Shown here: piece after piece, positions 1-64,000 of the stretch
How positions within the stretch are numbered: the stretch's first letter is position 1
How the letters are laid out: every line of letters begins with the position of its first letter
Source of the DNA: Acidobacteriaceae bacterium UBA1307
Lineage (GTDB): Bacteria; Acidobacteriota; Terriglobia; Terriglobales; Acidobacteriaceae
Direction: 5' to 3'
Length of the DNA: 64,000 nt
Assembly: GCA_002307235.1 (NCBI GenBank)
Contig: DBTV01000037.1
Span: forward strand, 15,981 to 79,980
Position numbers and translations under genes: made by a program
Notes under the pieces: generated by a model
The model's database searches: none
The model's input: only the letters and a program-made list of their open reading frames with translations
What the model was told of the DNA's origin: nothing

Positions 1-167
1 GGCAGAATGTTGCCGGCTAGGATCGCCAGCAGGGTCGATTTTCCGCTGCCGTTGGGGCCGATCAGGCCGATGCGGTCGCCTTCGTCGACGGCGAGGGAAA
101 GGTTCTCAAACAAAGGCGTGGCACCAAACTGCTTGGCGATGGACTGAGCATTCAAAATTGGGGGCAT
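1..167 (-). CDS. ABC-type ATP-binding protein, N-terminal fragment (continues beyond window start)
   Basis: Reverse complement reads [53 protein letters not shown] with Walker [10 protein letters not shown]. Absent from ORF track because truncated by the window edge. Confidence 0.6.
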
Positions 168-285
168 AGATGTGGGGCGGAGGAGGGCCCAAAGAGCCGT
201 CAAATCCGCTGTTCTCAGGCTATCAGATGGCGCGGCCCCGGCCCGAAACCGTCTATACTCAACAGTGTTTGGAGGAAGTTTTCAG

Positions 286-1656
286 ATGACATCGCCCGCC
301 GTACCCTATGCCCGCGAGAACTACGCGCGGTTTCTCGATGAGTTGAAGGCGCTTCTGCGCATCCCCTCGATCTCGACCTTGCCCGAGCACGACGGCGACT
401 GCCGCAAGACCGCCGAATCGCTTGCGGGCGAGTTGAAGCGGATTGGCTTTGACAACGCCAAGCTGATTGAAACGCGCGTGCATCCGCTGGTTTACGCCGA
501 GTGGCTCCATGCGCCGGGCAAGCCGACGGCGCTGCTCTACGGCCACTATGACGTGCAGCCGGTCGACCCCATCGATGAGTGGATCTCGCCGCCCTTTGAG
601 CCGACCGAGCGCAACGGCAACCTGTATGCACGCGGCACGGCCGACGACAAGGGCCAGGTGTATGCGCAGATCAAGGCGCTCGAATCGCTGCTGGTGACCA
701 CCGGCAAGCTGCCGATCAACATTCGTGTGCTGCTTGAAGGCGACGAGGAAGTGGGCGGCGAGGGCATTGCCGAATATGTGGCCTCGAAGCCGCCGGAGTT
801 GAAGGCCGACTTCGCGCTCATCTCGGACACGGAGATGTTTGCGCCCGATTTGCCGACGTTGTGCGTGGGCCTGCGCGGCATGATCTATACGGAGATCGAG
901 GTGCATGGCGCGAAGACCGACCTGCACTCAGGCATGTACGGCGGCGCGGCTCCGAACCCCTTCATGGCGTTGGCGCAGATGCTGGCGAAGTTGAAGGATG
1001 AGGAAGGTCACATCCTGATCCCCGGCTTCTATGACGACATTATTCCGCCGAGCGCCGAGGAACTGAAGGCATGGCATAGCCTTCCCTTCGACGAGGAGCA
1101 GTATCGCATCGCCGAAGTGGGTTCGCCCAAACTGGTGGGTGAGGCCGGTTACAGCGTGATTGAGCGCACCTGGGCGCGGCCCACGCTTGACGTGCACGGC
1201 ATGCCGGGTGGCTTCACCGGCGCGGGCGCAAAGACGGTGATTCCCGCCAAGGCGCTGGCCAAGGTTTCCATGCGTCTGGTGCCGGGCATGACGCCGGCCA
1301 AGGCCTTCGCGCAGTACAAAAAATATGTGGAGCAGATTGCACCGGCCGGTGTGGACGTCGAGGTGCGACTGATTCACTCCGGCGAGCCGAGCCTGATTCC
1401 GGTGAACAACAAATTTGTGCAGGCGGCCACGCGCGCGCTGCATGCGGTTTGGGGCAAGGACACGGTCTTCATCCGCTCGGGTGGTTCGGTGCCGATCGTC
1501 GGCGACTTTGAGCGCCACCTTGGCGCGCCGAGCGTGATGATGGGCTTCAGCCTGCCGGACGACAGCATTCATGCGCCCAACGAAAAGTTCTGTCTGAAGA
1601 ACTACGCGCTGGGCATCGAGTCGCTGATCGGCTTCCTCGAAGAGGCTGGCAAGTAG
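286..1656 (+). CDS. M20 family metallopeptidase / dipeptidase (ArgE/DapE/CPG2-like)
   Basis: HYDVQP, GTADDKGQ and EGDEEVGG metal-ligand motifs. Start moved to ATG 286, preceded by GGAGGAAG, rather than the track start at 172. Confidence 0.85.
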   Translation: MTSPAVPYARENYARFLDELKALLRIPSISTLPEHDGDCRKTAESLAGELKRIGFDNAKLIETRVHPLVYAEWLHAPGKPTALLYGHYDVQPVDPIDEWISPPFEPTERNGNLYARGTADDKGQVYAQIKALESLLVTTGKLPINIRVLLEGDEEVGGEGIAEYVASKPPELKADFALISDTEMFAPDLPTLCVGLRGMIYTEIEVHGAKTDLHSGMYGGAAPNPFMALAQMLAKLKDEEGHILIPGFYDDIIPPSAEELKAWHSLPFDEEQYRIAEVGSPKLVGEAGYSVIERTWARPTLDVHGMPGGFTGAGAKTVIPAKALAKVSMRLVPGMTPAKAFAQYKKYVEQIAPAGVDVEVRLIHSGEPSLIPVNNKFVQAATRALHAVWGKDTVFIRSGGSVPIVGDFERHLGAPSVMMGFSLPDDSIHAPNEKFCLKNYALGIESLIGFLEEAGK

Positions 1657-1743
1657 AACCGGGAGCGCGGCTTGTTTCGCGCTGCCGCCACGGGGCGCAG
1701 ACCTTTTCGGGGGCTGCGCCCCTTGCGCAAGAGGGAGCACGGC

Positions 1744-2568
1744 ATGGCATTGTTCGAGTGTGCGGCGAAGCTGTTCGGCAAGGCGGAAGAGGAGAGCGGT
1801 GCTGCCGTGGCCAGCGGGGGGCCGCTGATCTCGTTTGAGCACGTCAGCATTGGCTTTGACGGTCGCGCGGTGCTCGACGATGTGAGCTTTGAGGTGCAGC
1901 GCGGCGAGACGCTCTGCATTCTTGGCCGCAGCGGCGTGGGCAAGTCGGTGGCGCTGCGCTTGCTGATGGGCTTTCTCAAGCCGGATGCCGGTTCGATCCG
2001 TGTGGAGGATGCGGAGATCGACACGATGGGCGAAGACGGCCTGCGCGAGATTCGCAAAAAAGTGACGATGGTCTTCCAGAACGGCGCCCTGTTTGATTCG
2101 CTGAGCGTGCGCGAGAATATTGCCTTTCCGTTGCGTGAGCGCGGCGGCCTGAGCGAAGACGAGATTCTTGCCAAGGTGGATCGATTGATGGCGATGGTCG
2201 GTGTGGAGAGCAGCGCGGATGCTCTGCCGTCGAGCCTTGCCACCGGCTACAAACGGGCCGTGGCGATGGCGCGCGCTCTGGCCGCATCGCCCGAGATTGT
2301 GCTCTACGATGAGCCGACGACGATGGTCGATCCGATCATTGCATGGCGCATGGGTGACCTGATCGAGCAGATGAAGCAGCAGTTCCGTCTGACGAGCATT
2401 GTGGTGACGCACGACATGCGTTTTGCCAAGCGTCTGGCAGACCGAATTCTTTTTCTAGCCGAAGGAAAGGCGCATTATTTCGGCCCTACGGAGGAGTTTG
2501 TTTCCTCTCAAGATACATTGATTCGTCAGTTTTTATCGCTCGACGCTTATCGGCTGCCTGTTGCATAA
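1744..2568 (+). CDS. ABC transporter ATP-binding protein (MlaF/Ttg2A-like)
   Basis: Walker A GRSGVGKS, Walker B IVLYDEPT, H-loop VTHD. Internal ATG 1744 chosen over the R-rich leader of the track ORF. Confidence 0.8.
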   Translation: MALFECAAKLFGKAEEESGAAVASGGPLISFEHVSIGFDGRAVLDDVSFEVQRGETLCILGRSGVGKSVALRLLMGFLKPDAGSIRVEDAEIDTMGEDGLREIRKKVTMVFQNGALFDSLSVRENIAFPLRERGGLSEDEILAKVDRLMAMVGVESSADALPSSLATGYKRAVAMARALAASPEIVLYDEPTTMVDPIIAWRMGDLIEQMKQQFRLTSIVVTHDMRFAKRLADRILFLAEGKAHYFGPTEEFVSSQDTLIRQFLSLDAYRLPVA

Positions 2569-3128
2569 TTATTTATTTTTTATCCCAGAGCAAGGGTATA
2601 ATCCGTTTGCCAGCAGTTAGTCCGTTCGATGGTTTTCTACGGCGGTGTTGGCGTGAATCAAAAATACAGATGCAAGTTCGGTGCAGAGTGGATGGGGCAA
2701 GTCCGAACGCCCAACATGTTTTGTGGTTGCTCCTCCTTTGTGCTTGACCTTTTGCCTTTTCAGAAAGCCGAAGTTGGATTCTGAAGAGTCGATGTCCTTT
2801 TTTCCAGACCTGCGTACGGGTGCTGTTGGTCCAAGAATGCGGGCGCATTTGCGCCTGGCAATGAGGCAAAGTTTTTCCGTCATCGAGAACTGCGTGCGGC
2901 TTTGCTGAAAGCTCATCCAACGGTTACACCTGCTCTATTCCATAGAATCACAGTAGCTAAAGCTATCACTCTTCCTGATGCCTGTTTTTTCTTCTTCCTT
3001 TCTGGAAGATAGAGGAATCTGCAGCGAGGTTCGCAAGTCGACCTATGGCAACTTCAGGGCTTTGGCAGCGCATTGCCTCTTCGGTGACCTTGGCCACGGA
3101 GGGAGAGCGGTCCGCTGGCGATGGAAAA

Positions 3129-4532
3129 ATGAAGTTATGGATGGCGCTCGACGTGATGACGGTCGTGGCATCTGCCTTCGTCTCCACGCTTTTCGAGTTT
3201 CGCGTGCAACCCGTGAGTGGTGCGCGAAACTTCTGGCACGGAAGGCTGATTCATGGCTGTTCGACGGGGCTTCTCCTGGCGCTTCTCGGATGGTTTGCTC
3301 TCTCTCTGGTCTTTACCAGTCGCGGGCTTCATCTTTATGCGCCGAAGCGGCTTGCCAGCCTGCTGAACGAGCAGAGACTCAGCCTCCAGGCATGTCTGAC
3401 CTCGGGGCTGTTGCTGACCGGATCGCTTTACGTGATCCATGCCGACGACGTTCCGCGCGGCATCGTGTTGAGCACGATTCTTCTGGTCACGGCGTCGCTG
3501 AGCCTGCGTCGGCTGCTCTATCGGCTGCTCTTGTACCGGCGCTATGTGCACGGTGTGGGCATGCGCAATGTGCTGATTGTCGGAACCGGCCCGGAGGCTT
3601 GCGCCTTGCAGAAGTACCTCGGCACCGTCCGTCGACTGGGGTACAGCTTCAAAGGATTCGTGGCCGTTGGCCAGGCGTCGTGCGTGCAGGAGGATGAGGT
3701 CGTCGGATCACTCGAGACGCTCTTTCAGCATGTGCGTCAATTATTTGTCGATGAGATTTTTTTCTCGGTGCCCTGTGAGCATCAAACCATGCAGACGGTT
3801 CTTGAGCAGGCTCGCGACCTGGGCGTTGATCTGCGCCTGATTCCGAATACATACAACGGCCTGGGGTGGAATCATCCGGTTGAATATCTGGGGCAGTTCC
3901 TTACGGTTCCCCTGCATTGCGGGCAGGTGCGCGAGGTCAGCCTGTTCTTGAAGCGCGTCTTTGATCTGGCGTTTTCAGCCATGGTGCTGGCGCTGTCGTC
4001 TCCTGTCCTGTTGGCGATTGCCATCGCCATTCGCCTTGATTCCCCGGGGCCGGCATTGTATCGGGCAGAGCGTATCGGGAAAAAAGGCAGAGTGTTTCCC
4101 TGCTACAAATTTCGCACGATGGTGCGCGATGCAGAAAAATTGCGCGCGCAACTGCTGGAACGGAACGAACGCGATGGAGTTCTCTTCAAGGTGTCCAATG
4201 ATCCGCGCATTACCAGGCTCGGGCGTTTTTTGCGCAAGTATTCGCTCGACGAGCTTCCGCAGTTCCTGAATGTGCTGCGCGGCGATATGAGTGTCGTTGG
4301 GCCGCGGCCTCCGCTGGCCGGTGAGGTGAAAAAGTACGAACTGAACCATCTGCGCCGTCTGAGCGTGACGCCGGGCATTACCGGGCTCTGGCAGGTGCAG
4401 GGCCGGCAGAATCCATCCTTTGCCAGCTATGTTTCACTCGATGCAACCTATATCGACAACTGGAGCATCTGGCTCGATTTCAAGATCATTCTGCGCACCA
4501 TCGGCGTGGTCTTCTCCGGAACCGGCTCTTGA
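3129..4532 (+). CDS. Exopolysaccharide polyprenyl glycosylphosphotransferase (bacterial sugar transferase family)
   Basis: N-terminal TM helices and a central Rossmann-like region. C-terminal Bac_transf motifs include DELPQFLNVLRGDMSVVGPRPP and TPGITGLWQV. Start uncertain (3045 or 3129). Confidence 0.85.
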   Translation: MKLWMALDVMTVVASAFVSTLFEFRVQPVSGARNFWHGRLIHGCSTGLLLALLGWFALSLVFTSRGLHLYAPKRLASLLNEQRLSLQACLTSGLLLTGSLYVIHADDVPRGIVLSTILLVTASLSLRRLLYRLLLYRRYVHGVGMRNVLIVGTGPEACALQKYLGTVRRLGYSFKGFVAVGQASCVQEDEVVGSLETLFQHVRQLFVDEIFFSVPCEHQTMQTVLEQARDLGVDLRLIPNTYNGLGWNHPVEYLGQFLTVPLHCGQVREVSLFLKRVFDLAFSAMVLALSSPVLLAIAIAIRLDSPGPALYRAERIGKKGRVFPCYKFRTMVRDAEKLRAQLLERNERDGVLFKVSNDPRITRLGRFLRKYSLDELPQFLNVLRGDMSVVGPRPPLAGEVKKYELNHLRRLSVTPGITGLWQVQGRQNPSFASYVSLDATYIDNWSIWLDFKIILRTIGVVFSGTGS

Positions 4533-4581
4533 AGATTTGCGCGGGTAGGAAGAGGTGCGGCCGGTGCAATAGACTGTTGAT

Positions 4582-6225
4582 GTGAAGATTGCCCTTGCAC
4601 AGATCGATCCCACGGTGGGAGATTTCACCGGGAATATTGAGAAGATGATCAGCGTCAGCCGTCGCGCGGCCGCATCGGGCGCGCGCCTGACCGTCTTCTC
4701 CGAGTTGGCCATCTGCGGCTATCCGCCGGCAGATTTTTTAGAGAAGCCGAGCTTTTTGGCGCGCTGCCAGGCGGCGATGGAGGAGTTGGCGGCGGCGACG
4801 CGCGCCCTGCCTACCGCCGTGCTGGTCGGCGTGGCGCTGTCCGCACCGGAAGGCAGCGGCAAGCCTGCGGTCAACGCGGCCGTGCTGCTCGACAAGGGCA
4901 AGATCCTGCTTGAACAGCACAAGCGTCTGTTGCCCTTCTATGACGTCTTTGATGAGCAGCGCTACTTTGCGCCGGCCACAGAGCAGAAGGTCGTCGAACT
5001 CGACGGTCTGCGGCTGGCCGTGACTATCTGCGAGGATGCCTGGAACGATAAAAACTTCTGGCGCGAACGTCTCTATCCGGTCGATCCGCTCGAAGAATTG
5101 CGTCGGCAGAATCCCGACATTCACATCAATCTTTCTTCCTCGCCCTTCTGGCATTCAAAGCGCAAGGTGCGTCGTGCGATGGTGGAGGCGATTGCCCGGC
5201 GCGATCATATTCCTGTCGTGCTCGTCAATCAGGTGGGCGGCAACGACAGCCTGATCTTCGACGGTTCTTCGCTGGCGATCAATGCGCGCGGTGAGCTGGT
5301 GGCGCAGGCGGCGTCGTTCGCTGAGGATTTGGTTCTCGTCGATCCATTTTCCGCTGAGCCGATTCCCGAGCCGGTCGAGGATGACACGGAGGCCTCGTAT
5401 CAGGCGTTGGTGCTGGGTACCCGCGATTACGTGCGCAAGTGCGGATTCAAGAAGGCGATTGTGGGCCTGAGCGGCGGCATTGATTCGGCGCTGGTGGTGG
5501 CCGTGGCTGCCGAGGCGCTCGGCGCGGAAAACGTGATTGCCGTCGGCATGCCGAGCCCGTATTCCTCGCAAGGGTCAATCGACGACAGTCGCGCGCTGGC
5601 GGCGAACCTCGGCATTCAATTTGAGCTGATCGGCATCAGCGGGCTCTTCAACGAATTCCAGAAGGCGCTGGCACCGCAGTTCGCGGGGCTGAAGGCTGAC
5701 ACTACCGAAGAAAACATTCAGTCGCGCACGCGCGGTTGTTTGCTGATGGCCATGTCGAACAAGTTTTCGGCGCTGGTGCTGACCACCGGCAACAAGTCGG
5801 AGATGGCCGTAGGCTATTGCACGCTTTATGGCGATATGGTGGGTGCGCTGGCGGTGATCGGCGATCTGGTCAAGACGCGCGTCTATGACGTCTGCCGCTG
5901 GATCAACCGCGAACGCGAGGTGATCCCCTCGGCGATTCTGACCAAGCCGCCATCGGCTGAACTCAGGCCCGACCAGAAAGACACCGACTCGCTGCCACCG
6001 TATGATGTACTGGATCCGATTTTGGAGGCCTATGTCGAGCGCTACGAGACGCCCGAGCAGATCGAGGCGCGTTATGGCTTTGCCCCCGCGGTGATTCAGC
6101 ACGTGGTGCGGTTGGTGGAGCGCAGCGAATACAAACGGCAACAGGCTGCGCCCGTCTTAAAGTTAACCGCGAAGTCGTTCGGCATGGGACGCCGATTTCC
6201 CATTGCCGTCAAGGTTCAGGTATAA
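4582..6225 (+). CDS. nadE: Glutamine-dependent NAD+ synthetase
   Basis: N-terminal CN-hydrolase domain (TICEDAW) and C-terminal PP-loop GLSGGIDSA. GTG start. Confidence 0.9.
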   Translation: MKIALAQIDPTVGDFTGNIEKMISVSRRAAASGARLTVFSELAICGYPPADFLEKPSFLARCQAAMEELAAATRALPTAVLVGVALSAPEGSGKPAVNAAVLLDKGKILLEQHKRLLPFYDVFDEQRYFAPATEQKVVELDGLRLAVTICEDAWNDKNFWRERLYPVDPLEELRRQNPDIHINLSSSPFWHSKRKVRRAMVEAIARRDHIPVVLVNQVGGNDSLIFDGSSLAINARGELVAQAASFAEDLVLVDPFSAEPIPEPVEDDTEASYQALVLGTRDYVRKCGFKKAIVGLSGGIDSALVVAVAAEALGAENVIAVGMPSPYSSQGSIDDSRALAANLGIQFELIGISGLFNEFQKALAPQFAGLKADTTEENIQSRTRGCLLMAMSNKFSALVLTTGNKSEMAVGYCTLYGDMVGALAVIGDLVKTRVYDVCRWINREREVIPSAILTKPPSAELRPDQKDTDSLPPYDVLDPILEAYVERYETPEQIEARYGFAPAVIQHVVRLVERSEYKRQQAAPVLKLTAKSFGMGRRFPIAVKVQV

Positions 6226-6268
6226 GCTAATTTCGGGGAGTATTTCCCACGATAAAAGGAGAATCAGC

Positions 6269-7255
6269 TTGATCCGTTCGTCCGTTCGTACCGCAAGTGC
6301 ATGCGCGAGTCTGTTCGCCGGCATGGTTTTGTCTCTGACTGCTGCTGTGGCAGTGGCCCAGACGGAGGTCCCCGCCGCGCCGGAGTCGCCCAAGCCGGCG
6401 GCCGCGCCCGCTTTTCCCAAGCCCGATCCGGCGAATTTTACTGCCACGGCGCCGACCAAGGAGACCGTCGACGGTTTCTTGCACGCCAGCTGGGGATACG
6501 ATGAGAATCGCATCTGGCAGGTGCAGGCTATTCTGAAGACGCCGGTCGAGGGCATCAGCAAGGTGATTGTGCTGGTCGGAGAGAAGGGCGGCAAAGATCA
6601 GCCGCAGGTTCTGCAGTTCTTTGCAACGCCCGATGGCAAGCACATTATCGCTGGCGATCAAATCGTAGCCTTCGGTACGCGGCCCTATGACGAGTTCCGC
6701 GCCAAGCTGCAGAAGGAGGCCGTTGGCCCCTATCGCGGCGCCGCAGCCAAGGATCTGGAGATCGTCGAGTTTGCCGACTTCCAGTGCCCGCACTGCAAAG
6801 AGGCGCAGGCCAACATGGAGAAGCTCGTCGCCGATTATCCGCAGGCGCGTTTTGTCTTCGAGTCTGACCCGATTCCGTCGATTCATCCGCAGGCGTTGCT
6901 GGCCTCGACCTATGGCTATTGCGTGGCCAAGCTGGCTGGCAGTTCGGCCTTCTTCCAGTTTGCCTCCGCGGCCTTTGAAGGTCAGGATGGTCTGGCAACG
7001 GCCGATGGCGCGCAGTTGACGCTGAACAGCGCTATTGCCAAGGCGGGCGCGGATGCAGCGAAGGTTGCTGCCTGCGCGGCGACGCCCGAGGCCAAGGCCG
7101 CCATCGAGACCTCGCGCAAGCTGGCTGGCGAGCTGGGCATCAATCAGGTTCCGATGCTGGTTGTGAACGGTCGCTCGATCCCTGCCAATGCGCCCTATGA
7201 GACGCTGAAGAAGGTGATCGATTTCCAGATCAAGCTGGACGGTCTGGCCAAGTAG
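6269..7255 (+). CDS. Secreted DsbA-like thiol:disulfide oxidoreductase
   Basis: CPHC active site (FADFQCPHCKEA) and a signal-peptide-like N-terminus. In-frame TTG 6269 lies 6 nt after AAAGGAGA. Confidence 0.75.
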   Translation: MIRSSVRTASACASLFAGMVLSLTAAVAVAQTEVPAAPESPKPAAAPAFPKPDPANFTATAPTKETVDGFLHASWGYDENRIWQVQAILKTPVEGISKVIVLVGEKGGKDQPQVLQFFATPDGKHIIAGDQIVAFGTRPYDEFRAKLQKEAVGPYRGAAAKDLEIVEFADFQCPHCKEAQANMEKLVADYPQARFVFESDPIPSIHPQALLASTYGYCVAKLAGSSAFFQFASAAFEGQDGLATADGAQLTLNSAIAKAGADAAKVAACAATPEAKAAIETSRKLAGELGINQVPMLVVNGRSIPANAPYETLKKVIDFQIKLDGLAK

Positions 7256-7274
7256 TTTTCTGCAAGAATGAAAA

Positions 7275-7302
7275 AGCCCGCCGGGTGCATGCCGGGCGGG
7301 CT
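7275..7302. terminator. GC-rich hairpin between convergent genes (bidirectional intrinsic terminator candidate)
   Basis: AGCCCGCC..GGCGGGCT stem with an A5 run on one side (a U-run for the minus-strand secretin transcript) and CTTTCTC on the other. Confidence 0.55.
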
Positions 7303-7320
7303 TTCTCGTGCGCGAAAAGT

Positions 7321-9222
7321 TTATTGGGGTTGGCCCGTGCGCTGGATGCGGAACATCGGCGAATGGCCGGTGGATTGCGGGCCGCGCACCAGATGCGGTG
7401 TGACCAGGATCAGCAGGGATGAGGTGTTCTTCTGCTTCTCATTGTCATCGATCTGATTGAGCCCCGGAATCTCGCCGATGCCCGGCGTGCCAGAGAGCGA
7501 GCGCGTCTCTGACTTGTCCAGTTCTCCGGCGAGAATCACCGATTCGCCCTCCCGCGTCGTGATGACACCCGAGTAGGAGCGGCTGGTCAGAATCGGATTG
7601 TCGTTGAGCGTGGTGCCGGACAATGCGTCGATCTTCAGCTCGATCGAGAGCGCGAGATGATCGTTGCGCATGACGCTGGCCGTCGTCTTCAGCGTCAATC
7701 CCAGATCCTGATAGCTGACCTGCGGGATGGTTGCCGTCGAGCTATACGAGGCCAGCAGCGCGGCCAGCGCCGACGATGTGCCCGAGGTCGTCAGACCGGC
7801 AATCGCCGATGAGCTCGAGGACATATTGGAATAGGAGGAGGTTTGAATCGGATAGCGCGAGCCCAGCCGCAAGGTGCTGGCCTCGCCATCGCCCAGTCGC
7901 AGTTGCACGTTGTCCAACTGGCGGGAGTTGGAGTAGGTGTGGCCCAGGTCAACGGTAAACGAGCCGCCGGGCGACAGCGCCGACTGTGTGATGCCGCCGC
8001 CGAACAGCAGAAGTCCGTTCGAGAACAGAGAGCTTGAGACCGAGCCGGAGGCGATCAGGATTCCGATAATCGCCAGCGGATCGTTGGCCGAGGCCAGGCC
8101 CGAGGAGATGATCTCTTGCACGAGCGTCGAGTTCGCATTCAGAATCGACTGTTCTTCGGTGTAGACGTTGGCGGCCGTGAATGTCTGCGGAAGAGAGGTG
8201 CCGGTCGAGCGCGTGGAGTTGCGTGCCAGTTGCAGAATGCGCACCTCAAGCATTACCTGGCTTTTGCCGTCGAGCAACGGCCGCAGCGTGTTGTTGAAGG
8301 CCGTGAGCAGTTCGGGCGCGGCGCGCAAGGTGATGCTGCTGGCCGTGGTGTCGGCGACTGCGTTCTGAATCTGGAAGACATTTTTGGCCACGTTGACCAG
8401 ATCGCTGATCGCGTTGGCGTCCATGCCGGAAACGGTGATGGTTTCTAGTTCCTGATTTTCAAACTGCAGGCGCGCTTCGCGTGAATCGCGGGCAATCAAT
8501 GCGCGATGCGCGTCGAGAGGCACGTAGAAGGTGCGCGTGGCCAGTGTAAAAGCCTGCACTGCCTGGGCAAAGTTCACTTCGTCCAGGTCGAAGAAGATCC
8601 GGTTCGAGCGAACACTGTCGTCGATGGTGACCTGAATGCCGTAGGCCGTAAAGATCTGCTGCGCAATCTGACGCGCGTCCGCGTGCAGGTGAAAACTCTT
8701 CTCTCCCTGCAGGGGCATCAGCGCGGCGGCGGAGCGCAGGCCGGAGGAAGTGCCGTCGTAGAGCGGCGTCGGCGCATCGAGCACCTGATCGTTGCCCAGT
8801 TCATACAGATGTTGCTCCACCTGCGGGTCGTTCGGCGCCAGTGCGCGGGCATGCTCCAGCGCGGCATGGGCGGCGGTCGCATTGCCGCGCAGACGGTCCT
8901 TGGCCGCCGACTGCACCAGCGCGGTGACGGCGTGATTGCGGGCGACCTCAATGGCCAGCGCGTAATCGCGATTGCTTGCATCGAGCGCGGCGGCCTTCTT
9001 GTAGAGCGCCATGGCCTCTTCAAACTTTTCGGCCATGAACAGCTTGCCGGCTTGCATGAAGAGCTTGGCCGCATGACGCCGGTCGCGGTTTGGCGGCAGC
9101 TTTTCTCCGGTGGCGCTTTGCTTGGCGGCCGGTGGCGTGGTGGTGGACGGTTGCTGCGCGGGGAGCGATGCGATGGCCATGCACAGGGCAAGCGGCAGGG
9201 CGATCAAGGTTGTGCGCTTCAT
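7321..9222 (-). CDS. Type II/III secretion system secretin-family outer-membrane protein with TPR-like N-terminus
   Basis: Signal peptide and TPR-like helices. C-terminal secretin domain ends with GIGEIPGL...SSLLILVTPHLV. Confidence 0.75.
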   Translation of the reverse strand: MKRTTLIALPLALCMAIASLPAQQPSTTTPPAAKQSATGEKLPPNRDRRHAAKLFMQAGKLFMAEKFEEAMALYKKAAALDASNRDYALAIEVARNHAVTALVQSAAKDRLRGNATAAHAALEHARALAPNDPQVEQHLYELGNDQVLDAPTPLYDGTSSGLRSAAALMPLQGEKSFHLHADARQIAQQIFTAYGIQVTIDDSVRSNRIFFDLDEVNFAQAVQAFTLATRTFYVPLDAHRALIARDSREARLQFENQELETITVSGMDANAISDLVNVAKNVFQIQNAVADTTASSITLRAAPELLTAFNNTLRPLLDGKSQVMLEVRILQLARNSTRSTGTSLPQTFTAANVYTEEQSILNANSTLVQEIISSGLASANDPLAIIGILIASGSVSSSLFSNGLLLFGGGITQSALSPGGSFTVDLGHTYSNSRQLDNVQLRLGDGEASTLRLGSRYPIQTSSYSNMSSSSSAIAGLTTSGTSSALAALLASYSSTATIPQVSYQDLGLTLKTTASVMRNDHLALSIELKIDALSGTTLNDNPILTSRSYSGVITTREGESVILAGELDKSETRSLSGTPGIGEIPGLNQIDDNEKQKNTSSLLILVTPHLVRGPQSTGHSPMFRIQRTGQPQ

Positions 9223-9956
9223 GCTTGCGCTCCGGTTGCTGCCAGCAGAGCGGCCAGCGAAGTTGTGCAGACCTCGGGCTCAAGGGCAAGCAGCGTGGCG
9301 TAGTCGTAGCGGCCGGTGGCCACGGCGATGACGGGCAGGGCATTGGCCCGTGCGGCGGCAATATCGCGGGGCGTGTCGCCGACGACGCAGACGGTGGCTC
9401 CGGCGCCCGCGCGTTGGCGAGCCAGTTCCGCCGCGTGACCCACCATGGCGTTACGGTCGAGAAAATGATCACTGAAGCCGCCAAAGCTGAAGCGGTGACG
9501 CACGCCGAGCCGCTCCATCTTGATCCAGCCGATGGCCTCGACGTTGCCGGTGGCCAGGCCGAGCGCCGCGCCCTGCGCCGCAAGATGCGCCAGCGTCTCC
9601 GCGACGCCGGGCAGCATCTCCAGATCGAATGCAGCGCGTTTTTCTTCGGCGATCACACCCATGGTGCGCAGAATCTCGGCGGCGTGTTCTTCAAAGAAGG
9701 CCTCTGTGTGGCCCGATCTCTTGAGTGCCTCGTGCAGAATCGCGCGGTCGGTGTTGCCGGCCAGCGGCACGCCTTCGAGCGAGATGCTGGCGCCGGTGAC
9801 GCGCTCGACACTTTCAAAAAACGCATGGAAGTGGGTTCGGTCGCGGCTCAGCAGCAGCGTGCCGTCGATGTCGAACAGATAAGCCGGGCATTCGTCCCAG
9901 ACGAATCCCGGCTTGATCGAAACGTGTGCGGAATGTTCTTCAGGCAATGTGGGCAT
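9219..9956 (-). CDS. HAD-superfamily hydrolase (phosphoglycolate phosphatase-like)
   Basis: DxD motif YLFDIDGTLL and a C-terminal GD motif VCVVGDTPRD. ATGA overlap with the downstream secretin start. Confidence 0.75.
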   Translation of the reverse strand: MPTLPEEHSAHVSIKPGFVWDECPAYLFDIDGTLLLSRDRTHFHAFFESVERVTGASISLEGVPLAGNTDRAILHEALKRSGHTEAFFEEHAAEILRTMGVIAEEKRAAFDLEMLPGVAETLAHLAAQGAALGLATGNVEAIGWIKMERLGVRHRFSFGGFSDHFLDRNAMVGHAAELARQRAGAGATVCVVGDTPRDIAAARANALPVIAVATGRYDYATLLALEPEVCTTSLAALLAATGAQA

Positions 9957-9971
9957 CCGGTTGGCGCGCCC

Positions 9972-10259
9972 TCAGCCTTGGCGGTAGCCCTGGCGATAGA
10001 CGCTGAATACAGGACGTTCGCTGCGCGGCGGACGCTTGAGTCCGGCGCGAATATCTGCCAGATCGAGGCCCAGCTCGGCCATCGTACGGCTCAGCGTATT
10101 GCGGTGCATTCCCAGCTCTTCGGCCGCCTTACACTGGTTGCCTTTGTGGGCGACAAGCACCTCGCGCAAATACTGGCGCTTAAAGCTGCGAACGGCTTCC
10201 TCATACGAGACGCCGCTCGAGTGCATTTGCGTCACAAGACTGTCCAGTTCTCTTTTCAC
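9972..10259 (-). CDS. Fis-family helix-turn-helix DNA-binding protein
   Basis: C-terminal HTH_8 signature GNQCKAAEELGMHRNTLSRTMAELG. Confidence 0.7.
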   Translation of the reverse strand: MKRELDSLVTQMHSSGVSYEEAVRSFKRQYLREVLVAHKGNQCKAAEELGMHRNTLSRTMAELGLDLADIRAGLKRPPRSERPVFSVYRQGYRQG

Positions 10260-10319
10260 GACTTCCTCTGGCTTAATGGCTGTGGAAAAACGGGCACAAA
10301 AGCCCGAATCTCTTTTATA

Positions 10320-10862
10320 TCAAAGTTTGCCCATTTTGGGGTGCATCCAGCGGGGAGTTTCTTCCTCGAGGGTGTGCAATCCTTCACGTACCTTTGTTGC
10401 CAACTCCGCGGGGCTCAAATGTGTACTCATGTGACAGGCTCCGAAGAAATATCGCGGCAGGCGGCTCTCCGTTAACCACTGCGCATGCGGGAAAAACGCC
10501 ACCGCGACCAGAATCACCAGCGTGACGGCGAGGGCCCCCTGAAAGATGCCAAAAAGCCCACCAAACAGCCGATCCAGGCAGCCGAGTCCCACCATGTGGA
10601 CGGTGCGGGAAAGCACCGCGCCGGTCCAGTGGGCCAGAAAGCTGACCAGCAGCGCGATCAGCAGAAATCCTGCCGCATTGGCCAGCGGCTCGAAGCGCAG
10701 AATCGGCTCAAGCAGCGCTGCCACGCGGGGATAATTCCATGCGGCCAGCACCAGGCCGAAGAGGAGCCCGCCCAGTCCGAAGACGGAGCGGAAGAAGCCC
10801 TTGGCGAGGCCGTTCAGCCCCGCCAGGGCCACGAGAATGAGGATGGCAAGGTCGACGGCCAC
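10320..10862 (-). CDS. cvpA: CvpA-family membrane protein
   Basis: Four predicted TM helices and an N-terminus MAVDLAILILVALAGLNGLAKGF typical of colicin V production protein family. Lies adjacent to purC. Confidence 0.7.
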   Translation of the reverse strand: MAVDLAILILVALAGLNGLAKGFFRSVFGLGGLLFGLVLAAWNYPRVAALLEPILRFEPLANAAGFLLIALLVSFLAHWTGAVLSRTVHMVGLGCLDRLFGGLFGIFQGALAVTLVILVAVAFFPHAQWLTESRLPRYFFGACHMSTHLSPAELATKVREGLHTLEEETPRWMHPKMGKL

Positions 10863-10891
10863 GCGCTTTGCTCCGGCCCGTTCTTGGGCGG

Positions 10892-11785
10892 TTACAGGGC
10901 CAGCGTGCGGCCGGTCAGACGACGGAAGGCTTCCAGATATTTGTCCAGCGTGCGCTCGACCACCTCCGCCGGCAATGCCGGGGCCGGGGCCTGCTTGTTC
11001 CAGCGGATCGACTCCAGATAATCGCGCACAAACTGCTTGTCGAAGGAGGGCTGCGCGCCGCCGGGCTGCCAGCTTTCCGCCTCCCAGAAACGGGAGGAAT
11101 CAGGCGAAAGTACCTCGTCGGCCAGCGTGATCTTTCCGTCGATGCGGCCGAACTCGAACTTGGTGTCGGCCAGAATCAGTCCGCAGGTGGCCGCGTGCCG
11201 GGCCGCCTTCTCATAGAGCGCCAGCGTCAACCGGCGCAACTGGCTCGCGTCGGCCTCGCCGATCTGCCCGGCGACGACCTCATAGGAGACGTTCTCGTCG
11301 TGCTCGCCGTCCTGGCTCTTGGTGGCTGGCGTAAAGATCGCCTCAGGCAGCTTCGAGCCGTCGAGCAGGCCCGCCGGCAGTGGCACGCCGCAGACCGTCG
11401 AATTCGCCTGATATTCCTTCCATCCCGAGCCGGCCAGATAGCCGCGTGCAACGCATTCCACCGGGAACATCTGCGCCCGGCGCACCAGCATGGAGCGGCC
11501 TTCGAGTTGATCGGCAAAGGGCTGAAGCGCGGCCGGGTACTGGCGGACCTCGGCCGAAATCAGATGGTTCGGCACCAGATCCTTGAACAACTCGAACCAG
11601 AACTGCGAGATCTGCGTCAGAATCTTGCCCTTGCCGGGAATGCCGGTGGCCAGAATGTGGTCAAAGGCCGAGATGCGGTCGGTGGCCACCATCAGCAGAT
11701 CGTCGCCGACGGCATACAGATCGCGGACCTTGCCGCGGGCAAGCAGGGGAATATCGCCAAGTTGCGTCTTCAAAAGTGCGGTCAC
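10892..11785 (-). CDS. purC: Phosphoribosylaminoimidazole-succinocarboxamide synthase
   Basis: SAICAR synthetase motifs LLARGKVRDLY and LILADTKFEFG. GTG start at 11785 (VTALLKTQ) preferred over the longer track ORF. Confidence 0.9.
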   Translation of the reverse strand: MTALLKTQLGDIPLLARGKVRDLYAVGDDLLMVATDRISAFDHILATGIPGKGKILTQISQFWFELFKDLVPNHLISAEVRQYPAALQPFADQLEGRSMLVRRAQMFPVECVARGYLAGSGWKEYQANSTVCGVPLPAGLLDGSKLPEAIFTPATKSQDGEHDENVSYEVVAGQIGEADASQLRRLTLALYEKAARHAATCGLILADTKFEFGRIDGKITLADEVLSPDSSRFWEAESWQPGGAQPSFDKQFVRDYLESIRWNKQAPAPALPAEVVERTLDKYLEAFRRLTGRTLAL

Positions 11786-12269
11786 GAAACGTCCTTCTTG
11801 GGGAAGTGGGGTTGAAATTTCGATTGTCGAGCCGGGGTCGTTCTTTGTCAATCGCACAAGGTGAGATGCGCAGGGAAACAAGGTGCGGTGAAAGCGTTCT
11901 CAATGAAGCGGCAGCATGCGATCACCCGCATGAATGCTGGTGATTTACGTTTGAAAACTCGATGTGATGACGGTCACAGAACGCTTCGCTCGCATGGGAG
12001 ACACTTCGATTGTCAACATGGTTCGGAGTTTGCGAAAGCCTTCTCTTTGAGCCGGGCGACACGAGGCAGCAGTGGAAAGGGGAAGCCGCGGCTAGCTTCG
12101 TTTGTGCAGGGAGTACCAGTGGCTGTGCGCTACCGACCTCCAGTGCCAGCTACTGGTCCCCCGTCCTATCTTGTTTTTCACGCAGGCGCCTCCGAAGCGA
12201 CGGTATCCTTCGGAGGTGTTTTTGCATCGCCTTCGAAACTTTCCATCGAAAATTCAGGATTCGACGAGA

Positions 12270-13061
12270 TTATTGCATGCTTGGCCGCTCGATGGCGTCG
12301 ATCACGATGACTTCAATTGGAGCCGTTGTCGGTCTTAACTCAAGCCCAAGTTGCTCGCGCAGAGCGATGAAGATCGCAGGATCGGCCGAGTCTTCTTTTT
12401 GCTCGTTGCTCGGCATCCAGTGCAGGTCGATGTCGTAGAGTCCGGGCCTCTGCGTGCGGTCAAGAACTACGCGGTCAACGTCGGCATCTTCGGCGAGAAT
12501 CAGTGCGATCAGGTCGCGTATCGAGACCGCCTGAGCATGTAAATGTCCTTCATGAAAGGTCCATGAGTCCGGTTTGCCGGCCGGATGGAGCGGCATCTTG
12601 ACGTCGCACTTTGTGCAAACCAGTTTGTAGACAGGACGCATGCGCAACTCACGATGCCATTTGAGATGAAAGTCATCTTCGAGCACGGCAAGATCCATCT
12701 GTGCGCGCAGTTTCCACTGCTCTGCATGAGAGAGCGATTGGAAGGTTTGCACGGTGTGCTCGCCAATCTTGGCCTGAATCGTGTAGCTGGTCGTGTCGGC
12801 CCAATGCGGTTGCCCTGCAAGTTGATCATCAAAACGCAGGTTAAAGGCATTCATCAGGTAATTGCGCACGAGAACGTTGCGCGAATCAGAGAGGTCGTCG
12901 GTTACACGCCACGCAACTCTTGCCCCTGCGTCGCCCGGCTTGATGGAAACAACATCGTAGGTGAGGCGCTGCCCTGTGCCTCGCGATTGTGCTGTCGCAC
13001 ACGCCACGCCGAGCGGCGCAACCAGACTCAAGAGAAAAAGCGACTTTTGGATGAGATTCAT
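12270..13061 (-). CDS. Secreted hypothetical protein, possibly the TIGR03435-type acidobacterial paralogous family
   Basis: Signal peptide MNLIQKSLFLLSLVAPLGVACA followed by YDVVSIKPG, which resembles that family's N-terminus. The family assignment is from memory, not a search. Confidence 0.5.
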   Translation of the reverse strand: MNLIQKSLFLLSLVAPLGVACATAQSRGTGQRLTYDVVSIKPGDAGARVAWRVTDDLSDSRNVLVRNYLMNAFNLRFDDQLAGQPHWADTTSYTIQAKIGEHTVQTFQSLSHAEQWKLRAQMDLAVLEDDFHLKWHRELRMRPVYKLVCTKCDVKMPLHPAGKPDSWTFHEGHLHAQAVSIRDLIALILAEDADVDRVVLDRTQRPGLYDIDLHWMPSNEQKEDSADPAIFIALREQLGLELRPTTAPIEVIVIDAIERPSMQ

Positions 13062-13176
13062 TTCCCGCCCTTGTTCGCAATTTTTAAGGGAACCATGCTG
13101 AATCATTCAACGATGGCGTAGCGGAAAACGCTCAAAAATATTCTGGCTGCAGAGTGATTAAACAAATTCATGCAAC

Positions 13177-13215
13177 AAAGAACGCGCCGAGGGGTCTGGT
13201 CCCGGCGCGTTCTTT
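13177..13215 (-). terminator. Intrinsic terminator candidate downstream of smc
   Basis: Perfect 13-bp stem AAAGAACGCGCCG / CGGCGCGTTCTTT with a 13-nt loop. T-rich tail on the minus strand. Confidence 0.55.
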
Positions 13216-13239
13216 GTGGTTGGAGAATTCTGTTGTTGG

Positions 13240-16200
13240 TCAGGCGGTCGCGCGTTGTTGCGTCTGCCCGCCGAGCTTGACGCTGACCACGCGGCTGACG
13301 CCCGGCTCCTGCATGGTGACGCCGTAGATCATATCGGCGGCCTGCATCATGCGCTTGGAGTGGGTCACGATCAGGAACTGCGTCTCTTTGCCGAGCGAGG
13401 CGATCAGGTCGGCGAGGCGGCCCACGTTGGTCTCGTCGAGCGGCGCGTCGACTTCGTCGAGGATGCAGAACGGGCTTGGCTGGAACTGGAAGATGCCGAC
13501 CAGCAGAGCCAGCGCCGTGAGCGCCTTTTCGCCGCCCGAAAGCAGCAGCACATTCTGCAACTTTTTGCCCGGAGGTGAGGCGACAATGTCCAGTCCGCTC
13601 TCAGCCTGATTTTCCGCATCGGTGAGTCGCAGGAAGGCCTGGCCACCGTGGAAGAGCCGCGTGAAGACCTGCGCGAAGTTCTCGTTGATGCGCGCGAAGG
13701 CCTCGTCGAACTTGGTGCGCGAGATCTGTTCGATCTCCTTGATCGTCTCCTGCGTGTTCTCGATCGACTCGGTCAGATCCTTGCGCTGCGTCTCAAGGAA
13801 GGTGTGCCGCTCGGCGGTTTCCTTGTACTCGTCGAGCGCCATCATGTTGACCGGGCCCATCTGCTCGATGCGCTGGCGCAGTGTGCGGCAGGTCTCTTCT
13901 TCGGCGGCGAGTGCCTCGGCTTCGATGCGCTCGATGGTCGCGTCTTCGCGCAGCACCTGCGCCTCGACGTTGACCTCGGCCAGGCACGATGCTTCGAGAT
14001 ATTCAAGATCGGATTGCAGCTTGGCCAACTCACTGGCATGGGTCGAGCGTGCCTCGCGCAACTGGTCGACGGCTACGCGCTCGGTCTTGAGCTTGTTCTC
14101 AAGCTCTGCCAACTGTTGCCGCAACTGCTGCGCCTGCGCGGCGAAGGTCTGCATGCGCGCCTGTGCATCGGCCCGCGTGGCGCTCAACTCCTGCTGCCGT
14201 GCGCTGAGGGAGCCGTTTTCGGCGATGCGCTGTTCGCGCTCGGCGGTGGCGGCCGTGCGTTGCTGTTCGAGTGTCGCCACGCGCCGTTCGAGGTCGGCGT
14301 ACAGGCGGTCAATGCGCTGGAAGGATGCCTCGGCGCCACGGCGGCGCTCTTCAAGTCCAGCCAACTCGGCGGTCATCTGCGCCGACTGCTGCTGAATCTG
14401 TTCGCGCTGCTGGCGCAGCAAGTTCAACTTTGCCTGCTGCTCGTCGAGTGAGGCCTCGGCCTGCGCATGCTCAGCCTCAAGCCGCGCGGCTTCGTCGCGT
14501 TTTTGCGCGATGGCCTGCTGCTTCTGCGCGATGGCTTCCTTGTTGCGCGCGGACTGCGAGGTCCAATCTTGCAGGCGGCGCGCGATGCGCTGTGCCTCGC
14601 CCTCCATCTGCTTGAGCGTCGCGCTCAGATTGGCGTTCTCGGTCTCCGCCTGCCGACGCTGTTCGCTGGTCGAGTCCAGTTGCGCGCTCAACTCTTCGAT
14701 GGCGCGCACCAGCGCCGAGGTTTTTTCCTCGCTCTGGCTCAGGTCTTCGTTGATCTTGGCCAGTCGCGCCTCAGCCTCACGCAGTTCGCGCTTGAGCGCC
14801 AGCGGACCTTCGCTGGCCGGCTTGCCGCCGGTCACCGTGGCCGCGTGGAAGCACTCGCCTTCGGGCGTCAGAAAATAGGCGTGCGGATAGCGCGGAGCCA
14901 GTGCCTGCGCCTGCGCTGTGCCCTCGGCCAGATAGCCGTGGCGCAGCTTGGGCAGAATCGCTTCAAGCGAACTGCCCAGGCCGTTGAGCACCTTGATGGC
15001 CTCGCGCAGTGGCGTCAGGCCCGCCTCATTGATCGTACCGGCGTTGCCGTCGAGCGCCACGTTCTTCGCGTCGGCCTGCACCAGAAAGGTCGCGCGGCCG
15101 TCGGAGGTCTTGAGCAACTGCACGCCCTGTTCGGCGGCGTTCCAGTTTTCGACGACAACGTAGTTCAGCTCCTCGCGCAGAAACTCGTCGACGACGGCCT
15201 CGTGCGCGCCTGATACTTCAAGAAAATCGGCAAGCGTGCCGACCGGTGCAGCATTGGCGCCGAGCGCGCCGGGTTTGAGCAGCTTGCGTACCGAGTCGGT
15301 CGAATAGCTGTGGTTGCGGATCAGCGACTCGAGCGAATCGCGGCGGCCACTCAGCTTGGCCTGCTCGCTGCGCAGTTGATTGGTGTGCGTGCGCTGCGAA
15401 CTCTCTTCGGCGCGGCGGGCCTGCTGCTGTTCGCGCAGGCTGGCCAGTTGCGCCTGCAATGCTTGCAGGGCAGCGGCCGCGCTCTGTGCGCGCTCGCGGT
15501 TCTGCGCCAGTTGCACGTTCAGGTTTTCCTGCTCGCTGGCCGACTGGTCCATCTCGGTGTCGAGCCGCTCGGCCTCGCGTTCGAGCGCGGCCAGAGACTC
15601 TTCGCCTTGCGTCGTGTGGTTGCGTGCATTGCCGGCCTGCGTGAGCAACTGCATCGCATGGCGTCGATCTGCCTCAAGCTGGCGCTCGAGCGCAAAGACC
15701 TCTTCGGCCGACTGACGGGCCTCTTGCTGGCGCGCCTCCACCTGCTGGCGGAACTCGCCCACCTCGCTGGCCGCCGAAGCCATGAAGCTCTGCTGCTGCG
15801 TGCGCTCTTCGGCGATGCCGGCCAGTTGCACCTTGGTCTGTTCAAGCTCGGTCGCCGAGGTCTCAATGCGCGCTTCGAGCTCGGCAATGCGTTCGGTGTT
15901 CGAGCGCTCGCGGGCAATTGCGCGTTCGAGCTCAAGCGCCGACTGGTTGGCGGTTGCCTGCGCCTCCTGGCTTTCGCGATCCAGTTCGTAGCCGCGCTCG
16001 GTGAGCGTGTGCTGGCTGGCCTCGCTTTCGGCAATCGTCGTGGCCGCGGTGTCAATCTGTTCGGTCTGTGCCTTGATCTGCGCTTCAAGCGAGGACTTGT
16101 GCGCATCCATCTGCGCCATGCGGCTCGACAGCACGACGCGCAGTTTGCCGCGCAGTTCGTCACGCACGGTGGCGAAGCGCTCGGCCTTGGCGGCCTGCCG

Positions 16201-17055
16201 CTTCAGCGAGTTCATCTGCCGCGTAACTTCGTCATAAATATCGTCGACGCGCGCGAGGTTCTGTTTCGCGCTTTCAAGGCGCAGCTCGGCGAGTCGCTTC
16301 TTGGTCTTGAAGCGCGTAATGCCGGCGGCCTCTTCGATGATGGAACGGCGGTCGATCGGCTTTGAGCTGAGCAGTTGTCCGATGCGCTCCTGGCCGATGA
16401 TGGCGTAGCTTTCGGGGCCGAGGCCGGTGCCCATGAAGATGTCTTGAATGTCGCGGAGCCGGCAGAGCTTGCCGTTGAGCAGATATTCGCTTTCGCCGGT
16501 GCGGAACAGACGGCGCGTGATGACGATCTCGCCCTTCTGTGGCGTGCTGCGGAACTTGCGGCGTCGAATTTTGAGCACGACCGGCTGCGGTCCGCTCTCG
16601 AGGCTGGCTTCCTGCTCGGGCTCCTGCTCGTCGCCTTCTTCAAGAACAACGCCGGGTTGCTCGGCGGCGGCAAGCTCGTCGGACTCCTGCGCGCGCTCGC
16701 GGCGCAAGGCTTCTTCGTCCCAATCGGAGGGCACTTCGTTGTCGACGACGACCTCGGGCTCGACCGGAATCGGGCCTTCATAGGCGGTCGGATCGATCAT
16801 GGTCAGCGTCACCTCCGACATGCCCAGAGGCTTGCGGTCGCGCGTGCCGGCGAAGATGACGTCCTGCATGTGCGAGCCGCGCAGAACCTTTGCGCTCTGC
16901 TCGCCAAGAACCCAGGTGACCCCGTCGAGAATATTCGATTTACCGCATCCATTCGGCCCGACGACGGCGACGATGCCCTGGCCGGACACCACCAGTTCCG
17001 TGCGGTCGCAGAAGCTTTTAAAGCCGAGGATGTGAATCTTTTTGAGTTTCAGCAT
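13240..17055 (-). CDS. smc: Chromosome segregation protein SMC
   Basis: Walker A GPNGCGKSN, long coiled coils with a hinge, signature LSGGEKALTALALL, Walker B FCILDEVDAPLD. ATG 17055 follows GGAGG. Confidence 0.95.
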   Translation of the reverse strand: MLKLKKIHILGFKSFCDRTELVVSGQGIVAVVGPNGCGKSNILDGVTWVLGEQSAKVLRGSHMQDVIFAGTRDRKPLGMSEVTLTMIDPTAYEGPIPVEPEVVVDNEVPSDWDEEALRRERAQESDELAAAEQPGVVLEEGDEQEPEQEASLESGPQPVVLKIRRRKFRSTPQKGEIVITRRLFRTGESEYLLNGKLCRLRDIQDIFMGTGLGPESYAIIGQERIGQLLSSKPIDRRSIIEEAAGITRFKTKKRLAELRLESAKQNLARVDDIYDEVTRQMNSLKRQAAKAERFATVRDELRGKLRVVLSSRMAQMDAHKSSLEAQIKAQTEQIDTAATTIAESEASQHTLTERGYELDRESQEAQATANQSALELERAIARERSNTERIAELEARIETSATELEQTKVQLAGIAEERTQQQSFMASAASEVGEFRQQVEARQQEARQSAEEVFALERQLEADRRHAMQLLTQAGNARNHTTQGEESLAALEREAERLDTEMDQSASEQENLNVQLAQNRERAQSAAAALQALQAQLASLREQQQARRAEESSQRTHTNQLRSEQAKLSGRRDSLESLIRNHSYSTDSVRKLLKPGALGANAAPVGTLADFLEVSGAHEAVVDEFLREELNYVVVENWNAAEQGVQLLKTSDGRATFLVQADAKNVALDGNAGTINEAGLTPLREAIKVLNGLGSSLEAILPKLRHGYLAEGTAQAQALAPRYPHAYFLTPEGECFHAATVTGGKPASEGPLALKRELREAEARLAKINEDLSQSEEKTSALVRAIEELSAQLDSTSEQRRQAETENANLSATLKQMEGEAQRIARRLQDWTSQSARNKEAIAQKQQAIAQKRDEAARLEAEHAQAEASLDEQQAKLNLLRQQREQIQQQSAQMTAELAGLEERRRGAEASFQRIDRLYADLERRVATLEQQRTAATAEREQRIAENGSLSARQQELSATRADAQARMQTFAAQAQQLRQQLAELENKLKTERVAVDQLREARSTHASELAKLQSDLEYLEASCLAEVNVEAQVLREDATIERIEAEALAAEEETCRTLRQRIEQMGPVNMMALDEYKETAERHTFLETQRKDLTESIENTQETIKEIEQISRTKFDEAFARINENFAQVFTRLFHGGQAFLRLTDAENQAESGLDIVASPPGKKLQNVLLLSGGEKALTALALLVGIFQFQPSPFCILDEVDAPLDETNVGRLADLIASLGKETQFLIVTHSKRMMQAADMIYGVTMQEPGVSRVVSVKLGGQTQQRATA

Positions 17056-17523
17056 CTTCCCTCCGGGGGATGAGGAGTCGTTGGTGCGCTCTGCCCTTGG
17101 AGCGCAAACGCAACAGGAGCGTGCAAAAAACACACTTCCGATTCAAGACTCAAGGAAGTCCGCAAGCGTGGTCAACGGGCGAAATCGAGCAATCATGTGG
17201 ATAAGCGAGGACGAAATCTTCTTTTTGCGCGCGGACGAGTTTTTCCGGTGCAAAACCCGTCTCTCTTTATGGGGAAGAAGGATTGAGCACGCGGCGTTTT
17301 TCTGTGGAAAACGCGGTACGAAACCTGCGAGATTCTTTCAAGCATTGGTTGAAGTGTTGCGCTCGCGGGTGCGTACTGCACAGGTAAATGTCGCTCGCAC
17401 AAAAATATTTTCATTGTCTTTTCAACGCGATCCGGGACGAGTACAAAAAATCTGCTAACTAGTTTTTTAGTTGCTCGTCTTACACAGTGTCCGCACGATG
17501 CAGGGACCGGGAGAAGCGAAACG

Positions 17524-17925
17524 ATGCCGCCGCAAAAGTCCAAAACGCTGACCGAAGCCGAACTCCGCCTGATGAAGATTTTGTGGCGGCGCGGCGAATC
17601 CGCGGTCAACGATCTTGTCGCGGCCATGCCCGAGGGAGAGACGCTCGCCTATAACTCGGTTCTCACGACGATTCGCATTCTTGAGCAGAAGGGGTATGTG
17701 CATCACCGCCAAGAGGGCCGCGCCTTTGTCTATCGGGCAGTGGTGGCCGAGCGCGAGGCCAGCCAGTCCGAAGTGCGCCGCCTGATGAGCCGCTTCTTTG
17801 GTGGCTCGCGCGAAAAACTTCTGTTGTCGCTGGTCGGTGATGGCGTGCTGACGCGTGAAGAGCTCGATCGCCTCAAGCAGGTGATTGCGCAGGCCGCGCC
17901 CGATGGCACTGAGGCCGCGCAATGA
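17524..17925 (+). CDS. BlaI/MecI/CopY-family transcriptional repressor
   Basis: Winged-helix penicillinase-repressor pattern LRLMKILWRRGESAVNDLV...YNSVLTTIRILEQKGYV. 4-nt overlap with the next gene. Confidence 0.85.
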   Translation: MPPQKSKTLTEAELRLMKILWRRGESAVNDLVAAMPEGETLAYNSVLTTIRILEQKGYVHHRQEGRAFVYRAVVAEREASQSEVRRLMSRFFGGSREKLLLSLVGDGVLTREELDRLKQVIAQAAPDGTEAAQ

Positions 17926-19349
17926 TTTTTCCCATGGAAGTTGAAACGATGGCGCGCCTTGTTTCGACGGTGGCGCTGACGTCGCTTTGGCAGGGTACGA
18001 TGATTTTTTCGGGTCTGGCCCTGTGCCTGCGGCTAGGCCCGCGCACGACGGCGACACAGCGATTCGCCCTGTGGGCCGCGGCTTTTGTGGCCATGCTGGC
18101 TCTTCCGTTGCTTCCGTCCGTGGCTGCGAACTTCGCGCATTCGGTCGCTGCATCCGGTGCTGTGGCCGCGTCGGAATCGCGTCCATGGCTTGAACTGAAT
18201 GCACGTTGGAGTTTTGCGATTGCCGCGCTCTGGTTGTTGATCGCGTTGACGCGGCTGGTGACCTTGGCGATGCATGCGGTCGTTGTGCATCGCATCCGCC
18301 GCGAGGCGACGCCGGTGCTGGAGCAGAGCTGCGTGCGCGGTGTGCAACCCCTTGTGGGGCGCGGGTGCGCTGTTCTTTGCGCGACGACGCGCGTGGAGCG
18401 GCCTTGCGTGGTCGGCTTCTTTCATCCGCGCATTCTGATTCCCGACTGGCTTTTGCCGAAGCTGACCGATGCGGAGTTGCGGCAGGTTGTGCTGCATGAG
18501 TGCGAGCATCTGCGTCGCTGCGATGACTGGACGAATCTGGCGCAGAAGTTGGCGCTGGCCCTGTTTCCGTTGAACCCTGGCCTTGCCTGGGCAGAGCGGC
18601 GTCTTTGCCGTGAGCGCGAGATGGCCTGCGATGAGGGCGTGGTGCGGCAAACCCGCGCGCCACGCGCCTATGCTGCCTGCCTTGCCTCGCTTGCCGAACG
18701 TGGACTCGATGCCAAGTTGCTGCGTCGCGTCGAAGCGCTTTCGCTCGGAGCCTGGCAGCGTCGTCCAGAGCTTGCCGAGCGTGTGTACAGCTTGTTGCGT
18801 GGCAAGCAGACGTTGCGCCCCGCCGGTCGCCTGGCGCTGGCCGGAGTGCTTGGATGTGGCCTATGTGCTGCAACCGTAGGACTGGCTCGTTGCCCGCAGT
18901 TGGTTGGATTCGTGACCCCCGAGGCGCGTGTCTCCATGGCGCATGTGTCTGCTGCACATGAAGCGAATCATGCGACAGGCAGGTTTGTGGAAGCGCGTGT
19001 AACGAAGCCTCAGGCGTATCGCGTGGCAACGAAGAAGCTGGTTGTACCGGGCATGGACGAGAGTGCGACGACACAGGTTGCACAACTGGATGCCCCGGTG
19101 CAGAGCTCTTCTGTTGGCGACGCGGTGTTGCAGGTCGTCGCGCAGGAGCCGCAACATGGCGGTCAGCAGTGGGTTGTGCTCACGATGTGGCGGCAGGCGG
19201 ATGCCGCGCAGGTCTCTGATGCGAATTTGCACACGGAGACAGAGAGGCAAAACGCGGCTCTGCGCGCTTTGCTGACGAGATTTCTGGAACACCAGGCCAG
19301 AGAGCGCGAGGCGCAGGCCCGCGCGGAATGGCTGATCTTCGAACTTTAA
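17922..19349 (+). CDS. M56-family (BlaR1-like) membrane metalloprotease/sensor without penicillin-binding domain
   Basis: N-terminal TM helices and HExxH in VLHECEHLRRCD. Confidence 0.8.
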   Translation: MIFPMEVETMARLVSTVALTSLWQGTMIFSGLALCLRLGPRTTATQRFALWAAAFVAMLALPLLPSVAANFAHSVAASGAVAASESRPWLELNARWSFAIAALWLLIALTRLVTLAMHAVVVHRIRREATPVLEQSCVRGVQPLVGRGCAVLCATTRVERPCVVGFFHPRILIPDWLLPKLTDAELRQVVLHECEHLRRCDDWTNLAQKLALALFPLNPGLAWAERRLCREREMACDEGVVRQTRAPRAYAACLASLAERGLDAKLLRRVEALSLGAWQRRPELAERVYSLLRGKQTLRPAGRLALAGVLGCGLCAATVGLARCPQLVGFVTPEARVSMAHVSAAHEANHATGRFVEARVTKPQAYRVATKKLVVPGMDESATTQVAQLDAPVQSSSVGDAVLQVVAQEPQHGGQQWVVLTMWRQADAAQVSDANLHTETERQNAALRALLTRFLEHQAREREAQARAEWLIFEL

Positions 19350-19383
19350 CCCATTCAAAATTTTCTTCCCGGAGGAAACGAAC

Positions 19384-20898
19384 ATGCATGCAGTAACTAA
19401 TTCTTTAAGGGCAAGAGCAGGCAAGAGCGGTGCGACGTTGGCGTTGGCCGCGATGATGGCGGGTGCTCTTGTGACTGGGCCGGTTGCGCGTGCTTCCGCG
19501 CAGCAACTGGATGAAAACAGCATTGCGCCATTGACCGCACTCGATAGGGCGACGGAAGCCGTTGCGGCGCGCGTCACTCCTGCTGTCGTCACGATTTCCG
19601 TCACCGCGAAGGTGACCGAGAGTGCGCAGCAGCAAGGTATGTTGCCGCCCGGCTTCCAGTTCTTCTTCGGCAATCCGCAGGGCCGTCAACAGCCGCAGGA
19701 GCGCGTGGAACACGGCGTTGGCAGTGGTGTGATCATTGCGCCCGACGGTTACATCGTGACCAATGCGCACGTGGTCAACAATGCCACCAAGATTAGTGTG
19801 GCCATGAATGATCAGCACACCTCTACGGCCAAGCTGATCGGCGTCGACAAACTCAACGATCTGGCTGTGATCAAGATCGAGAAAAAGAATCTGCCTACCA
19901 TCGCCTGGGGCGATTCGACCAAACTGCATCCGGGGCAGACCGTGCTGGCCTTTGGCAGTCCCTTCGGAATCTTCAGGTTTTCGGTAACGCGCGGCATCAT
20001 CAGCGCGCTTGACCGGCCCAACATGGATACGAACGATCGCTACAAGCCGGGCCAGTTTATTCAGACCGATGCGGCGATCAATCCTGGTAACTCCGGTGGC
20101 CCGCTGGTCAACGCGCATGGCGAGTTGATCGGCATCAACACCTTCATCTATTCGGGCTCGGGCTCCTTTGCCGGCGCGGGTTTTGCGATTCCCTCGCAGA
20201 CGGTCAAGACCGTTGCCGAAGCGTTGATCAAGGACGGCGTGGTGCATCACGGCTACATTGGTGTTACGTTGGATCTCGTGACGGCGGATTTGGCGGAGGC
20301 CTTTAATCTGCCCGATGTGAGCGGCGCGGTGATCGGCGAGGTGAAGAAGAATTCTCCTGCCAGTCGTGCAGGCTTGCAGCATGACGATGTGATTCGCGAA
20401 CTCAACGGGAAGAAGATCGCCAACAGCAGCGAATTGCAGGCCCTGCTTTCGCAAACCGCGCCAGGAACCACCGTTTCGCTGGGTATTCTGCGCGAGGGCA
20501 AGCCGCAGACGATCAAGGTAAAACTAGGTGAACTCGATGCCAAGGCCCAGTCCGCGGGAGAGGATGCCGAGGCAGAGACCGAGGCCAAACCGGGCAAGCT
20601 CGGCGTGACCATTGCTCCGATCAATGACGATGCGCGCCAGCAGTTGCAGTTGCCTGAAGATATCAAGGGGGTGGTCGTGGCCGAGGTTCGGCAGGGAAGC
20701 CCGGCCGACGATGCCGGATTAGCGCAGGGCGACGTGATCCTCGAGGTCAATCATCATGCGATTACGAGTACCGATGCCTTTGGAAAAGAGGTGCTCGCGA
20801 CTCCTGCCGAAAAGACCATTCTGTTGCGTGTCTGGTCGCACGGTGGCGCTGGCTATCGCGTGATCCATCCCGATGCCAAGAGTGAAGACGTGCAGTAG
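19384..20898 (+). CDS. htrA: Do/DegP/HtrA-family periplasmic serine protease with two PDZ domains
   Basis: Catalytic triad contexts TNAHVV, NDLAVIK and GNSGGPLV, plus two PDZ-like repeats. Confidence 0.9.
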   Translation: MHAVTNSLRARAGKSGATLALAAMMAGALVTGPVARASAQQLDENSIAPLTALDRATEAVAARVTPAVVTISVTAKVTESAQQQGMLPPGFQFFFGNPQGRQQPQERVEHGVGSGVIIAPDGYIVTNAHVVNNATKISVAMNDQHTSTAKLIGVDKLNDLAVIKIEKKNLPTIAWGDSTKLHPGQTVLAFGSPFGIFRFSVTRGIISALDRPNMDTNDRYKPGQFIQTDAAINPGNSGGPLVNAHGELIGINTFIYSGSGSFAGAGFAIPSQTVKTVAEALIKDGVVHHGYIGVTLDLVTADLAEAFNLPDVSGAVIGEVKKNSPASRAGLQHDDVIRELNGKKIANSSELQALLSQTAPGTTVSLGILREGKPQTIKVKLGELDAKAQSAGEDAEAETEAKPGKLGVTIAPINDDARQQLQLPEDIKGVVVAEVRQGSPADDAGLAQGDVILEVNHHAITSTDAFGKEVLATPAEKTILLRVWSHGGAGYRVIHPDAKSEDVQ

Positions 20899-21035
20899 AA
20901 ATTTTCGACAGCAAAGCATTTTTCCCATTGCTGTAGAGCGAAAGCAGGATGCCGAGGGTCTTTTTCCTCAAGAAAAAGACCCCTTGCACGCAATCGAACA
21001 CGGCACGGGTATTGGAAAAATGCTCTAAAAACAGA

Positions 21036-21067
21036 GGGTCGCGCCATGCATTCGGCGCGGCCCTTTT
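21036..21067 (+). terminator. Intrinsic terminator candidate downstream of htrA
   Basis: GGGTCGCGCC / GGCGCGGCCC stem (one G-U pair) followed by TTTTCTATT. Confidence 0.45.
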
Positions 21068-23740
21068 CTATTGCACGGTGATGTGAATCGTGGTGGAGTG
21101 CGAGAGCGTGCCAGAGGTAGCGGTAATGGTCACAGTCGCGCTCTTTGGCGTGTACTGGAAGGTGCAGGCCGTGAGCGAGGTCGCCAGCGCAAGCGTCAGC
21201 CACGCCAGCGCAAGCCAGCGACGCGCGGCACGGCGCAGACGCCATGCGCATGGAAGCAGAACGAGGCAGAGTGCAATGAGCGCGCGCGTGTGCAGGGCCA
21301 CAAAACTGGAGGCCATCGTGATGGTGAGCGTGCTTTGCGGATGCGTGATGCCTGCCGCGAGCGAGGATGGCGCAAAGCTGGCCGTCGTTTGGGGCGCCAT
21401 GCCGGAGATGGCAAAGGTCATGGGCCCTGCGAGTACCGTGCCCACAGCCGGTGTCGTCAATAGTAAAAAAGTTGCGCATTGCCCCAGATCCAGCGTGGCG
21501 GAATTGCTGCCTTGCACCGTGAGCGTGAAGTCGTCGATCTGTTGTGCGAGTGCGGCGCTGGTGGCGCTGTGGTAGTTGGTGTCGCCGGAGTAGACGGCCG
21601 TGATCGCATGCGTGCCGAGCGTGAGAGCGGCTGTGGTGTAGCTGGCCGATCCAGAAGAGAGAGCCGTTGTCGAAAGAAGCGTTGTTCCGTCATAAAACGC
21701 AATCGTGCCGGAGGGCGTGATCGAAATTGCGCGCACCGTTGCGGTGAAGGTGACTGCGTTGGAAAGAAAGGCCGGATTACTCGACGAGGTGAGCGTGATA
21801 GGGGGCGTTGCATTCAGCACGGTGATCGGCACGGTGGCGGAAGACGCGGTGTAGTGTACGGCGTCGGTGGGCGTGAGCGTCGTGTGGAGAGTGTACGTGC
21901 CTGTGGTGAGAATCGTGCCCGTTTCCGGCGTATAGGCAAAGGTGCCGGCAATCGCCGAGGTCGCGTTGAGTTGGGTCGCGCTCAGGGCTGTTCCATAAAG
22001 AATGTCGGAGGGCGCAGGCCAAAGGATCGCCGGTTGTTGCTGAAAGATGACCGGATCGGAGGCGGTGACGTTGCTTGAAAACGAAGGGCTGGCGATAGTC
22101 GCTGTAACCTGGCTGGTATAGCTCGAAAGATTGTTTGCCGCATAACTTGGAATGGTTACGGAAAGCAGGATGCGGTTGCTGGCGTTTGCGGTCAACCCTG
22201 TCGTGCGTGTGCAGGTGAGCGTCGCCAAAGTGCATTGCCATTCCCCGCTCGACCCGGTAAGCGCGGTGGCCGTCATGCCTGCAGGCAGGGTGAGCGTGAG
22301 CGCGGCCGAGGAATCGATCGACAGCGTGGAACTGGTATTGGTCGTGGTGATTTCGAGCGTGTCGGCGGTGTCGCCCTGCTTTACGATCATGGGATCGGGT
22401 GAGAAGGCGAGCGCGAGAGAGGGAATGACCACGGGTTGCACAAAGCTGCTCAGATCGAAGAGCGCATATTCGAGCATGGCCTCCTGCGCGCTCATCGTGC
22501 TTGTGGCCGGGCACTCATTGGGAAAGTAGAGCCCGGTGTTTGAGTAACGTACGCCGGTCGTGGTGCCTGGGTCCATGACGTGATACTCGTTGAAGAGTAC
22601 GCGGCCGCACTGTGCCGAGGAATCCGCGCCCACCGGCGTATTGAAGGTCATCTGCATGATGGGATTGTTGTCGTTGCTGTCGTTCAGCGTGAGCCATGCC
22701 TGCGTTGGCGCGATTACAGTGTTGAAGTCGTGCCGCAGCGTGCTGATCGAAACCTCGTCGGAGTGTGTGACGCCCTGCGCATCCTTATACGACGCGCCTG
22801 CCAGATTGAGCCATTGCGCCAGCGTCGCGCCATCGGTAAAGCTCGTGTTGATGGTGGCGATGCCAGGGTCCGGCGTTGGATAACTGAGGTTCGTGTTCCA
22901 GTCAGCGACGGCAGGAAAGGGAGAATTATCCGGTGCGTTCGGGTCGAGCCACACGTAGTTGAAGTGCGTGGCGAAGATGCGGCCTCCGGCGTTGGCATAG
23001 TGCAGCACGTTGGTCAGCGCGGCAGAGCTCTTTGCGTACTGCGCTCCGGGGCAGGCAAACAGAACCATGTCGTACTGGCTCAGGCGCGTGGCATTCTCCG
23101 TCAGCGTGCTTGTCGTGGGCGTTGCGCCGTCGATGGCCGCGCCGCCGCCAAGCGTGTCCACGTAAAGATGAATGCGCCCGCCGGGATTCTTCGTGCCATT
23201 GTCGTCGCTAAATTCGCTGTCGCTGATCCCCATGTCGCGCAGCACGCATTCCAGCCCGTCGACACTGCCGGTCGAAATGGCGATGAGCGGAATGTCGCCC
23301 TGACTATGGTTGGCCGGCATGTGCAGGGCAAGCCCTGTGACGGGATCGCTGGCCACGGTGAGAGGAAATTGACGCCGCCATTTGCCCGCCTGAATGACGA
23401 GTGTGTAACTGGCGTTCGTGGGAACCTGCGTCAGTGTGAAGCTGCCATCGGCCGCGGTGAAGGTCGAGGCTACGCCGCTCGGAGCATTTTTAGTCGACAG
23501 GCATTGCACGCCGGCGGGCAGTGCGGCGGGCGTCGTCGCTGAAAGATAAACCAGCACATTTGCGAGAGGTAACGAATGCGCCGTGGTGCGTGGATCGTAG
23601 ACGACGCCGCTCACCGTTGTCGTTTGTGCCGCGGCCAGAACGGTGCTGCACAAAAAGGCCGCAAGCAGTGTCCGACGACAGGCGGCGTGGGCTCTGTGTC
23701 GTGATACAACGATGCCGGAGACAATGCGCATGGTTCTCAT
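21068..23740 (-). CDS. Large secreted protein: CarboxypepD_reg-like N-domain, central domain, bacterial Ig-like repeats
   Basis: Signal-like LLAAFLCSTVLAAAQ then TTVSGVVYDP...ANVLVYL. Repeated Ig-like units (GTIAFYDGTTLLSTTALSSGSASYTTAALTLGTHAITAVYSGDTNYHSATS). Start at ATG 23740 or 23731. Confidence 0.7.
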   Translation of the reverse strand: MRTMRIVSGIVVSRHRAHAACRRTLLAAFLCSTVLAAAQTTTVSGVVYDPRTTAHSLPLANVLVYLSATTPAALPAGVQCLSTKNAPSGVASTFTAADGSFTLTQVPTNASYTLVIQAGKWRRQFPLTVASDPVTGLALHMPANHSQGDIPLIAISTGSVDGLECVLRDMGISDSEFSDDNGTKNPGGRIHLYVDTLGGGAAIDGATPTTSTLTENATRLSQYDMVLFACPGAQYAKSSAALTNVLHYANAGGRIFATHFNYVWLDPNAPDNSPFPAVADWNTNLSYPTPDPGIATINTSFTDGATLAQWLNLAGASYKDAQGVTHSDEVSISTLRHDFNTVIAPTQAWLTLNDSNDNNPIMQMTFNTPVGADSSAQCGRVLFNEYHVMDPGTTTGVRYSNTGLYFPNECPATSTMSAQEAMLEYALFDLSSFVQPVVIPSLALAFSPDPMIVKQGDTADTLEITTTNTSSTLSIDSSAALTLTLPAGMTATALTGSSGEWQCTLATLTCTRTTGLTANASNRILLSVTIPSYAANNLSSYTSQVTATIASPSFSSNVTASDPVIFQQQPAILWPAPSDILYGTALSATQLNATSAIAGTFAYTPETGTILTTGTYTLHTTLTPTDAVHYTASSATVPITVLNATPPITLTSSSNPAFLSNAVTFTATVRAISITPSGTIAFYDGTTLLSTTALSSGSASYTTAALTLGTHAITAVYSGDTNYHSATSAALAQQIDDFTLTVQGSNSATLDLGQCATFLLLTTPAVGTVLAGPMTFAISGMAPQTTASFAPSSLAAGITHPQSTLTITMASSFVALHTRALIALCLVLLPCAWRLRRAARRWLALAWLTLALATSLTACTFQYTPKSATVTITATSGTLSHSTTIHITVQ

Positions 23741-24087
23741 GGTTTGTGAATCGTTTCTTTCGCACGGCAGCGGCCTTGCGCGGATACTCCAGAGGGTTGA
23801 CTTCATACAATCCATCGGCGAGGGCGGCTTGCGGCGGCACGAAAAGGGCGTCGCGCAGGCCGAAGGGGTGCCGTTCCAGAGCTGAAATAAAAATGGACTC
23901 TGCGGGGTTACTTCCGTGATTTTTAGGTTTTGTTGCAGATAGAGCTTTAAGGCTCTGAGGTTGCTGAAGATACGATGTGCTTTCAAAAGAAGGGCGTCCG
24001 CAGGGGCGGCGTCTGGTTCTGCCTGTGGCGGGTGTTCTTGGGCTGTGGCCTGTAAACTCGGAACGCGGGCAGACGTCTACCAGAGTG

Positions 24088-24684
24088 ATGAAGAGTGAGA
24101 CTGCGGTATGCATCAACGATTCTCTTCTGGTGGAGGAGCGGCCCGAGCAAGCATGGGAGGCGGCCACGGAGGAGTTTTCTCAAGTCGTATTGGAATGTCG
24201 GCCACGCGTCTATCGATTCCTGCTGGCTTCGACGCGGGACCTTGATCTGGCCGAGACGCTGACGCAGGATTGCCTTCTCAAGGCGCACCGGAATTGGAAG
24301 CACTTCCGGGGAGAGTCATCGGTGATGACCTGGCTGTTGCGTATCGCCATCAATCTCGAAAAGGATTATTGGCGGAATCGCAGATTGCAGTTCTGGCGGC
24401 AGATGCAGGTTCATCATGTGGATGTGGATGAGGCCAGCGAGTGGCTGCCTGCGCGGGAGTCATCGGCGGAACAACAGTTGCTGGCCCGCGAGCAGGTCAA
24501 GCAGGTCTGGAAGGTTGTCGAGCAATTGAGCGCCCGGCAAAAAAACATCTTTCTTTTGCGTGTCGTTGAAGAGATGGAACTAAGTGAGATTGGGCGCCTG
24601 TTGACGTTGAGCGAGGGGACGGTGAAGGCGCACCTGTCTCGGGCATTGACGCGGGTACGGGAAAGCGTGCGAGGCATACGATGA
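24088..24684 (+). CDS. ECF-type RNA polymerase sigma-70 factor
   Basis: Region 2 (DLAETLTQDCLLKAHRNW) and region 4 HTH (ELSEIGRLLTLSEGTVKAHLSRAL). Confidence 0.85.
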   Translation: MKSETAVCINDSLLVEERPEQAWEAATEEFSQVVLECRPRVYRFLLASTRDLDLAETLTQDCLLKAHRNWKHFRGESSVMTWLLRIAINLEKDYWRNRRLQFWRQMQVHHVDVDEASEWLPARESSAEQQLLAREQVKQVWKVVEQLSARQKNIFLLRVVEEMELSEIGRLLTLSEGTVKAHLSRALTRVRESVRGIR

Positions 24685-25148
24685 CGACGAGAGAGAATCG
24701 GCCACAGGATTTAACGGAGATCGAATTGGAACTCGAGCAAACTCTGGGGCATTTTCGGGAAAGTGTGCACGCGTGGAGTGAAAAGGCATATCGGCGGCCG
24801 CACGTGGTGCAAACGACGAGGCCGAGCGTGCGTTGGCGCCTGGTTTGGGGAGCGGCTGTCGGATGCTTGATGGCGGTGGTTTGTGTCGATGGCGCGTTGT
24901 ATGCGCGGCATCACTCGCAGGCGCAGGCTGTTGTTTCCCAGTTGGCCGTGACTGAAACCGCTTCGGCCCAAGCTCCGGCGCGGACAGAGAGGCAGCAGGC
25001 GCGGGAGAGCGAGGGCCCCAGGGGAGAAGAGGCGCACAAGGCCGCGCCAGAAAAGGACTTGCTGGCCATGGTGGATCGCGATGTCTCCCGCCAGATTCCC
25101 GCGGTTCTGGATCCTTTGGCGCAATGGATGGATGACAGTGAGCAGTAA
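24681..25148 (+). CDS. Putative anti-sigma factor (single-pass membrane protein)
   Basis: ATGA overlap with the sigma gene and one TM helix (WRLVWGAAVGCLMAVVCVDGAL). Assignment by context only. Confidence 0.5.
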   Translation: MTTRENRPQDLTEIELELEQTLGHFRESVHAWSEKAYRRPHVVQTTRPSVRWRLVWGAAVGCLMAVVCVDGALYARHHSQAQAVVSQLAVTETASAQAPARTERQQARESEGPRGEEAHKAAPEKDLLAMVDRDVSRQIPAVLDPLAQWMDDSEQ

Positions 25149-25208
25149 GTCCTGCTCTCTGTGACTCAAACAAAAACAGATATTCCCGAAAAAGGGAGAG
25201 GAGTGGCG

Positions 25209-25796
25209 ATGAAAATTCTGTCGGGTGTACGTTGGTTGCTTTTGGTAGTGGGTGCGGGGTTGATGACCAGTGGCGCGCGTGCGCAGGGGCCGGGCGTTCC
25301 CGGGCCGGGGTTCGGCGAGCATAAGCCTCCCATGGAGCGGTCGTTGGGCGTTGGCAGCGCATGGGGCCAGTGGTGGAATCATCCGCATGTGATTGAGAAA
25401 CTGAAGCTGACAGACGAGCAACGCAAAACCATGGATGCAGTCTTGCTTGAGCATCGCAAGCGGCTGATTGACTTACGGGCGAATGTGCAAAAAGGTGAGC
25501 TCGATTTGGAGCCTTTGATGAACGCCGATCAGCCGAATGAGGCTAAGCTGTTGGCCCAAATCGACCTTGTGGCGCAGTCGCGGGCGGAACTGGAAAAGGC
25601 CAATGCGCGCTTTTTGCTTGCGTTGCGCAACAAGATAACTCTGGAGCAATGGAAGCAACTACAGGAGTTACGCCTTGAATCGCGGCGCGAGCACGGACCA
25701 TGGAATGCGTCGGGAACGCAAAAGGAACAGCGTCCTTTTCAGGGCCATGGGCCGGTGCGCGGGGACTCTGCTCCTGCGCAGAATGGATTGCAATAG
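25209..25796 (+). CDS. Periplasmic Spy/CpxP-like (LTxxQ motif) protein
   Basis: Signal peptide and two LTxxQ-type motifs (LKLTDEQRKTM, ITLEQWKQL). Confidence 0.6.
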   Translation: MKILSGVRWLLLVVGAGLMTSGARAQGPGVPGPGFGEHKPPMERSLGVGSAWGQWWNHPHVIEKLKLTDEQRKTMDAVLLEHRKRLIDLRANVQKGELDLEPLMNADQPNEAKLLAQIDLVAQSRAELEKANARFLLALRNKITLEQWKQLQELRLESRREHGPWNASGTQKEQRPFQGHGPVRGDSAPAQNGLQ

Positions 25797-26091
25797 ATTC
25801 CGTCGTGCACTCTCTGGTGTAAGGCAGTGTTGTTTCATGAGTGAGTGAAGTAAGTTTACAGAATGTTTTTAAAGCGTTGGCGGTAGAAGAGAGAGTCTTC
25901 TACCGCCTGTTTTTTTGTGGCGACATGGAAGACGTGTCCTGAACAGGGCAATGATCGGCTGGAAACAGGTCATATTTGTGTCTCGTTTTCGATGCTATCT
26001 GATGCGCAATCAAACACATTATGGATCGTAGCTATACATAAAAGGCGATATTGCCGCAAAAGAAGCCATGTGCGATTTAAAAAATTATGAC

Positions 26092-26118
26092 TAAAGTTAT
26101 TGAGGGCCGTTCCGATGA
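26092..26118 (+). promoter_or_regulatory. Sigma-28 (FliA)-type promoter candidate for the flagellin gene
   Basis: TAAA, a 15-nt spacer, then TCCGATGA, versus the consensus TAAA-N15-GCCGATAA. Lies about 108 nt upstream of the flagellin ATG. Confidence 0.45.
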
Positions 26119-26225
26119 AGGGGGTGGATGCAGAACGCTCTCCGGAAGAAGTGAGCGAATGGCGCCGGTAAGTTGCCAGGTTGGCCGGCGCATTGAAGCA
26201 GAGCATCCAAGAAGGAGTTGAGTCC

Positions 26226-27470
26226 ATGGCCCTCGGCGTATTGAATAACCTCTCAGCCGTGTATGCGGAAAACAACCTAAACAAGACCAATGCGAATTTG
26301 CAGACGGTTTTGCAGCAGCTGTCTTCGGGCTCGAAGATCAATTCGGGGGCGGACGATGCCGCAGGTTTGTCATTGGTCAATGGGTTGGGTGCAAACTCCA
26401 CCGCACTGACGCAGTCCTCGACGAATGCCACCGAAGGCGTGGGGCTTTTGCAGGTGGCCGATGGCGCGCTATCACAGGTGACCACACTGCTTGACCGAGC
26501 CATCACGCTGGCCACGGAGGCGTCGAATGGCACTCTGAATACGGCGCAGGCGTCGGCCGCCAATCAGGAGTATCAGTCGATTCTGTCGGAGATCAATAAC
26601 ATTGGTTCGACGACGACCTACAACGGCAATCAGGTTTTCATTGGCTCGACCGTCGACATCTACACAGGCGACTCTTCGGCCAAAGGCGGATCGATTGATA
26701 GCTTGTACTTTGCCAGCCTGAGCTCTGCAAGCCTGGGTGATACGGGTGGCACGGTAATGCAGAGCAGCGATGGCTACTTTTATGATCTGACAAGTGGCAC
26801 GACGCTGGCGACGACCGGCGACTCGGTTTCCGGTACGCTTACCTTTGCGGTGACGGATGCGACGGGATCGATCACGACGATTACAGAGAGCTCTTCGACG
26901 ATGAGCGGACTGATTACCGCGATCAACAACGCGCATATCCCCGGAGTGACCGCAAATCTTGTCACCAAATCGTCTGTGGTTACGGGCAGCAGCTCGACGA
27001 ATACCGGACTCGAGATTTCCAACACGAATGCCAATGTCACAATCAGCGGATCGATTTCCGATTCAACTTCGGGAGCCTCATCGGTTTCGGGCGCAGCGAA
27101 TACGGGAGCGACGACGGCCATTTCCTACAAGTTTGCCAGCGGTGGTGACACGACCATTGATCTGAGCACGACGAGCCTGACTTCGACGGCGGGCGCGCAG
27201 CTTGCGCTCAAGCTTATTAACCAGGCCGTGACCATGGTGGCGGCGCAGGATGGCTATCTGGGTGCGCAGATCAACACCATGAGCGCGATCAGCACGGTGA
27301 TGAGCACGCAGCAGGAAAATGTGCTTTCGGCGCAGAATGCGGTGCAGGCTACCGACTATGCTTCGGCGACTTCGAATATGTCGAAGTATGAGGTGTTGAC
27401 ACAGACCGGCATTGCCGCACTGGCGCAAGCCAACAGCGTGCAGCAGGAAGTGACCAAGCTGCTGCAGTAA
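26226..27470 (+). CDS. fliC: Flagellin
   Basis: Conserved N-terminus LSSGSKINSGADDAAGLS. S/T-rich variable middle. Conserved C-terminal helix ...QANSVQQEVTKLLQ. ATG 26226 follows AAGGAG. Confidence 0.9.
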   Translation: MALGVLNNLSAVYAENNLNKTNANLQTVLQQLSSGSKINSGADDAAGLSLVNGLGANSTALTQSSTNATEGVGLLQVADGALSQVTTLLDRAITLATEASNGTLNTAQASAANQEYQSILSEINNIGSTTTYNGNQVFIGSTVDIYTGDSSAKGGSIDSLYFASLSSASLGDTGGTVMQSSDGYFYDLTSGTTLATTGDSVSGTLTFAVTDATGSITTITESSSTMSGLITAINNAHIPGVTANLVTKSSVVTGSSSTNTGLEISNTNANVTISGSISDSTSGASSVSGAANTGATTAISYKFASGGDTTIDLSTTSLTSTAGAQLALKLINQAVTMVAAQDGYLGAQINTMSAISTVMSTQQENVLSAQNAVQATDYASATSNMSKYEVLTQTGIAALAQANSVQQEVTKLLQ

Positions 27471-27540
27471 CCCTGAAATAAGTTCGGAAAAAAGTTTAGC
27501 AACAACGTTGCATTGCGGCACTTCAAGACAACCCAGGGAC

Positions 27541-27577
27541 GGGCGGCGGCAGAGAGCAATCTTTGCCGCCCTTTTTA
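27541..27577 (+). terminator. Intrinsic terminator candidate downstream of flagellin
   Basis: GGGCGGC...GCCGCCC hairpin followed by TTTTTAT. Confidence 0.5.
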
Positions 27578-27656
27578 TGCAGGAAAAAGGCTCATCGATT
27601 GATCTGGAGTGATCTTCGATGAGCCTCAATAAGCTATAGAAAAATGAGCGTGTGAG

Positions 27657-29096
27657 TTATTCCCATTTCCCCGTCGTTAGATACTCGTGCATCGAGCGTG
27701 CGGCCTTGCGGCCCGCGCCCATGGCGAGGATCACGGTTGCGCCTCCGGTGACGATGTCGCCGCCGGCAAAGACGCCGCGCTTGGAGGTTCGCGCCGTTTC
27801 AGGGTCGGCCACAATGTAGTTGCGCTTGTTGGTTTCAAGGTCAGGCGTCGTGCTCTGAATCAGCGGATTGGCCGTGGTGCCGAGTCCGATGATGGCGACG
27901 CTGGCCGGTAGCACGTACTCCGATCCTGCGACCGGAATGGGGCGACGGCGGCCGCTGGCATCGGGTTCGCCGAGTTCCATGCGGATGCATTTGGCGCCGG
28001 TCAGCCAGCCCTTTTCATCGCCCACGAACTCCTCGGGATTGGTGAGCATGCAGAATGCGATGCCCTCTTCTTCTGCGTGATGCACCTCTTCGGCACGCGC
28101 CGGCATTTCTTCGCGCGAGCGGCGATAGACGAGCGTGGCGGTTTTGGCGCCGAGGCGCTTGGCGGTGCGCACGGCGTCCATGGCCGTGTTGCCGCCGCCG
28201 ACCACGATGACATCTTTGCCGTGGCAATCGTAGATCGGTTCATCGTATTCGTCGGCCTTGTAGGCACGCATCAGGTTGATGCGCGTCAGAAACTCGTTGG
28301 CCGAGTAGACGCCGTTCAGGTGTTCGCCAGGAATGTGGAGAAACTGCGGCAGGCCCGCGCCTGTTGCGATGTAGACGGCATCGTAGTGCTCGTCGTTCAT
28401 CAACTCGTCGATGGTGACGCTCTTGCCGACGACGACGTTGGTCTCGAACTCGACGCCGATGCGACGCAGGTTTTCGATCTCCTGGCGCACGATGCTCTTG
28501 GGCAGACGGAACTCGGGAATGCCGTAGACGAGCACGCCGCCCAACTCATGGAGTGCCTCGAAGACGCGCACGCGGTGGCCTTTTTGGATGAGGTCACCGG
28601 CGGCCGAAAGTGAGGACGGTCCGCTGCCGACGATGGCCACGCTCTTGCCCGTCGAGGGTGCGATGGTGGGCATGCCGATCTTGCCGCTTTCGCGCTCAAA
28701 GTCGGCGATGAAGCGCTCAAGATTGCCGATGGCCAGTGGCTGGCCCTTTTTGCCGAGCACGCAACCGCCCTCGCATTGCTTTTCCTGCGGGCAGACGCGG
28801 CCGGTGACGGCGGGCAGCGCATTGTCCTCGCGCATCTTTGATGCTGCGCCGAGATAATCCTCTGCGGCGATCAGCTCAACTACCTCGCGAATGTGCACGC
28901 CGACCGGGCAGCTCTGCACGCAGAGTGGCTTGCCGCAGGCCAGGCAGCGCGTGGCCTCGTTGTGCGCCATCGCAGGGCTGAGACCGGAGTTGACCTCTTC
29001 AAAGTTATGACAGCGAATGCTCGGATCGACCGCGGGCATTGCGATCCGCGTCAGATTCATGCGCTCCTTCAAGGAAAGCGAATTGGCATTAGACAT
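27657..29096 (-). CDS. GltD-like NADPH-dependent oxidoreductase beta subunit (NfnB/SudA type)
   Basis: Two Cys clusters (CLACGKPLCVQSCPVG, GRVCPQEKQCEGGC) and two dinucleotide folds (VAIVGSGPSSLSAAG, VIVVGGGNTAMD). Start ATG 29096 overlaps the upstream gene by 8 nt. Confidence 0.85.
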   Translation of the reverse strand: MSNANSLSLKERMNLTRIAMPAVDPSIRCHNFEEVNSGLSPAMAHNEATRCLACGKPLCVQSCPVGVHIREVVELIAAEDYLGAASKMREDNALPAVTGRVCPQEKQCEGGCVLGKKGQPLAIGNLERFIADFERESGKIGMPTIAPSTGKSVAIVGSGPSSLSAAGDLIQKGHRVRVFEALHELGGVLVYGIPEFRLPKSIVRQEIENLRRIGVEFETNVVVGKSVTIDELMNDEHYDAVYIATGAGLPQFLHIPGEHLNGVYSANEFLTRINLMRAYKADEYDEPIYDCHGKDVIVVGGGNTAMDAVRTAKRLGAKTATLVYRRSREEMPARAEEVHHAEEEGIAFCMLTNPEEFVGDEKGWLTGAKCIRMELGEPDASGRRRPIPVAGSEYVLPASVAIIGLGTTANPLIQSTTPDLETNKRNYIVADPETARTSKRGVFAGGDIVTGGATVILAMGAGRKAARSMHEYLTTGKWE

Positions 29097-30045
29097 AGTG
29101 CTTCTCCTCGAGGTCGATTTGCGCGGCATCATTTGCGGTTGCGGCGATTTCGGAATGCAGCTTGGCGATCTCCTGCTCCTTGCGTGCCAGCTCGGCGCGA
29201 AGCTCGGCCAGTTCCTCGTCCTTGTGAGCCTTGAATTGCTCGAGCGAACGGCACTCCTTGTCGCGATACATGGCATTGCGCTGACGCAGCACATCGAAGT
29301 CCACCTGGGATGCGTCGAACTCAGGTCCGTCCACACAGGCAAACTTGGTTTCGTTGCCGAGCACGACGCGACAGCCGCCGCACATGCCGGTGCCGTCGAC
29401 CATGATCGAGTTCAGGCTGACCATGGTTTTGATGCCGAGCGGCCTGGTCAGATCGGCGACGGCGCGCATCATCGGCACGGGGCCGACGGCGAGCACGAAA
29501 TCGATCTTGATGCCGGACTGGATCAGCTCGGTGAGCTTTTTGGTGACCAGCCCCTGTTCGCCGAAGCTGCCATCGTCGGTCATGAAGTAAGCGTCGGTCG
29601 ATGCCTCGCGGACCTCGTCCTCGAACAGCACCATCTCGCGGCTGCGTGCGCCTTCAATAAAGAAGACACGATTGCCGATCTGCTTGAGCGCATGCGCGGT
29701 GGGCAGAGCCATGGCCGTGCCCACGCTGCCGGCAAGGATGGCGACGGTGCCGAAGTTCTCGATTTCGGAGGGGCGACCGAGCGGGCCAACGATGTCGAGG
29801 ATCGAGTCGCCGGTCTCAAGGCAATTCAATAGCGAGGTCGTTTTGCCGATCGACTGGGCGACGATGGTGATAGTGCCCGCCTCTGGATCCGAGGCCTTGA
29901 TGGTCAGCGGAATGCGTTCGCCTTTTTCGTGCAGGCGCAAAATGACAAACTGGCCGGGGCGCTCTTTGCGCGCGATGCGCGGTGCCTCGACGACAAACTG
30001 TTTCATATTGAGGCCGACAGTGCGTGCCTCGATGATCCTGTACAT
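29089..30045 (-). CDS. Ferredoxin-NADP reductase-like FAD/NAD(P) subunit with 2Fe-2S site (NfnA/SudB type)
   Basis: RPGQFVILR FAD motif, GPLG, and the cluster DGTGMCGGCRV...FACVDGP. Has an unusual C-terminal charged coiled-coil tail. Start ATG 30045 follows GGAGA. Confidence 0.8.
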   Translation of the reverse strand: MYRIIEARTVGLNMKQFVVEAPRIARKERPGQFVILRLHEKGERIPLTIKASDPEAGTITIVAQSIGKTTSLLNCLETGDSILDIVGPLGRPSEIENFGTVAILAGSVGTAMALPTAHALKQIGNRVFFIEGARSREMVLFEDEVREASTDAYFMTDDGSFGEQGLVTKKLTELIQSGIKIDFVLAVGPVPMMRAVADLTRPLGIKTMVSLNSIMVDGTGMCGGCRVVLGNETKFACVDGPEFDASQVDFDVLRQRNAMYRDKECRSLEQFKAHKDEELAELRAELARKEQEIAKLHSEIAATANDAAQIDLEEKHYV

Positions 30046-30386
30046 GAAGTCAGGTCTCCAGTGCGACAAAGATAGACGGACGACTCCGGCGCGGTTGGCA
30101 ATGTGAAGAGGGAAGGGACAGGCCGGAGTGCATGGTTTTGTTCGATCCCGGCCTCATTATTGTGGATGGCCTCTCATCTTGGTGGTGACTTGGATCACGA
30201 AAGCTGGACGTAGCGCAGGCAATGACTTTGTTTTTGCGCGGAGGATGAAGTTTTTTAGGGGTTCAAGGCAGAAAAGAGAGATTTTGTGGAAAACACCCCT
30301 CCAGAGGATTTGACGAATGGCTCCTGAATCGACATAATAAAGAAGTTGCTGGTGAGAACAACGCCGACAACGAACAAGTGAAAAGT

Positions 30387-30462
30387 GGGCCTGTGGCGCA
30401 GTTGGGAGCGCGCTTCCATGGCATGGAAGAGGTCATCGGTTCGATCCCGATCAGGTCCACCA
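30387..30462 (+). tRNA. tRNA-Ala (anticodon GGC), CCA encoded
   Basis: Hand-folded cloverleaf with a 7-bp acceptor stem including the Ala identity pair G3:U70. D arm GCGC/GCGC. Anticodon stem CTTCC/GGAAG with loop AT-GGC-AT. T arm ATCGG-TTCGATC-CCGAT. Discriminator A followed by CCA. Confidence 0.9.
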
Positions 30463-30533
30463 ATTATTTCAATAACTTACAGGGTTTGCGCTGAATTCTT
30501 AAAGGTCCCGAAAGGTCCATTAAAAGAACGTCC

Positions 30534-31739
30534 TCACTTTGTATCGATTTTCTCCATCAACATCCCCGCCACCTTCGACTGAGCCTGACGTTTGGCCGAC
30601 GAGATCGCCTGTGCATACACTTCCAGCGTCATTTTGATCGTCGCGTGCCGGAGCAGTTCCTGCACCACCTTGATGTCCTCGCCGTTCGCCTTGAGCAAAG
30701 TTGAAAAGGTGCGCCGGAAGGTATGCCATCCAACGTGCTTCAGAATCTTTGCCCGCGTGACAGCGGGACGGATGTGGCGCTTAAGGAGTGAATCGGGGCT
30801 GTAGGGCTGCTTACCCTTCATTCGCGTGCTGGCGAAGACCCAGTCCTCCGGCTGGTTATAAGCAGTCGCCCGTCGCCAAGTGAGCAATTCCTCTGCGATC
30901 CACGGATCGAGCGGAACCGGCTTGCGGGAGATTTCCGTCTTGCAGCGTCCTACCACCTGACGGTAGATGGACCGAGTGACAGAAAGCTCAAGCTGCTCGA
31001 AGTCCACGTCCAGCCACTTGATGGCCATCAGTTCGCTGCGGCGGAGTCCGGTGACCGAATCCAGCAGTACCATCACCCGATCCCGATGCGACAACTGATC
31101 GAAGAGCAACCGGAGTTCCCCGGCTTCGAGGATGTCTGGAGTCTGCATCCGCTTTGCGCTTTGCCGCACCAACGTGATCGGGTTGGTGCCTTGCGGCATC
31201 AACTCGTGGCGAATGGCGTGATTGAACAGAACGCTCATAATGGACCGGATCTTCGCTTTGCTCCCGCGCGCCAGATTCTCTTTACTCTTGCCGGCTCGTT
31301 TGAGATTGCGCAGCCACTTTTCAACCTGGGTGGTTCGCACCTTACGCAACTCGACGTCGCCCCATTTCGGTAGAACATAGGTATCGAGGATGTCCGAGTA
31401 AGTCGTCCGAGTGGCATAAGAACGGCCTTCCTCTTCGTCATCTTCCCTCTCGACAGGACCGAGTTCGCGCTGCTTAAAGTGGGTAATGAGAGCGCCCACC
31501 GTAATCGGCTGCCCGCCTGATTGCGGTTGCTCTTCGTTAATGGTGATGCGTAAAGCTTCCACGGCTTTCAGAGCGCTGGTCTCGGTCGGGTATTCTTTGA
31601 CCGTTCCCAGCGTCTTCGTCCTGCGTACCCGCTTTCCGCTGGCATCGATGTCCCACCAGCGAAAGGCCCAGCAATCCGGCCCATGCTTCCGCTTCACGCG
31701 GTTTAACATTCCCTGTTGATACCGTGTCCGTCGAAACAT
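30534..31739 (-). CDS. int: Tyrosine-type site-specific integrase
   Basis: Catalytic contexts TGLRRSEL, VGWHTFRRTF and LLRHATIKMTLEVYAQ (R..HxxR..Y). The 3' end of the gene is 71 nt from the tRNA. Confidence 0.9.
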   Translation of the reverse strand: MFRRTRYQQGMLNRVKRKHGPDCWAFRWWDIDASGKRVRRTKTLGTVKEYPTETSALKAVEALRITINEEQPQSGGQPITVGALITHFKQRELGPVEREDDEEEGRSYATRTTYSDILDTYVLPKWGDVELRKVRTTQVEKWLRNLKRAGKSKENLARGSKAKIRSIMSVLFNHAIRHELMPQGTNPITLVRQSAKRMQTPDILEAGELRLLFDQLSHRDRVMVLLDSVTGLRRSELMAIKWLDVDFEQLELSVTRSIYRQVVGRCKTEISRKPVPLDPWIAEELLTWRRATAYNQPEDWVFASTRMKGKQPYSPDSLLKRHIRPAVTRAKILKHVGWHTFRRTFSTLLKANGEDIKVVQELLRHATIKMTLEVYAQAISSAKRQAQSKVAGMLMEKIDTK

Positions 31740-32008
31740 TATTTCCTCCTGTTTCGCACGGCACGGACCGCTGGCTCTGATGGTGCCATATTCTCGTCGC
31801 CGGTGTCCCGATTTTCCTGCATCATTTCTTGAACGAAGGACTCCAGGGCAGAGGCGCGGAACCGCCAGAGTTTGCCGAACTTCATCCCTGGAATTTCGCC
31901 TCTCCGCGCTCTCCGTTTCACGGTCTCAGGATGCACCCGCATGAGCTCCGCCGCCTGCTGGCTGTCCAGTAGCGGCTCAAATTCCTGATCGCCCTTCTTC
32001 TGGCCCAT
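31739..32008 (-). CDS. xis: Excisionase-family helix-turn-helix DNA-binding protein
   Basis: LLDSQQAAELMRVHPETVKRRARRGEIPGMKFGKLWRF. Its stop overlaps the integrase start (TAATG). Start at 32008 or 32023. Confidence 0.7.
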   Translation of the reverse strand: MGQKKGDQEFEPLLDSQQAAELMRVHPETVKRRARRGEIPGMKFGKLWRFRASALESFVQEMMQENRDTGDENMAPSEPAVRAVRNRRK

Positions 32009-32525
32009 GCCCTCTTCTCGCATTCATCTCCCCTGCCGGCACTGGATTCTCGCGGCAAGCGCCAAATGCGAGGAGCCGGAGCGCGGAAAGTCGCATCCGG
32101 TGGTGCCGATAGCCAGAAGATATGGTGATTTTGAGAGCGCGATTATTACTTTCTCGTACCGATCATTCCATCTGCGTCAATAATCCAGAACCACACTTTG
32201 CGGCAGACAAGACAGACCCGCCCACAACCCGAGCCATGGAAAATTGTGCGCCTGCGGTGTTCGCCGAGTGCATTGGCGGATTTAGGGTAAAGCGAGTATC
32301 ACTTCAGGCGAAAAGGGCGTTTGCCGATACTAATGCTTTCCGCCCTACGCAACTAATTCTGATGCTTAGGCTTCAGGGTCGCTGGAGGGCGATTTGGGCG
32401 TTATGCGTCAAGTTTGAATAGCGTGGCAGTCTCAGTCAAGCAGTTTAGCGCGGCTACAGACGCAATGGAAGAGACTCAGGCCAAGGTACGTTCCGGTAAA
32501 CTCGATAGGAGAAGGGCGGTCGAAA

Positions 32526-35039
32526 GTGACGTTCAAATCGCAATTCTCAGCCTCGCAAGATAAGGCGCACAACCGTAACATCGCGACGAAAATCCATGAG
32601 GAAATGGCGAAACTCCGTGCCGTCGTGGATGCATCGCCCACGACACCACGGCGCTGGGTCTGGGAATTGATCCAGAACGCCAAGGACGTGAATATCGAGG
32701 GAAAGGTTCGCGTTCGCATCGAAGCCGACCTGGGTGTCTCGGATGCGAACGTCACCTTCAAGCACAACGGCGGCGTATTCTCACCAGAGAATATCCGTTT
32801 CCTTATCGAGCAGGTATCGTCGAAGGACCGGACGCATGACAGCGGCGGGCGTCCCACGACGACGGGAAAGTTCGGCACGGGGTTTCTCACCACTCACCTC
32901 CTGTCCGAACGCGTCCTTGTCAGGGGTGTTGCGGAGGGACGAGGCTTCGCGCCCAGAAAGTTCAAGCTGTCGCTCGATCGCAGCGGCGCTGAGTTGCAAG
33001 ACATCATCGACGCCGTACAAGCTGCGAAAGACTCAATCCTAAACCTAGACGACCAACCGGAGTATACCGGATACGTCCCCGGAAAATTCAATACTGCCTT
33101 CCGCTATGAACTCGCAGACAAGACTGGCAGGAAGGTTGCGAGCGCTGGTTTGGCAGACCTTGATGTCTGCCTACCCTATACGCTCGCGTTCGTGCGGGAG
33201 ATCGAAAGCGTCGAGTACCCGAACCGTTGGTTGAGCCTGCAAGATCCCGACAATGAACGGGTAAACGGCGAGGTACAAATTCTTTCCGTGATCACTGCGG
33301 ACCCCAGAGGGGGCGCCGATTCTGAGATTTCCTCGATCGCGGTACTGACCAGCGACCTGATAACAATTGCGATACCAGTTAAGCAGACAGCCGACGGTGT
33401 GCGCATCCTTCCGCTTGGTCCTGACGTGCCCCGATTGTTCTGCGATTTTCCGCTCCTCGGCAGCGAATCCTTTCCATTCCCGGTGATCATCAACAATCCT
33501 ACGTTCAATCCGACCGAACCACGGGACGGCGTGTTCCTCACCAAAACCGACCGCCCCTCCTCTCAGATTGACCACAACAAATGCATCATCGAGAAAGCGC
33601 TCGCGCTCTACCTCTCGCTGCTCGAATACGCGTCTGACAACGACTGGCAGCATCTCCATCTTCTCGCCGCCGTAAAGCCTGTTGCATCAGAGCTTGCGCG
33701 GCTTGATAAAATTTGGTACAGAACCGCGATCCTCAAGCCGATGCTGGACACGCTCCTTCACACCAAAATCGTGCGAACAGCAGCGGGCAAACTGGCTCCG
33801 ATTCATTCGCCTGGCGGTAACATCTGGTTTCCGGCCGGTACGACCGAAAAAATCCGACGTGCCATTTGGCGGTGTTGCAAGACGTGGATTCCAGAGCAGC
33901 TACCGGCGCAATCGGACGTAGAAGTCTGGTTTGACATCATTTGGCCCGAGTGCGACAAACTCACACTCGATCAGGTCTCCGCCTTCGTTGAGGAAGACGA
34001 TACAATCGAAAAGCTGGCATCGGAACTGCAGGAAAAAGAAGTCCACGAATGGCTCATGGAGTTCTACGCCACGTTGAAGCTCGACGAGTCCACCTACCAG
34101 GCGGTGATCAACAAACGCCGCATCTTTCCGAACCAGAACGGCACCTTCAAGCGGAAAGCCGACCTCTTCCGCGACGCCGGCGATATCGACCCCACGCTCA
34201 TGGACATCCTCACGTTATTGGGGACGGACCTGCGCGATCAGCTCCTCGATACGGGAATCTCAACAGACCTTGATGATCTCTCCAAGAGAGATGGAGCCTT
34301 CGTTGTCAAGGAAATCACGGCGACGATCGAGAAAAACCTCAATGATCGGGCTGCCACGAAACTCTTTCGCCCCGCACTTGCCAAGCTGCTGCTGTGGTTT
34401 CGCGAAAACACGTCGCGCGCAAAGAAGCTCTTCCCGATGCTTTATGACCAAAAACACTTGCTCTATGACGACGAGCAAATCCTAAACAACATCGAGCGCG
34501 CCGAGGAATTAAACGAACTCCTCGGCGAATACAACGTGAAGAGCGTTGATGAGCTTCGTGCCGTTATCGAGAAGCACACAGCGACTTCACAGCTCTTGCC
34601 CGTGACGCAGCAGATCATCGCCAACCTAGGAATTACCTCCATAGAGGAATGGACGAAAGCGCTCGAAGACAAGGACTTGGCCGCTCTTTTCTCCCATCAG
34701 TCTACAACCACTCCCGAGATGTTCGTTTTAGCGCAATCGTTGATCAAAAAAGCCAAGAAACGTGTCATCGCCCATCTTTTAGAACTTGACCAATACGACC
34801 TTACCGAGATCGACGAGACGGCGCCCACAGTGCTCGCAGGAGTCAAGAAGAACGGCCGGGATGTGACCATCGTGGTGAGACCCGCGTATGATGGCACGGT
34901 GATCATCTACTACCGATCGGAACGCGACGTCCTGGATTTCGTAGACCACGAACTCTGGGTAGATACAGGCAAGGACGTCCAACGAATCACCTTCGGCCAC
35001 ATTCTGAAGAAAACCAATATTCGACGGTTCCCGATATAA
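32526..35039 (+). CDS. Sacsin/MORC/Hsp90-like GHKL ATPase with large helical middle region and possible DUF3883-like C-terminal module
   Basis: Bergerat-fold motifs ELIQNAKDV, HNGGVFSPENI and GKFGTGFLT. No His-kinase features. C-terminus VTIVVRPAYDGTVIIYYRSERDVLDFVDHELWV. GTG start. Confidence 0.7.
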   Translation: MTFKSQFSASQDKAHNRNIATKIHEEMAKLRAVVDASPTTPRRWVWELIQNAKDVNIEGKVRVRIEADLGVSDANVTFKHNGGVFSPENIRFLIEQVSSKDRTHDSGGRPTTTGKFGTGFLTTHLLSERVLVRGVAEGRGFAPRKFKLSLDRSGAELQDIIDAVQAAKDSILNLDDQPEYTGYVPGKFNTAFRYELADKTGRKVASAGLADLDVCLPYTLAFVREIESVEYPNRWLSLQDPDNERVNGEVQILSVITADPRGGADSEISSIAVLTSDLITIAIPVKQTADGVRILPLGPDVPRLFCDFPLLGSESFPFPVIINNPTFNPTEPRDGVFLTKTDRPSSQIDHNKCIIEKALALYLSLLEYASDNDWQHLHLLAAVKPVASELARLDKIWYRTAILKPMLDTLLHTKIVRTAAGKLAPIHSPGGNIWFPAGTTEKIRRAIWRCCKTWIPEQLPAQSDVEVWFDIIWPECDKLTLDQVSAFVEEDDTIEKLASELQEKEVHEWLMEFYATLKLDESTYQAVINKRRIFPNQNGTFKRKADLFRDAGDIDPTLMDILTLLGTDLRDQLLDTGISTDLDDLSKRDGAFVVKEITATIEKNLNDRAATKLFRPALAKLLLWFRENTSRAKKLFPMLYDQKHLLYDDEQILNNIERAEELNELLGEYNVKSVDELRAVIEKHTATSQLLPVTQQIIANLGITSIEEWTKALEDKDLAALFSHQSTTTPEMFVLAQSLIKKAKKRVIAHLLELDQYDLTEIDETAPTVLAGVKKNGRDVTIVVRPAYDGTVIIYYRSERDVLDFVDHELWVDTGKDVQRITFGHILKKTNIRRFPI

Positions 35040-35043
35040 CGCC

Positions 35044-36114
35044 ATGGACATCGCTCAAGACATCTTGGACCGCATTGGTCAACCTGAATCCGAGCAGCTG
35101 GAATACAAAGCGGTGCTGCCACCTGCTGCGACCGTAGCGCAATTGATGAGCTCATTCGCCAATGCAAAGGGAGGAGCCATCGTTCTCGGCGTCGTCGAGA
35201 ACGGTAAAGAGGTCCTCATTAACGGCCTCAGCGATGAATTCCGCGCGGTACAAATCACCCGCAAGGCAATCGATCTGCTCTCTCCATCTCCCACTGCGAA
35301 GTATGACTACATCGTTCATCAGGGCAAGCGCCTCTTCGTCATCGACGTGCAGAAGTCGGACGTATCAGTCTCGCTTGCGGGCAAGAGTTATATCCGGACT
35401 GGTGACCGCACGATTCTCAGGCAGACAGTTCCTGATAAGGCCATCCGAAACACTGGTATTGCCCACCTATCGAAAACTTTCAAAGAGAGCCGCAAGTCTT
35501 GCACCGCCGCGAGAGCGAAGCTGTTGGACCATTACGAAAGCGTTCTCCTTGTCCTCGACGATCTCGGCGATCTCCTATATCCAAAATCGTCAAACCGCCC
35601 GACCGATAATGCTGAAGGCAAGATGCTGATGCGTATCCTCTTCTCCTCGTGCGCTGACACGTTTGAAATCTTCTTATCAGATCTGCTCTACGAAATCTAC
35701 CTTGCGAAGCCCGAGACACTCAAATCTAACGCGCAAGTGACTGTCAAGGAGGTCCTGGATTGCTCCGACATGCAAGAGTTCATCAGCCATCAAGCCAAGG
35801 AGAAACTAAGAAAGCTTAAACGCGGCAGCGTCAAAGGTTTCATCTCGGACAACAAACAGATAAAGTCACTGGATGTGTTCGATACAACGCGGCAAGGAGA
35901 GATCGAGAAAATCTTAGAGATTCGGCATCTCTACGCTCATCAGAATGGACTTGTTGACGAACACTTCCGGAAATACTTTCCTGCCGTAAACCTCAACGAC
36001 GAATATCGGATGACTCTCGATGAGTTTTTGACGCGCTTCGAGTATCTTGCACAAGCCATCGACGCGGTAGATGAGGCCGCGCGTAACGACTACCAGTTGG
36101 CATCCTTTTCATGA
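35044..36114 (+). CDS. AlbA_2 (Schlafen-type) domain protein with C-terminal HEPN-like domain
   Basis: N-terminus ESEQLEYKAVLPP...FANAKGGAIVLGVVENGKEV matches the AlbA_2 pattern. C-terminal helical domain carries Rx4H (EIRHLYAHQNG, 35923-35940). Starts 4 nt after the upstream stop. Confidence 0.65.
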   Translation: MDIAQDILDRIGQPESEQLEYKAVLPPAATVAQLMSSFANAKGGAIVLGVVENGKEVLINGLSDEFRAVQITRKAIDLLSPSPTAKYDYIVHQGKRLFVIDVQKSDVSVSLAGKSYIRTGDRTILRQTVPDKAIRNTGIAHLSKTFKESRKSCTAARAKLLDHYESVLLVLDDLGDLLYPKSSNRPTDNAEGKMLMRILFSSCADTFEIFLSDLLYEIYLAKPETLKSNAQVTVKEVLDCSDMQEFISHQAKEKLRKLKRGSVKGFISDNKQIKSLDVFDTTRQGEIEKILEIRHLYAHQNGLVDEHFRKYFPAVNLNDEYRMTLDEFLTRFEYLAQAIDAVDEAARNDYQLASFS

Positions 36115-36130
36115 ATTGGATCGGTACCAT

Positions 36131-36199
36131 AATGTCGCCATGGCGACGCGAATCCAGGACCTGGTTTTGTCATCAATGGTTCCCATAGGAACGGCGTTT
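36131..36199 (+). repeat. Intergenic two-hairpin repeat, copy A
   Basis: Contains aatGTCGCCATGGCGACgcgaat (perfect 14-nt palindrome), then tcatcaatgGTTCCcataGGAACggcgttt. About 80 percent identical to copy B by hand alignment. Confidence 0.7.
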
Positions 36200-36411
36200 C
36201 CCGGTACGAATCGTTCATGGAATCGGTTTTCTTAGCACGCTAGTGAGTAAATGCGCAGCTGGAGGATTCGGCTTCCCCCACTCTTTCCACTTGTTTTCAA
36301 TTACTTACCAAACATCCTCAAGCCCAAGGGACAATTTGCTGTGGGGATTTTGGGGAACTGCGTTACACTTTCTATTCATCAGCATTTATCGTTTCTCGAC
36401 ACCAAGGTGAA

Positions 36412-37497
36412 ATGTCGCTAGAAGAGCATTTCAACTCAGTCAATCCGCGCGAGGACTCAGGTGCACCAGTCTCTGACCGCTTCCAATACCAAAAGGATTG
36501 GGCGCTGTGCCATCTCCTGAGGTTGCACGCAGATAATGTCGATTACCTGATGGCATTTGATATCCACGACGACGTGGTAATTTTTCAGCCGGAGCAGTCT
36601 CCAAACAAAATCTGCTTCTATCAGGTAAAGACCAAGAAGACGGGTGAAACCTGGACCAAAGGAAAACTCATTGAGCGCCCTAAAGGAAAAGACGGCAATC
36701 CACTCCCTTCAATAGTCGGAAAGATGTATAGCAACGTACTGCTCTTCGCAGATTATGCTCAATGCTCAACGTTCCTTTCCAACGTGCCCTGTAAGCTTGA
36801 ACTGTCGCCCGATGGTAAGCAGGCAGTTCTCTTGAGTGATGTGCGCACTCCCTTCGAAAACCTGCCAAAAAAGTATAGGACAGATATATCGGAAGCTGTA
36901 AAGCAGGAACATTTGCTTACAGCCGACCCGATTCTTGAAAAAATGCTTTGGTTCGAGCTATCCGAACTTCCGCTCGAAGGTCACTCGACTCACACAAAGG
37001 GAAAGCTTGCAGAGTTCTTGGAGGCGCGCAAGCCAGGCAAGTACAACACGCCGCTTGCTTACAAAACTCTCAGTGATGAGTTAAAACGGCGAAATGACTA
37101 CAATCGGCGGAATTTAAGGTTTTCCGAAATGGTCAAATTCAAGGCAATCGGCAGAAGCGAGTTTGAAAAGATCCTCTCAGTTGCTGTTCCTGATGAGACC
37201 GCAGAAAACACATGGCCCGAAGTTGCTGCCCATTTGCTTGATGAGCAATTTGGATTGCAGAAAACTCTCAAGCTTAAGAAAGCTTGGTTCAAAGTTGACA
37301 TGTATCGTTCGGATGCGAGCGATTCTGCATTTTGGGAGACCGCCGAAGTGGCGGCCTCGATAGTCCCCAATCATAGTGATCTGAAACATCTCTTGAGTGA
37401 CGGACTCGAAGACCTCAAGAACAAGATTGCCTGCAGTGTAAAGTTTGAGGATGATATGCTAAGGGCCGTCCTCCTCTTTCAGTTGTTCTGTTCGTAG
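36412..37497 (+). CDS. lmuA: Lamassu effector LmuA, Cap4-type nuclease (DUF4297) N-domain
   Basis: DRFQYQKDWALCHLLRL...MAFDIHDDVVIF...FYQVKTKK fits the DUF4297/Cap4 PD-(D/E)xK pattern. Lies directly upstream of an LmuB-like gene. Confidence 0.7.
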   Translation: MSLEEHFNSVNPREDSGAPVSDRFQYQKDWALCHLLRLHADNVDYLMAFDIHDDVVIFQPEQSPNKICFYQVKTKKTGETWTKGKLIERPKGKDGNPLPSIVGKMYSNVLLFADYAQCSTFLSNVPCKLELSPDGKQAVLLSDVRTPFENLPKKYRTDISEAVKQEHLLTADPILEKMLWFELSELPLEGHSTHTKGKLAEFLEARKPGKYNTPLAYKTLSDELKRRNDYNRRNLRFSEMVKFKAIGRSEFEKILSVAVPDETAENTWPEVAAHLLDEQFGLQKTLKLKKAWFKVDMYRSDASDSAFWETAEVAASIVPNHSDLKHLLSDGLEDLKNKIACSVKFEDDMLRAVLLFQLFCS

Positions 37498-37566
37498 ACC
37501 ACACAACCATGAAGAAACGAAATGCATTTCGTCGTGTTATACGATTCCTGAGGCTAAAGAAAACTC

Positions 37567-39264
37567 TTGCAATCACTGATTCTGAAAAAACTACACCTGC
37601 TGTCGACGACGGAAAAGACGGCAAGACAAGTCGAGTTCGATCCGACGAGAACTCTGGTCCACGGGTCTAATCAGACGGGCAAGTCATCACTCCTCAAGTC
37701 AATCTATTGGGTTTTGGGGGCAGAGCCTGCAGCAGTCAATCCCCGCTGGCTGCAGGCTGATGTTATTGCTCTCCTTGAGTTTGAGCTCGATGGAACAATA
37801 GGGATGATTCTTCGTCATAAGAATCAGTTTGCTGTGTTCCAAGCAGACGGCACGTTGGTCCAGAAGTTCAACAAAGTGTCTTCAGAATTGGGCCCCTATC
37901 TGGCTCAGCAATTCAATTTCAGGCTAAAGCTGTCGACTCGCGGGGGTGATACTGAAATCCCCTCTCCAGCCTACCTATATCTGCCTTACTATGTAGACCA
38001 GGATGCAAGCTGGAAGAGCAACTGGTGTTCTTTTAAGAATCTCGCGCAATATCCATCTTGGCGAAAAGACGTAGCAGAGTTCCATGCGGGAATTCGGCCC
38101 GGTGCATACTATGAACTGAAGGGGCAGAAAACCAAGATAGATTCAGATATAGCTGCCAACGAAGCCGAAAGTAAGATCTTGGAAAACATCATCGGAAGAA
38201 TCCGCAAGACATTTAATTCTTCTGAATTTGATATAAACCTCGCCGATTTTGAGAAAGAAATACAACTCTTGCTGGATGAATCCGGCAAGCTTCTGAAGAA
38301 ACAAAATGAGTACAAGGCGAAATTCACTGCGCTGCATGGCGAACGGATGGAACTTTCGGAGCAGATTCGATTCGCAGAACGTGCAGCCCATGACCTCGAA
38401 AAAGATTACCATTTTGCCACCACCGATACTTCTGAAGCCGAGGTGCATTGCCCGGTCTGCGGGACTGAATATCAGAACTCATTCGCTGAGCGATTTACGA
38501 TTGCTGCTGATGAAGATCGGCTTCTAGTCCTCGTTGCCGACTTAAGAAATCGCATCAGTTCCATTGACGAAGAAGTGGCGTCACTTAACTTGGAGTTTCG
38601 CAAGAACACATCAGAGCTAACAAGAATCGCTGATTTGCTAGCCGTCAAGCGCGAATCGATCACGCTGAAGCAAATCCTGAGCCTGGAAGGTAAGCGCGAA
38701 GCCGATTCTGCACTTAACGACAGAAAAGACGAGCTAGCCAAGGAACTTTTGTCCTTTGCAGAAGACCTGAAACTACTGGCGAAACAGCTCAAAGCATTGA
38801 CAGACAAAAAGCGTGGGGACGAAATTACAGCGTTCTATGTCGCCAAAATGAGGTCCTATCTTTTTAGCCTGCAGTCATCCCTGCATGAGGATACTTACAA
38901 GAAAGTGGATTGCAGTGTTAAGGAGACTGGGAGTAACCTCCCTAGGGCACTACTGGCGTACTACTTCAGCCTCCTGCATACAATTCGGAAGTATGGTGAT
39001 GGAACATATTGCCCTATCGTCATAGACTCACCCAATCAGCAAGCTCAGGACAAGCCCAATCTGACAGCGATACTGAGTTTCATTCGCGATAATCAGCCGT
39101 CTGGCTCTCAAATGATTCTAGGACTTGAGGACGATCTAGGACTGAACATACCTGGACTCAAAATTGAACTTGATAGCAAATACCATCTCTTAAAGTCTGA
39201 CCAGTATAGGGAGACTGCGGACCTGATGCTCCCGATGCTCGCCTCTATGCTGCGTCTGAGTTGA
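37567..39264 (+). CDS. lmuB: Lamassu SMC/Rad50-like ATPase LmuB (DUF3732-type)
   Basis: Walker A GSNQTGKSSLLKS. Long coiled coil with a CPVCG zinc-hook-like apex. C-terminal PIVIDSPNQQAQD matches the DQPSQ-type motif of DUF3732. TTG start per track. Confidence 0.75.
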   Translation: MQSLILKKLHLLSTTEKTARQVEFDPTRTLVHGSNQTGKSSLLKSIYWVLGAEPAAVNPRWLQADVIALLEFELDGTIGMILRHKNQFAVFQADGTLVQKFNKVSSELGPYLAQQFNFRLKLSTRGGDTEIPSPAYLYLPYYVDQDASWKSNWCSFKNLAQYPSWRKDVAEFHAGIRPGAYYELKGQKTKIDSDIAANEAESKILENIIGRIRKTFNSSEFDINLADFEKEIQLLLDESGKLLKKQNEYKAKFTALHGERMELSEQIRFAERAAHDLEKDYHFATTDTSEAEVHCPVCGTEYQNSFAERFTIAADEDRLLVLVADLRNRISSIDEEVASLNLEFRKNTSELTRIADLLAVKRESITLKQILSLEGKREADSALNDRKDELAKELLSFAEDLKLLAKQLKALTDKKRGDEITAFYVAKMRSYLFSLQSSLHEDTYKKVDCSVKETGSNLPRALLAYYFSLLHTIRKYGDGTYCPIVIDSPNQQAQDKPNLTAILSFIRDNQPSGSQMILGLEDDLGLNIPGLKIELDSKYHLLKSDQYRETADLMLPMLASMLRLS

Positions 39265-39475
39265 TTATTGGGAACTCCGCAGATTTTGGAGATTCTACAC
39301 TGTCTAATGAAGACACTCAATAGGCAAGTGGTCCTCAGGGTCCAGGGGGAAGTGAGTCCTACCACTATCTATGGGTGTTCCTTAATGTCTGTATTTTGAC
39401 CACGTCCCGACACTTGACACTTTGACTGAGAGACCAGGGGCACTACCAAATGTTCTCACCGGCAATTACTCCTCA

Positions 39476-39551
39476 AATGTCGCCATTGCTAGAACCTCAT
39501 GCTCTTCCGCCGGGCTGGGGTCTAGGAAGGCTCCCAGAGCCTACGGCGTTT
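39476..39551 (+). repeat. Intergenic repeat, degenerate copy D
   Basis: Shares aatgtcgccat at the 5' end and acggcgttt at the 3' end with copy A, at similar spacing (76 vs 69 nt). Downstream cgttcattgaat matches cgttcatggaat after copy A. Confidence 0.4.
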
Positions 39552-39683
39552 TTGGGGATCGATCCAGGGAATCCCGTTCATTGAATTGTGGTGCCCACCC
39601 ATTTGAAAACCGCTGGACGTTTTCGTCCGATTCCCTCGCCGGTTCCATGGCGTCTAGGCAGCAGAATTCCTACTCTCCGATTT

Positions 39684-40943
39684 TCATTCGGCGACAATTC
39701 CGGCGGGAGCGCTTAGGTTCGTTGGAATATCGAAGGCCATCACGGTGAGAGTAATCTCTCGGTTCGCATCGTTCGGCTGTGCGAAGACGTACCGGAAAGT
39801 GCTCTCGTCAGATTTGCCAAGATCGCGTTTGAAATTGCTATGCGTTGGAACAGCTTCGTCGATCTTTGAGAGAACAGCCGTGAAATCAGCATTTCTGTTG
39901 AAAATGATGACAGCGGTCTTCGTGTCTCTCCAACTCAGATAGGAGAGAAGCTGGTCGAGGGTTGCGAGAAATGCCTTTTCACCTTTCCAGAATTTACACT
40001 CGCCAATAAAAACGCTCTTCCCATCGACGCGAATGAGAATGTCGGTCTTACCCTGGAAATTGAATGTCTCCCCGGTGGCCTGGCCCTGAAAGGCGCCGTT
40101 AAGCTGCACAAGAAAGTGGAAGCGCAGGTCTTCTTCGCCCATGCCTGAAAATGCGTGAGGGCTGAGTTCCATTACTTGCACCATGTTCTTCATGATGCGG
40201 AGTATTTCCTGATAATCCTCGTCGGAGAGAGCGGGCTCGGGCTTGAATGACCCTTGCGTTCTGATCTGCTCGACCTTCGGCACGCGCCGAGAGACGGGAA
40301 CGGCATAGGTGGCGGGTGCGCCGGCGCGCCTTTTCATCGGCAGACCGATCGCCGCCGTCATGCCGGCATCCGCAAGAAGCCGGTCTTTGCGGGTCTTGAT
40401 CTGCGACGTGACCAAATTTTCAAGCTGGCTGTTGAATTGCGCTGCCGATTCCGAGAGAGAGCGCAAGTACTGCTTGATGGAATTCACGGTTCCCTGGTAA
40501 TCGCGCTTAATCGCCTCGGCGTTCTGATCCGTTCTGACATAGGTGAGGAGCAGTTCGCCTTTTCCAATCATAGCTCGGGGTGGACTGAGCGAATAGCTGC
40601 TGGGCTGGACATTGAAAAACTCCGCATCGCCCTTGAAGGGCACCGCGATGACCGTCCTGTTGCCGGGAACATAGAAAGCTCGCGACCGGTCGTAAATCCC
40701 TCTCATGGGATCGCCGCTAACATCGACCTGGGTTTCCCCAGATTCGGCGATATAGATGCCGTCATCGTCAATCACAGGCACATTCAGGCGGAATTCTTCG
40801 ATGAGCGCCTCAACGAGGTCGTGTTCGCTTGCGTTCAGGAGGGTGGCGGACGGAATCGCCTGTATCCTCTTCTTTACGGCCTGCGGTTGGTTCTGCAGAA
40901 TTCCGAATATCTCATATTTATTGAACAGAAGCTCGTCATTCAT
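39684..40943 (-). CDS. Hypothetical protein with C-terminal PD-(D/E)xK nuclease-like domain
   Basis: GKTDILIRVDGKSVFIGECKFWKG gives the D...ExK core (39993-40043). No recognisable N-domain. ATG 40943 follows AAGAGG. Confidence 0.6.
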   Translation of the reverse strand: MNDELLFNKYEIFGILQNQPQAVKKRIQAIPSATLLNASEHDLVEALIEEFRLNVPVIDDDGIYIAESGETQVDVSGDPMRGIYDRSRAFYVPGNRTVIAVPFKGDAEFFNVQPSSYSLSPPRAMIGKGELLLTYVRTDQNAEAIKRDYQGTVNSIKQYLRSLSESAAQFNSQLENLVTSQIKTRKDRLLADAGMTAAIGLPMKRRAGAPATYAVPVSRRVPKVEQIRTQGSFKPEPALSDEDYQEILRIMKNMVQVMELSPHAFSGMGEEDLRFHFLVQLNGAFQGQATGETFNFQGKTDILIRVDGKSVFIGECKFWKGEKAFLATLDQLLSYLSWRDTKTAVIIFNRNADFTAVLSKIDEAVPTHSNFKRDLGKSDESTFRYVFAQPNDANREITLTVMAFDIPTNLSAPAGIVAE

Positions 40944-41103
40944 GTGGGCGCCTCTTAACATGTGCAGACTTCTATGTCTGATCGTCTTCCCAAGTTTGCA
41001 GAAACTATCGCGTACAACAATTGAAATTGTAAATCGATCCCCGAAAGAGGTGAACACCATCTCAGTCGCGGCATGGCGGCGTTCGGCCCACCGGATCGGT
41101 CCC

Positions 41104-41172
41104 GAGTCGGCATGGCGACGCGAATTCCCGGATCGGGGCAGTCATCATTGGTTCCCGTTGGGAACGGCGTTT
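41104..41172 (+). repeat. Intergenic two-hairpin repeat, copy B
   Basis: Contains gtcggCATGGCGACGCGAAT, then gtcatcattgGTTCCCgttGGGAACggcgttt. The second hairpin is conserved with a different loop from copy A. Confidence 0.7.
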
Positions 41173-41196
41173 TCGAGGAGTAATGACATGCGCCGC

Positions 41197-42558
41197 TTAT
41201 AGAATGACGTCAGAATCCGCAGGTTGCGATGTATTTTTCGATTTTACCCATTTGAGAAATGCTTCAATCTCGTCCGGATGAGAGGGTGAGGATCTGTAAC
41301 CGGCAAGCTCAATCACAGCGCGTCGAAGCACGCTCGCCACGAATTCTTCGAGTCCGTCTCGGTCGATTCCAATATGCGGCTGAAGTGTGGACATGACACC
41401 GTGGAGGATTTTTGACCGATTTTCCACAATGGACTTCGCAAATTCATTAGCGGTCGTAGATGATCCAGAAACGATAGGGGCCTCCGGTTTTAGATTGAAA
41501 AAGGCTTCCAACACTAAGCGGATTCGCCGTTGACTTCCTTTCGTGCTTGTCGATTTCAAAAGGACCTCAAGCGATGTCTCAAGCTTCGCTATCGCGATAG
41601 AATCTATTCGTTCCGCCAAAGCCTCGTGATACCAATAGGCGGCATCGCACCAAGCTCGCTCTAACAGGGGAAGCGTAAAGTGGCCGTTAGCAAACGCTGT
41701 CACGCATATCCCAACCGCATCGACCAAAGTCGCGCAGTTTAGCAAAATGTCCTGCATAGTTCCCGGGCCGATATTGATGCCTGCATCGTGAATGCTGTGA
41801 CTGCCACAGTCCGTCGTGGCCGTTCGAGAGAGCGTCTGGCTTTTGGCTCCACCACGACGTGCATCGAGCCTAGACATCCTCCGCGTATTCCATGAAGTCG
41901 GGAGGGCCAACTGCAGCGTCACAATGGCCAGATCGGCTGCAAGCGCCCCGATCTCCTCGCCTCGCTCTTGGTCACTGCCTTCGACGCTGATCTGAGCAAG
42001 CCAGTGAGCACGTTCCGACTTCATGCGTTCGAGCATTGCGTCGAAGTTTTTCCTTAGCATCGAATCCGCAATAGGGGGGTAGAAGTCGGCTCGGGGGACA
42101 TCATCCACGTAAATGAAACGCACCGACCCGATCGTGAATTGCGAAGCAGGCCAGGGCGAAATCGCACATGGAACAAAGACTACGCGAGGTTCAGCCTCGT
42201 GCTGAAACCACGTCCTCAGCTGAGCAACTAGAGCCGTGACATCGTTTGACAGCAGCAACGCGGGGTCGCTCCCAATGTGGCTCTCGATCGCCGTGAAAAT
42301 CTTTCGTCTGATGCGCCGAAAATCGATGCCACGATCCAAGCCTTGGCATTCCTTGATTAGTGCTTGTGCAAGACTGTCGAGTGCGTCGTACGCATCCCGA
42401 GTGAAGACGGCAGTACCTCTTAAACTAGGTAAAAACCACACCATCCCCTCTGATCGAAGATAGTCCGGCGTGACGTCGAGAAAATGGATCGGCCGTTCTT
42501 CTGTACCTCGAATGACAGCGCGCAGCAGCCCCAACTCTCTTCCATAGTCAGATGGCAT
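41197..42558 (-). CDS. Hypothetical protein with C-terminal HEPN-like helical domain
   Basis: 453 aa. C-terminal helical region with an Rx4H signature in IVENRSKILHGV (41401-41418). No other recognisable motifs. Confidence 0.45.
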   Translation of the reverse strand: MPSDYGRELGLLRAVIRGTEERPIHFLDVTPDYLRSEGMVWFLPSLRGTAVFTRDAYDALDSLAQALIKECQGLDRGIDFRRIRRKIFTAIESHIGSDPALLLSNDVTALVAQLRTWFQHEAEPRVVFVPCAISPWPASQFTIGSVRFIYVDDVPRADFYPPIADSMLRKNFDAMLERMKSERAHWLAQISVEGSDQERGEEIGALAADLAIVTLQLALPTSWNTRRMSRLDARRGGAKSQTLSRTATTDCGSHSIHDAGINIGPGTMQDILLNCATLVDAVGICVTAFANGHFTLPLLERAWCDAAYWYHEALAERIDSIAIAKLETSLEVLLKSTSTKGSQRRIRLVLEAFFNLKPEAPIVSGSSTTANEFAKSIVENRSKILHGVMSTLQPHIGIDRDGLEEFVASVLRRAVIELAGYRSSPSHPDEIEAFLKWVKSKNTSQPADSDVIL

Positions 42559-42678
42559 GAATCCACTCCAAGGCTCGGCTCAGCCCGAAGGCAGCCGGTT
42601 GCAGTCCCATAACGCTCATTCTTTCATGAAAGGTGCTAGCTTCTCGAAAACCTCTCAATAGAATTTCTGTCAGATTAG

Positions 42679-42752
42679 TAATGGCAAGTCGCCCAGCCTC
42701 CTGGATTCCGGCTGCCCTTGCCGGTGCTTGATCTCCGGCCGGAACGGCGTTT
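42679..42752 (+). repeat. Intergenic repeat, degenerate copy C
   Basis: taatggcaagtcgcc...cctggatt...TCCGGCCGGAacggcgttt. The terminal 12 nt ggaacggcgttt are identical to copies A and B and are preceded by a palindrome. Confidence 0.4.
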
Positions 42753-43385
42753 ATGAACTGCTCTTCTCGTTCTCATCTCCCAGCAATAAAGCCGAGTTCC
42801 TGAGCCTGCTCCAGCCGGACGACGAGCCGCGCTGCGAGGAAGACATGATCATGATCCCGCGCCAGGGTGAGAACAAAGCAGCACAGCCCATCGCATGACG
42901 TGCTGCCTGCAGACGTCATGCGGCAGGCCACTGTCATTGCTACGATGCTGTGCTGCGACAGTTCGGATACTGTCCAGGAGTCACGCCCCCCTCGCATATC
43001 GATTGCATAGCCTGAAGCCATCCATGGAGCCGCTCTTCTGACGTGCGATTTTGTGGCGTATGCCATCGACTCCTTTATCTCCAATCCCACGCTCTGTGCA
43101 TCGCCCGGACACTGCTTCGGGTTTTAACCGCCGCCCTGCGGACTGCGCGTGTTCTGCTTCGGCTTGCCATCCCGCGGGCGAAGAACTGTCCGCGGGGACC
43201 CCGGCAGGACAGCCGCCCTGTGGGTTTCGGGTCCCTCCAAAACAATCTTCCGCAAAGGACACGGAACATTCTTTTGGCCCTCCCGAAAAAGCACACGCTT
43301 GCCTTGGGAGGCGGACCCCTCGCATCGCTTCGCGTGGTGTGTCCCGGTCGCCTTCAGAGACATGGGACCAAAGGAGATTTCAGAG

Positions 43386-44348
43386 ATGGCAACCACGTCA
43401 GTAGCAATTGCACAGCAGAGCAGCTTCATCAACCAGATCCTTCATGGCGATTGCATCGATATGATGCGTCAGATGTCTGCGAATAGCGTCGATTTCATCC
43501 TCACCGATCCGCCGTATCTGGTGAACTACCGCGACCGCGATGGACGCTCCATTCAGAACGACGCCGATGAGGCCTGGCTCAAACCGGCAATGGCAGAAGC
43601 GTATCGCGTGTTGAAGCAGAACCGCGTAGCCGTCATGTTCTACGGCTGGACGAAGGTCGATGCGTTCTTCGAAGCATGGCGCAGCGCAGGTTTCCAGCCT
43701 GTCGGGCACATCGTATTTCGCAAGAGCTACAGCTCGAAGAGCAGGTTCCTCCGCTATCAGCATGAGCAGGCATTCCTGCTGGCCAAGGGCAGGCCGCCGT
43801 TGCCGAAGCAGCCGCTGGGCGATGTGATGGATATGCCCTACAGTGGCAACAAGCTCCATCCCACGCAGAAACCGATCGCAGCTCTGGTGCCGTTGATCCG
43901 CAGCTTTACTCTACCCGGCGAGAGCGTTCTCGATCCCTTCGCGGGAAGCGGAAGCACCTGCGCAGCCGCGCTGCTTACAGGTCGCAAGTATATCGGCATG
44001 GAAATGGACGAAAAGTATTACACCGAAGCGAGCGATCGTTTGACCAGAGTCCACCAGAGGGTCGCCCAAAGGCGATCTTCTGGTTCGGGCATTCCCACGC
44101 GAGTGTGGTGTTACTCGCGTGCCCGCCACGCCTCAAGGCGAGCTGTCGCTCTGAGCCGTGATGATCGCGGCCTTGACCCGCGACATGCCCGCGAATTCTT
44201 TGCTGGTCATGGTGGGAATGCCCATCTCTGCGCCTCCACGGCGCGAGAAGCTCACATGCTTTCCGTTCCCAACCTGTGTCGCACACGCCACCATCTGTGT
44301 CTCTCGATTATTGACGTAGATGAAATGACCGGAATGAAAAGGCAATAA
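43386..44348 (+). CDS. Orphan N6-adenine/N4-cytosine DNA methyltransferase (beta class, PF01555-like); 3' end doubtful
   Basis: Motif IV DPPY (FILTDPPYLVNY) precedes motif I (VLDPFAGSGSTCAAA). ATG 43386 follows AAGGAGA. The last ~100 codons look non-protein-like. Confidence 0.8.
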   Translation: MATTSVAIAQQSSFINQILHGDCIDMMRQMSANSVDFILTDPPYLVNYRDRDGRSIQNDADEAWLKPAMAEAYRVLKQNRVAVMFYGWTKVDAFFEAWRSAGFQPVGHIVFRKSYSSKSRFLRYQHEQAFLLAKGRPPLPKQPLGDVMDMPYSGNKLHPTQKPIAALVPLIRSFTLPGESVLDPFAGSGSTCAAALLTGRKYIGMEMDEKYYTEASDRLTRVHQRVAQRRSSGSGIPTRVWCYSRARHASRRAVALSRDDRGLDPRHAREFFAGHGGNAHLCASTAREAHMLSVPNLCRTRHHLCLSIIDVDEMTGMKRQ

Positions 44349-44433
44349 TCGAGACCCCAATTCTCGCCTACCTTCGCTTCATGACGTTCGAACGGGGAGT
44401 GCCCCTCGACCGTTTCGCAAACGAAAGGAGCCC

Positions 44434-44763
44434 ATGCACACACTCAAGCAATCCAGACGTCCGCGCCCTGCGGTGCTCGACGCTCACTGGCGGAGGTGGC
44501 TTTTACCTTCGCTTCTCTTCCTTACGGCACTGCCGGTCTACGCGCAATCCGGCAGCGACCCGTGGGACAACGCGGTCAATGTTCTCAAAACTGCTTTTAC
44601 CGGCACGATTGCGACCGGGCTGTCGCTGGTCGCAATCGTGGTTGGCGGTCTGATGTTCGCCTATGGCGAGGGCCAGTCGAAGAAGATGCTCGCCGGGATC
44701 GTCTTCGGCGTCGGCATGGCCATCGGCGCAGTCAACTTCATGGCCTGGCTCTTTCCGAGCTAG
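44434..44763 (+). CDS. virB2: T4SS pilin, VirB2/TrbC family
   Basis: Long signal peptide ending VYAQ, then two hydrophobic helices (IATGLSLVAIVVGGLMF, GIVFGVGMAIGAVNF). Confidence 0.75.
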   Translation: MHTLKQSRRPRPAVLDAHWRRWLLPSLLFLTALPVYAQSGSDPWDNAVNVLKTAFTGTIATGLSLVAIVVGGLMFAYGEGQSKKMLAGIVFGVGMAIGAVNFMAWLFPS

Positions 44764-44788
44764 AGCCCAACAGAGAGGAGATGATCCA

Positions 44789-45103
44789 TTGTCTCAGCCA
44801 GCGGAGCGCAGAGTGAGTTCGGTGTTCAAGGCCATGAACCGCCCGTTGACTGTCCTGGGAGCGGAGCGGCGATTGTTCTTCGTCGCTCTGATCTCGGGAG
44901 GTGCGATCTTCTCTCTTCTGCACTCATTACTCGGTGGAATGGGCCTGTTCATTGTGGGCGTGATCATCGCCCGGATTGCTACCAAGCACGACGTGGAGAT
45001 TCTGCGCGTGCTGTTCAACTCCGGCAAATTCCGCCGACGCTACGATCCACTGCAACAAGACGTGACAGAGATACGCATTGCGAGGAGCGATGGTCAAGGT
45101 TGA
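44789..45103 (+). CDS. virB3: T4SS protein VirB3/TrbD family
   Basis: FKAMNRPLTVLGAERRLFFVALI motif and TM helices. In-frame TTG 44789 lies 9 nt after GAGGAG. Confidence 0.7.
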   Translation: MSQPAERRVSSVFKAMNRPLTVLGAERRLFFVALISGGAIFSLLHSLLGGMGLFIVGVIIARIATKHDVEILRVLFNSGKFRRRYDPLQQDVTEIRIARSDGQG

Positions 45104-47552
45104 CGACATCACGAAAGATTGGCGCGAGGCCGGCTCGTTCGCCGCGCAGATGAACCTGCACGGATTCTGGGACGAGCACGCATTCCTGACAAAATCAGGC
45201 GACCTCGGTTCGGTTCTCAAAATCGGCGGCGCGGATTACGAGAGCCTGGACCACGCCGGACGCGATTATGCGGCTAAGCGCCTCGAAGCCGCACTACGAT
45301 CGCTCGACGAGCGGTGCCGGCTGTATCAGATTCTCTTCAAACGCAACCATCCGGCCATTCCTCATGCAGAGTACGAAAACCCATTGGTCCGCACCGCTGC
45401 GGAGCAGCGCAACGCGTTCCTCGCATCGAAATCAGACCGGCTGTATTCGATTGAGATTTATTGGGTGGTGATGATCGACGGCAGCTATGCCAAGACTAGC
45501 CTGCTGCACGCGCTATCTCGGCTGCCGAAGCAGCCGCGCGCGGCGCTACGCAACCTGCGTGCGCTGTTCTCCGGCAACAAGGAACGCACACTGATCCACG
45601 AGCAGATCGAGCGTGACCGGCTGCGGTTGCAGCAGAAGGTACAAAGTTTGAGTGGGCAGCTAAACGACCTCACCACAGTCGAGCTGCCAGGGGCGGAGGA
45701 GACATTGCGCGTGCTGCGCCGTCTCGTAAACTTCCGCCCCTCCAAGTTTCAGCGCGCGCGGCTCTACGGCTCGCGTCATCTCGACTGGCAGATGTGCGAT
45801 TCGGAGTTGGAAGCGCACCGCGGCTATCTACGCGTAGATGACGATTACGTGCGCGTCCTGACGCTGAAGGAGTTGCCCAGCGAGACACGACCATTGATCC
45901 TCAATGGCCTACTCGACATCCAGGCCAACTTCCACGTCGTCACAGAATGGCATCCCGTAACGAATGAAAAGGCGCGCAAGGAGATCGCCTCGCGCCGTCG
46001 GCACTACCACAACTCGAAGACCAGCTTCGTCTCCAATTTGCAGGACCAGCAGAACACCGGCCAGCAGGACAACCTTGTCGACGACTCCAAAGCCGCCGCC
46101 GTCGCGGAGCTTGGTAATGCACTGACCGCCATCGGCATGGAGGGCAAACACTTCGGCGAGTTCACGCTGTCGGTCGTCGCCTATGACGAAGATCGCATGA
46201 AGGTGGAGAACGCCGTCGCCGAGTTCCAGAAGCTTTTTACACAGCATGACGGGCTGCTCTACGAAGAACGCTACAACCTGCTCAATGCGTTCTTCGCCAC
46301 GGTTCCCGGCAACCGTAGGTTCAACCTGCGCAAACAGTGGGCGTTGAACTCGAACTACGCCGACCTGTCTTTTCTGTTCACCGTCGATAGCGGCGCGCAG
46401 TGGAACCCGCATCTCGAACGCGAGTACCTGCTCGCGCTCGAATCGACGCACGGCACGCCTTACTATCTCAATCTGCACTCGGGCGACGTTGCCCACACGC
46501 TACTGCTCGGAGCAACTGGATCGGGCAAGTCCTTCTGCCTGGCCAGCACGCTACAGGCGGCGCAGAAGTACGATCCGCTGACATTCATCTTCGATCTTGG
46601 CGGCAGCTACGAAACGCTCACCCGTGCCTTCGGTGGCAGTTACCTGAACGTCGGGATGAAGAATCCCGGCTTCACCATCAATCCGTTTTCGCTCGGCCCA
46701 ACGCACGAGAATCAGAACTTTCTCTATCTCTTCCTGCGTGTGCTGATCGAAGCTGGGGGCCGCTACGAACTGACACCGGAGGATGAAAAGGCGCTATTCG
46801 CCGCGATCGAACGCGCCTACAAATTGCCCGCCCAGATACGGACGCTCACGAACTTCGCGTCCATCCTCGGCCCGCTCGGAGAGCGGTTGCACCGCTGGAC
46901 GCAAGCTGGTCAGTTCGGGCATCTCTTTGACAACGTCGAGGACACGCTGACCTTTTCGCGGTTCCAGACCTTCAACTTTGATGGCTGGTCGGATTATCCG
47001 GACATTCTGGAACCGCTGTTGTTCTACATCTTGCAGTGCGCGTCCTCGGAAATTGAGAAGCCCGCCAATACTGCCACGTTCAAGATGTTCGTCATCGACG
47101 AAGCGTGGATCTTTCTGAAGAACAAAACCATTCGCTATTGGATTACTCGCGCCGAAAAGACGTGGCGCAAGAAGAACGCAGCCATGATCCTGGCGACGCA
47201 GTCGGTCGTGGAACTCGCGGCCTCGGACATGTTGCACATCGTCAACGAGTCCTGCCCGACCAAGATCTTCCTGGCCAATCCGAACATCGACCGCAAGCTC
47301 TACGCCGAAATCTTCCAGTTAAACGACACGCAGCTTGAGCTGCTGGAGTCGCTTGTACCCAAGCGCGAACTACTGCTGATCCAGCCGCGCGGGACCAAAA
47401 AGCTGGTGCTTGAAGTTGACGCCCTCGGCTACTGGATGGCGACCAACAACGCCCGCGACAACCTTCGCAAACAGGAATATTTTTCTCGTTTTGGAGCAGA
47501 ACAAGGGTTGCTCCAACTTGCCCATGACTACCCCAACCCACTCAACAACTAA
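45090..47552 (+). CDS. virB4: T4SS ATPase VirB4/TrbE
   Basis: Walker A LLGATGSGKSF and Walker B MFVIDEAW, about 820 aa. The start overlaps the end of virB3. Confidence 0.95.
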   Translation: MVKVDDITKDWREAGSFAAQMNLHGFWDEHAFLTKSGDLGSVLKIGGADYESLDHAGRDYAAKRLEAALRSLDERCRLYQILFKRNHPAIPHAEYENPLVRTAAEQRNAFLASKSDRLYSIEIYWVVMIDGSYAKTSLLHALSRLPKQPRAALRNLRALFSGNKERTLIHEQIERDRLRLQQKVQSLSGQLNDLTTVELPGAEETLRVLRRLVNFRPSKFQRARLYGSRHLDWQMCDSELEAHRGYLRVDDDYVRVLTLKELPSETRPLILNGLLDIQANFHVVTEWHPVTNEKARKEIASRRRHYHNSKTSFVSNLQDQQNTGQQDNLVDDSKAAAVAELGNALTAIGMEGKHFGEFTLSVVAYDEDRMKVENAVAEFQKLFTQHDGLLYEERYNLLNAFFATVPGNRRFNLRKQWALNSNYADLSFLFTVDSGAQWNPHLEREYLLALESTHGTPYYLNLHSGDVAHTLLLGATGSGKSFCLASTLQAAQKYDPLTFIFDLGGSYETLTRAFGGSYLNVGMKNPGFTINPFSLGPTHENQNFLYLFLRVLIEAGGRYELTPEDEKALFAAIERAYKLPAQIRTLTNFASILGPLGERLHRWTQAGQFGHLFDNVEDTLTFSRFQTFNFDGWSDYPDILEPLLFYILQCASSEIEKPANTATFKMFVIDEAWIFLKNKTIRYWITRAEKTWRKKNAAMILATQSVVELAASDMLHIVNESCPTKIFLANPNIDRKLYAEIFQLNDTQLELLESLVPKRELLLIQPRGTKKLVLEVDALGYWMATNNARDNLRKQEYFSRFGAEQGLLQLAHDYPNPLNN

Positions 47553-47561
47553 AGGAGAACC

Positions 47562-48314
47562 ATGCGAACCTCACCCATTGTCCCCCTCTTGCTCGGCCTG
47601 GCCGCGACCGTGGCACACGGCCAGCAGTCCGCCCGCATCGTCAAATACCACTCGAATGATATTGTCAGCGTCCGCGCAAAGATGCGTTACACCACGCTGA
47701 TCGAGCTTCCATCGACCGAAAAGATCATGGAAGTCGCCACCGGAGACAAGGACTTCTGGATCATCGACACGGTCGGCAATTACTGCTTTCTGCATCCGGC
47801 GAAAGAGGGCATTCACTCGAACCTCAACCTGATTACCGATCACGGCAGCGTGTACACCTTCACACTCGACGATGTGGACACCGGCGATCCAGATTTGAAG
47901 GTCGTCATTGAGCCATCCGACCCTTCGTCGCTCGCTGCCGCCAACGGCGTGACCAAACTCGTTTCGGCAGCGGAAGTGGATGCGGCGCGCGCCCAGGCGC
48001 AGATTGCGCAGGCGCGCGCTGCAACTGCAGTCGAGCAGTTCCGCGCAGATTATCCAACCTCTGCTCTCAAGTTCGATTACAGCTACCACAACGAATCGCC
48101 ATTCGATGTCTCTGCTATCTACCACGACGACAAATTCACCTACATCAAGTCGTCAGCTTCCGAGAAGTTCTCGGTGTACGAGTTGAAGGATGGCAAGCCG
48201 GACCTGATCATCTTTCAGTTGAAGGACGGCACCTACATCCTGCCCACGGTCGTTGATCGCGGCTACCTCGAAATCGGCAAGCACAAGCTCAGCTTCGAGC
48301 GGAAAGGGCAGTAG
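47562..48314 (+). CDS. virB9: T4SS outer-membrane core protein VirB9/TrbG family
   Basis: Signal peptide. MRYTTLIELPSTEKIMEVATGDKDFWIID...NLNLITDHGSVYTFTL matches the VirB9/CagX pattern. Confidence 0.85.
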   Translation: MRTSPIVPLLLGLAATVAHGQQSARIVKYHSNDIVSVRAKMRYTTLIELPSTEKIMEVATGDKDFWIIDTVGNYCFLHPAKEGIHSNLNLITDHGSVYTFTLDDVDTGDPDLKVVIEPSDPSSLAAANGVTKLVSAAEVDAARAQAQIAQARAATAVEQFRADYPTSALKFDYSYHNESPFDVSAIYHDDKFTYIKSSASEKFSVYELKDGKPDLIIFQLKDGTYILPTVVDRGYLEIGKHKLSFERKGQ

Positions 48315-48322
48315 GTGCGCCA

Positions 48323-49594
48323 ATGACCGAGGAGAAACAGATCAGTGCAGTGCCGTCTTCTGAACAACAGGACGCACAGACACCGCCTGCAGTCCATGAC
48401 AAACGCAGGCTTCCCGAAGGCGTGGTGCCCAAGCAGGCGCAGGGGTATGTGATGGCTGGCCTCGCCGTGCTGATCCTGCTGGCGGTGATGTTTTCGAAGA
48501 ATCACGCCAAACCCGCGCCGAAGGAAATGCCGCAGCCTGCGGTCTCTGTCTCCACCGACATGAACCAGAGGAAGATTCAGGAGTTGGAACAGAACCTGAG
48601 CGCCGACCAGCGGCAGGTGCAGCAGCACGCAGGCGCAGCGCTTCCACCTGCTGGTGCGGCCAGCGCCGCGAATCCTGCCCAACCCGGCAGTGCGGCACAG
48701 CTTACGCAGGCACCTCCGCCCATCGCTGCTCCAACCGCGGAGCGCCCACGCGATCCGGCCGCCGACGCGGAGAAAGCGATGGCCTTCAAGGCCCGCTTTG
48801 CCTCCAATCTGGTATCGGGCAATGACGGCAGTTCGCATGTGCCAACCGTTACATCGGACTCGTCCGATGTTTCCACGCGCACTGGTGCCGTTGATGCTTC
48901 GATTCCGGCTCGCTCTGCGAGCTTGCCGCAGACTTCCGCTGCGCAGGCTGCACCTGCTGCGGGTAACAAGCGCGCCGCGGAGGTCAACGTCAACACCGCA
49001 CACGGTCAGCCGTTTGTCGTCTTCGAGGGCACAACCATCGACACCGTGCTGGTCAACCGGCTCGACGGTGAGTTTGCCGGACCGCTGAAAGTCATGGTGA
49101 CCAACCCGATCTATAGTCAGGACCGCCAGCACATGCTCGTCCCCGAAGGCACGTTCATCCTGGGCGATGTGCAGAAGGTCGCCGGCCTTGGGGCAAAACG
49201 CCTCGCCGTGACCTTCCACCGAATGCTCATGCCCGACGGCTACTCCGTCGATCTCGACCAGTTCCACGGTCTCGATCAGGCCGGAGCTACCGGACTCAAG
49301 GACAAGGTCAACAACCACTACGTCGAGATCTTCGGCGCCTCGATTGCGCTCGGGGTGATCGCCGGCGCAACCCAGGCCAGCAATAACAATGCTGGCTACA
49401 ACCAGTCCGGAACGGAAGCATACAAGTCCGGCATCGCATCCAGCCTTTCGCAATCGAGCGCCAACGTGCTTGATCGCTTCATCAATATTCCACCCACGAT
49501 CATCATCCGCGAGGGTCACCGAATCAAGGTCTATATCACCCAGGACATGCTCCTGCCCGCGTATGAGAACCACGACATGCCGGGGGTGATGTGA
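48323..49594 (+). CDS. virB10: T4SS core protein VirB10/TrbI family
   Basis: N-terminal TM helix, a Pro/Ala-rich linker, and a C-terminal TrbI domain (GTFILGDV...RLAVTFHRMLMPDGYSVDL...GLKDKVNNHY). Confidence 0.85.
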   Translation: MTEEKQISAVPSSEQQDAQTPPAVHDKRRLPEGVVPKQAQGYVMAGLAVLILLAVMFSKNHAKPAPKEMPQPAVSVSTDMNQRKIQELEQNLSADQRQVQQHAGAALPPAGAASAANPAQPGSAAQLTQAPPPIAAPTAERPRDPAADAEKAMAFKARFASNLVSGNDGSSHVPTVTSDSSDVSTRTGAVDASIPARSASLPQTSAAQAAPAAGNKRAAEVNVNTAHGQPFVVFEGTTIDTVLVNRLDGEFAGPLKVMVTNPIYSQDRQHMLVPEGTFILGDVQKVAGLGAKRLAVTFHRMLMPDGYSVDLDQFHGLDQAGATGLKDKVNNHYVEIFGASIALGVIAGATQASNNNAGYNQSGTEAYKSGIASSLSQSSANVLDRFINIPPTIIIREGHRIKVYITQDMLLPAYENHDMPGVM

Positions 49595-49746
49595 TGCGCT
49601 TTGCTTCGCTTGCGCTTCTCGCGCTTTTGATCGGCTGCGCCTCTCCCGCGCGCTCGCCGAAGCCCTCGCCCTATCACTATGGTGCTGCTGCCGGTGCTTC
49701 CCATCGCGCTCCGGCCTCAGCAACAAATCCATCACACGGCAGCTAA
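49594..49746 (+). CDS. Small lipoprotein, VirB7-like by position (not in ORF track, 50 aa)
   Basis: ATG overlaps the virB10 stop (TGATG). Reads MRFASLALLALLIGCASPARSPKPSPYHYG... with lipobox L-I-G-C. Confidence 0.5.
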   Translation: MRFASLALLALLIGCASPARSPKPSPYHYGAAAGASHRAPASATNPSHGS

Positions 49747-49780
49747 CCCGCCGTGCCCATCCACCGAAAAGGAGATCTTT

Positions 49781-50620
49781 ATGCAATGCAAACTCGCTAC
49801 GCTCTTTGCTCTCTTTGCCGCACTGCTCGCGCCTGCGGCGCATGCGCAGTTTGGTAGCGGCATCGTCTACGACCCTACCCAGAGCGCCCACGCCATCCAG
49901 CAGATCGAGCAGGGGTCACAGCTTTATACAACCGCCGTCGCCACCCGCAACCAGATCGTCACCATGTACAACCTCGCCCACCAGATGGCGCAGATGCCGC
50001 AGAACCTCGCCGCACGGTATCGCGCCGATTGGTCGCAGTGGACCAGCCTGCAGGCACCGGGCAATACCTACGGCAACATGTCGGCGCTCGTAAACGCTCT
50101 CAACTACGGCGCGCTCGTCAATGCGCAGCAGGGCTACACGAACGCCTACGTGCAGGTTCAGAACTATCCGTCGGGCAGCTATTCCTCTCTTGACTCCCGC
50201 ACCCAGGCCACGGTCGCCAACCAGTATGCAACCTCCGAGTTGGCACAGACCACGACCACCAATACGCTGGCTACGCTTGGAACCATCCGCTCGAACTCGC
50301 AGGCATTCTCCACCAAGCTTTCCAATCTCGAGTCCGACACCTTCTCGACCGACTCCTCGCAGCAGACCGAGGCCGCGCTGCTCGGCAAAATCAACTCCGC
50401 GACACTGCTCCAGATTCACTCGCAACAGGACACCAACCAGTTGCTCATGGCTCAAATCCAGCAGCAGTTGGCTACTCAGAAACAGCAGATCGACGCACAG
50501 AACCGCGCCATCAACAACGCCATCTACTTCCAGCAGAACTTCTCGAGCACCATGCAGAACGTCACTGGAGGCGTGAGCAATTCCATCCACGCCATCTCGC
50601 TCAGCCCAACCGGGAGGTAG
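49781..50620 (+). CDS. T4SS minor pilus/periplasmic protein, TrbJ/VirB5-like
   Basis: Signal peptide ...APAAHAQ followed by FGSGIVYDPTQSAHAIQQIEQ and a helical Q/N-rich body. ATG 49781 follows AAAAGGAGA. Confidence 0.6.
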   Translation: MQCKLATLFALFAALLAPAAHAQFGSGIVYDPTQSAHAIQQIEQGSQLYTTAVATRNQIVTMYNLAHQMAQMPQNLAARYRADWSQWTSLQAPGNTYGNMSALVNALNYGALVNAQQGYTNAYVQVQNYPSGSYSSLDSRTQATVANQYATSELAQTTTTNTLATLGTIRSNSQAFSTKLSNLESDTFSTDSSQQTEAALLGKINSATLLQIHSQQDTNQLLMAQIQQQLATQKQQIDAQNRAINNAIYFQQNFSSTMQNVTGGVSNSIHAISLSPTGR

Positions 50621-50623
50621 TCG

Positions 50624-51445
50624 ATGCCACAGACCCCATTTACTTTTCTTGGCACGGCGATCAGCCAATTGCTGTCATCGAAGAGTGCCGCCATCCAGGC
50701 TACGGGGCTCGACATCTTCCGTGGCCTGGCCGTGATTCTCATCGTCTGGTTCGGCATCAAAGCTGCCCTGTCCGCTTCGCAGGGACTCGGCGGCTTCCAC
50801 TTTGCCAAGTTCGCCGACCTGATCCTGATGATCTCCTTCGGCCTCGGGATGCTGACCTATTACTCGACCCCGATTCCCGGCGTCGGTTACAGCTTCAGCG
50901 ATCTCATCACGCAAGAGGCACTCAACCTCTCAGGCCAAATTGAGTCCGACCAAACGCAGCAGATTGCCGACACGGTCGTCCATGCCGAGCAACAACTCGG
51001 CACGCCGCCCGGCAGCTTCGACATCCTAGAAGATCTCACCTTTCTACTCATCGCGGTTCTTTTGGCCGCGATACAGGCCGTGGCTTTCGCCGTGATCGCC
51101 TATGGCTATGTGGCTTCCGCCGTCTGTGTCTTGATTGGTCCGATCTTCATTCCGTGGTTCATCGTGCCCAAAATGGACTGGTTGTTCTGGGGATGGTTCA
51201 AGGCGTTCATCGGTTTCAGCTTTTATCAAGTGATTGCCGCGGCCTTTATCTTCGTCTTCTCTAAAGTGCTCATGTCGATGTTTCAGGCTATCGGCACGAT
51301 CAGCATCTCGAACGCGCTGACGATTCTGCCTGCACTCTTCATCACACTTACCGTCTGCATCTTTGGCCTGATCAAGATCCCAGAGTTGACGGGTTCGATT
51401 CTGAGCGGGCGCACCGGAACCTGGGTCAACCCAATGGGGAGTTGA
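50624..51445 (+). CDS. T4SS inner-membrane protein VirB6/TrbL-like
   Basis: At least 5 predicted TM helices. Position between the VirB5-like and VirB8 genes. Confidence 0.65.
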   Translation: MPQTPFTFLGTAISQLLSSKSAAIQATGLDIFRGLAVILIVWFGIKAALSASQGLGGFHFAKFADLILMISFGLGMLTYYSTPIPGVGYSFSDLITQEALNLSGQIESDQTQQIADTVVHAEQQLGTPPGSFDILEDLTFLLIAVLLAAIQAVAFAVIAYGYVASAVCVLIGPIFIPWFIVPKMDWLFWGWFKAFIGFSFYQVIAAAFIFVFSKVLMSMFQAIGTISISNALTILPALFITLTVCIFGLIKIPELTGSILSGRTGTWVNPMGS

Positions 51446-51447
51446 AT

Positions 51448-52128
51448 ATGTCCAAGCAAACCACCTTCGCTGCAACCGAGGCTGGACACAAGTTTCTGGA
51501 ACTCTATGCCGAGCCGGTTGTTACCAACACCTATCTCAAGGTCGCGATCCTTGTACTCTCCGTGGTCGCGCTCGCGTTGCTTGCGCTCCTCTACCGTGCG
51601 CAAACTGCTGCCTTGCGGCTGAAACCGCTCGTCATCTCCGTGAATGATCTCGGCCGCGGACAGGTCATGAACTACGCCGACTTCTCGAAAGTCCCGGTGG
51701 AGCGTGTCGGCAAATACTATCTCGCGCGCTGGGCTGAACTTTTCTACGGGCGCAGCCATGCCACGCTCCATCGGGACTTTTCCGAGTCCCTGAACTTCTT
51801 CTCGAACGAGATGCAGTCGGCCACGCTTGCGCAGCTGAACAAAGCCAAAACGCTCGATACCTTCCTGCTCAACCCGAGCGCACCGAACGTGGACATCGAG
51901 ATCAAGGCTGTGGTACTTGAGGACACGCGCCAGGCTCCGTACCGCGCCCATGTGGAGTTTGATAAAGTCTTCCGCTCGCTCGGCGATCAGCAGGAGCGGA
52001 GCCGCGAACGCTGGACGGCGAATGTCGTTTACAGCTTCCACGACGAAGTGCCAAACGCCATGCTCTTGACCAATCCTCTCGGTCTCGTCATCAGCTATGT
52101 CCACGAAGACCAGGCATTCGGAAACTGA
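51448..52128 (+). CDS. virB8: T4SS protein VirB8 family
   Basis: N-terminal TM helix and a C-terminal NTF2-like domain ending LLTNPLGLVISYVHED (NPLG hallmark). ATG 51448 preferred over the TTG 51442 of the track. Confidence 0.8.
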   Translation: MSKQTTFAATEAGHKFLELYAEPVVTNTYLKVAILVLSVVALALLALLYRAQTAALRLKPLVISVNDLGRGQVMNYADFSKVPVERVGKYYLARWAELFYGRSHATLHRDFSESLNFFSNEMQSATLAQLNKAKTLDTFLLNPSAPNVDIEIKAVVLEDTRQAPYRAHVEFDKVFRSLGDQQERSRERWTANVVYSFHDEVPNAMLLTNPLGLVISYVHEDQAFGN

Positions 52129-52132
52129 CGCC

Positions 52133-52525
52133 ATGCGACCAAAGAACCCCATCGTGCTCTATTGCGCCGACCGCGATCTGCTGTCGGCTACAGCGTTCGC
52201 GCTGCGCCTCCACCCCTATGAGGTAACGGCTGTCGATGACAGCCGTAATGCCGCAGCGCTCATGATGGCAGACTCGACCGAGCTTGTCTGCGGTGTGCTG
52301 GTCCATGCACGACAGAATGATTCTGCTGGCCGGATGATTCACCGTCTGCTCGAATCGGATCTGCATGTTCCTCTGTTGCTTGTGGACCGCACCGGCGACC
52401 TTGCGCCCGTACGTTACGCCGAAATGGTTCTCTACGGCCGCAATACTTCAATGGCTCATATCCTCGCTACCCTCCAGATTCTGTGTGAGCGCAAGCGCGG
52501 CCCCCGGCCGAGGAGTGGCGCATGA
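52133..52525 (+). CDS. Hypothetical protein, receiver(CheY)-like fold without phospho-acceptor Asp (tentative)
   Basis: Alternating beta/alpha pattern IVLYCADRD...VTAVDD...CGVLVHAR...VPLLLVD. His occupies the expected Asp position. Coupled by ATGA to the next gene. Confidence 0.35.
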   Translation: MRPKNPIVLYCADRDLLSATAFALRLHPYEVTAVDDSRNAAALMMADSTELVCGVLVHARQNDSAGRMIHRLLESDLHVPLLLVDRTGDLAPVRYAEMVLYGRNTSMAHILATLQILCERKRGPRPRSGA

Positions 52526-53121
52526 GGTATCTCTCTGTCTGCTCGGGCATCGAAGCCGTCTCGGTTGCATGGCAAACTCTCGGCTGGGAACCCGCCATGT
52601 TTGCCGAGATCGATCCCTTCTGCTGCTGGCTGCTGCGCTCGCGCTATGGCGCATCGCGTCCGCAGCATATGCCGAGTCCGCATGACGCGGCCTCGCGCAA
52701 AGAGGCAAAACAACGCGCGGCCGCTATTCGCAACATCGTTGCTCTGCCCGCCGGTGGCGCGATCGTCAACGCCGGCGACTTCACCAGGATAGGAAAACAG
52801 GATGTGGGAACAATCGACCTTCTGGCCGGAGGAACACCTTGCCAGTCTTTCTCCATCGCGGGGTTACGAGCGGGACTGGATGACCCGCGTGGCAACCTCA
52901 CAATCGAGTTTGCTCGACTTGCTGATCGACTTCGGCCCTTATGGCTGGTGTGGGAGAACGTCTCCGGTATCCTGTCGATCGACGGCGGACGGACGTTTGG
53001 AGCCTTCCTCCGGATGCTGGTCGAATGCGGGTATGGGGTCGCCTACAGAATTTTGGACGCTCAACATTTCGGAGTACCCCAGCGGCGGCGTCGCGTCTTC
53101 GTTGTCGGACATCTTGGAGAC
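52522..53121 (+). CDS. dcm: DNA (cytosine-5)-methyltransferase, exon 1 (motifs I-VIII)
   Basis: VCSGIE (motif I), GGTPCQSFS (IV), WENV (VI), GVPQRRRRVFVVG (VIII). The conserved sequence stops exactly where GTGCG begins. Confidence 0.85.
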
Positions 53122-55038
53122 GTGCGCCGGGAGACCGGTAAGGAGTTAAGGGTGAAAGTCCCTGACAGTAAGGAACTAGCGATTCATGCTGTCCCCGAGT
53201 CATGCGTGTCATACCGCGAGGTATGCCGCGAAGCGTTGACAGGGGTGTGCATAGGCCAGCCATCGAGCCGCGAAAGAGATGTCATATTTCCGGGTGCCGA
53301 CGCCTTGTTTCCGGCGGAAGGCAACACGACCGAGTGCGCTCTCGCAAGTACTCAGTCGGCCCGGCGTGGTCATAGACCCTGGCATGTGCATACGCTTCTT
53401 ACCCGGGAACCGGGAGATCTCCTGTTTGGCCGCCGTGCGCAGTATGGCACTGCGGCCCGCATCGGGAAGGCGAGGAGCCGAAGCCGATGATGCGCAAACA
53501 GGAGAAGTCGGACTTTTCCATAGTAGCGAAGAAGCTGGCGAACAAATCCGGTCACACGGAGGCGGAGCCAGTGGAGCGAAGGGAGAAGACCAAGGGAAAC
53601 ACGGACTGGCAGCACATGCGCCGGACTCAGAGCCGGGTAAGCGTGTCCCAGCGGTTAGACCGTGTGCGGAAAGCAGCAACTCTAAAGAAGAAGGATAAGT
53701 TCACCGCGCTCTTCCATCTGATCGACATTGACTTACTTCAAACGGCCTACTTCTGGTTGAAACGGAACGCGGCTGCTGGAGTCGATGGAGTGACATGGAA
53801 AGAGTATGAGCACAACTGGGAAAGAAACTTAAAAGACCTGCATGGAAGACTACACCGCCAAGCCTATCGAGCACTGCCTACCCGGAGACGGTTTATACCA
53901 AAACCGGATGGGCGTATGCGCCCCTTGGGCATCGCAACGCTGGAAGACAAGATCGTTCAGCGTGCAGTGGCGGAAGTCCTCAATGCGATCTATGAAGTAG
54001 ATTTTCTTGGCTTCTCATACGGATTCCGTCCCAAGCGTAGTCAGCATGATGCGTTAGATGCACTGGCGACGGGAATCACGCGCACCAAGGTGAACTGGAT
54101 ACTGGACGCTGATATTAGCCGGTTCTTCGATACCGTTAGTCACGAGTGGCTAATCAAGTTTCTGAAGCACCGCATAGGCGATACCAGAATCATCCGTCTG
54201 ATAAGCAAATGGCTCAAGGCCGGCACGACGGAGGACGGGAACTTTGTTCCTACGGAGGAAGGGACGCCACAGGGCGCGGTTATCTCGCCGCTGTTAGCGA
54301 ATATCTACCTCCATTATGTCTTCGATCTCTGGGCGCACCAATGGCGGAAACGCCATGCTCAAGGACACGTCATGCTCGTTCGATATGCCGACGACATCGT
54401 CGTTGGCTTCGAGAAGCCTGATGATGCTAGGCGCTTTCAACGGGCGATGCAAGAAAGAATGGCGCAGTTTGCACTAATGCTTCACCCGGAAAAGACTCGC
54501 CTGATCGAATTCGGCCGCTTCGCGGCAGAAAATCGAGCAAAACGAGGCTTGGGAAAGCCGCAGACCTTCAACTTCCTCGGATTTACTCACATTTGTGACT
54601 TGGCCAGAAATGGCAGGTTCCAGCTCCGGCGTAAAACCCGGCGGGACCGAATGCAGGCCACACTGAGAGAAATCAAACAGGAGTTGAGGCGCAAACAGCA
54701 CCACTCGATCCCGGAGCAGGGAAGATGGCTGCGGCGAGTAGTACAGGGTTATCTGAACTACCACGCCGTACCCAATAATGGACGGTCTCTGCGAGCGTTC
54801 CATCACCACGTAGTTGATCTATGGCGAAGGTCGCTCCGGCGGCGCAGCCAGAAGGATCGCACTACTTGGACAACGATGGCGCGTCTTGCCAAAGACTGGT
54901 TGCCCATGCCCCGTGTCCTTCATCCATGGCCGGAGGTGCGCTTTGCAGCCAAACACCCAAGGTAGGAGCCCGGTGCGTGAATTGCGCACGCCGGGATCTG
55001 CGCGGGGGGTGCTCAGCAATGAGCATTCCTACCGCGAC
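53122..55038 (+). mobile_element. Group II intron (about 1.9 kb) inserted in the C5-methyltransferase gene
   Basis: 5' GUGCG at 53122 and an RT/maturase ORF in domain IV. A domain V-like 34-nt hairpin with a 2-nt bulge lies at about 54966-54998. A domain VI hairpin with a bulged A sits 7 nt before the ...GAC 3' end. Removal joins the exons in frame. Boundaries within a few nt. Confidence 0.75.
53487..54965 (+). CDS. ltrA: Group II intron reverse transcriptase/maturase (no endonuclease domain)
   Basis: RT motifs FIPKPDGRMRPLGI, FRPKRSQHDAL and RYADDIVVGF. Maturase X region GRWLRRVVQGYLNYHA. No HNH motif after it. Confidence 0.9.
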   Translation: MMRKQEKSDFSIVAKKLANKSGHTEAEPVERREKTKGNTDWQHMRRTQSRVSVSQRLDRVRKAATLKKKDKFTALFHLIDIDLLQTAYFWLKRNAAAGVDGVTWKEYEHNWERNLKDLHGRLHRQAYRALPTRRRFIPKPDGRMRPLGIATLEDKIVQRAVAEVLNAIYEVDFLGFSYGFRPKRSQHDALDALATGITRTKVNWILDADISRFFDTVSHEWLIKFLKHRIGDTRIIRLISKWLKAGTTEDGNFVPTEEGTPQGAVISPLLANIYLHYVFDLWAHQWRKRHAQGHVMLVRYADDIVVGFEKPDDARRFQRAMQERMAQFALMLHPEKTRLIEFGRFAAENRAKRGLGKPQTFNFLGFTHICDLARNGRFQLRRKTRRDRMQATLREIKQELRRKQHHSIPEQGRWLRRVVQGYLNYHAVPNNGRSLRAFHHHVVDLWRRSLRRRSQKDRTTWTTMARLAKDWLPMPRVLHPWPEVRFAAKHPR

Positions 55039-56028
55039 TGGCGAGTTGCCGCAGCGGTACTACTTGAGCAGTCGAGCCTGTCGGGGTATCCTCCGCCGCG
55101 CCGAGAAGCGCGGAAAGACGTTGCCCCTACCCTTAGCGCACGCGCTCATGGCGGTGGTGGACTCGGAACAGACTTCGATCTCGATGGCGGCTTGATCCAC
55201 CAGTTGGCATTTGGCGGGAACAACACCTCGGGTCCCATCGATGTAGCAACGGCCGCCAATGCCTGCGCCAGCGCGTCGGGCCGTATGGACTTTGAGACAG
55301 AAACTTTTATCGCGCATTCACTCTCCGCAGATGGCTTCGATGCCTCTGAGGACGGCACGGGGCGCGGCGTGCCGATGATCCCCATCGCCATCGGCACGGC
55401 CCACACTCAGTCAAGCGGCATCGGCTTTTCGGACGGCGTGGCGCACACGCTGGAGAGTGGTCCCAGCCAAGCTGTAGCTTTCAACCTGCGTGGCCGGGAA
55501 GGTGGATCGATGCCAGAACCGGCAGACGCCGCCAGCGTGCGCGCCGCATCCGGGGGGAGCAGCAACAGCTATGTCGCGTTTTCCGCGAAGGACTATGGAG
55601 CAGACGTGGACGAAATCGCACCCACGCTGCGCGGAATGGGACATGAGAGCAGTCATGCCAATGGCGGTGGGCAAGTAGCTGTCGCCTTTACCTTGCACGG
55701 CAGCGACGGTACTGCGAGTACAGCTACGCCGACCAACGTTGCAGGAAGCGTCCGTACGAAAGCTCCAGGCAGCATCGAGAACAGTTCGACTACGATCGCA
55801 CAGCAAGGGATGGCCGTGCGGCGCCTCACGCCACGCGAGTGTGAGCGGCTGCAGGGATTCCCGGATGATTACACTCTGGTCGAATATCGCGGCAAGTTGG
55901 CTGCCGATGGACCTCGCTATCGTGCTCTCGGCAATTCGATGGCAGTTCCTGTCATGCGCTGGATCGGACAACGCATCGCCGCAGTTGATGCGATCCTCCG
56001 TGAAACTGGCGTGCGGAGGCAACCGTGA
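55039..56028 (+). CDS. dcm: DNA (cytosine-5)-methyltransferase, exon 2 (target-recognition region, motifs IX-X)
   Basis: Frame continues from exon 1 as ...GHLGD|WRVAAAVLLEQ.... Contains FDASEDGTGRG, APTLRGMGHESSHANGGGQVAV, RRLTPRECERLQGFPDDYT and RYRALGNSMAVPV. Confidence 0.8.
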   Translation, partial: WRVAAAVLLEQSSLSGYPPPRREARKDVAPTLSARAHGGGGLGTDFDLDGGLIHQLAFGGNNTSGPIDVATAANACASASGRMDFETETFIAHSLSADGFDASEDGTGRGVPMIPIAIGTAHTQSSGIGFSDGVAHTLESGPSQAVAFNLRGREGGSMPEPADAASVRAASGGSSNSYVAFSAKDYGADVDEIAPTLRGMGHESSHANGGGQVAVAFTLHGSDGTASTATPTNVAGSVRTKAPGSIENSSTTIAQQGMAVRRLTPRECERLQGFPDDYTLVEYRGKLAADGPRYRALGNSMAVPVMRWIGQRIAAVDAILRETGVRRQP

Positions 56029-56561
56029 CCAGACATGCGCCAAAACCGATGAGGTCGCGTATCTCCCAACAAGTGCGCGCAGAAAGGTTGCTTCCTGCCT
56101 CCGCCGATTCGTCGCGGAGACTGTACAACTCGCCTTCGATTCCGTCACCCCAGTACAGGTCCTTCGCATGGCGGGATGCGGAAGACGATGCGAAGCACTG
56201 GAACGTGCGGTCCACAAGCTCTCTGTTTTTACAGCCGGAAACGTGGCAAACGATAGGTCATGGTTCCACTGCCGTACGGTTGCATCGGCATCCTTCTACA
56301 TACACCTTTCAGACAGGTGTTTTCATAGAGCGCCATTTCTCCTGTATTTTCCCTGCTCACCCTCGGTCACTCGCTCGGTGCTTATCCCGCGCCCGGCGGA
56401 CAGCGAGCTTCTGCTTTTCCTGGACTCCTCCCCCAACCAGGTGCGTTGGGTCCCCACTCCAGAAAATGCAGCTCTTGCCTTGGGAGCGGGGCACACTCGC
56501 GTCGCTTCGCGCAGGAGTGTCCCGAGGGCAATCCGGGCAAATACAACCAAGGAGAAAAACA

Positions 56562-56975
56562 ATGGCGATCTACGAAAACAAGATCACTCTGAAAGGTTAC
56601 CTCGGTAAAAACGCCGAGAACATCACCACCAAACAGCAGCGGACCTTTACGGTTCTGTCGCTCGCCACCAAGTCCGGCTACAAGGACAAGCAGACGCAGC
56701 AGTGGGTGAACCACACTGAGTGGCATCGCATCGTCGCCTTCGGCAAACCCGCCGACTACGCAAAGGGCCTGAAGAAGGGCGACTACGTGGAGATCGAAGG
56801 CGAGTTGCGCAGCACAGAGTACGACGCCGAAGTCGGCGAGGGCAAGAAGAAGACCTCGGTCAAGCGCCGCGGTTGGGAGATTCGCGCCAGCATCGTTCGC
56901 AAGCTGGCGCAGCCCGAGAGCTCGCGTGGAGAGAACCTCGACGCCGAGCCGATCACCGAGGAGGACGCGGCTTAG
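56562..56975 (+). CDS. ssb: Single-stranded DNA-binding protein
   Basis: OB-fold pattern ITLKGYLGKNAE...TEWHRIVAFGKPADYAKGLKKGDYVEIEGELR and an acidic C-terminus EPITEEDAA. ATG follows AAGGAGA. Confidence 0.85.
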   Translation: MAIYENKITLKGYLGKNAENITTKQQRTFTVLSLATKSGYKDKQTQQWVNHTEWHRIVAFGKPADYAKGLKKGDYVEIEGELRSTEYDAEVGEGKKKTSVKRRGWEIRASIVRKLAQPESSRGENLDAEPITEEDAA

Positions 56976-57004
56976 GCCGCGTTCTCCTCCCAGGAGGTGT
57001 AACC

Positions 57005-57376
57005 ATGAATCTTTTCGAAAACATCATCAAGCTGCGCGGCTTCCTCGGCAAGGACGCCGAAGCGCCCTCTTCGGACGGCATCACCGACGACGCTTTTGCC
57101 GTACTCACACTGTGCGTGGAGTCCGGCGTCTGGTGGCGGCCAGCGAACGAGTGGATCTCGCGCACCGCATGGTATCGCGTGGTCTGCCCAGGACCGTTCT
57201 TCTGTGGCTTCACGCGCGGCATGAAGCAGGGCGAGTACGTCGAGGTCGATGGACAACTCGCAATTCAGCGCTATGCTTCGCTGAACCTTACGAACCCAGT
57301 TTATGAGATCCATGCGACACAGATTCGCAGACTGGAGATTCCGGTCGTTGGCGTCATTGAGGAGTACCACGGCTAA
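57005..57376 (+). CDS. Divergent SSB-like OB-fold protein
   Basis: IKLRGFLGKDAE...TAWYRVVCPGPFFCGFTRGMKQGEYVEVDGQL parallels the preceding SSB. No acidic tail. ATG follows AGGAGG. Confidence 0.5.
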   Translation: MNLFENIIKLRGFLGKDAEAPSSDGITDDAFAVLTLCVESGVWWRPANEWISRTAWYRVVCPGPFFCGFTRGMKQGEYVEVDGQLAIQRYASLNLTNPVYEIHATQIRRLEIPVVGVIEEYHG

Positions 57377-57467
57377 TGCTTCTCGTGCTCCTTTTCGCGG
57401 AGAGGCTATGGCCTCTCCGCTCTCTTCCTGAACACGCCGCGCTTTCGTCGCGGCAGAAAGGATATCG

Positions 57468-57773
57468 ATGATCGCCAATGCCGTCTTCGTCGCTACGCTG
57501 ATCTTCCTTGCGTTTGGCTTCTGGCTGAGCCACGAACTGCGCTTCCTCGTTCCCTGGCGCAGCCTCATTCTCCATACCTACCTTCAGAGTATTGCGCTTT
57601 ACTGCGCTCTGCTGTTTGCTAACCTGCTCGGCCTGACCATTTGGATCGAGCGCAAGTTCTTCCTGCGCGACACAGGCCGCAAGCTCAGGCATCTCGACCA
57701 GGAGATCCACACCGGGCAGAGCGAGTTGTCGGGCGAAATCCTCGCGCAGTTTGGAGATGAGGAGAAGCAATAG
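57468..57773 (+). CDS. Small membrane protein, unknown function
   Basis: Two hydrophobic helices followed by a charged tail. No recognisable motif. Confidence 0.4.
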   Translation: MIANAVFVATLIFLAFGFWLSHELRFLVPWRSLILHTYLQSIALYCALLFANLLGLTIWIERKFFLRDTGRKLRHLDQEIHTGQSELSGEILAQFGDEEKQ

Positions 57774-57775
57774 CC

Positions 57776-58060
57776 ATGCAGAGTGAAGACCAGTATCTCG
57801 ACCGCACGCCTGACCTTGTGGCCAAGGTCCGCGCCATGCGCGAGGCTGCCCAAAAAGAGATGAACCGCTTCACGCGTATTGCTGACTACGACGTGCGGCG
57901 CGTCGTCGGCCACGGCACGAAGTCTGCGCAGGATTCAGCCGAAGCCGTTGCGGCCAGCGAGCGCCCGAGGAAATCCGGTGCCAAATCCGCGTCGGCTCAG
58001 GCCTCTCTTGAATTCTCACCTGCTCCCGTGGAGCACGGCGATGACGGAGAGTCCGCATGA
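57776..58060 (+). CDS. Hypothetical protein
   Basis: Tightly packed between flanking genes (ATGA overlap with the next gene). Composition is plausible but no motif. Confidence 0.3.
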   Translation: MQSEDQYLDRTPDLVAKVRAMREAAQKEMNRFTRIADYDVRRVVGHGTKSAQDSAEAVAASERPRKSGAKSASAQASLEFSPAPVEHGDDGESA

Positions 58061-59109
58061 GAATTGATATTCCCCAGGATGAGCCCCGCCGCCGCGAAGG
58101 GGATGAGACCGCACCGGGCGCGAGCGAGGCACGCACGCCTGCGCGCCGTGTGCCTGACAATCCCGTCCATAACCATCTTCGCCAGCCGCGCGAGGACGAA
58201 CGTGCCGTCGGTCCGCGACGGGACCGCCAGCCAGCCGAACGCAAACGCCGCGATCCAGAGCAGGATCTGCCGCGTGAGCGTCGTCGTCCCGTAGCCTCGG
58301 CGGACCCGCGCCGTCCGGCGCGTTCCGTCGGCAACGTCGTCGGCCTAGAACTGCGCCCGGAAGAAAAGCAACTTCTGCGTGAGACCGGGCGCTTTCGCGT
58401 TGTCCGCACCGCGGACCTCCGCGAGACGCTCTACAACGGCAAAGCTCGCCCGCTCGAAAACGGCCTGAAATATCTCCGCGACAAAGGACTGATAGAGACG
58501 CAGCATATCAATCTGCGCCGGGACGGGCAGCGTCGAACCATCGAGCGAGTGGAGGTCGTCACGCTCACCAAAGAGGGCCGCAGTCTGCTGATCAGGCAGG
58601 GCGACCTTCCGAAAGATCAGAAGGTCTACTCTGGCCTGGTCAAGCCGCGCGAGGTTGAGCACGACTCGCAGATTTACCGCGCCTATCGAAAAGAAGCCGA
58701 GCGCATCGAGCGTAGTGGCGGCACGAACCTCCGTGCTCGGCTCGACTTCGAGATCAAATCCGATGTCCAGAAGGCTATCTACGCGGAACGCAAAGCAGAT
58801 CCCAAGCGCGACATGGCCGAGATCAAGCAGCAGGTCGCCGAACGCTTCGAGCTGCCATTTGTCGATGGGAGGATTCAGATTCCCGACGCCCGGATCGACT
58901 ACGAGCTGCTGCGCGAAAACGATCAGGATCAGGGTTCACGCGCTGGACATCAGGACATCGAAGTCCTGACCGCCGCCTACCACGCCGGGCACTTGCGCTC
59001 GAAAGCGCAGGCCGGCTTCCACAACTATGCTTCGCCTGCCGACCGTTCCTCGCTCACTGCCCGGATCGAGGACGACAGCCACCTCATGGAGAACATCCTG
59101 GACCTATGA
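58057..59109 (+). CDS. Replication-relaxation (Replic_Relax)-like protein with disordered R/P/E-rich N-terminus
   Basis: wHTH-like LRETGRFRVVRTADLRETLY...LKYLRDKGLIE, then EHDSQIYRAY and IPDARIDYE...DIEVLT. These resemble the family's H / PDa / E.D pattern (from memory). Confidence 0.45.
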   Translation: MRIDIPQDEPRRREGDETAPGASEARTPARRVPDNPVHNHLRQPREDERAVGPRRDRQPAERKRRDPEQDLPRERRRPVASADPRRPARSVGNVVGLELRPEEKQLLRETGRFRVVRTADLRETLYNGKARPLENGLKYLRDKGLIETQHINLRRDGQRRTIERVEVVTLTKEGRSLLIRQGDLPKDQKVYSGLVKPREVEHDSQIYRAYRKEAERIERSGGTNLRARLDFEIKSDVQKAIYAERKADPKRDMAEIKQQVAERFELPFVDGRIQIPDARIDYELLRENDQDQGSRAGHQDIEVLTAAYHAGHLRSKAQAGFHNYASPADRSSLTARIEDDSHLMENILDL

Positions 59110-60158
59110 CACTGGACTATGACCCCATCACGTCGCTTGAATCCATCGGTTATCTGGAGCGCGAAGCCGCGTTCCTTTATCTGGTCGCTGTACATTCCGG
59201 TTACTTCTTGCGCCGCCAGTACAACAGCTTTGTCGGCCGGGACCGCGGTACTGCACTTGACCGGCTTCTCCGCAAGGCGGAGCGCCATAACCATATTCAA
59301 GTGATCGAGTGCGGCCGTGGTTGGCACATCTATCACCTGAAGTCGAAGACACTGTATGCCGCCGTCAATCGGCCACACTCACAGAATCGCCGTATCAAAG
59401 GGGACGCACATATCAAGTTGCGGCTCATGGTGCTGGACTTCGTCCTCGCACACCTGAGCGCGAACATCCTGGAGGAAGAAGCAGGCAGGGTTGATTTCTT
59501 CACTACGCAATGCGGCGTCCGTCCAGAACTCCTGCCCCGCAGCTACACCGGGCGCCTGATGTACTTTCCCGATGGGTTCCCCATCTTGGTTTCCAATACC
59601 GGCATCCCACACTTCACGTTCTTTGATGAAGGGCAGGCGACGGCTACACGTTTCGAACGCTATCTCACGCAGTACCAGCCCCTCTTCGCGGCGCTCGGAG
59701 AATTTGAGCTGATCTACGTTTCCGATTCAGAGAGCAACTCCGCGCGGGCAAAGGCTGCCTTCCGTCGCTTCCTGCCAGCAGATCGGCTGCACGGGGTCAC
59801 TTCGCTGACCCCGATGGGCGTCGAGCATTTCCTCGAGTACCTCGACGCCAGCCAGCGATACGACGCGAGAGGCGGCATCACGAGCGCTCGCGATCTCGAA
59901 GTTCTGCGCGAGGGCGAGCGCATCTATGACTCGCTCGAACACCGCGCGTTGCAAGCCGCATGGAATAACGGGAGCACCAGTGCAGACAGAATCCGGCAAC
60001 GATTTCTGCAAAGTCCCATGCGCGTGACCTTCTCGACCATTGTTCTCCCGTATCGATATCCGCTGGACTTGGCGCGGCCTGAGTATTCCGCTGTCGAGAG
60101 TGGCGATACCCACCACCATACCCACGACGACACCCCTTCGGAGGCAGGTAACCGATGA
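59106..60158 (+). CDS. Second Replic_Relax-like protein
   Basis: LEREAAFLYLVAVHSGYFLRRQYNSF...LDRLLRKAERHNHIQ, HIKLRLMVLDFVLAH and YFPDGFPIL...HFTFFDEGQAT. Same layout as the preceding gene. Confidence 0.4.
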   Translation: MTLDYDPITSLESIGYLEREAAFLYLVAVHSGYFLRRQYNSFVGRDRGTALDRLLRKAERHNHIQVIECGRGWHIYHLKSKTLYAAVNRPHSQNRRIKGDAHIKLRLMVLDFVLAHLSANILEEEAGRVDFFTTQCGVRPELLPRSYTGRLMYFPDGFPILVSNTGIPHFTFFDEGQATATRFERYLTQYQPLFAALGEFELIYVSDSESNSARAKAAFRRFLPADRLHGVTSLTPMGVEHFLEYLDASQRYDARGGITSARDLEVLREGERIYDSLEHRALQAAWNNGSTSADRIRQRFLQSPMRVTFSTIVLPYRYPLDLARPEYSAVESGDTHHHTHDDTPSEAGNR

Positions 60159-60207
60159 TAATGCAAGAAGTTAATCAATTAAGCGGGGTCAGGGAGAGAT
60201 GTATGCC

Positions 60208-60276
60208 GGGGGTGGGAGCGACCCCGGCTTTGCAGCCTGCCGCGTCGGCTCTGCCGCGCTGGTCGCTCCCACCCCC
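60208..60276. repeat. 16-bp perfect inverted repeat with 37-nt spacer (candidate oriT/nic-region hairpin)
   Basis: GGGGGTGGGAGCGACC (60208-60223) pairs with GGTCGCTCCCACCCCC (60261-60276). Further short inverted repeats CGTACC/GGTACG and GTACCTG/CAGGTAC lie downstream. Confidence 0.6.
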
Positions 60277-60489
60277 CGGCACCGGCACGTACCAACCTTG
60301 GACCGAGTTAGGTACGCGATTTAGTCCTGGCCAGAACCGGGTTGGGTCCAGTTCCGGTACATCGCTTGACCGAAGCGAGTACCAGAACCAGCCGACATCG
60401 AGTACCTGTAAGTGACCTGAGCAGGTACGCAGAGTGCATTGACCTAACCCTCAACGTGGCCGCGAGTGTGGCAGGAAAGGAATCAACCG

Positions 60490-60795
60490 ATGAGTAAATT
60501 CAAGATTGAACATGGAGCCAGCAAGATCAACCTCGTCCTGCTCAAGACCAGCATAGAGGACACCATCTCGCAGGACATCGACCTGCTGGCGAACTGGTCG
60601 AACAACGACCGGAAGTACATCGTCAACGAGTTGCTGCGCTTCGCGCTGACCCAGGAAGAGGACTTCTTGAAATATAAAGCCGGTCTCACTGCAGGTGCGG
60701 TGCGGCCTGTCGGAAGTACGAAGTCTGCGCCAGCGTCGATCAAGCCAGCAACCGAGATCGCGCCGAAGTCTGACACTGCGGTGGCTCACGCATAG
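60490..60795 (+). CDS. Small protein, possible ribbon-helix-helix relaxosome accessory factor
   Basis: The N-terminal beta-strand-like KINLVLLKTSIEDTI is followed by two helices (...RKYIVNELLRFALTQ). Lies immediately upstream of the coupling protein gene. Assignment tentative. Confidence 0.35.
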   Translation: MSKFKIEHGASKINLVLLKTSIEDTISQDIDLLANWSNNDRKYIVNELLRFALTQEEDFLKYKAGLTAGAVRPVGSTKSAPASIKPATEIAPKSDTAVAHA

Positions 60796-60812
60796 AGGGA
60801 GGCCTTCAAACC

Positions 60813-62849
60813 ATGCACCCGTTCCCACTTCTTCAGAAACTCATCCGTCCGCTAGTCGAGCACCGTCTCCTGCTCTCGCTGGGACTGAGCGCGGCCTGCG
60901 GGATCGTCCTCAACAGTTCGTTTCCGATGAATCTTGCCAATCCCTTGCTGCGCCTGATTGCGCTGGAACGTCCGCAGATTCTTCAGGGGCTCGTCTGGAG
61001 CTATCTACTGTTTCTGTACACCACGCCGTTCCTGGTCTTCTCCATGGCGCTTTCGCTGACGTACGTCCACCTGTACAGAACAGAGTCGGAGTTGACCGCT
61101 GGCGCATTGCCGCAGTATCCCGATCCGTATACACGGACTAAGCTCTCACTGGTACTCGGCGAGGTCCACCGCCAACTCGTTCCAGAACCCAGCCCGGTTC
61201 CGCGGTGGCTGTCGATCCCCGAGCGCGGTCTCTATACGGGCATCGCGTCGTTCGGCTCAATTGGCAGCGGCAAAACTTACGGGCTTATTTTGCCGGCCAT
61301 GCGCCAGTTGTTCGCATACCGCGCCAATGACCCGGCGTGGCGGCTGTCGGGCATCGTCCTGGAAGTCAAGGGTGATCTCTGCCGACAGCTTCAGCGCATC
61401 CTGAAGTGGTGCGGGCGGGAAAACGATTATGTCGAAGTCTCGCTCGCTGGCGACATCCGCTACAACCCGCTGAACAACTCGCTCGACCCGTATGCGCAGG
61501 CATTCAACATCGCCTCTATCATCACATCGATATGGGGCAGGGGCCGCGAGCCGTTCTGGCAGCAGTCCTACACAGACCTTGTCCGGTACGTGATCATGCT
61601 GCATCGCATCCGCGATGGATACCTCACGATGGTCGATCTCTTCCGTACCGTGATTAGCGCGGGCAGGCTCGAAGAGATGCTCATTGAGGTGGGTTCGCGC
61701 TTCAGCATAACCAGCTATATCGGCATCGATAAGGATGCGTACCGGGAACATGAGAGCCTGCTGTCTCCGCTCGGCTTCGAGTGGAACAAGGACGCGGGGC
61801 TCTATCTGATCGCGTGGACCGAAGCGCTGGAGAGCCTGCTCACGCAGGAAACATCGGCGGCCTTCGATGTCTTCACGCGTAAGCCGTACCGGCCGGAGCT
61901 GCGCGGACGTTTCGACAGCGTCCAATATTGGCACTGGGAGCACTGGAAATTCTTCCGATCCGAGGTCAAGACCAGCATCATCCAGGGCATCGCGGTCTTT
62001 CTGTCGCTCTTCGAAACAGACCCCGATGTGCGGCGCGTCTTCTGCCCACCGAAGGAACTCTACGACGGCAAGCCATGCGCCGACGATCCGCGCGGCATCG
62101 TCCTGCATCCGTTTGAGGAACTGATCGAATCGGGCGCTGTTGTTGGCCTGAACTTCCCTGTGGCCTTGAACCCGGCGCTCGCCAAGACCATCGGCACCAT
62201 GATGAAGATCGACTATCAACGGGCCGTAATGCTGCGCATCCCGAAAATGGATGCGTACCCGGAGCGACACTATCGCCCGACCGTCTTCATTTGCGACGAG
62301 TACCAGAACTTCGCTACAGTGGGCGCCGACAACCCAACGGGCGATGAACGCTGGCTATCCCTGTCGAGGCAGCCGAAGTGCATCCCCATCGTCGCTACGC
62401 AGAGCGTATCGAGTCTGAAGGACGCGCTACCTAATGAAGGCGTTAAGACCCTGCTGCAGGCTCTCCGCAGTAAAGTGTTCCTCACGACCACAGACCCGGA
62501 GACGGCCCGGTACGCCTCGGAGCTATGCGGCAAAGCCGACCGCACCCGCATCAGCTATACCGTCTCGGAATCTTCGACCAACGCTAATGTCGGATGGCTC
62601 TCTGGCCGCACCTCGTCCAGCAAGGGCTCCGTCTCAGCTTCAAAACAATACCAGAAACATAAGGAACCGCTGTTTGAGGAGAAGGTCTTTTTCGACCTGA
62701 AGAATGCTCAGTCGGTTGTCGTCGCCTTCGATGGCGTGAGCCCACTGCCGCCCACTTACTGCTATCTCAAGCCAGACTTCCTGCCCGTCGCCATGAGCTG
62801 GTTCGACCAGCAGCGGATCGACTTTGATCCGAGGAGGATTTCAGCGTGA
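60813..62849 (+). CDS. virD4: Type IV coupling protein (VirD4/TraG/TraD family)
   Basis: N-terminal TM helices, Walker A FGSIGSGKTYG, Walker B VFICDEYQNF. Confidence 0.9.
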   Translation: MHPFPLLQKLIRPLVEHRLLLSLGLSAACGIVLNSSFPMNLANPLLRLIALERPQILQGLVWSYLLFLYTTPFLVFSMALSLTYVHLYRTESELTAGALPQYPDPYTRTKLSLVLGEVHRQLVPEPSPVPRWLSIPERGLYTGIASFGSIGSGKTYGLILPAMRQLFAYRANDPAWRLSGIVLEVKGDLCRQLQRILKWCGRENDYVEVSLAGDIRYNPLNNSLDPYAQAFNIASIITSIWGRGREPFWQQSYTDLVRYVIMLHRIRDGYLTMVDLFRTVISAGRLEEMLIEVGSRFSITSYIGIDKDAYREHESLLSPLGFEWNKDAGLYLIAWTEALESLLTQETSAAFDVFTRKPYRPELRGRFDSVQYWHWEHWKFFRSEVKTSIIQGIAVFLSLFETDPDVRRVFCPPKELYDGKPCADDPRGIVLHPFEELIESGAVVGLNFPVALNPALAKTIGTMMKIDYQRAVMLRIPKMDAYPERHYRPTVFICDEYQNFATVGADNPTGDERWLSLSRQPKCIPIVATQSVSSLKDALPNEGVKTLLQALRSKVFLTTTDPETARYASELCGKADRTRISYTVSESSTNANVGWLSGRTSSSKGSVSASKQYQKHKEPLFEEKVFFDLKNAQSVVVAFDGVSPLPPTYCYLKPDFLPVAMSWFDQQRIDFDPRRISA

Positions 62850-63751
62850 GCTTCGAGGTCATCATTCCGTTTCTGAAACCCATCGAGCCTCTGCTTGCGA
62901 GCAAGACAGTCTCCGAGATCATGGTCAATCCAGATGGCTCGGTCTGGATCGAAGAGAAGGGGCATATCGTTTTGCAGCCTAGCATCCGGTTTGATGAGGG
63001 CGCGCTGCTCACGGGACTCGAAGTGATTGCAAACCGCTTTGGCAAGAAACTCGACGCCGACTCGCCGATCCTGAACCTGCGCCTGCCGGATGGCAGCCGC
63101 ATGGCGGCGCTCATCCCGCCGGTCGTCAATCCGCAACCAATGATAACCATCCGCCGATTCACGTCGCGTGACTTCACCATGCAAGACCTGATCGACCGCG
63201 GTATGCTCACCACCGAGCAAGCAGAGCAGCTTGTCGATGCGGTCCGCCGTGGGGATAATCTATTGATCTCTGGCGGAACTGGCGCAGGCAAGACGACGCT
63301 AGCCAACGTCATCGCGGGATTCATCCCCGATGAGGATCGCATCCTGATCCTCGAAGACGTGGCAGAACTCTATATCCGAAAGCCGCATGTCATCTCTGCC
63401 GAGGCGCAGCTCGATACGCACAAGAGCCAGATCGGATTTGCGGACCTGTTGAAAGCGGCTCTGCGCCATCGACCGGACCGGATCATTGTCGGCGAGATTC
63501 GCGGCCCGGAAGCTCGCGTCTTTGTCGATGCGCTCAACACCGGACATCGCGGATCGCTGACCACCATTCATGCGAACGGCGCCGAGGACGCGATACATCG
63601 CCTGTCGCAATTAGCTCTGCGCGGTTCCGGTGGTGTATCGCTCAACGATGTGGAGGAGGAATGCCGGCGCTCCATCGATATGATCGTCCATGTTGCCAAG
63701 ATCGAGGGTGTTCGCGCCGTTAAACAGCTCGTACGTGTCGGAACTCCCTGA
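62846..63751 (+). CDS. virB11: T4SS ATPase VirB11 (T2SSE/CpaF-like)
   Basis: Walker A ISGGTGAGKTT, Asp box ILILEDVAEL, Walker B/His box RHRPDRIIVGEIRG and GHRGSLTTIHA. GTGA overlap with virD4. Confidence 0.9.
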   Translation: MSFEVIIPFLKPIEPLLASKTVSEIMVNPDGSVWIEEKGHIVLQPSIRFDEGALLTGLEVIANRFGKKLDADSPILNLRLPDGSRMAALIPPVVNPQPMITIRRFTSRDFTMQDLIDRGMLTTEQAEQLVDAVRRGDNLLISGGTGAGKTTLANVIAGFIPDEDRILILEDVAELYIRKPHVISAEAQLDTHKSQIGFADLLKAALRHRPDRIIVGEIRGPEARVFVDALNTGHRGSLTTIHANGAEDAIHRLSQLALRGSGGVSLNDVEEECRRSIDMIVHVAKIEGVRAVKQLVRVGTP

Positions 63752-63769
63752 TATACGCACCGCAAGACG

Positions 63770-63964
63770 CTACTGCGCAAGCGCAGCCCGTGCCGCCTTC
63801 TTCTTCGCACGTCGCACCTTGGCCCAGCGCTTCCGTTGCGCTGCGGCAATTGCTTCGCGGGCGTCCGCGCTGAGTGTCCGTTTGGATTTCGCCTTAATAG
63901 GCGCCTGCTTCGCGGGTTGTGCGATCGCTTCCGCTGATGCCGCAAGTGCACGCACACGGGTCAA
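63770..63964 (-). CDS. Small basic hypothetical protein (start may lie at or beyond 63964)
   Basis: K/R/A-rich with an ...AREAIAAAQRKRWAKV... motif. Weak support only. Confidence 0.25.
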   Translation of the reverse strand: MTRVRALAASAEAIAQPAKQAPIKAKSKRTLSADAREAIAAAQRKRWAKVRRAKKKAARAALAQ

Positions 63965-64000
63965 GAGAGCGATCGCCGCATCGAGCTCTGTGAGTAAGTT

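Follow-up and report, generated by a model that had tools for sequence, protein, structure and literature searches.

A Sacsin-Type GHKL ATPase Coupled to a Schlafen–HEPN-like Protein: A Putative Two-Gene Variant of the Tiamat Anti-Phage System

Locus Organization and Mobile-Element Context

The window (the whole 64,000-nucleotide stretch of DNA analyzed, from Acidobacteriaceae bacterium UBA1307) carries two adjacent genes, hereafter gene 1 and gene 2, whose features are collected in Table 1. Rereading of the sequence placed both ORFs, the 4-nt spacing between them and all motifs quoted for the two proteins in a preliminary description exactly where that description had put them. Both protein families are large (1562 database matches for gene 1 and 951 for gene 2, each at E ≤ 1e-3, the top 120 of the latter all being ~356 aa long) and show no variation at the cited motif residues, so the ORFs and motifs lie far beyond what would be expected by chance.

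Table 1. Features of the two-gene locus and its upstream context (window coordinates).
Feature	Position	Strand	Description
tRNA-Ala	30387–30462		upstream context of the pair
Integrase	30534–31739	−	
HTH_17 excisionase	31739–32023	−	
Shine–Dalgarno-like AGGAGAAGGG	32507–32516	+	5′ of gene 1 GTG; read from sequence
Gene 1	32526–35039	+	ORF, GTG start; 837-aa TmtA-type (Tiamat family) sacsin-like GHKL ATPase
Bergerat-fold ATP-binding core, aa 42–132	32649–32921	+	gene 1; NF047352, weak Pfam HATPase_c
N-box ELIQNAKDV, aa 47–55	32664–32690	+	gene 1
HNGGVF, aa 80–85	32763–32780	+	gene 1
G2 box GKFGTGFLT, aa 114–122	32865–32891	+	gene 1
PNQNGTF motif	34128–34148	+	gene 1; marks single copy of ~190-aa repeat unit
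C-terminal α/β module, aa ~729–837	34710–35036	+	gene 1; VVRPAYDG...SERDVLD...HELWV
Gene 1/gene 2 junction	35037–35043	+	TAA stop (35037–35039) and 4-nt spacer; gene 2 ATG at 35044
Gene 2	35044–36114	+	ORF, ATG start; 356-aa AlbA_2/Schlafen + HEPN-like protein, predicted effector
AlbA_2/Schlafen domain, aa 15–123	35086–35412	+	gene 2; Pfam PF04326
E15-x4-E20-x-K22 (E15-SEQL-E20-Y-K22)	35086–35109	+	gene 2; catalytic-type motif
All-helical C-domain, aa ~135–356	35446–36111	+	gene 2; putative RiboL-PSP-type HEPN
R294-H295-x3-H299 (RHLYAH, aa 294–299)	35923–35940	+	gene 2
Perfect palindrome GTCGCCATGGCGAC	36134–36147	+	20 nt 3′ of gene 2 stop

Inspection of the sequence 5′ of the gene 2 ATG revealed no Shine–Dalgarno element of its own. 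The 4-nt junction is consistent with translational coupling, and equivalent gaps of 3–18 nt occur in 52 non-redundant loci. The palindrome GTCGCCATGGCGAC, located within the 297-nt gap separating gene 2 from LmuA, possibly marks the operon boundary; terminator scoring of the region left it unscored as a terminator. The proposed mobile-element setting was borne out, as the tRNA-Ala gene, integrase and excisionase were all located, together with LmuA/LmuB downstream of gene 2 and T4SS genes farther along the source contig.

Gene 1 Encodes a Sacsin-Type GHKL ATPase

The NCBIfam model NF047352 (sacsin N-terminal ATP-binding-like; 64 bits, cutoff 50) bears out the proposed sacsin flavour of the gene 1 ATPase; Pfam HATPase_c reaches only 21 bits, under its cutoff of 26.4. 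Both the Bergerat N-box ExxxNAxD (E47/N51/D54) and the G2 box GxxGxG (G114/G117/G119) are present and invariant, as are Q50, H80 and G82, in 28 relatives with 27–46% identity. Classical GHKL proteins possess an aspartate in motif II. At this position, gene 1 has H80-N-G, as in sacsin-like proteins, instead of DxGxG; because H80 replaces the classical aspartate, the capability of gene 1 to hydrolyze ATP is assumed here.

Longer relatives contain 2–3 copies of the ~190-aa PNQNGTF repeat unit, as judged from motif counts in their sequences. The C-terminal module, including the stretch VTIVVRPAYDGTVIIYYRSERDVLDFVDHELWV quoted earlier, is conserved across short and long relatives, and its AF2 model shows a helix and a beta-sheet with pLDDT of 80–89 in the core.

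This module had been likened to DUF3883, an assignment that did not survive closer inspection. Neither full-length gene 1 nor its C-terminus taken separately matched PF13020 (DUF3883/NOV_C) at E ≤ 1, hhalign against the NOV_C domains of the relatives P0332, P0334, P0355 and P0360 returned a probability of 0.2%, and a fold search with the module produced no match, which rules DUF3883 out. A D...ExK triad is likewise absent among the invariant residues of gene 1. Sister clades sharing the gene 1 scaffold instead have their effectors in cis, namely genuine NOV_C/DUF3883 or DarT domains, or trypsin. We infer that the module of gene 1 docks a partner protein.

Gene 2 Combines a Schlafen Domain with a HEPN-like Domain

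Gene 2 has no PADLOC or NCBIfam match. Its AlbA_2 N-domain, recognized in the preliminary description, is confirmed by Pfam PF04326 (E = 1.3e-14; 55.1 bits, above the gathering score of 25.3). Of 53 partner proteins, 48 retain E15, 49 retain E20 and 52 retain K22. The Ex4(E/D)xK signature is the catalytic motif of prokaryotic Schlafen (pSlfn) tRNases acting in phage defence (PMC13056530), and since E15-x4-E20-x-K22 is intact, the domain is a candidate nuclease, more than a mere binding domain. Foldseek against the PDB yielded a marginal AlbA_2 match (3lmm, E = 0.07) from a model of mediocre quality (mean pLDDT 64). The Ex4ExK motif had been overlooked in the earlier description.

The HEPN assignment of the C-terminal half held up in part. 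R294, H295, H299 and G302 are 100% invariant in the 53 partners (40–85% identity), and R294-HLYA-H299 has the exact Rx4H spacing of the Rx4-6H HEPN motif. HEPN_RiboL-PSP (PF18735) is the only specific Pfam family detected at E ≤ 1e-3 among 39 diverse C-domains, with 5 matches (best E = 3e-6), rising to 15 at E ≤ 10. The window protein itself stays below the 28.4-bit cutoff of this family (E = 0.027–0.068; 13.5–14.8 bits). AF2 predicts the C-domain as all-helical with pLDDT of 70–90; Foldseek of gene 2 against the PDB found nothing at E ≤ 1e-3 and no HEPN within the top 50, and searching PDB sequences by profile likewise yielded no HEPN. Together, this gives moderate support to a HEPN identity.

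In several relatives, the C-domain is replaced: by TIR_2 in loci L046 and L064 and on the B. cereus FM1 plasmid CP009368.1, by CAP12/Pycsar-TIR in L083, and by a caspase in L100. The Ex4ExK motif is degenerate in these TIR, CAP12-TIR and caspase variants. The FM1 pair corresponds to BG03_5694/BG03_5693.

These observations bear on the possibility that Schlafen is the sole effector of the system, with the helical C-domain being regulatory, docking or ligand-binding instead of a HEPN RNase, and its invariant R/H residues binding a ligand or the ATPase. The sub-threshold score of the window protein and the PDB searches without HEPN are in its favour, and retention of the Schlafen motif only alongside the helical C-domain, with loss next to TIR or caspase, could make Slfn the effector of the HEPN-like class; characterized pSlfns, moreover, consist of a nuclease and a non-catalytic sensor domain (PMC13056530). 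However, PF18735 is the sole Pfam family matched at E ≤ 1e-3 and recurs in 5–15 of the 39 members, the Rx4H spacing is exact and invariant, the C-domain holds the slot that TIR, caspase or CAP12-TIR effectors hold in relatives, and Schlafen–HEPN fusions were recorded in the 2013 HEPN survey (PMC3710099). A single-nuclease protein thus seems to us possible, though rather unlikely, and we continue with gene 2 as a putative two-nuclease protein.

The Two Genes Form a Conserved Unit

Of the 8 genome loci that extend far enough 5′ of gene 2, 7 have a gene 1 homolog immediately before it; the genome loci with the pair include Flavobacterium and Bdellovibrionota. Metagenome loci were retrieved with a diverse gene 1 profile as the 80 best-scoring of >534 matches. 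An AlbA_2 gene follows the ATPase after 3–18 nt in 58 of the 63 informative ones (53 with a full partner, 5 with an AlbA_2 partner bearing a different C-domain), a pairing rate of 92% that leans toward closer relatives because the loci are a best-scoring subset. Order and orientation are fixed over 31–100% identity in several phyla, and the identities of the two genes co-diverge with r = 0.95. The pair is a real unit, as the preliminary description had proposed for these two coupled genes. Gene 2 evolves slower than gene 1 (45–56% vs. 31–35% identity), the pattern expected of a conserved effector and a fast-evolving sensor.

Chance neighbourhood of a Tiamat TmtA with an independent, stand-alone pSlfn, each a single-gene system, would be in line with the definition of Tiamat as a single-gene system, with the many pSlfns working as single proteins and with the tendency of defence genes to cluster. 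Such an origin is nevertheless very hard to reconcile with the spacing, fixed arrangement and co-divergence described above, with the gene 1 copy or remnant directly upstream of every genome-derived gene 2 with upstream sequence, and with the lack in gene 1 of the cis nuclease of canonical TmtA; we regard it as highly improbable.

Exceptions to the pairing also occur. No AlbA_2 partner is present in ~8% of the relatives that share the gene 1 C-terminal module, where helicase-PIN, SNF2 or small ORFs are found instead, and solitary-looking gene 1 relatives exist, e.g., on a Calothrix plasmid. From these copies, we conclude that the gene 1 scaffold can function with other partners or alone. In locus L003, a single MAG, gene 1 is reduced to its last 58 codons and gene 2 is intact.

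The latter locus is relevant to a toxin–antitoxin or addiction scenario, in which gene 2 would be a constitutive RNase toxin restrained by gene 1 as a sacsin/Hsp90-like chaperone ATPase and set free once gene 1 is lost or titrated, resulting in ICE stabilization and/or abortive infection. Tight coupling on a mobile element beside int/xis would suit this scenario, as would the chaperone activity of sacsin-type domains (literature cited in PMC3710099) and the role of HEPN proteins as toxins of HEPN-MNT TA systems (PMC3710099). However, the would-be antitoxin is encoded upstream, is 837 aa long and evolves faster than the toxin, which is atypical for TA; the persistence of gene 2 without gene 1 in that one MAG may argue against obvious lethality, and the fusion of the same scaffold to cis effectors in sister clades fits a sensor–effector system, not a neutralizer. 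On balance, we find addiction improbable and retain the sensor–effector reading.

Homologs Reside in Defence Islands Independently of Lamassu

The 102 ORFs flanking homologs of the pair abound in known systems, including Lamassu, Gabija, SIR2-HerA, Pycsar, AbiE, MADS, Dpd, CBASS E1-E2 and PDC-S54, and individual loci are flanked by Thoeris, AbiJ, AbiEii or PifA. The pair recurs in islands bearing integrases and was not found in phage genomes or viral contigs. These neighbourhoods are defence islands, in agreement with the setting suggested earlier.

A role outside defence could be considered here, with the ICE encoding a module for RNA processing, regulation or stress, since ~30% of pSlfn genes lie away from known defence genes (PMC13056530). 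Against it, known defence systems dominate the flanks in unrelated loci, the partner domains TIR, caspase, CAP12-TIR and PIN are typical immune effectors, and the distribution, absent from phages and recurrent in integrase-bearing islands, points the same way; a non-defence role therefore appears remote.

The vicinity of Lamassu had been taken as a clue to function, but the link proved incidental. Relatives of the window's LmuA/LmuB adjoin no other pair outside the window's own element, which rules out the pair as a component of that system, and the pair is found in many contexts other than Lamassu.

Relation to Tiamat

Contrary to the earlier view that the genes belong to no named system, gene 1 matches the PADLOC TmtA (Tiamat) profile PDLC03967 with E = 2.5e-127 and 425 bits (search with the PADLOC HMM library), so that only the pairing is without a name. 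The alignment covers aa 1–648 of gene 1 and positions 1–640 of 1063 in the profile; the remaining TmtA models match the GHKL core only (E 1e-4 to 1e-9). Tiamat (TmtA) is a single-gene anti-phage system described by Millman et al. 2022 and modelled in PADLOC/DefenseFinder; its content includes PD-(D/E)xK (10.1101/2024.10.26.620412).

Gene 1 and PDLC03967 have in common the sacsin-type GHKL head and a ~600-aa N-terminal scaffold, relatives with the gene 1 scaffold bear the NOV_C/DUF3883 nuclease expected of Tiamat, and both Tiamat and the present pair reside in defence islands. Unlike Tiamat, gene 1 lacks a cis C-terminal DUF3883/PD-(D/E)xK, with only 60% of the profile matched; the coupled second gene, conserved in the 58 of 63 loci, is matched by no PADLOC model; and the effector is provided in trans and is swappable. 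The best reading is that the pair represents an undescribed two-gene variant of Tiamat. Membership in the Tiamat family supplies no mechanism for the pair.

Proposed Mechanism and Known Analogues

Nucleases of both the Schlafen and the HEPN type require dimer or oligomer formation for activity. We hypothesize that gene 1 acts as a sensor or switch with a sacsin-type GHKL ATPase head, its repeat-containing middle region probably recognizing an infection cue and its small C-terminal module probably docking the gene 2 protein. Sensing of infection would trigger ATP-dependent dimerization or a conformational change of the ATPase, which would unite two protomers of gene 2, the predicted effector with its Schlafen nuclease (Ex4ExK) and HEPN-like (Rx4H) domains. 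The resulting cleavage of RNA, most likely tRNA, would halt translation and abort the infection. The domains, conserved motifs, coupling and co-divergence of the genes, defence-island setting and effector swapping are observed; ATP gating, contact between the two proteins, the RNA target and an abortive outcome are extrapolated from them.

The best mechanistic analogue is the "Schlatpase" supradomain of SLFN-pAgo, where a Schlafen nuclease likewise occurs with a Bergerat-fold ATPase and GHKL ATP binding leads to tetramerization assembling the active SLFN tRNase (preprint 10.64898/2026.05.29.728809). However, the "Schlatpase" ATPase is a cis-fused, histidine-kinase-like PF13749 domain, whereas the ATPase here is of sacsin/TmtA-type GHKL and encoded by a separate gene. 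The pair had been described as a split of the common AlbA_2–GHKL fusion; as that fusion uses PF13749, for which a Pfam search gave no match in either protein at E ≤ 0.1, the likeness appears to be an analogy.

The pair resembles pSlfns (Perez Taboada et al. 2026, PMC13056530) in PF04326 with intact Ex4(E/D)xK, in its location in defence islands and in the extra domain C-terminal to Slfn. In characterized pSlfns, by contrast, nuclease and sensor (Ig-like, DUF262, HisKinase) are fused in one protein, while the candidate sensor here, the 837-aa ATPase, has a gene of its own and the domain fused to Slfn is another putative nuclease; the main text of PMC13056530 mentions no link to Tiamat, GHKL or HEPN. 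A sacsin-type GHKL ATPase also meets HEPN in eukaryotic sacsin (Hsp90-like SRR ATPase modules, C-terminal HEPN), and a MORC-type one in paraMORC–Ymh HEPN fusions (PMC3710099). Sacsin, however, joins its domains in a single giant chaperone-like polypeptide that includes UBL and DnaJ but lacks Schlafen. [quoted passage not shown] 2013), share the N-terminal Schlafen and C-terminal HEPN arrangement, but the operons of that family were reported with ParA/Soj ATPases, not GHKL, and the gene 2 C-domain matches RiboL-PSP-HEPN instead.

Overall, we consider it reasonably probable that the pair is an anti-phage/anti-MGE operon of a Tiamat (TmtA) branch, with an ATP-gated sensor and a trans RNase effector. 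On this reading, a branch of a poorly understood family would use a separate, swappable effector protein.

Locus Architecture and Surrounding Element

The preliminary description had placed two ORFs on one strand and quoted several peptide motifs from them; both ORFs were recovered at those positions, and every motif was present where it had been placed. Inspection of the junction sequence revealed no Shine-Dalgarno sequence belonging to gene 2, which, together with the 4-nt spacer separating the genes, fits translational coupling. Gene 2 and the downstream LmuA gene are 297 nt apart, and a perfect palindrome lies inside this gap. Scans of the locus for consensus promoters and terminators gave sites not above chance.

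The element holding the pair is integrated at tRNA-Ala and also encodes an integrase, an HTH_17 excisionase and, according to PADLOC models, Lamassu LmuA/LmuB and PDC-S54. Over the cargo region GC content falls to 0.47–0.56 from about 0.60; a methyltransferase and TrbC/VirB3/VirB4 lie further along the 97-kb source contig. The PDC-S54 homolog and the 453-aa ORF beside it accompany the cassette in two other loci, L019 and L020.

Features of the two-gene locus and the adjacent cargo (window coordinates)
Feature	Position	Strand	Remarks
tRNA-Ala	30387-30462		integration site of the element
Shine-Dalgarno sequence	32507-32516		AGGAGAAGGG, ahead of gene 1; from sequence
Gene 1	32526-35039	same as gene 2	837-aa ORF, GTG start
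Repeat marker PNQxGxF	34128-34148		gene 1 aa 535-541
Gene 1 stop	35037-35039		TAA, 4 nt short of gene 2 ATG
Gene 2	35044-36114	same as gene 1	356-aa ORF, ATG start
Palindrome	36134-36147		GTCGCCATGGCGAC, perfect, 14 nt; 20 nt past gene 2 stop, T-run absent
Lamassu	36412-39264		LmuA with Cap4 nuclease, LmuB; obvious LmuC absent
PDC-S54 homolog	39684-41060	-	strong match, E = 8e-158
453-aa ORF	41197-42558	-	no match in Pfam or NCBIfam, no meaningful PADLOC match

Gene 1 Encodes an ATPase of the TmtA Family

The N-terminal ~130 aa of gene 1 match the NCBIfam model "sacsin N-terminal ATP-binding-like" (64 bits, cutoff 50) and, weakly, Pfam HATPase_c. The PADLOC TmtA model PDLC03967 aligns with aa 1–648 over profile positions 1–640 of 1063 (E = 2.5e-127), an assignment by HMM match. 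This places the ATPase in a named defence family, Tiamat, and the initial view that the pair corresponds to no named system does not hold for gene 1.

Searched exhaustively, a set of 1.84 billion representative proteins yielded 1839 relatives of gene 1, which share the first ~600 aa and have several architectures. Forms of ~840 aa resemble gene 1, while those of ~1030 and ~1300 aa contain a ~190-aa repeat, recognisable by PNQxGxF, in one or two extra copies. Others carry a C-terminal NOV_C/DUF3883 domain (P0332, P0334, P0355 and P0360; 29–43 bits against a cutoff of 22.1) or a C-terminal DarT ADP-ribosyltransferase domain (P0336, P0375), and one protein (P0300) has an N-terminal trypsin domain. 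The full repeat signature, noted in gene 1 and in the relatives P0246, P0332 and P0346, is PNQxGxF...LGxDxR, with one copy in gene 1, two in ~1030-aa forms and three in ~1300-aa forms; it may constitute a variable-number sensing module. Giant relatives of ~3100 aa (P0350/P0369) contain six matched stretches. One version of the P0033 locus, from a peat metagenome (L015 5813-7996), has a gene 1 homolog called at 727 aa, shortened at the N-terminus, which may be a frameshift or start-site artefact; neighbouring variants have 839 aa.

The C-terminal module of gene 1 (aa ~729–837) is common to many short and long relatives. It had been taken for a DUF3883-type domain, an identification that we abandon: Pfam scans found no PF13020 in the full protein (at E ≤ 1), its isolated C-terminus or nine relatives, hhalign comparison with the genuine NOV_C domains of relatives gave a probability of 0.2%, and a Foldseek search of the PDB with an AF2 model of aa 635–837 returned nothing significant. 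The alignments behind this model and that of gene 2 have little diversity, and both models are mediocre as a result. A D…ExK triad is absent among the invariant residues. Gene 1 is also not a TmtA with a replaced C-terminus: the ~1030-aa relatives end in the same module, and what sets them apart is the insertion of a ~190-aa repeat.

Gene 2 Combines a Schlafen Domain with a Probable HEPN Domain

Residues 15–123 of gene 2 constitute a Pfam AlbA_2/Schlafen domain (E = 1.3e-14), while PADLOC and NCBIfam models gave no match to the protein. Prokaryotic Schlafens (pSlfn) are phage-activated tRNases with the active site Ex4(E/D)xK (PMC13056530). Gene 2 carries this motif exactly (E15-SEQL-E20-Y-K22), and diverse partners conserve it (E15 in 48/53, E20 in 49/53 and K22 in 52/53). 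The AlbA_2 assignment of the preliminary description stands; the domain, treated there as accessory, is a candidate nuclease.

The C-terminal part of the protein (aa ~135–356) is all-helical in the AF2 model, with pLDDT of 70–90 there and a mean of 64 for the whole model. R294, H295, H299 and G302 are 100% invariant among 53 partners of 40–85% identity. HEPN_RiboL-PSP (PF18735) was the commonest match among 39 diverse C-domains (15/39 members), and no other family attained E ≤ 1e-3, a level at which five members matched it (3e-6 at best). However, the HEPN_RiboL-PSP score of gene 2 itself is below threshold (E = 0.027–0.068), and HEPN was left unconfirmed both by Foldseek against the PDB with the AF2 model (no match at E ≤ 1e-3) and by PDB sequence searches with profiles A1 and A5 (marginal matches to SLFN8/11/14 and noise). 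We regard the proposed HEPN domain, moderately supported at family level and by the invariant R/H residues, as probable, short of proof. Fusions of Schlafen with HEPN had already been recorded in a 2013 survey of HEPN proteins (PMC3710099).

Conservation of the Pair

All genome contigs recovered with gene 2 have gene 1, or a remnant of it, immediately upstream. Genome-level pairs occur in Acidobacteriota MAGs, one Flavobacterium MAG (34% identity in gene 1, 53% in gene 2) and one Bdellovibrionota genome. When metagenomes were scanned with a diverse alignment of gene 1 (members at 27–46% identity), at least 534 matches were obtained; among the best 80, 63 loci were informative, with gene 1 intact and no less than 1 kb of sequence downstream of it. 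In 53 of these 63 loci from the best 80, gene 1 is followed by a full partner of the gene 2 type; in five the AlbA_2 partner has another C-domain, and in five something else follows. These loci are the top-scoring subset, so that across the TmtA superfamily as a whole partners are less frequent than the 92% (58/63) seen here.

Among 52 non-redundant loci, the identities of both proteins to the window pair correlate (r = 0.95), gene 2 is the slower-evolving partner, and the intergenic gap is nearly always 3–18 nt. The homologs thus co-occur, as anticipated in the preliminary description for a two-gene module, and the pairing is solid as a comparative-genomic finding. It is kept by the long-form P0246, by P0241 (a 46% relative) and by P0358, a relative at 29% whose locus adjoins Thoeris.

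MAG or metagenome contigs supply most of the examples. A cultured isolate, B. cereus FM1, has a pair on its megaplasmid CP009368.1 (L107 4956-8339), where the TmtA-type BG03_5694 is followed after 15 nt by BG03_5693, an AlbA_2-TIR_2 protein annotated as "divergent AAA domain protein"; the pair adjoins a PifA-like KAP NTPase.

A search for gene 1–gene 2 fusions was negative, the relatives of 1220–1430 aa having additional repeats or DUF3883/DarT fusions and not AlbA_2. A phage-borne origin was rejected, as no relatives were found in IMG/VR viral contigs or GenBank phage genomes.

In the marine locus L021 (1047-2996), the start of the TmtA-type gene is overlapped by an extra HATPase_c_3 gene of 649 aa, possibly representing a three-gene variant; AbiEii and DUF2779 lie downstream. 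In L003 (7820-9071), gene 1 is cut to its last 58 codons, which abut unrelated DNA, with a DnaG-type primase on the opposite strand; the gene 2 homolog is intact (82% identity).

Exchange of Effector Domains

TIR_2 (L046, L064 and B. cereus), CAP12/Pycsar-TIR (L083) or caspase (L100) takes the place of the helical domain in several partners. It is in precisely these proteins that Ex4ExK is degenerate (E…K-Y-A, E…K-Y-D, E…A-Y-K) or missing. Non-AlbA_2 partners include an SF1 helicase-PIN (PIN_4) protein (L085 9252-11582; L091 5710-8019), an SNF2 helicase (L101) and a 302-aa ORF that contains a textbook RNELSH motif but has no Pfam match (L102 8399-9304). Homology of the gene 2 C-domain to the latter protein was considered and rejected (hhalign probability 0.6%). 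Despite their alternative partners, the TmtA-type genes of L102, L085 and L091 retain the same C-terminal module. Taken together with the DUF3883 and DarT forms in cis, these trans variants make the TmtA scaffold look like a sensor combined with interchangeable effectors, in cis or in trans; the part that stays constant among the trans-acting effectors is AlbA_2.

Defence Neighbourhood

The neighbourhood is rich in defence genes, as expected for such a module: of 102 ORFs flanking the pair in 24 diverse loci, many match PADLOC defence models at E ≤ 1e-10. The systems include several Lamassu subtypes, Gabija A+B, SIR2-HerA, Pycsar cyclase, AbiEi/AbiEii, MADS, DpdF, CBASS E1-E2 and PDC-S54; single loci are also flanked by Thoeris, AbiJ-NTD3, a DRT-type reverse transcriptase, a McrA-like gene, a Septu-like pair and PifA. 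Dependence of the pair on Lamassu was considered and rejected, as relatives of the window Lamassu showed no linkage to the pair elsewhere. Because other loci have different Lamassu subtypes nearby, its position beside the pair reflects a shared island niche rather than a specific link.

Proposed Mechanism and Relation to Known Systems

Schlafen and HEPN are both nuclease classes requiring dimerisation. We hypothesize that gene 1 detects a cue of infection, plausibly via its variable repeat region, and that ATP-dependent GHKL dimerisation or conformational change would activate gene 2, whose cleavage of RNA (probably tRNA) would arrest translation. [quoted passage not shown] The intact gene 2 beside a gene 1 remnant in L003 is weak evidence that cells tolerate gene 2 on its own, which favours activation over antitoxin logic.

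Tiamat is a validated single-gene anti-phage system (Millman et al. 2022) that is enriched in island hotspots; two reviews list its mechanism as unknown, one survey ascribes to it a PD-(D/E)xK nuclease (10.1101/2024.10.26.620412), and the text of the Millman preprint does not describe its domains. By HMM, the gene 1/gene 2 system is related to Tiamat and would work like it, but it has neither the cis PD-(D/E)xK nuclease nor the single-gene architecture that define the latter. Gene 2 qualifies as a pSlfn, unusual in its separate ATPase partner and fused second putative nuclease. The literature searched, which took in neither the final Millman paper nor the pSlfn supplements, contained no link between TmtA/Tiamat and Schlafen or HEPN; the trans-effector clade of TmtA is large and previously unremarked.

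Human sacsin, the protein mutated in ARSACS, has a HEPN domain. The bacterial pair mirrors this association of a sacsin-type ATPase with HEPN, an intriguing likeness. A far-reaching scenario, which we consider improbable, would make the sacsin-type GHKL ATPase an ATP-driven dimerisation clamp whose C-terminal module recruits AlbA_2-anchored effectors and, only on infection, builds the composite active sites of Schlafen and HEPN, two different RNases that depend on dimers; AlbA_2 would also be a universal adaptor for exchange of HEPN, TIR, CAP12-TIR and caspase effectors. In evolution, the bacterial pairing would then be the origin of the unexplained HEPN of human sacsin, or else serve as a working model for it.

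The pair provides a second, independent instance of a Bergerat-fold ATPase with a Schlafen nuclease partner, and a bacterial counterpart to the sacsin ATPase-HEPN association. Present annotation tools would tag gene 1 only and overlook the effector, so "Tiamat" calls in the trans-effector clade are incomplete. With effectors either in cis (DUF3883, DarT) or AlbA_2-anchored in trans (HEPN-like, TIR, CAP12-TIR, caspase), the Tiamat family gains a directly testable sensor-effector logic, for which the B. cereus FM1 pair BG03_5694/BG03_5693 is a practical cultured entry point.

What the first reader, a model, noticed from the sequence alone, without database searches (positions are those of the whole stretch)
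36131..42752. Recurring ~70-nt two-hairpin intergenic element marks the boundaries of each defence cassette
Copies A (36131-36199) and B (41104-41172) share CATGGCGACGCGAAT (15/15) and GTCATCA(A/T)TGGTTCCC (15/16), and both end in GGAACGGCGTTT. They are about 80 percent identical overall by hand alignment. Both fold into a 5' palindrome (GTCGCCATGGCGAC in A) and a 3' hairpin. The 3' stem is kept but the loop differs (GTTCC-CATA-GGAAC vs GTTCCC-GTT-GGGAAC), which suggests selection on structure. Degenerate copies D (39476-39551) and C (42679-42752) keep the termini (aatgtcgccat ... acggcgttt). All four lie in the same orientation regardless of the direction of neighbouring genes. They fall exactly between modules: [GHKL+HEPN] A [Lamassu] D [PD-(D/E)xK gene] B [HEPN gene] C [methyltransferase]. 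This looks like a cassette-junction or recombination-site signature rather than a gene-specific terminator or 5' UTR. A possible weak fifth copy lies near 32300-32330.
Basis: seen in the sequence. Interest (0 to 1): 0.65.

Follow-up and report, generated by a model that had tools for sequence, protein, structure and literature searches.

The report
Cassette-junction repeat in acidobacterial ICE
A non-coding repeat of about 95 bases sits, always in the same direction, at every boundary between four anti-phage gene modules on a conjugative element of a peat-soil acidobacterium; its end pieces are swapped between copies in a way that suggests modules were spliced in at the repeat, so it looks like a gene-cassette docking site whose enzyme is unknown.

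Summary
The repeat is real. A (36118-36213) and B (41093-41186) are clear copies. D (39464-39565) scores above background. C (42671-42752) and the suspected fifth copy E (32278-36) are degenerate but supported by relatives. All five lie on the + strand in the five intergenic gaps of a 10.5-kb cargo block, in a hot spot of a tRNA-Ala ICE of an uncultured Acidobacteriaceae-like bacterium. None lies in the other 16 large gaps of the window.

Six more copies occur in peat metagenome contigs with unrelated flanks. No Rfam, plasmid or phage match was found. RNA structure, terminator and promoter readings are not supported.

The element has a conserved core ending in ACGGCGTTT, flanked by a variable head and a tail that complements a head. 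Three near-identical ICEs diverge exactly after GGCGTTT of E, and C joins the backbone at the same position. D's head pairs with B's tail, B's head with D's tail, and C's head with E's tail. This nested pattern is what insertion of circular cassettes into a resident copy, with crossover at the core/tail border, would produce.

It works like integron attC cassettes or IS26 translocatable units but is neither. The enzyme is unknown. A plain MITE reading is not excluded.

The parts
32278..32336 (+). Copy E: a short (59-nt), internally deleted copy. Head GGATTTAGGGTAAAG, box GGGCGTTT ending at 32322, tail GCCGATACTAATGC (32323-32336). It forms the left end of the variable cargo.
   Evidence: Orthologues in L038 and L037 are aligned. 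The L038 version scores E = 0.006 against the 3' end and tail of the model. Identity runs 36-38/38 in the backbone, 41/45 in E up to GTTT, 9-10/14 in the tail, then random.
36118..36213 (+). Copy A: full length. The core ends at 36199 and the tail is CCCGGTACGAATCG. It is flanked by TTCATGAAT / TTCATGGAAT.
   Evidence: E = 3.5e-24. Flanking direct repeat.
39464..39565 (+). Copy D: degenerate full-length copy. Head AATTACTCCTC, box ACGGCGTTT ending at 39551, tail TTGGGGATCGATCC.
   Evidence: nhmmer full-length alignment. Model-global score 31.3 against background of at most 18.
41093..41186 (+). Copy B: canonical full-length copy. The core ends at 41172 and the tail is TCGAGGAGTAATGA.
   Evidence: E = 2.2e-24. 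It is 86-91% identical to the metagenome copies by blastn.
42671..42752 (+). Copy C: degenerate centre, head CAGATTAGTAATGGCAAGTCGCC, ends GGAACGGCGTTT, no tail. It joins directly to the remnant of a backbone gene.
   Evidence: The junction is shown.
32323..42752 (.). Inferred outer inserted unit: tail of E, then module 1, A, module 2, D-type site, module 4, then head and core of C. Joined end to end it would rebuild a complete C-type element.
   Evidence: Head of C against tail of E: 10/12 complementary, with a 7-nt exact run. p is about 7e-4 per random 15-mer.
39552..41172 (.). Inferred inner inserted unit: B-type tail, PDC-S54 gene, then head and core of B. It sits between the core of D and D's native tail, which now lies at 41173-41186.
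   Evidence: Head of D against tail of B: 11/12 with a 10-nt exact run, ATTACTCCTC, p about 2e-4. Head of B against tail of D: 10/12, p about 1e-3. Each head against its own tail: 8 and 5.
32526..36114 (+). Module 1: TmtA-like GHKL ATPase (32526-35039) plus Schlafen/AlbA_2 protein (35044-36114).
36412..39264 (+). Module 2: Lamassu LmuA (36412-37497) plus LmuB (37567-39264).
   Evidence: Module homology to L036 spans 36319-39265, and homology to L035 ends at 39266.
39684..40943 (-). Module 3: PDC-S54 candidate defence gene (419 aa as called elsewhere).
41197..42558 (-). Module 4: 453-aa protein with no family match.
42752..42898 (+). Remnant (residues 73-120) of a 144-147-aa backbone gene that is intact in cargo-free relatives.
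30387..32023 (.). ICE left end: tRNA-Ala(GGC) 30387-30462, tyrosine integrase 30534-31739 (-), AlpA/Xis-like HTH 31739-32023 (-).
43149..44348 (+). First backbone gene to the right of the hot spot, an N6/N4 DNA methyltransferase. A VirB-type T4SS follows.

Best explanation
The element is a site at which DNA modules are joined. It has a conserved core of about 68 nt (…AAAGTCGCC … GGAACGGCGTTT). A variable head of about 14 nt lies on the left and a 14-nt tail on the right, and the tail is the reverse complement of a head.

Shown: five same-strand copies bound the four modules of the cargo. Breakpoints between ICE variants and between cargo and backbone fall at the core/tail border. Head and tail types are exchanged between copies in a nested pattern.

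Inferred: a circular unit carrying one complete element (tail-genes-head-core) recombines with a resident element. The crossover lies in or just after the only box common to all copies, ACGGCGTTT. The resident head and core become joined to the incoming tail, and the incoming head and core to the resident tail. Repeating this builds an array of modules separated by directly oriented copies, whatever the gene direction.

At least two such events are readable. A large unit (32323-42752) entered at E. A PDC-S54 unit (39552-41172) entered at the D-type site. The D and B cores share only those 9 bases near the junction, so the exchange is more likely site-specific (an unidentified trans-acting recombinase or nicking enzyme) than RecA-driven.
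For: Reality and family.

Distribution: 5 of 5 cargo gaps versus 0 of 16 other gaps of at least 100 nt in the window. ACGGCGTTT occurs only in A, D, B and C.

Fixed breakpoint: the window, L038 and L037 are 36-38/38 identical up to E and 41/45 within E up to GTTT. The tails then match 9-10/14 and the next 40 nt 9-14/40. C joins the backbone gene remnant right after GTTT. Family-wide identity falls from 86% in the core to 45% in the tail at the same point.

Swapped partners: head D with tail B 11/12 (10-nt exact run), head B with tail D 10/12, head C with tail E 10/12. Own-tail scores are 8 and 5; C has no tail. The null from 20,000 window 15-mers gives p = 2e-4 to 1.3e-3.

Cargo really differs at this spot. 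L038, L037 and L040 carry other DNA next to E. L013, L018, L019 and L048 carry short or other cargo.

Shared cassette DNA: the cargo of L040 and L037 is homologous to DNA flanking the element in L034, and the homology ends at the head. L024's copy lies 16-24 nt from a synteny break.

Not an assembly artefact. The same arrangement is called in a 97-kb JGI contig and in an independent Logan contig. The junction homologies of 9-12 nt are far below assembler k-mers.
Against: No recombinase or transposase specific to the element was found. The ICE integrase's tRNA att core shows no significant similarity to the element.

Cargo-free or differently loaded relatives of the ICE have no copy, so the first entry is unexplained.

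Relatives of the Lamassu module (L035 at 90% DNA identity, L036 at 75%) lack flanking copies. Their homology ends 107 nt from A and 199 nt from D.

A keeps a tail of its own type and has a possible 9-10-bp flanking duplication. That fits plain transposition.

Several metagenome copies sit beside ordinary genes on contigs too short to judge.

The head/tail analysis was devised after seeing the data and rests on few copies. The five full metagenome copies were found with a pattern that forces 20 core bases to match.
Confidence: 0.58

Rival explanations
1. It is an ordinary selfish MITE. A non-autonomous transposon of about 95 bp with imperfect 20-24-bp terminal inverted repeats (GGATTGGTCCYGTAAAGTCGCC / GGCGTTTACGGGGACYAATCC) inserted into the only permissive non-coding gaps of the island. 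Junction coincidences would arise because modules drag neighbouring copies along, or because of occasional recombination between copies.
For: It is small, non-coding and dispersed, and the flanks of all copies are unrelated. Head and tail are complementary at consensus level, and the inner AAAGTCGCC/GGCGTTT pairing appears in alifold. A has TTCATGAAT/TTCATGGAAT abutting both ends, plus a tail of its own type. Copies lie beside TetR/RND and OsmC genes. Empty ICE hot spots have no copy.
Against: The termini are the least conserved part (55% and 45% against 86% for the core), the reverse of typical MITEs. No target duplication was seen in the other 9 copies examined. Head and tail are mismatched within most copies but matched across copies in a nested order. 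No element-sized 'empty site' was found. No transposase with these ends was seen; the IS5-like ends in L038 differ. Copy number is low: there were no real hits in 185,579 species genomes with one pattern and only 5 in the metagenome collection with another, yet 5 copies lie within 10.5 kb here. The very unequal decay of copies in one young island argues that degenerate copies arrived with their DNA.
Confidence: 0.25
2. It provides portable homology. Copies are passive repeats, and RecA-dependent homologous recombination between them shuffles modules, with no dedicated enzyme.
For: Canonical copies share identical runs of up to about 24-32 nt in the 3' core. Direct repeats flanking each module would allow loop-out and re-insertion.
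Against: The D and B cores are unalike except for ACGGCGTTT, yet their tails are exchanged. E shares only a short box with the other copies, yet three ICE variants break at the same nucleotide. Homologous crossovers should scatter within the core and leave chimeric cores, which are not seen.
Confidence: 0.08
3. It is a transcribed regulatory element: a terminator, a 5'/3' UTR structure, a small RNA, or a shared operator that co-regulates the defence modules.
For: Three short palindromes are present, one a perfect 12-mer, TCGCCATGGCGA, in A. In most metagenome copies the element follows a co-directional ORF.
Against: Fold energies are no better than shuffles on either strand. The covariation term is unfavourable and the stems are invariant or broken on one side. 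There is no Rfam match even at E of 10 or less for B. No terminator- or promoter-like sites lie in the copies. Orientation ignores gene direction for B and C. Degenerate copies lose the centre, including the palindromes, but keep the ends.
Confidence: 0.05
4. It is chance similarity or a metagenome assembly artefact.
For: C and E are weak by profile score alone. All data come from metagenome contigs.
Against: A, B and five external copies reach E of 1e-22 or better. Two independent assemblies give the same island. The 9-mer statistics argue against chance. Junction homologies are much shorter than assembler k-mers.
Confidence: 0.03

Closest known systems
Integron gene cassettes and their attC sites
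   Same: Arrays of promoter-independent modules are each followed by a 60-140-nt imperfectly palindromic site. The sites all share one orientation whatever the gene direction. Their ends are conserved while the centre can vary. The crossover is at a fixed point near the 3' end, so the distal piece of each site belongs to the neighbouring cassette and the site is rebuilt when the cassette circularises. Defence systems are known integron cargo (bioRxiv 10.1101/2024.07.02.601686).
   Different: There is no IntI gene in the window. There are no RYYYAAC / GTTRRRY boxes. The exchanged piece is about 14 nt, not 6. Modules are large (1.5-3.8 kb, multi-gene) with their own upstream regions. The array lies in an ICE hot spot beside a P4-type integrase. 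The site also occurs singly elsewhere.
IS26 translocatable units (targeted conservative cointegration)
   Same: A circular unit with one copy of the repeat inserts next to a resident copy, with exchange at the end of the repeat. This gives modules interspersed with directly oriented copies and no new target duplication (PMC4196232, PMC7885326).
   Different: IS26 is 820 bp and encodes its own transposase. This element is about 95 nt and non-coding, so any enzyme must act in trans. IS26 needs sequence identity at the reacting end, whereas here only about 9 nt are shared.
MITEs and other small dispersed intergenic repeats (Correia/NEMIS, ERIC, RUP) - from general knowledge
   Same: It is about 100 nt, non-coding, has imperfect terminal inverted repeats, is intergenic, and has many copies with unrelated flanks.
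   Different: The termini are less conserved than the centre. No consistent target duplication was found. Copy number is low. Head and tail are mismatched within copies. Copies cluster strongly at the borders of variable DNA.
pdif modules (XerC/D-site-flanked modules on Acinetobacter plasmids) and IMEX arrays at dif - from general knowledge
   Same: Short recombination sites recognised by a host enzyme bound the modules, which are found in different contexts.
   Different: No 28-bp XerC-6-XerD architecture is visible. pdif sites alternate in orientation, whereas these are all direct.
HUH-enzyme nick sites (relaxase oriT nic, IS91/ISCR, IS200/IS605 ends) - from general knowledge
   Same: The geometry is a perfect hairpin (GGTTCCC-GTT-GGGAAC), then 7 nt (GGCGTTT), then the breakpoint. 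The arrangement is strand-specific, with the same orientation throughout and a sharp one-sided junction to variable DNA. The related ICE L019 encodes a TrwC-type relaxase.
   Different: No HUH gene lies next to the copies. No similarity to any oriT was tested or found. This resemblance is only a lead.

Membership tests
Integron attC site | Integron integrase (IntI) or attI nearby | tested here: not met
   The only recombinase in the window is a P4-type integrase beside tRNA-Ala, with AlpA. The rest is T4SS, methylases and a group II intron RT. CALIN-type arrays can lack IntI, so this alone is not decisive.
Integron attC site | R'' RYYYAAC at the 5' end and R' GTTRRRY at the 3' end, complementary to each other | tested here: not met
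   Read from alignment A2/A3. The ends are GGATYGGTCC… and …GGCGTTTACGGGGAC, with no purine run after GTT on either strand. IntegronFinder's attC model was not available.
Integron attC site | Same-orientation sites bound each cassette, with a fixed crossover near the 3' end so that the distal part is exchanged | tested here: met
   Five + strand copies. Breakpoints fall after GGCGTTT. Tails are swapped. The crossover is inferred, not observed.
MITE | Terminal inverted repeats | tested here: met
   Consensus head GGATTGGTCCYGTAAAGTCGCC against the reverse complement of GGCGTTTACGGGGACYAATCC. alifold pairs columns 9-13/87-91 and 20-23/78-81. The repeats are imperfect and often mismatched within a copy.
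MITE | Target-site duplication of constant length | tested here: inconclusive
   Only A has TTCATGAAT/TTCATGGAAT. Nine other copies show nothing above the cross-pair null.
MITE | Dispersed copies in unrelated contexts; non-coding | tested here: met
   Six external copies with unrelated flanks. No conserved ORF is present: the frame is broken between A and B and stops vary (read).
MITE | A parent IS with the same ends that encodes a transposase | not testable with these tools
The IS5-like element in L038 has different ends.
REP/BIME | 20-40-nt palindromic units in high copy number across the genome | tested here: not met
   The element is about 95 nt and composite. There are 0 copies in 53 kb of the window outside the cargo. 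There were no true hits in 185,579 species genomes with a 22-base pattern that 3 of 7 full-length copies match.
Any Rfam RNA family | Covariance-model match | tested here: not met
   Gathering threshold over the whole window: only tRNA and the group II intron. At E of 10 or less: nothing for B, noise only for L024.
Intrinsic terminator | GC-rich stem followed directly by a T run | tested here: not met
   No terminator-like site falls in any copy. Totals in the region are below the shuffle mean.
Tandem att repeats of tRNA-integrating islands | Copies of the 3' part of the target tRNA gene | tested here: not met
   No second copy of the tRNA-Ala 3' end at up to 3 mismatches. The local alignment of tRNA against the element is no better than shuffles.
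IS26-type translocatable unit | The repeat encodes its own DDE transposase | tested here: not met
   The element is about 95 nt with no ORF.

The most novel reading that the evidence does not exclude
This is an undescribed, integron-independent cassette system. It uses sites of about 95 nt with a fixed crossover at …ACGGCGTTT|tail, recognised by an unidentified trans-acting recombinase or HUH-type nickase. Through these sites, circular units carrying whole anti-phage systems are inserted one after another, and presumably excised, in the cargo hot spot of acidobacterial ICEs and at other loci.
Probability: 0.3. Interest if true: 0.85.

Novelty: new variant of a known kind. Interest (0 to 1): 0.62.

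Why it matters
How defence islands and ICE hot spots gain and lose whole systems so quickly is mostly unexplained outside integrons and phage-satellite hot spots. This case offers a concrete, readable signature: a nested exchange of site halves at a fixed nucleotide. It points to site-directed insertion of multi-gene defence cassettes in an under-studied soil phylum. If an enzyme can be tied to the site, the result would be a new cassette-capture system and a sequence tag for finding mobile defence modules in metagenomes. If it proves to be only a MITE, it remains a newly described repeat family of peat Acidobacteriaceae.

Tried and rejected
tRNA-derived att repeats: rejected.

Canonical attC or dif sites: the boxes are absent by inspection.

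Structured RNA: rejected.

Terminator or promoter: rejected.

Small conserved peptide from the internal ATG: the frame and stop are not conserved (read).

Pattern CATGGCGACGCGAATN{12,32}GTCATCA. The 5 hits in genome contigs come from unrelated phyla and match only the pattern itself. The 4 viral hits are one phage lineage with the motif upstream of a gene start, most likely chance. Ten of the 15 metagenome hits to the second pattern are chance, some in coding sequence.

Weak hit at 63113-63193 (-): it lies inside a VirB11-type ATPase gene and is taken as chance.

Target duplications: only A shows one.

Link to a particular integrase: the L034 integrase is unrelated to the ICE integrase.

IS5-like element in L038 as the parent: its ends differ.

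Relatives of PDC-S54 and the 453-aa gene in viral contigs: none or only distant.

Plasmid and phage collections: no match.

Empty-site test through TetR homologues: it gave a synteny break near the element rather than a clean empty site.


Full report
1. What is in the window.

A tRNA-Ala(GGC) gene lies at 30387-30462. It is followed by a P4-type tyrosine integrase (30534-31739, -) and an AlpA/Xis-like HTH gene (31739-32023, -). From 43149 onward there is an N6/N4 DNA methyltransferase, VirB3/B4/B9/B10/B6-type T4SS genes, a coupling protein and a VirB11-type ATPase. The island is therefore an integrative conjugative element (ICE).

Integrase homologues at 71-75% identity are named Silvibacterium, Edaphobacter and Acidobacteriaceae. 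The host is an uncultured Acidobacteriaceae-like bacterium. The exact integrase occurs in a 97-kb JGI contig and in an independent Logan contig (L001), both with the same gene order.

Between AlpA and the methylase lie four modules:
- a TmtA-like GHKL ATPase plus a Schlafen/AlbA_2 protein;
- Lamassu LmuA and LmuB;
- a PDC-S54 candidate defence gene (-; true start about 40943);
- a 453-aa protein with no family match (-).

2. The observation.

A and B align over 82 and 80 nt at about 77% identity. A profile built from them finds only A and B at E below 1e-20. CATGGCGACGCGAAT is unique to A and B. GGAACGGCGTTT is unique to A, B and C. ACGGCGTTT occurs only in A, D, B and C, all on +; 0.72 occurrences are expected and 0 of 100 shuffles reach 4.

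With the A/B profile alone, C scores E = 11 and D is not listed. I therefore looked for relatives elsewhere.

3. Relatives elsewhere.

A 22-base pattern from the 5' half gave only chance-like hits in 185,579 species genomes. In viral contigs it gave one phage lineage that shares nothing beyond the pattern.

A 20-base pattern from the 3' half gave 15 metagenome loci. Five of them (L021, L024, L025, L027, L034) hold full-length copies at E of 1e-25 to 1e-28. The other ten are chance. A sixth, degenerate copy lies in L035.

The flanks of all copies are unrelated to each other and to the window, at both DNA and translated level. Neighbouring genes are a TetR beside an RND pump, an OsmC-like gene, an SMC-type ATPase fragment with AraC and SDR genes, and an unknown gene near a primase and an integrase. 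In L035 the neighbours are Lamassu and another ATPase gene.

There is no match in Rfam, PLSDB plasmids or the phage collections. One caveat applies: the search pattern forces 20 core positions to be identical in the five full copies.

4. Anatomy (alignments A2/A3).

The core runs from AAAGTCGCC to GGAACGGCGTTT, about 68 nt. Its mean pairwise identity is 86%, or 80% without the pattern-forced columns. It is flanked by a 14-16-nt head (GGATYGGTCC-like, 55%) and a 14-nt tail (…GGGGACYAATCC-like, 45%). At consensus level the tail is the reverse complement of the head. AAA..CGCC also pairs with GGCGTTT, so the element has imperfect inverted ends of 20-24 nt.

With the 7-copy profile, D (39464-39565) becomes a full-length hit. 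In a model-global scan it scores 31.3 against a background maximum of 18.

C scores 13.5, the third-best hit after A and B are set aside, and it ends exactly at 42752. Its head, GTCAGATTAGTAATGGCAAGTCGCC, matches the heads of L024 and L035.

E (32278-32336) is a 59-nt internally deleted copy. Its orthologue in L038 reads GGATTTAGAGTAAAGCG…AAAACGGCGTTT TCGGGTACCAATCC.

5. What it is not.

- RNA folding is no better than shuffles on either strand.
- The consensus fold has an unfavourable covariation term. The 3' hairpin never varies, and the left arm of the 5' palindrome varies without compensation.
- No terminator- or promoter-like site falls in any copy.
- There is no conserved ORF.
- It is not a tRNA-derived att repeat.
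- The attC boxes are absent.

6. Relation to cargo boundaries.

Related ICEs (integrase 75-89% identical: L013/L014, L018, L019, L048) share the backbone up to about 32187-32200. Homology resumes at 43077-43092, or at 42752 in the case of L018. In between they carry only a conserved 144-147-aa gene or other short cargo, and no copy of the element.

In the window that backbone gene is cut. Only residues 73-120 remain, starting at 42752, immediately after GGAACGGCGTTT of C.

Three ICEs with 94-99% identical integrases carry other DNA in the hot spot. Compared with the window, L038 and L037 are:
- 36-38/38 identical just before E;
- 41/45 within E up to GTTT;
- 9-10/14 in the tail;
- random thereafter.

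The orthology break is therefore at the core/tail border. L040 breaks at the first bases of E's head instead. Its cargo there is an inverted L034-type head followed by DNA homologous to the flank of the L034 copy. L037's cargo also matches another part of L034 that ends at a head motif.

L024 is syntenic with four other contigs across the RND pump and TetR genes, up to 16-24 nt before its copy, and differs beyond that point.

In the window, all five cargo gaps hold a copy and none of the 16 other gaps of at least 100 nt does.

7. The head/tail test.

If a circle carrying one element integrates into a resident element by a crossover between core and tail, the two resulting copies should carry each other's tails. 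This is what the window shows:
- The head of D (AATTACTCCTC) complements the tail after B (GAGGAGTAAT) at 11/12, with a 10-nt exact run. Its own tail scores 8.
- The head of B (GGATCGGTCCC) complements the tail after D (GGGGATCGATCC) at 10/12. Its own tail scores 5.
- The head of C (AGATTAGTAATGGC) complements the tail after E (GCCGATACTAATGC) at 10/12.
- C itself is followed by backbone.

Against 20,000 random 15-mers from the window these scores have p = 2e-4, 1.3e-3 and 7e-4.

The pairs are nested: E[…D[…]B…]C. This reads as two events. A unit spanning 32323-42752 entered at E. A PDC-S54 unit spanning 39552-41172 entered at a D-type site that previously lay between Lamassu and the 453-aa gene.

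The D core is degenerate and the B core canonical, and they share only ACGGCGTTT next to the junction. The exchange point therefore lies in or just after that box. RecA-type homology is an unlikely driver.

A keeps a GTACC signature in both head and tail, and it has TTCATGAAT/TTCATGGAAT abutting its ends. It may be an unrecombined or transposed copy.

8. Weighing the evidence.

Points in favour of a recombination site:
- the fixed breakpoint, seen in four independent comparisons;
- the nested swapped tails;
- uniform orientation regardless of gene direction;
- local density despite low global copy number;
- very unequal decay of copies within an island whose backbone variants are 97-99% identical, which implies that degenerate copies arrived with their DNA.

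Points against it:
- no enzyme is identified;
- empty hot spots lack any copy;
- relatives of the Lamassu module (L035, L036) lack the element, and their homology ends 107 nt from A and 199 nt from D;
- one copy looks transposed;
- single copies sit beside ordinary genes;
- the key test was designed after seeing the data, on few sequences, all from metagenome assemblies.

Two independent assemblies agree, and the junction homologies are far shorter than assembler k-mers.

I put the site-directed cassette reading at about 0.58. A plain MITE is at 0.25, passive homology at 0.08, a regulatory RNA or operator at 0.05, and an artefact at 0.03.

9. Comparison with known systems.

The logic matches integron attC cassettes (defence cassettes in integrons: bioRxiv 10.1101/2024.07.02.601686) and IS26 translocatable units (PMC4196232, PMC7885326). 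Membership of both fails on defining features. There is no IntI and no R boxes, and the repeat encodes no transposase.

It shares size, inverted ends and dispersal with MITEs. It lacks consistent target duplications and conserved termini.

The hairpin-7 nt-breakpoint geometry recalls HUH nick sites. That is only a lead.

I class it as a new variant of a known kind: site-bounded gene cassettes. There is a minority chance that it is a new system.

Noticed in passing
window 52522-56028: A C-5 cytosine DNA methyltransferase gene appears to be split. The N-terminal part is at 52522-53490 and the C-terminal part at 54814-56028. A group II intron interrupts it (Rfam D1-D4 match at 53155-53379) and carries a reverse-transcriptase ORF at 53487-54965.
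   Followed up: partly
L038, L039, L040, L037 (next to the integrase): In these near-identical ICE copies, homology to the window stops at 30417-30419, inside the tRNA-Ala gene. No tRNA is called there. Different genes follow (a Cys/Met PLP-enzyme fragment and an IS5-like element). So about 45 nt of the tRNA 3' end is the att core, and these copies sit at another site or at the other junction.
   Followed up: partly
L034 6433-6470 (+) and 2409-2502 (-): L034 holds a second, minimal site: GAGATTGGCCGGTTAA GGCGAC TTT TCGGGAGTAATCGG. It is inverted relative to the full copy. Together the two bracket a segment of about 3.9 kb with primase and integrase genes. Parts of the L034 flanks recur as hot-spot cargo in L040 and L037.
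   Followed up: partly
L004-L007 (IMG/VR contigs): One phage lineage carries GCATGGCGACGCGAATC about 45 nt upstream of a gene start, after a terminator. It shares nothing else with the element, so the match is probably chance.
   Followed up: partly
window 63113-63193 (-): There is weak profile similarity to the element (nhmmer E about 0.1) inside the VirB11-type ATPase gene. I judged it to be chance.
   Followed up: yes
window 32526-36114: The TmtA-like protein (837 aa) matches only positions 1-640 of a 1063-position PADLOC TmtA model. A separate Schlafen/AlbA_2 protein follows it. This may be a split or variant Tiamat-like system.
   Followed up: no
window 32122-32421 and 39684-41060: The 99-aa ORF at 32122-32421 overlaps backbone non-coding DNA and copy E, and is probably not a gene. 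The PDC-S54 ORF is called from 40943 (419 aa) in other assemblies rather than from 41060.
   Followed up: partly
L048 7415-9718: A related ICE in a complete 4.6-Mb genome carries a PIN_10/DUF5615 plus DUF433 pair (toxin-antitoxin-like) in the same hot spot, with no copy of the element.
   Followed up: partly
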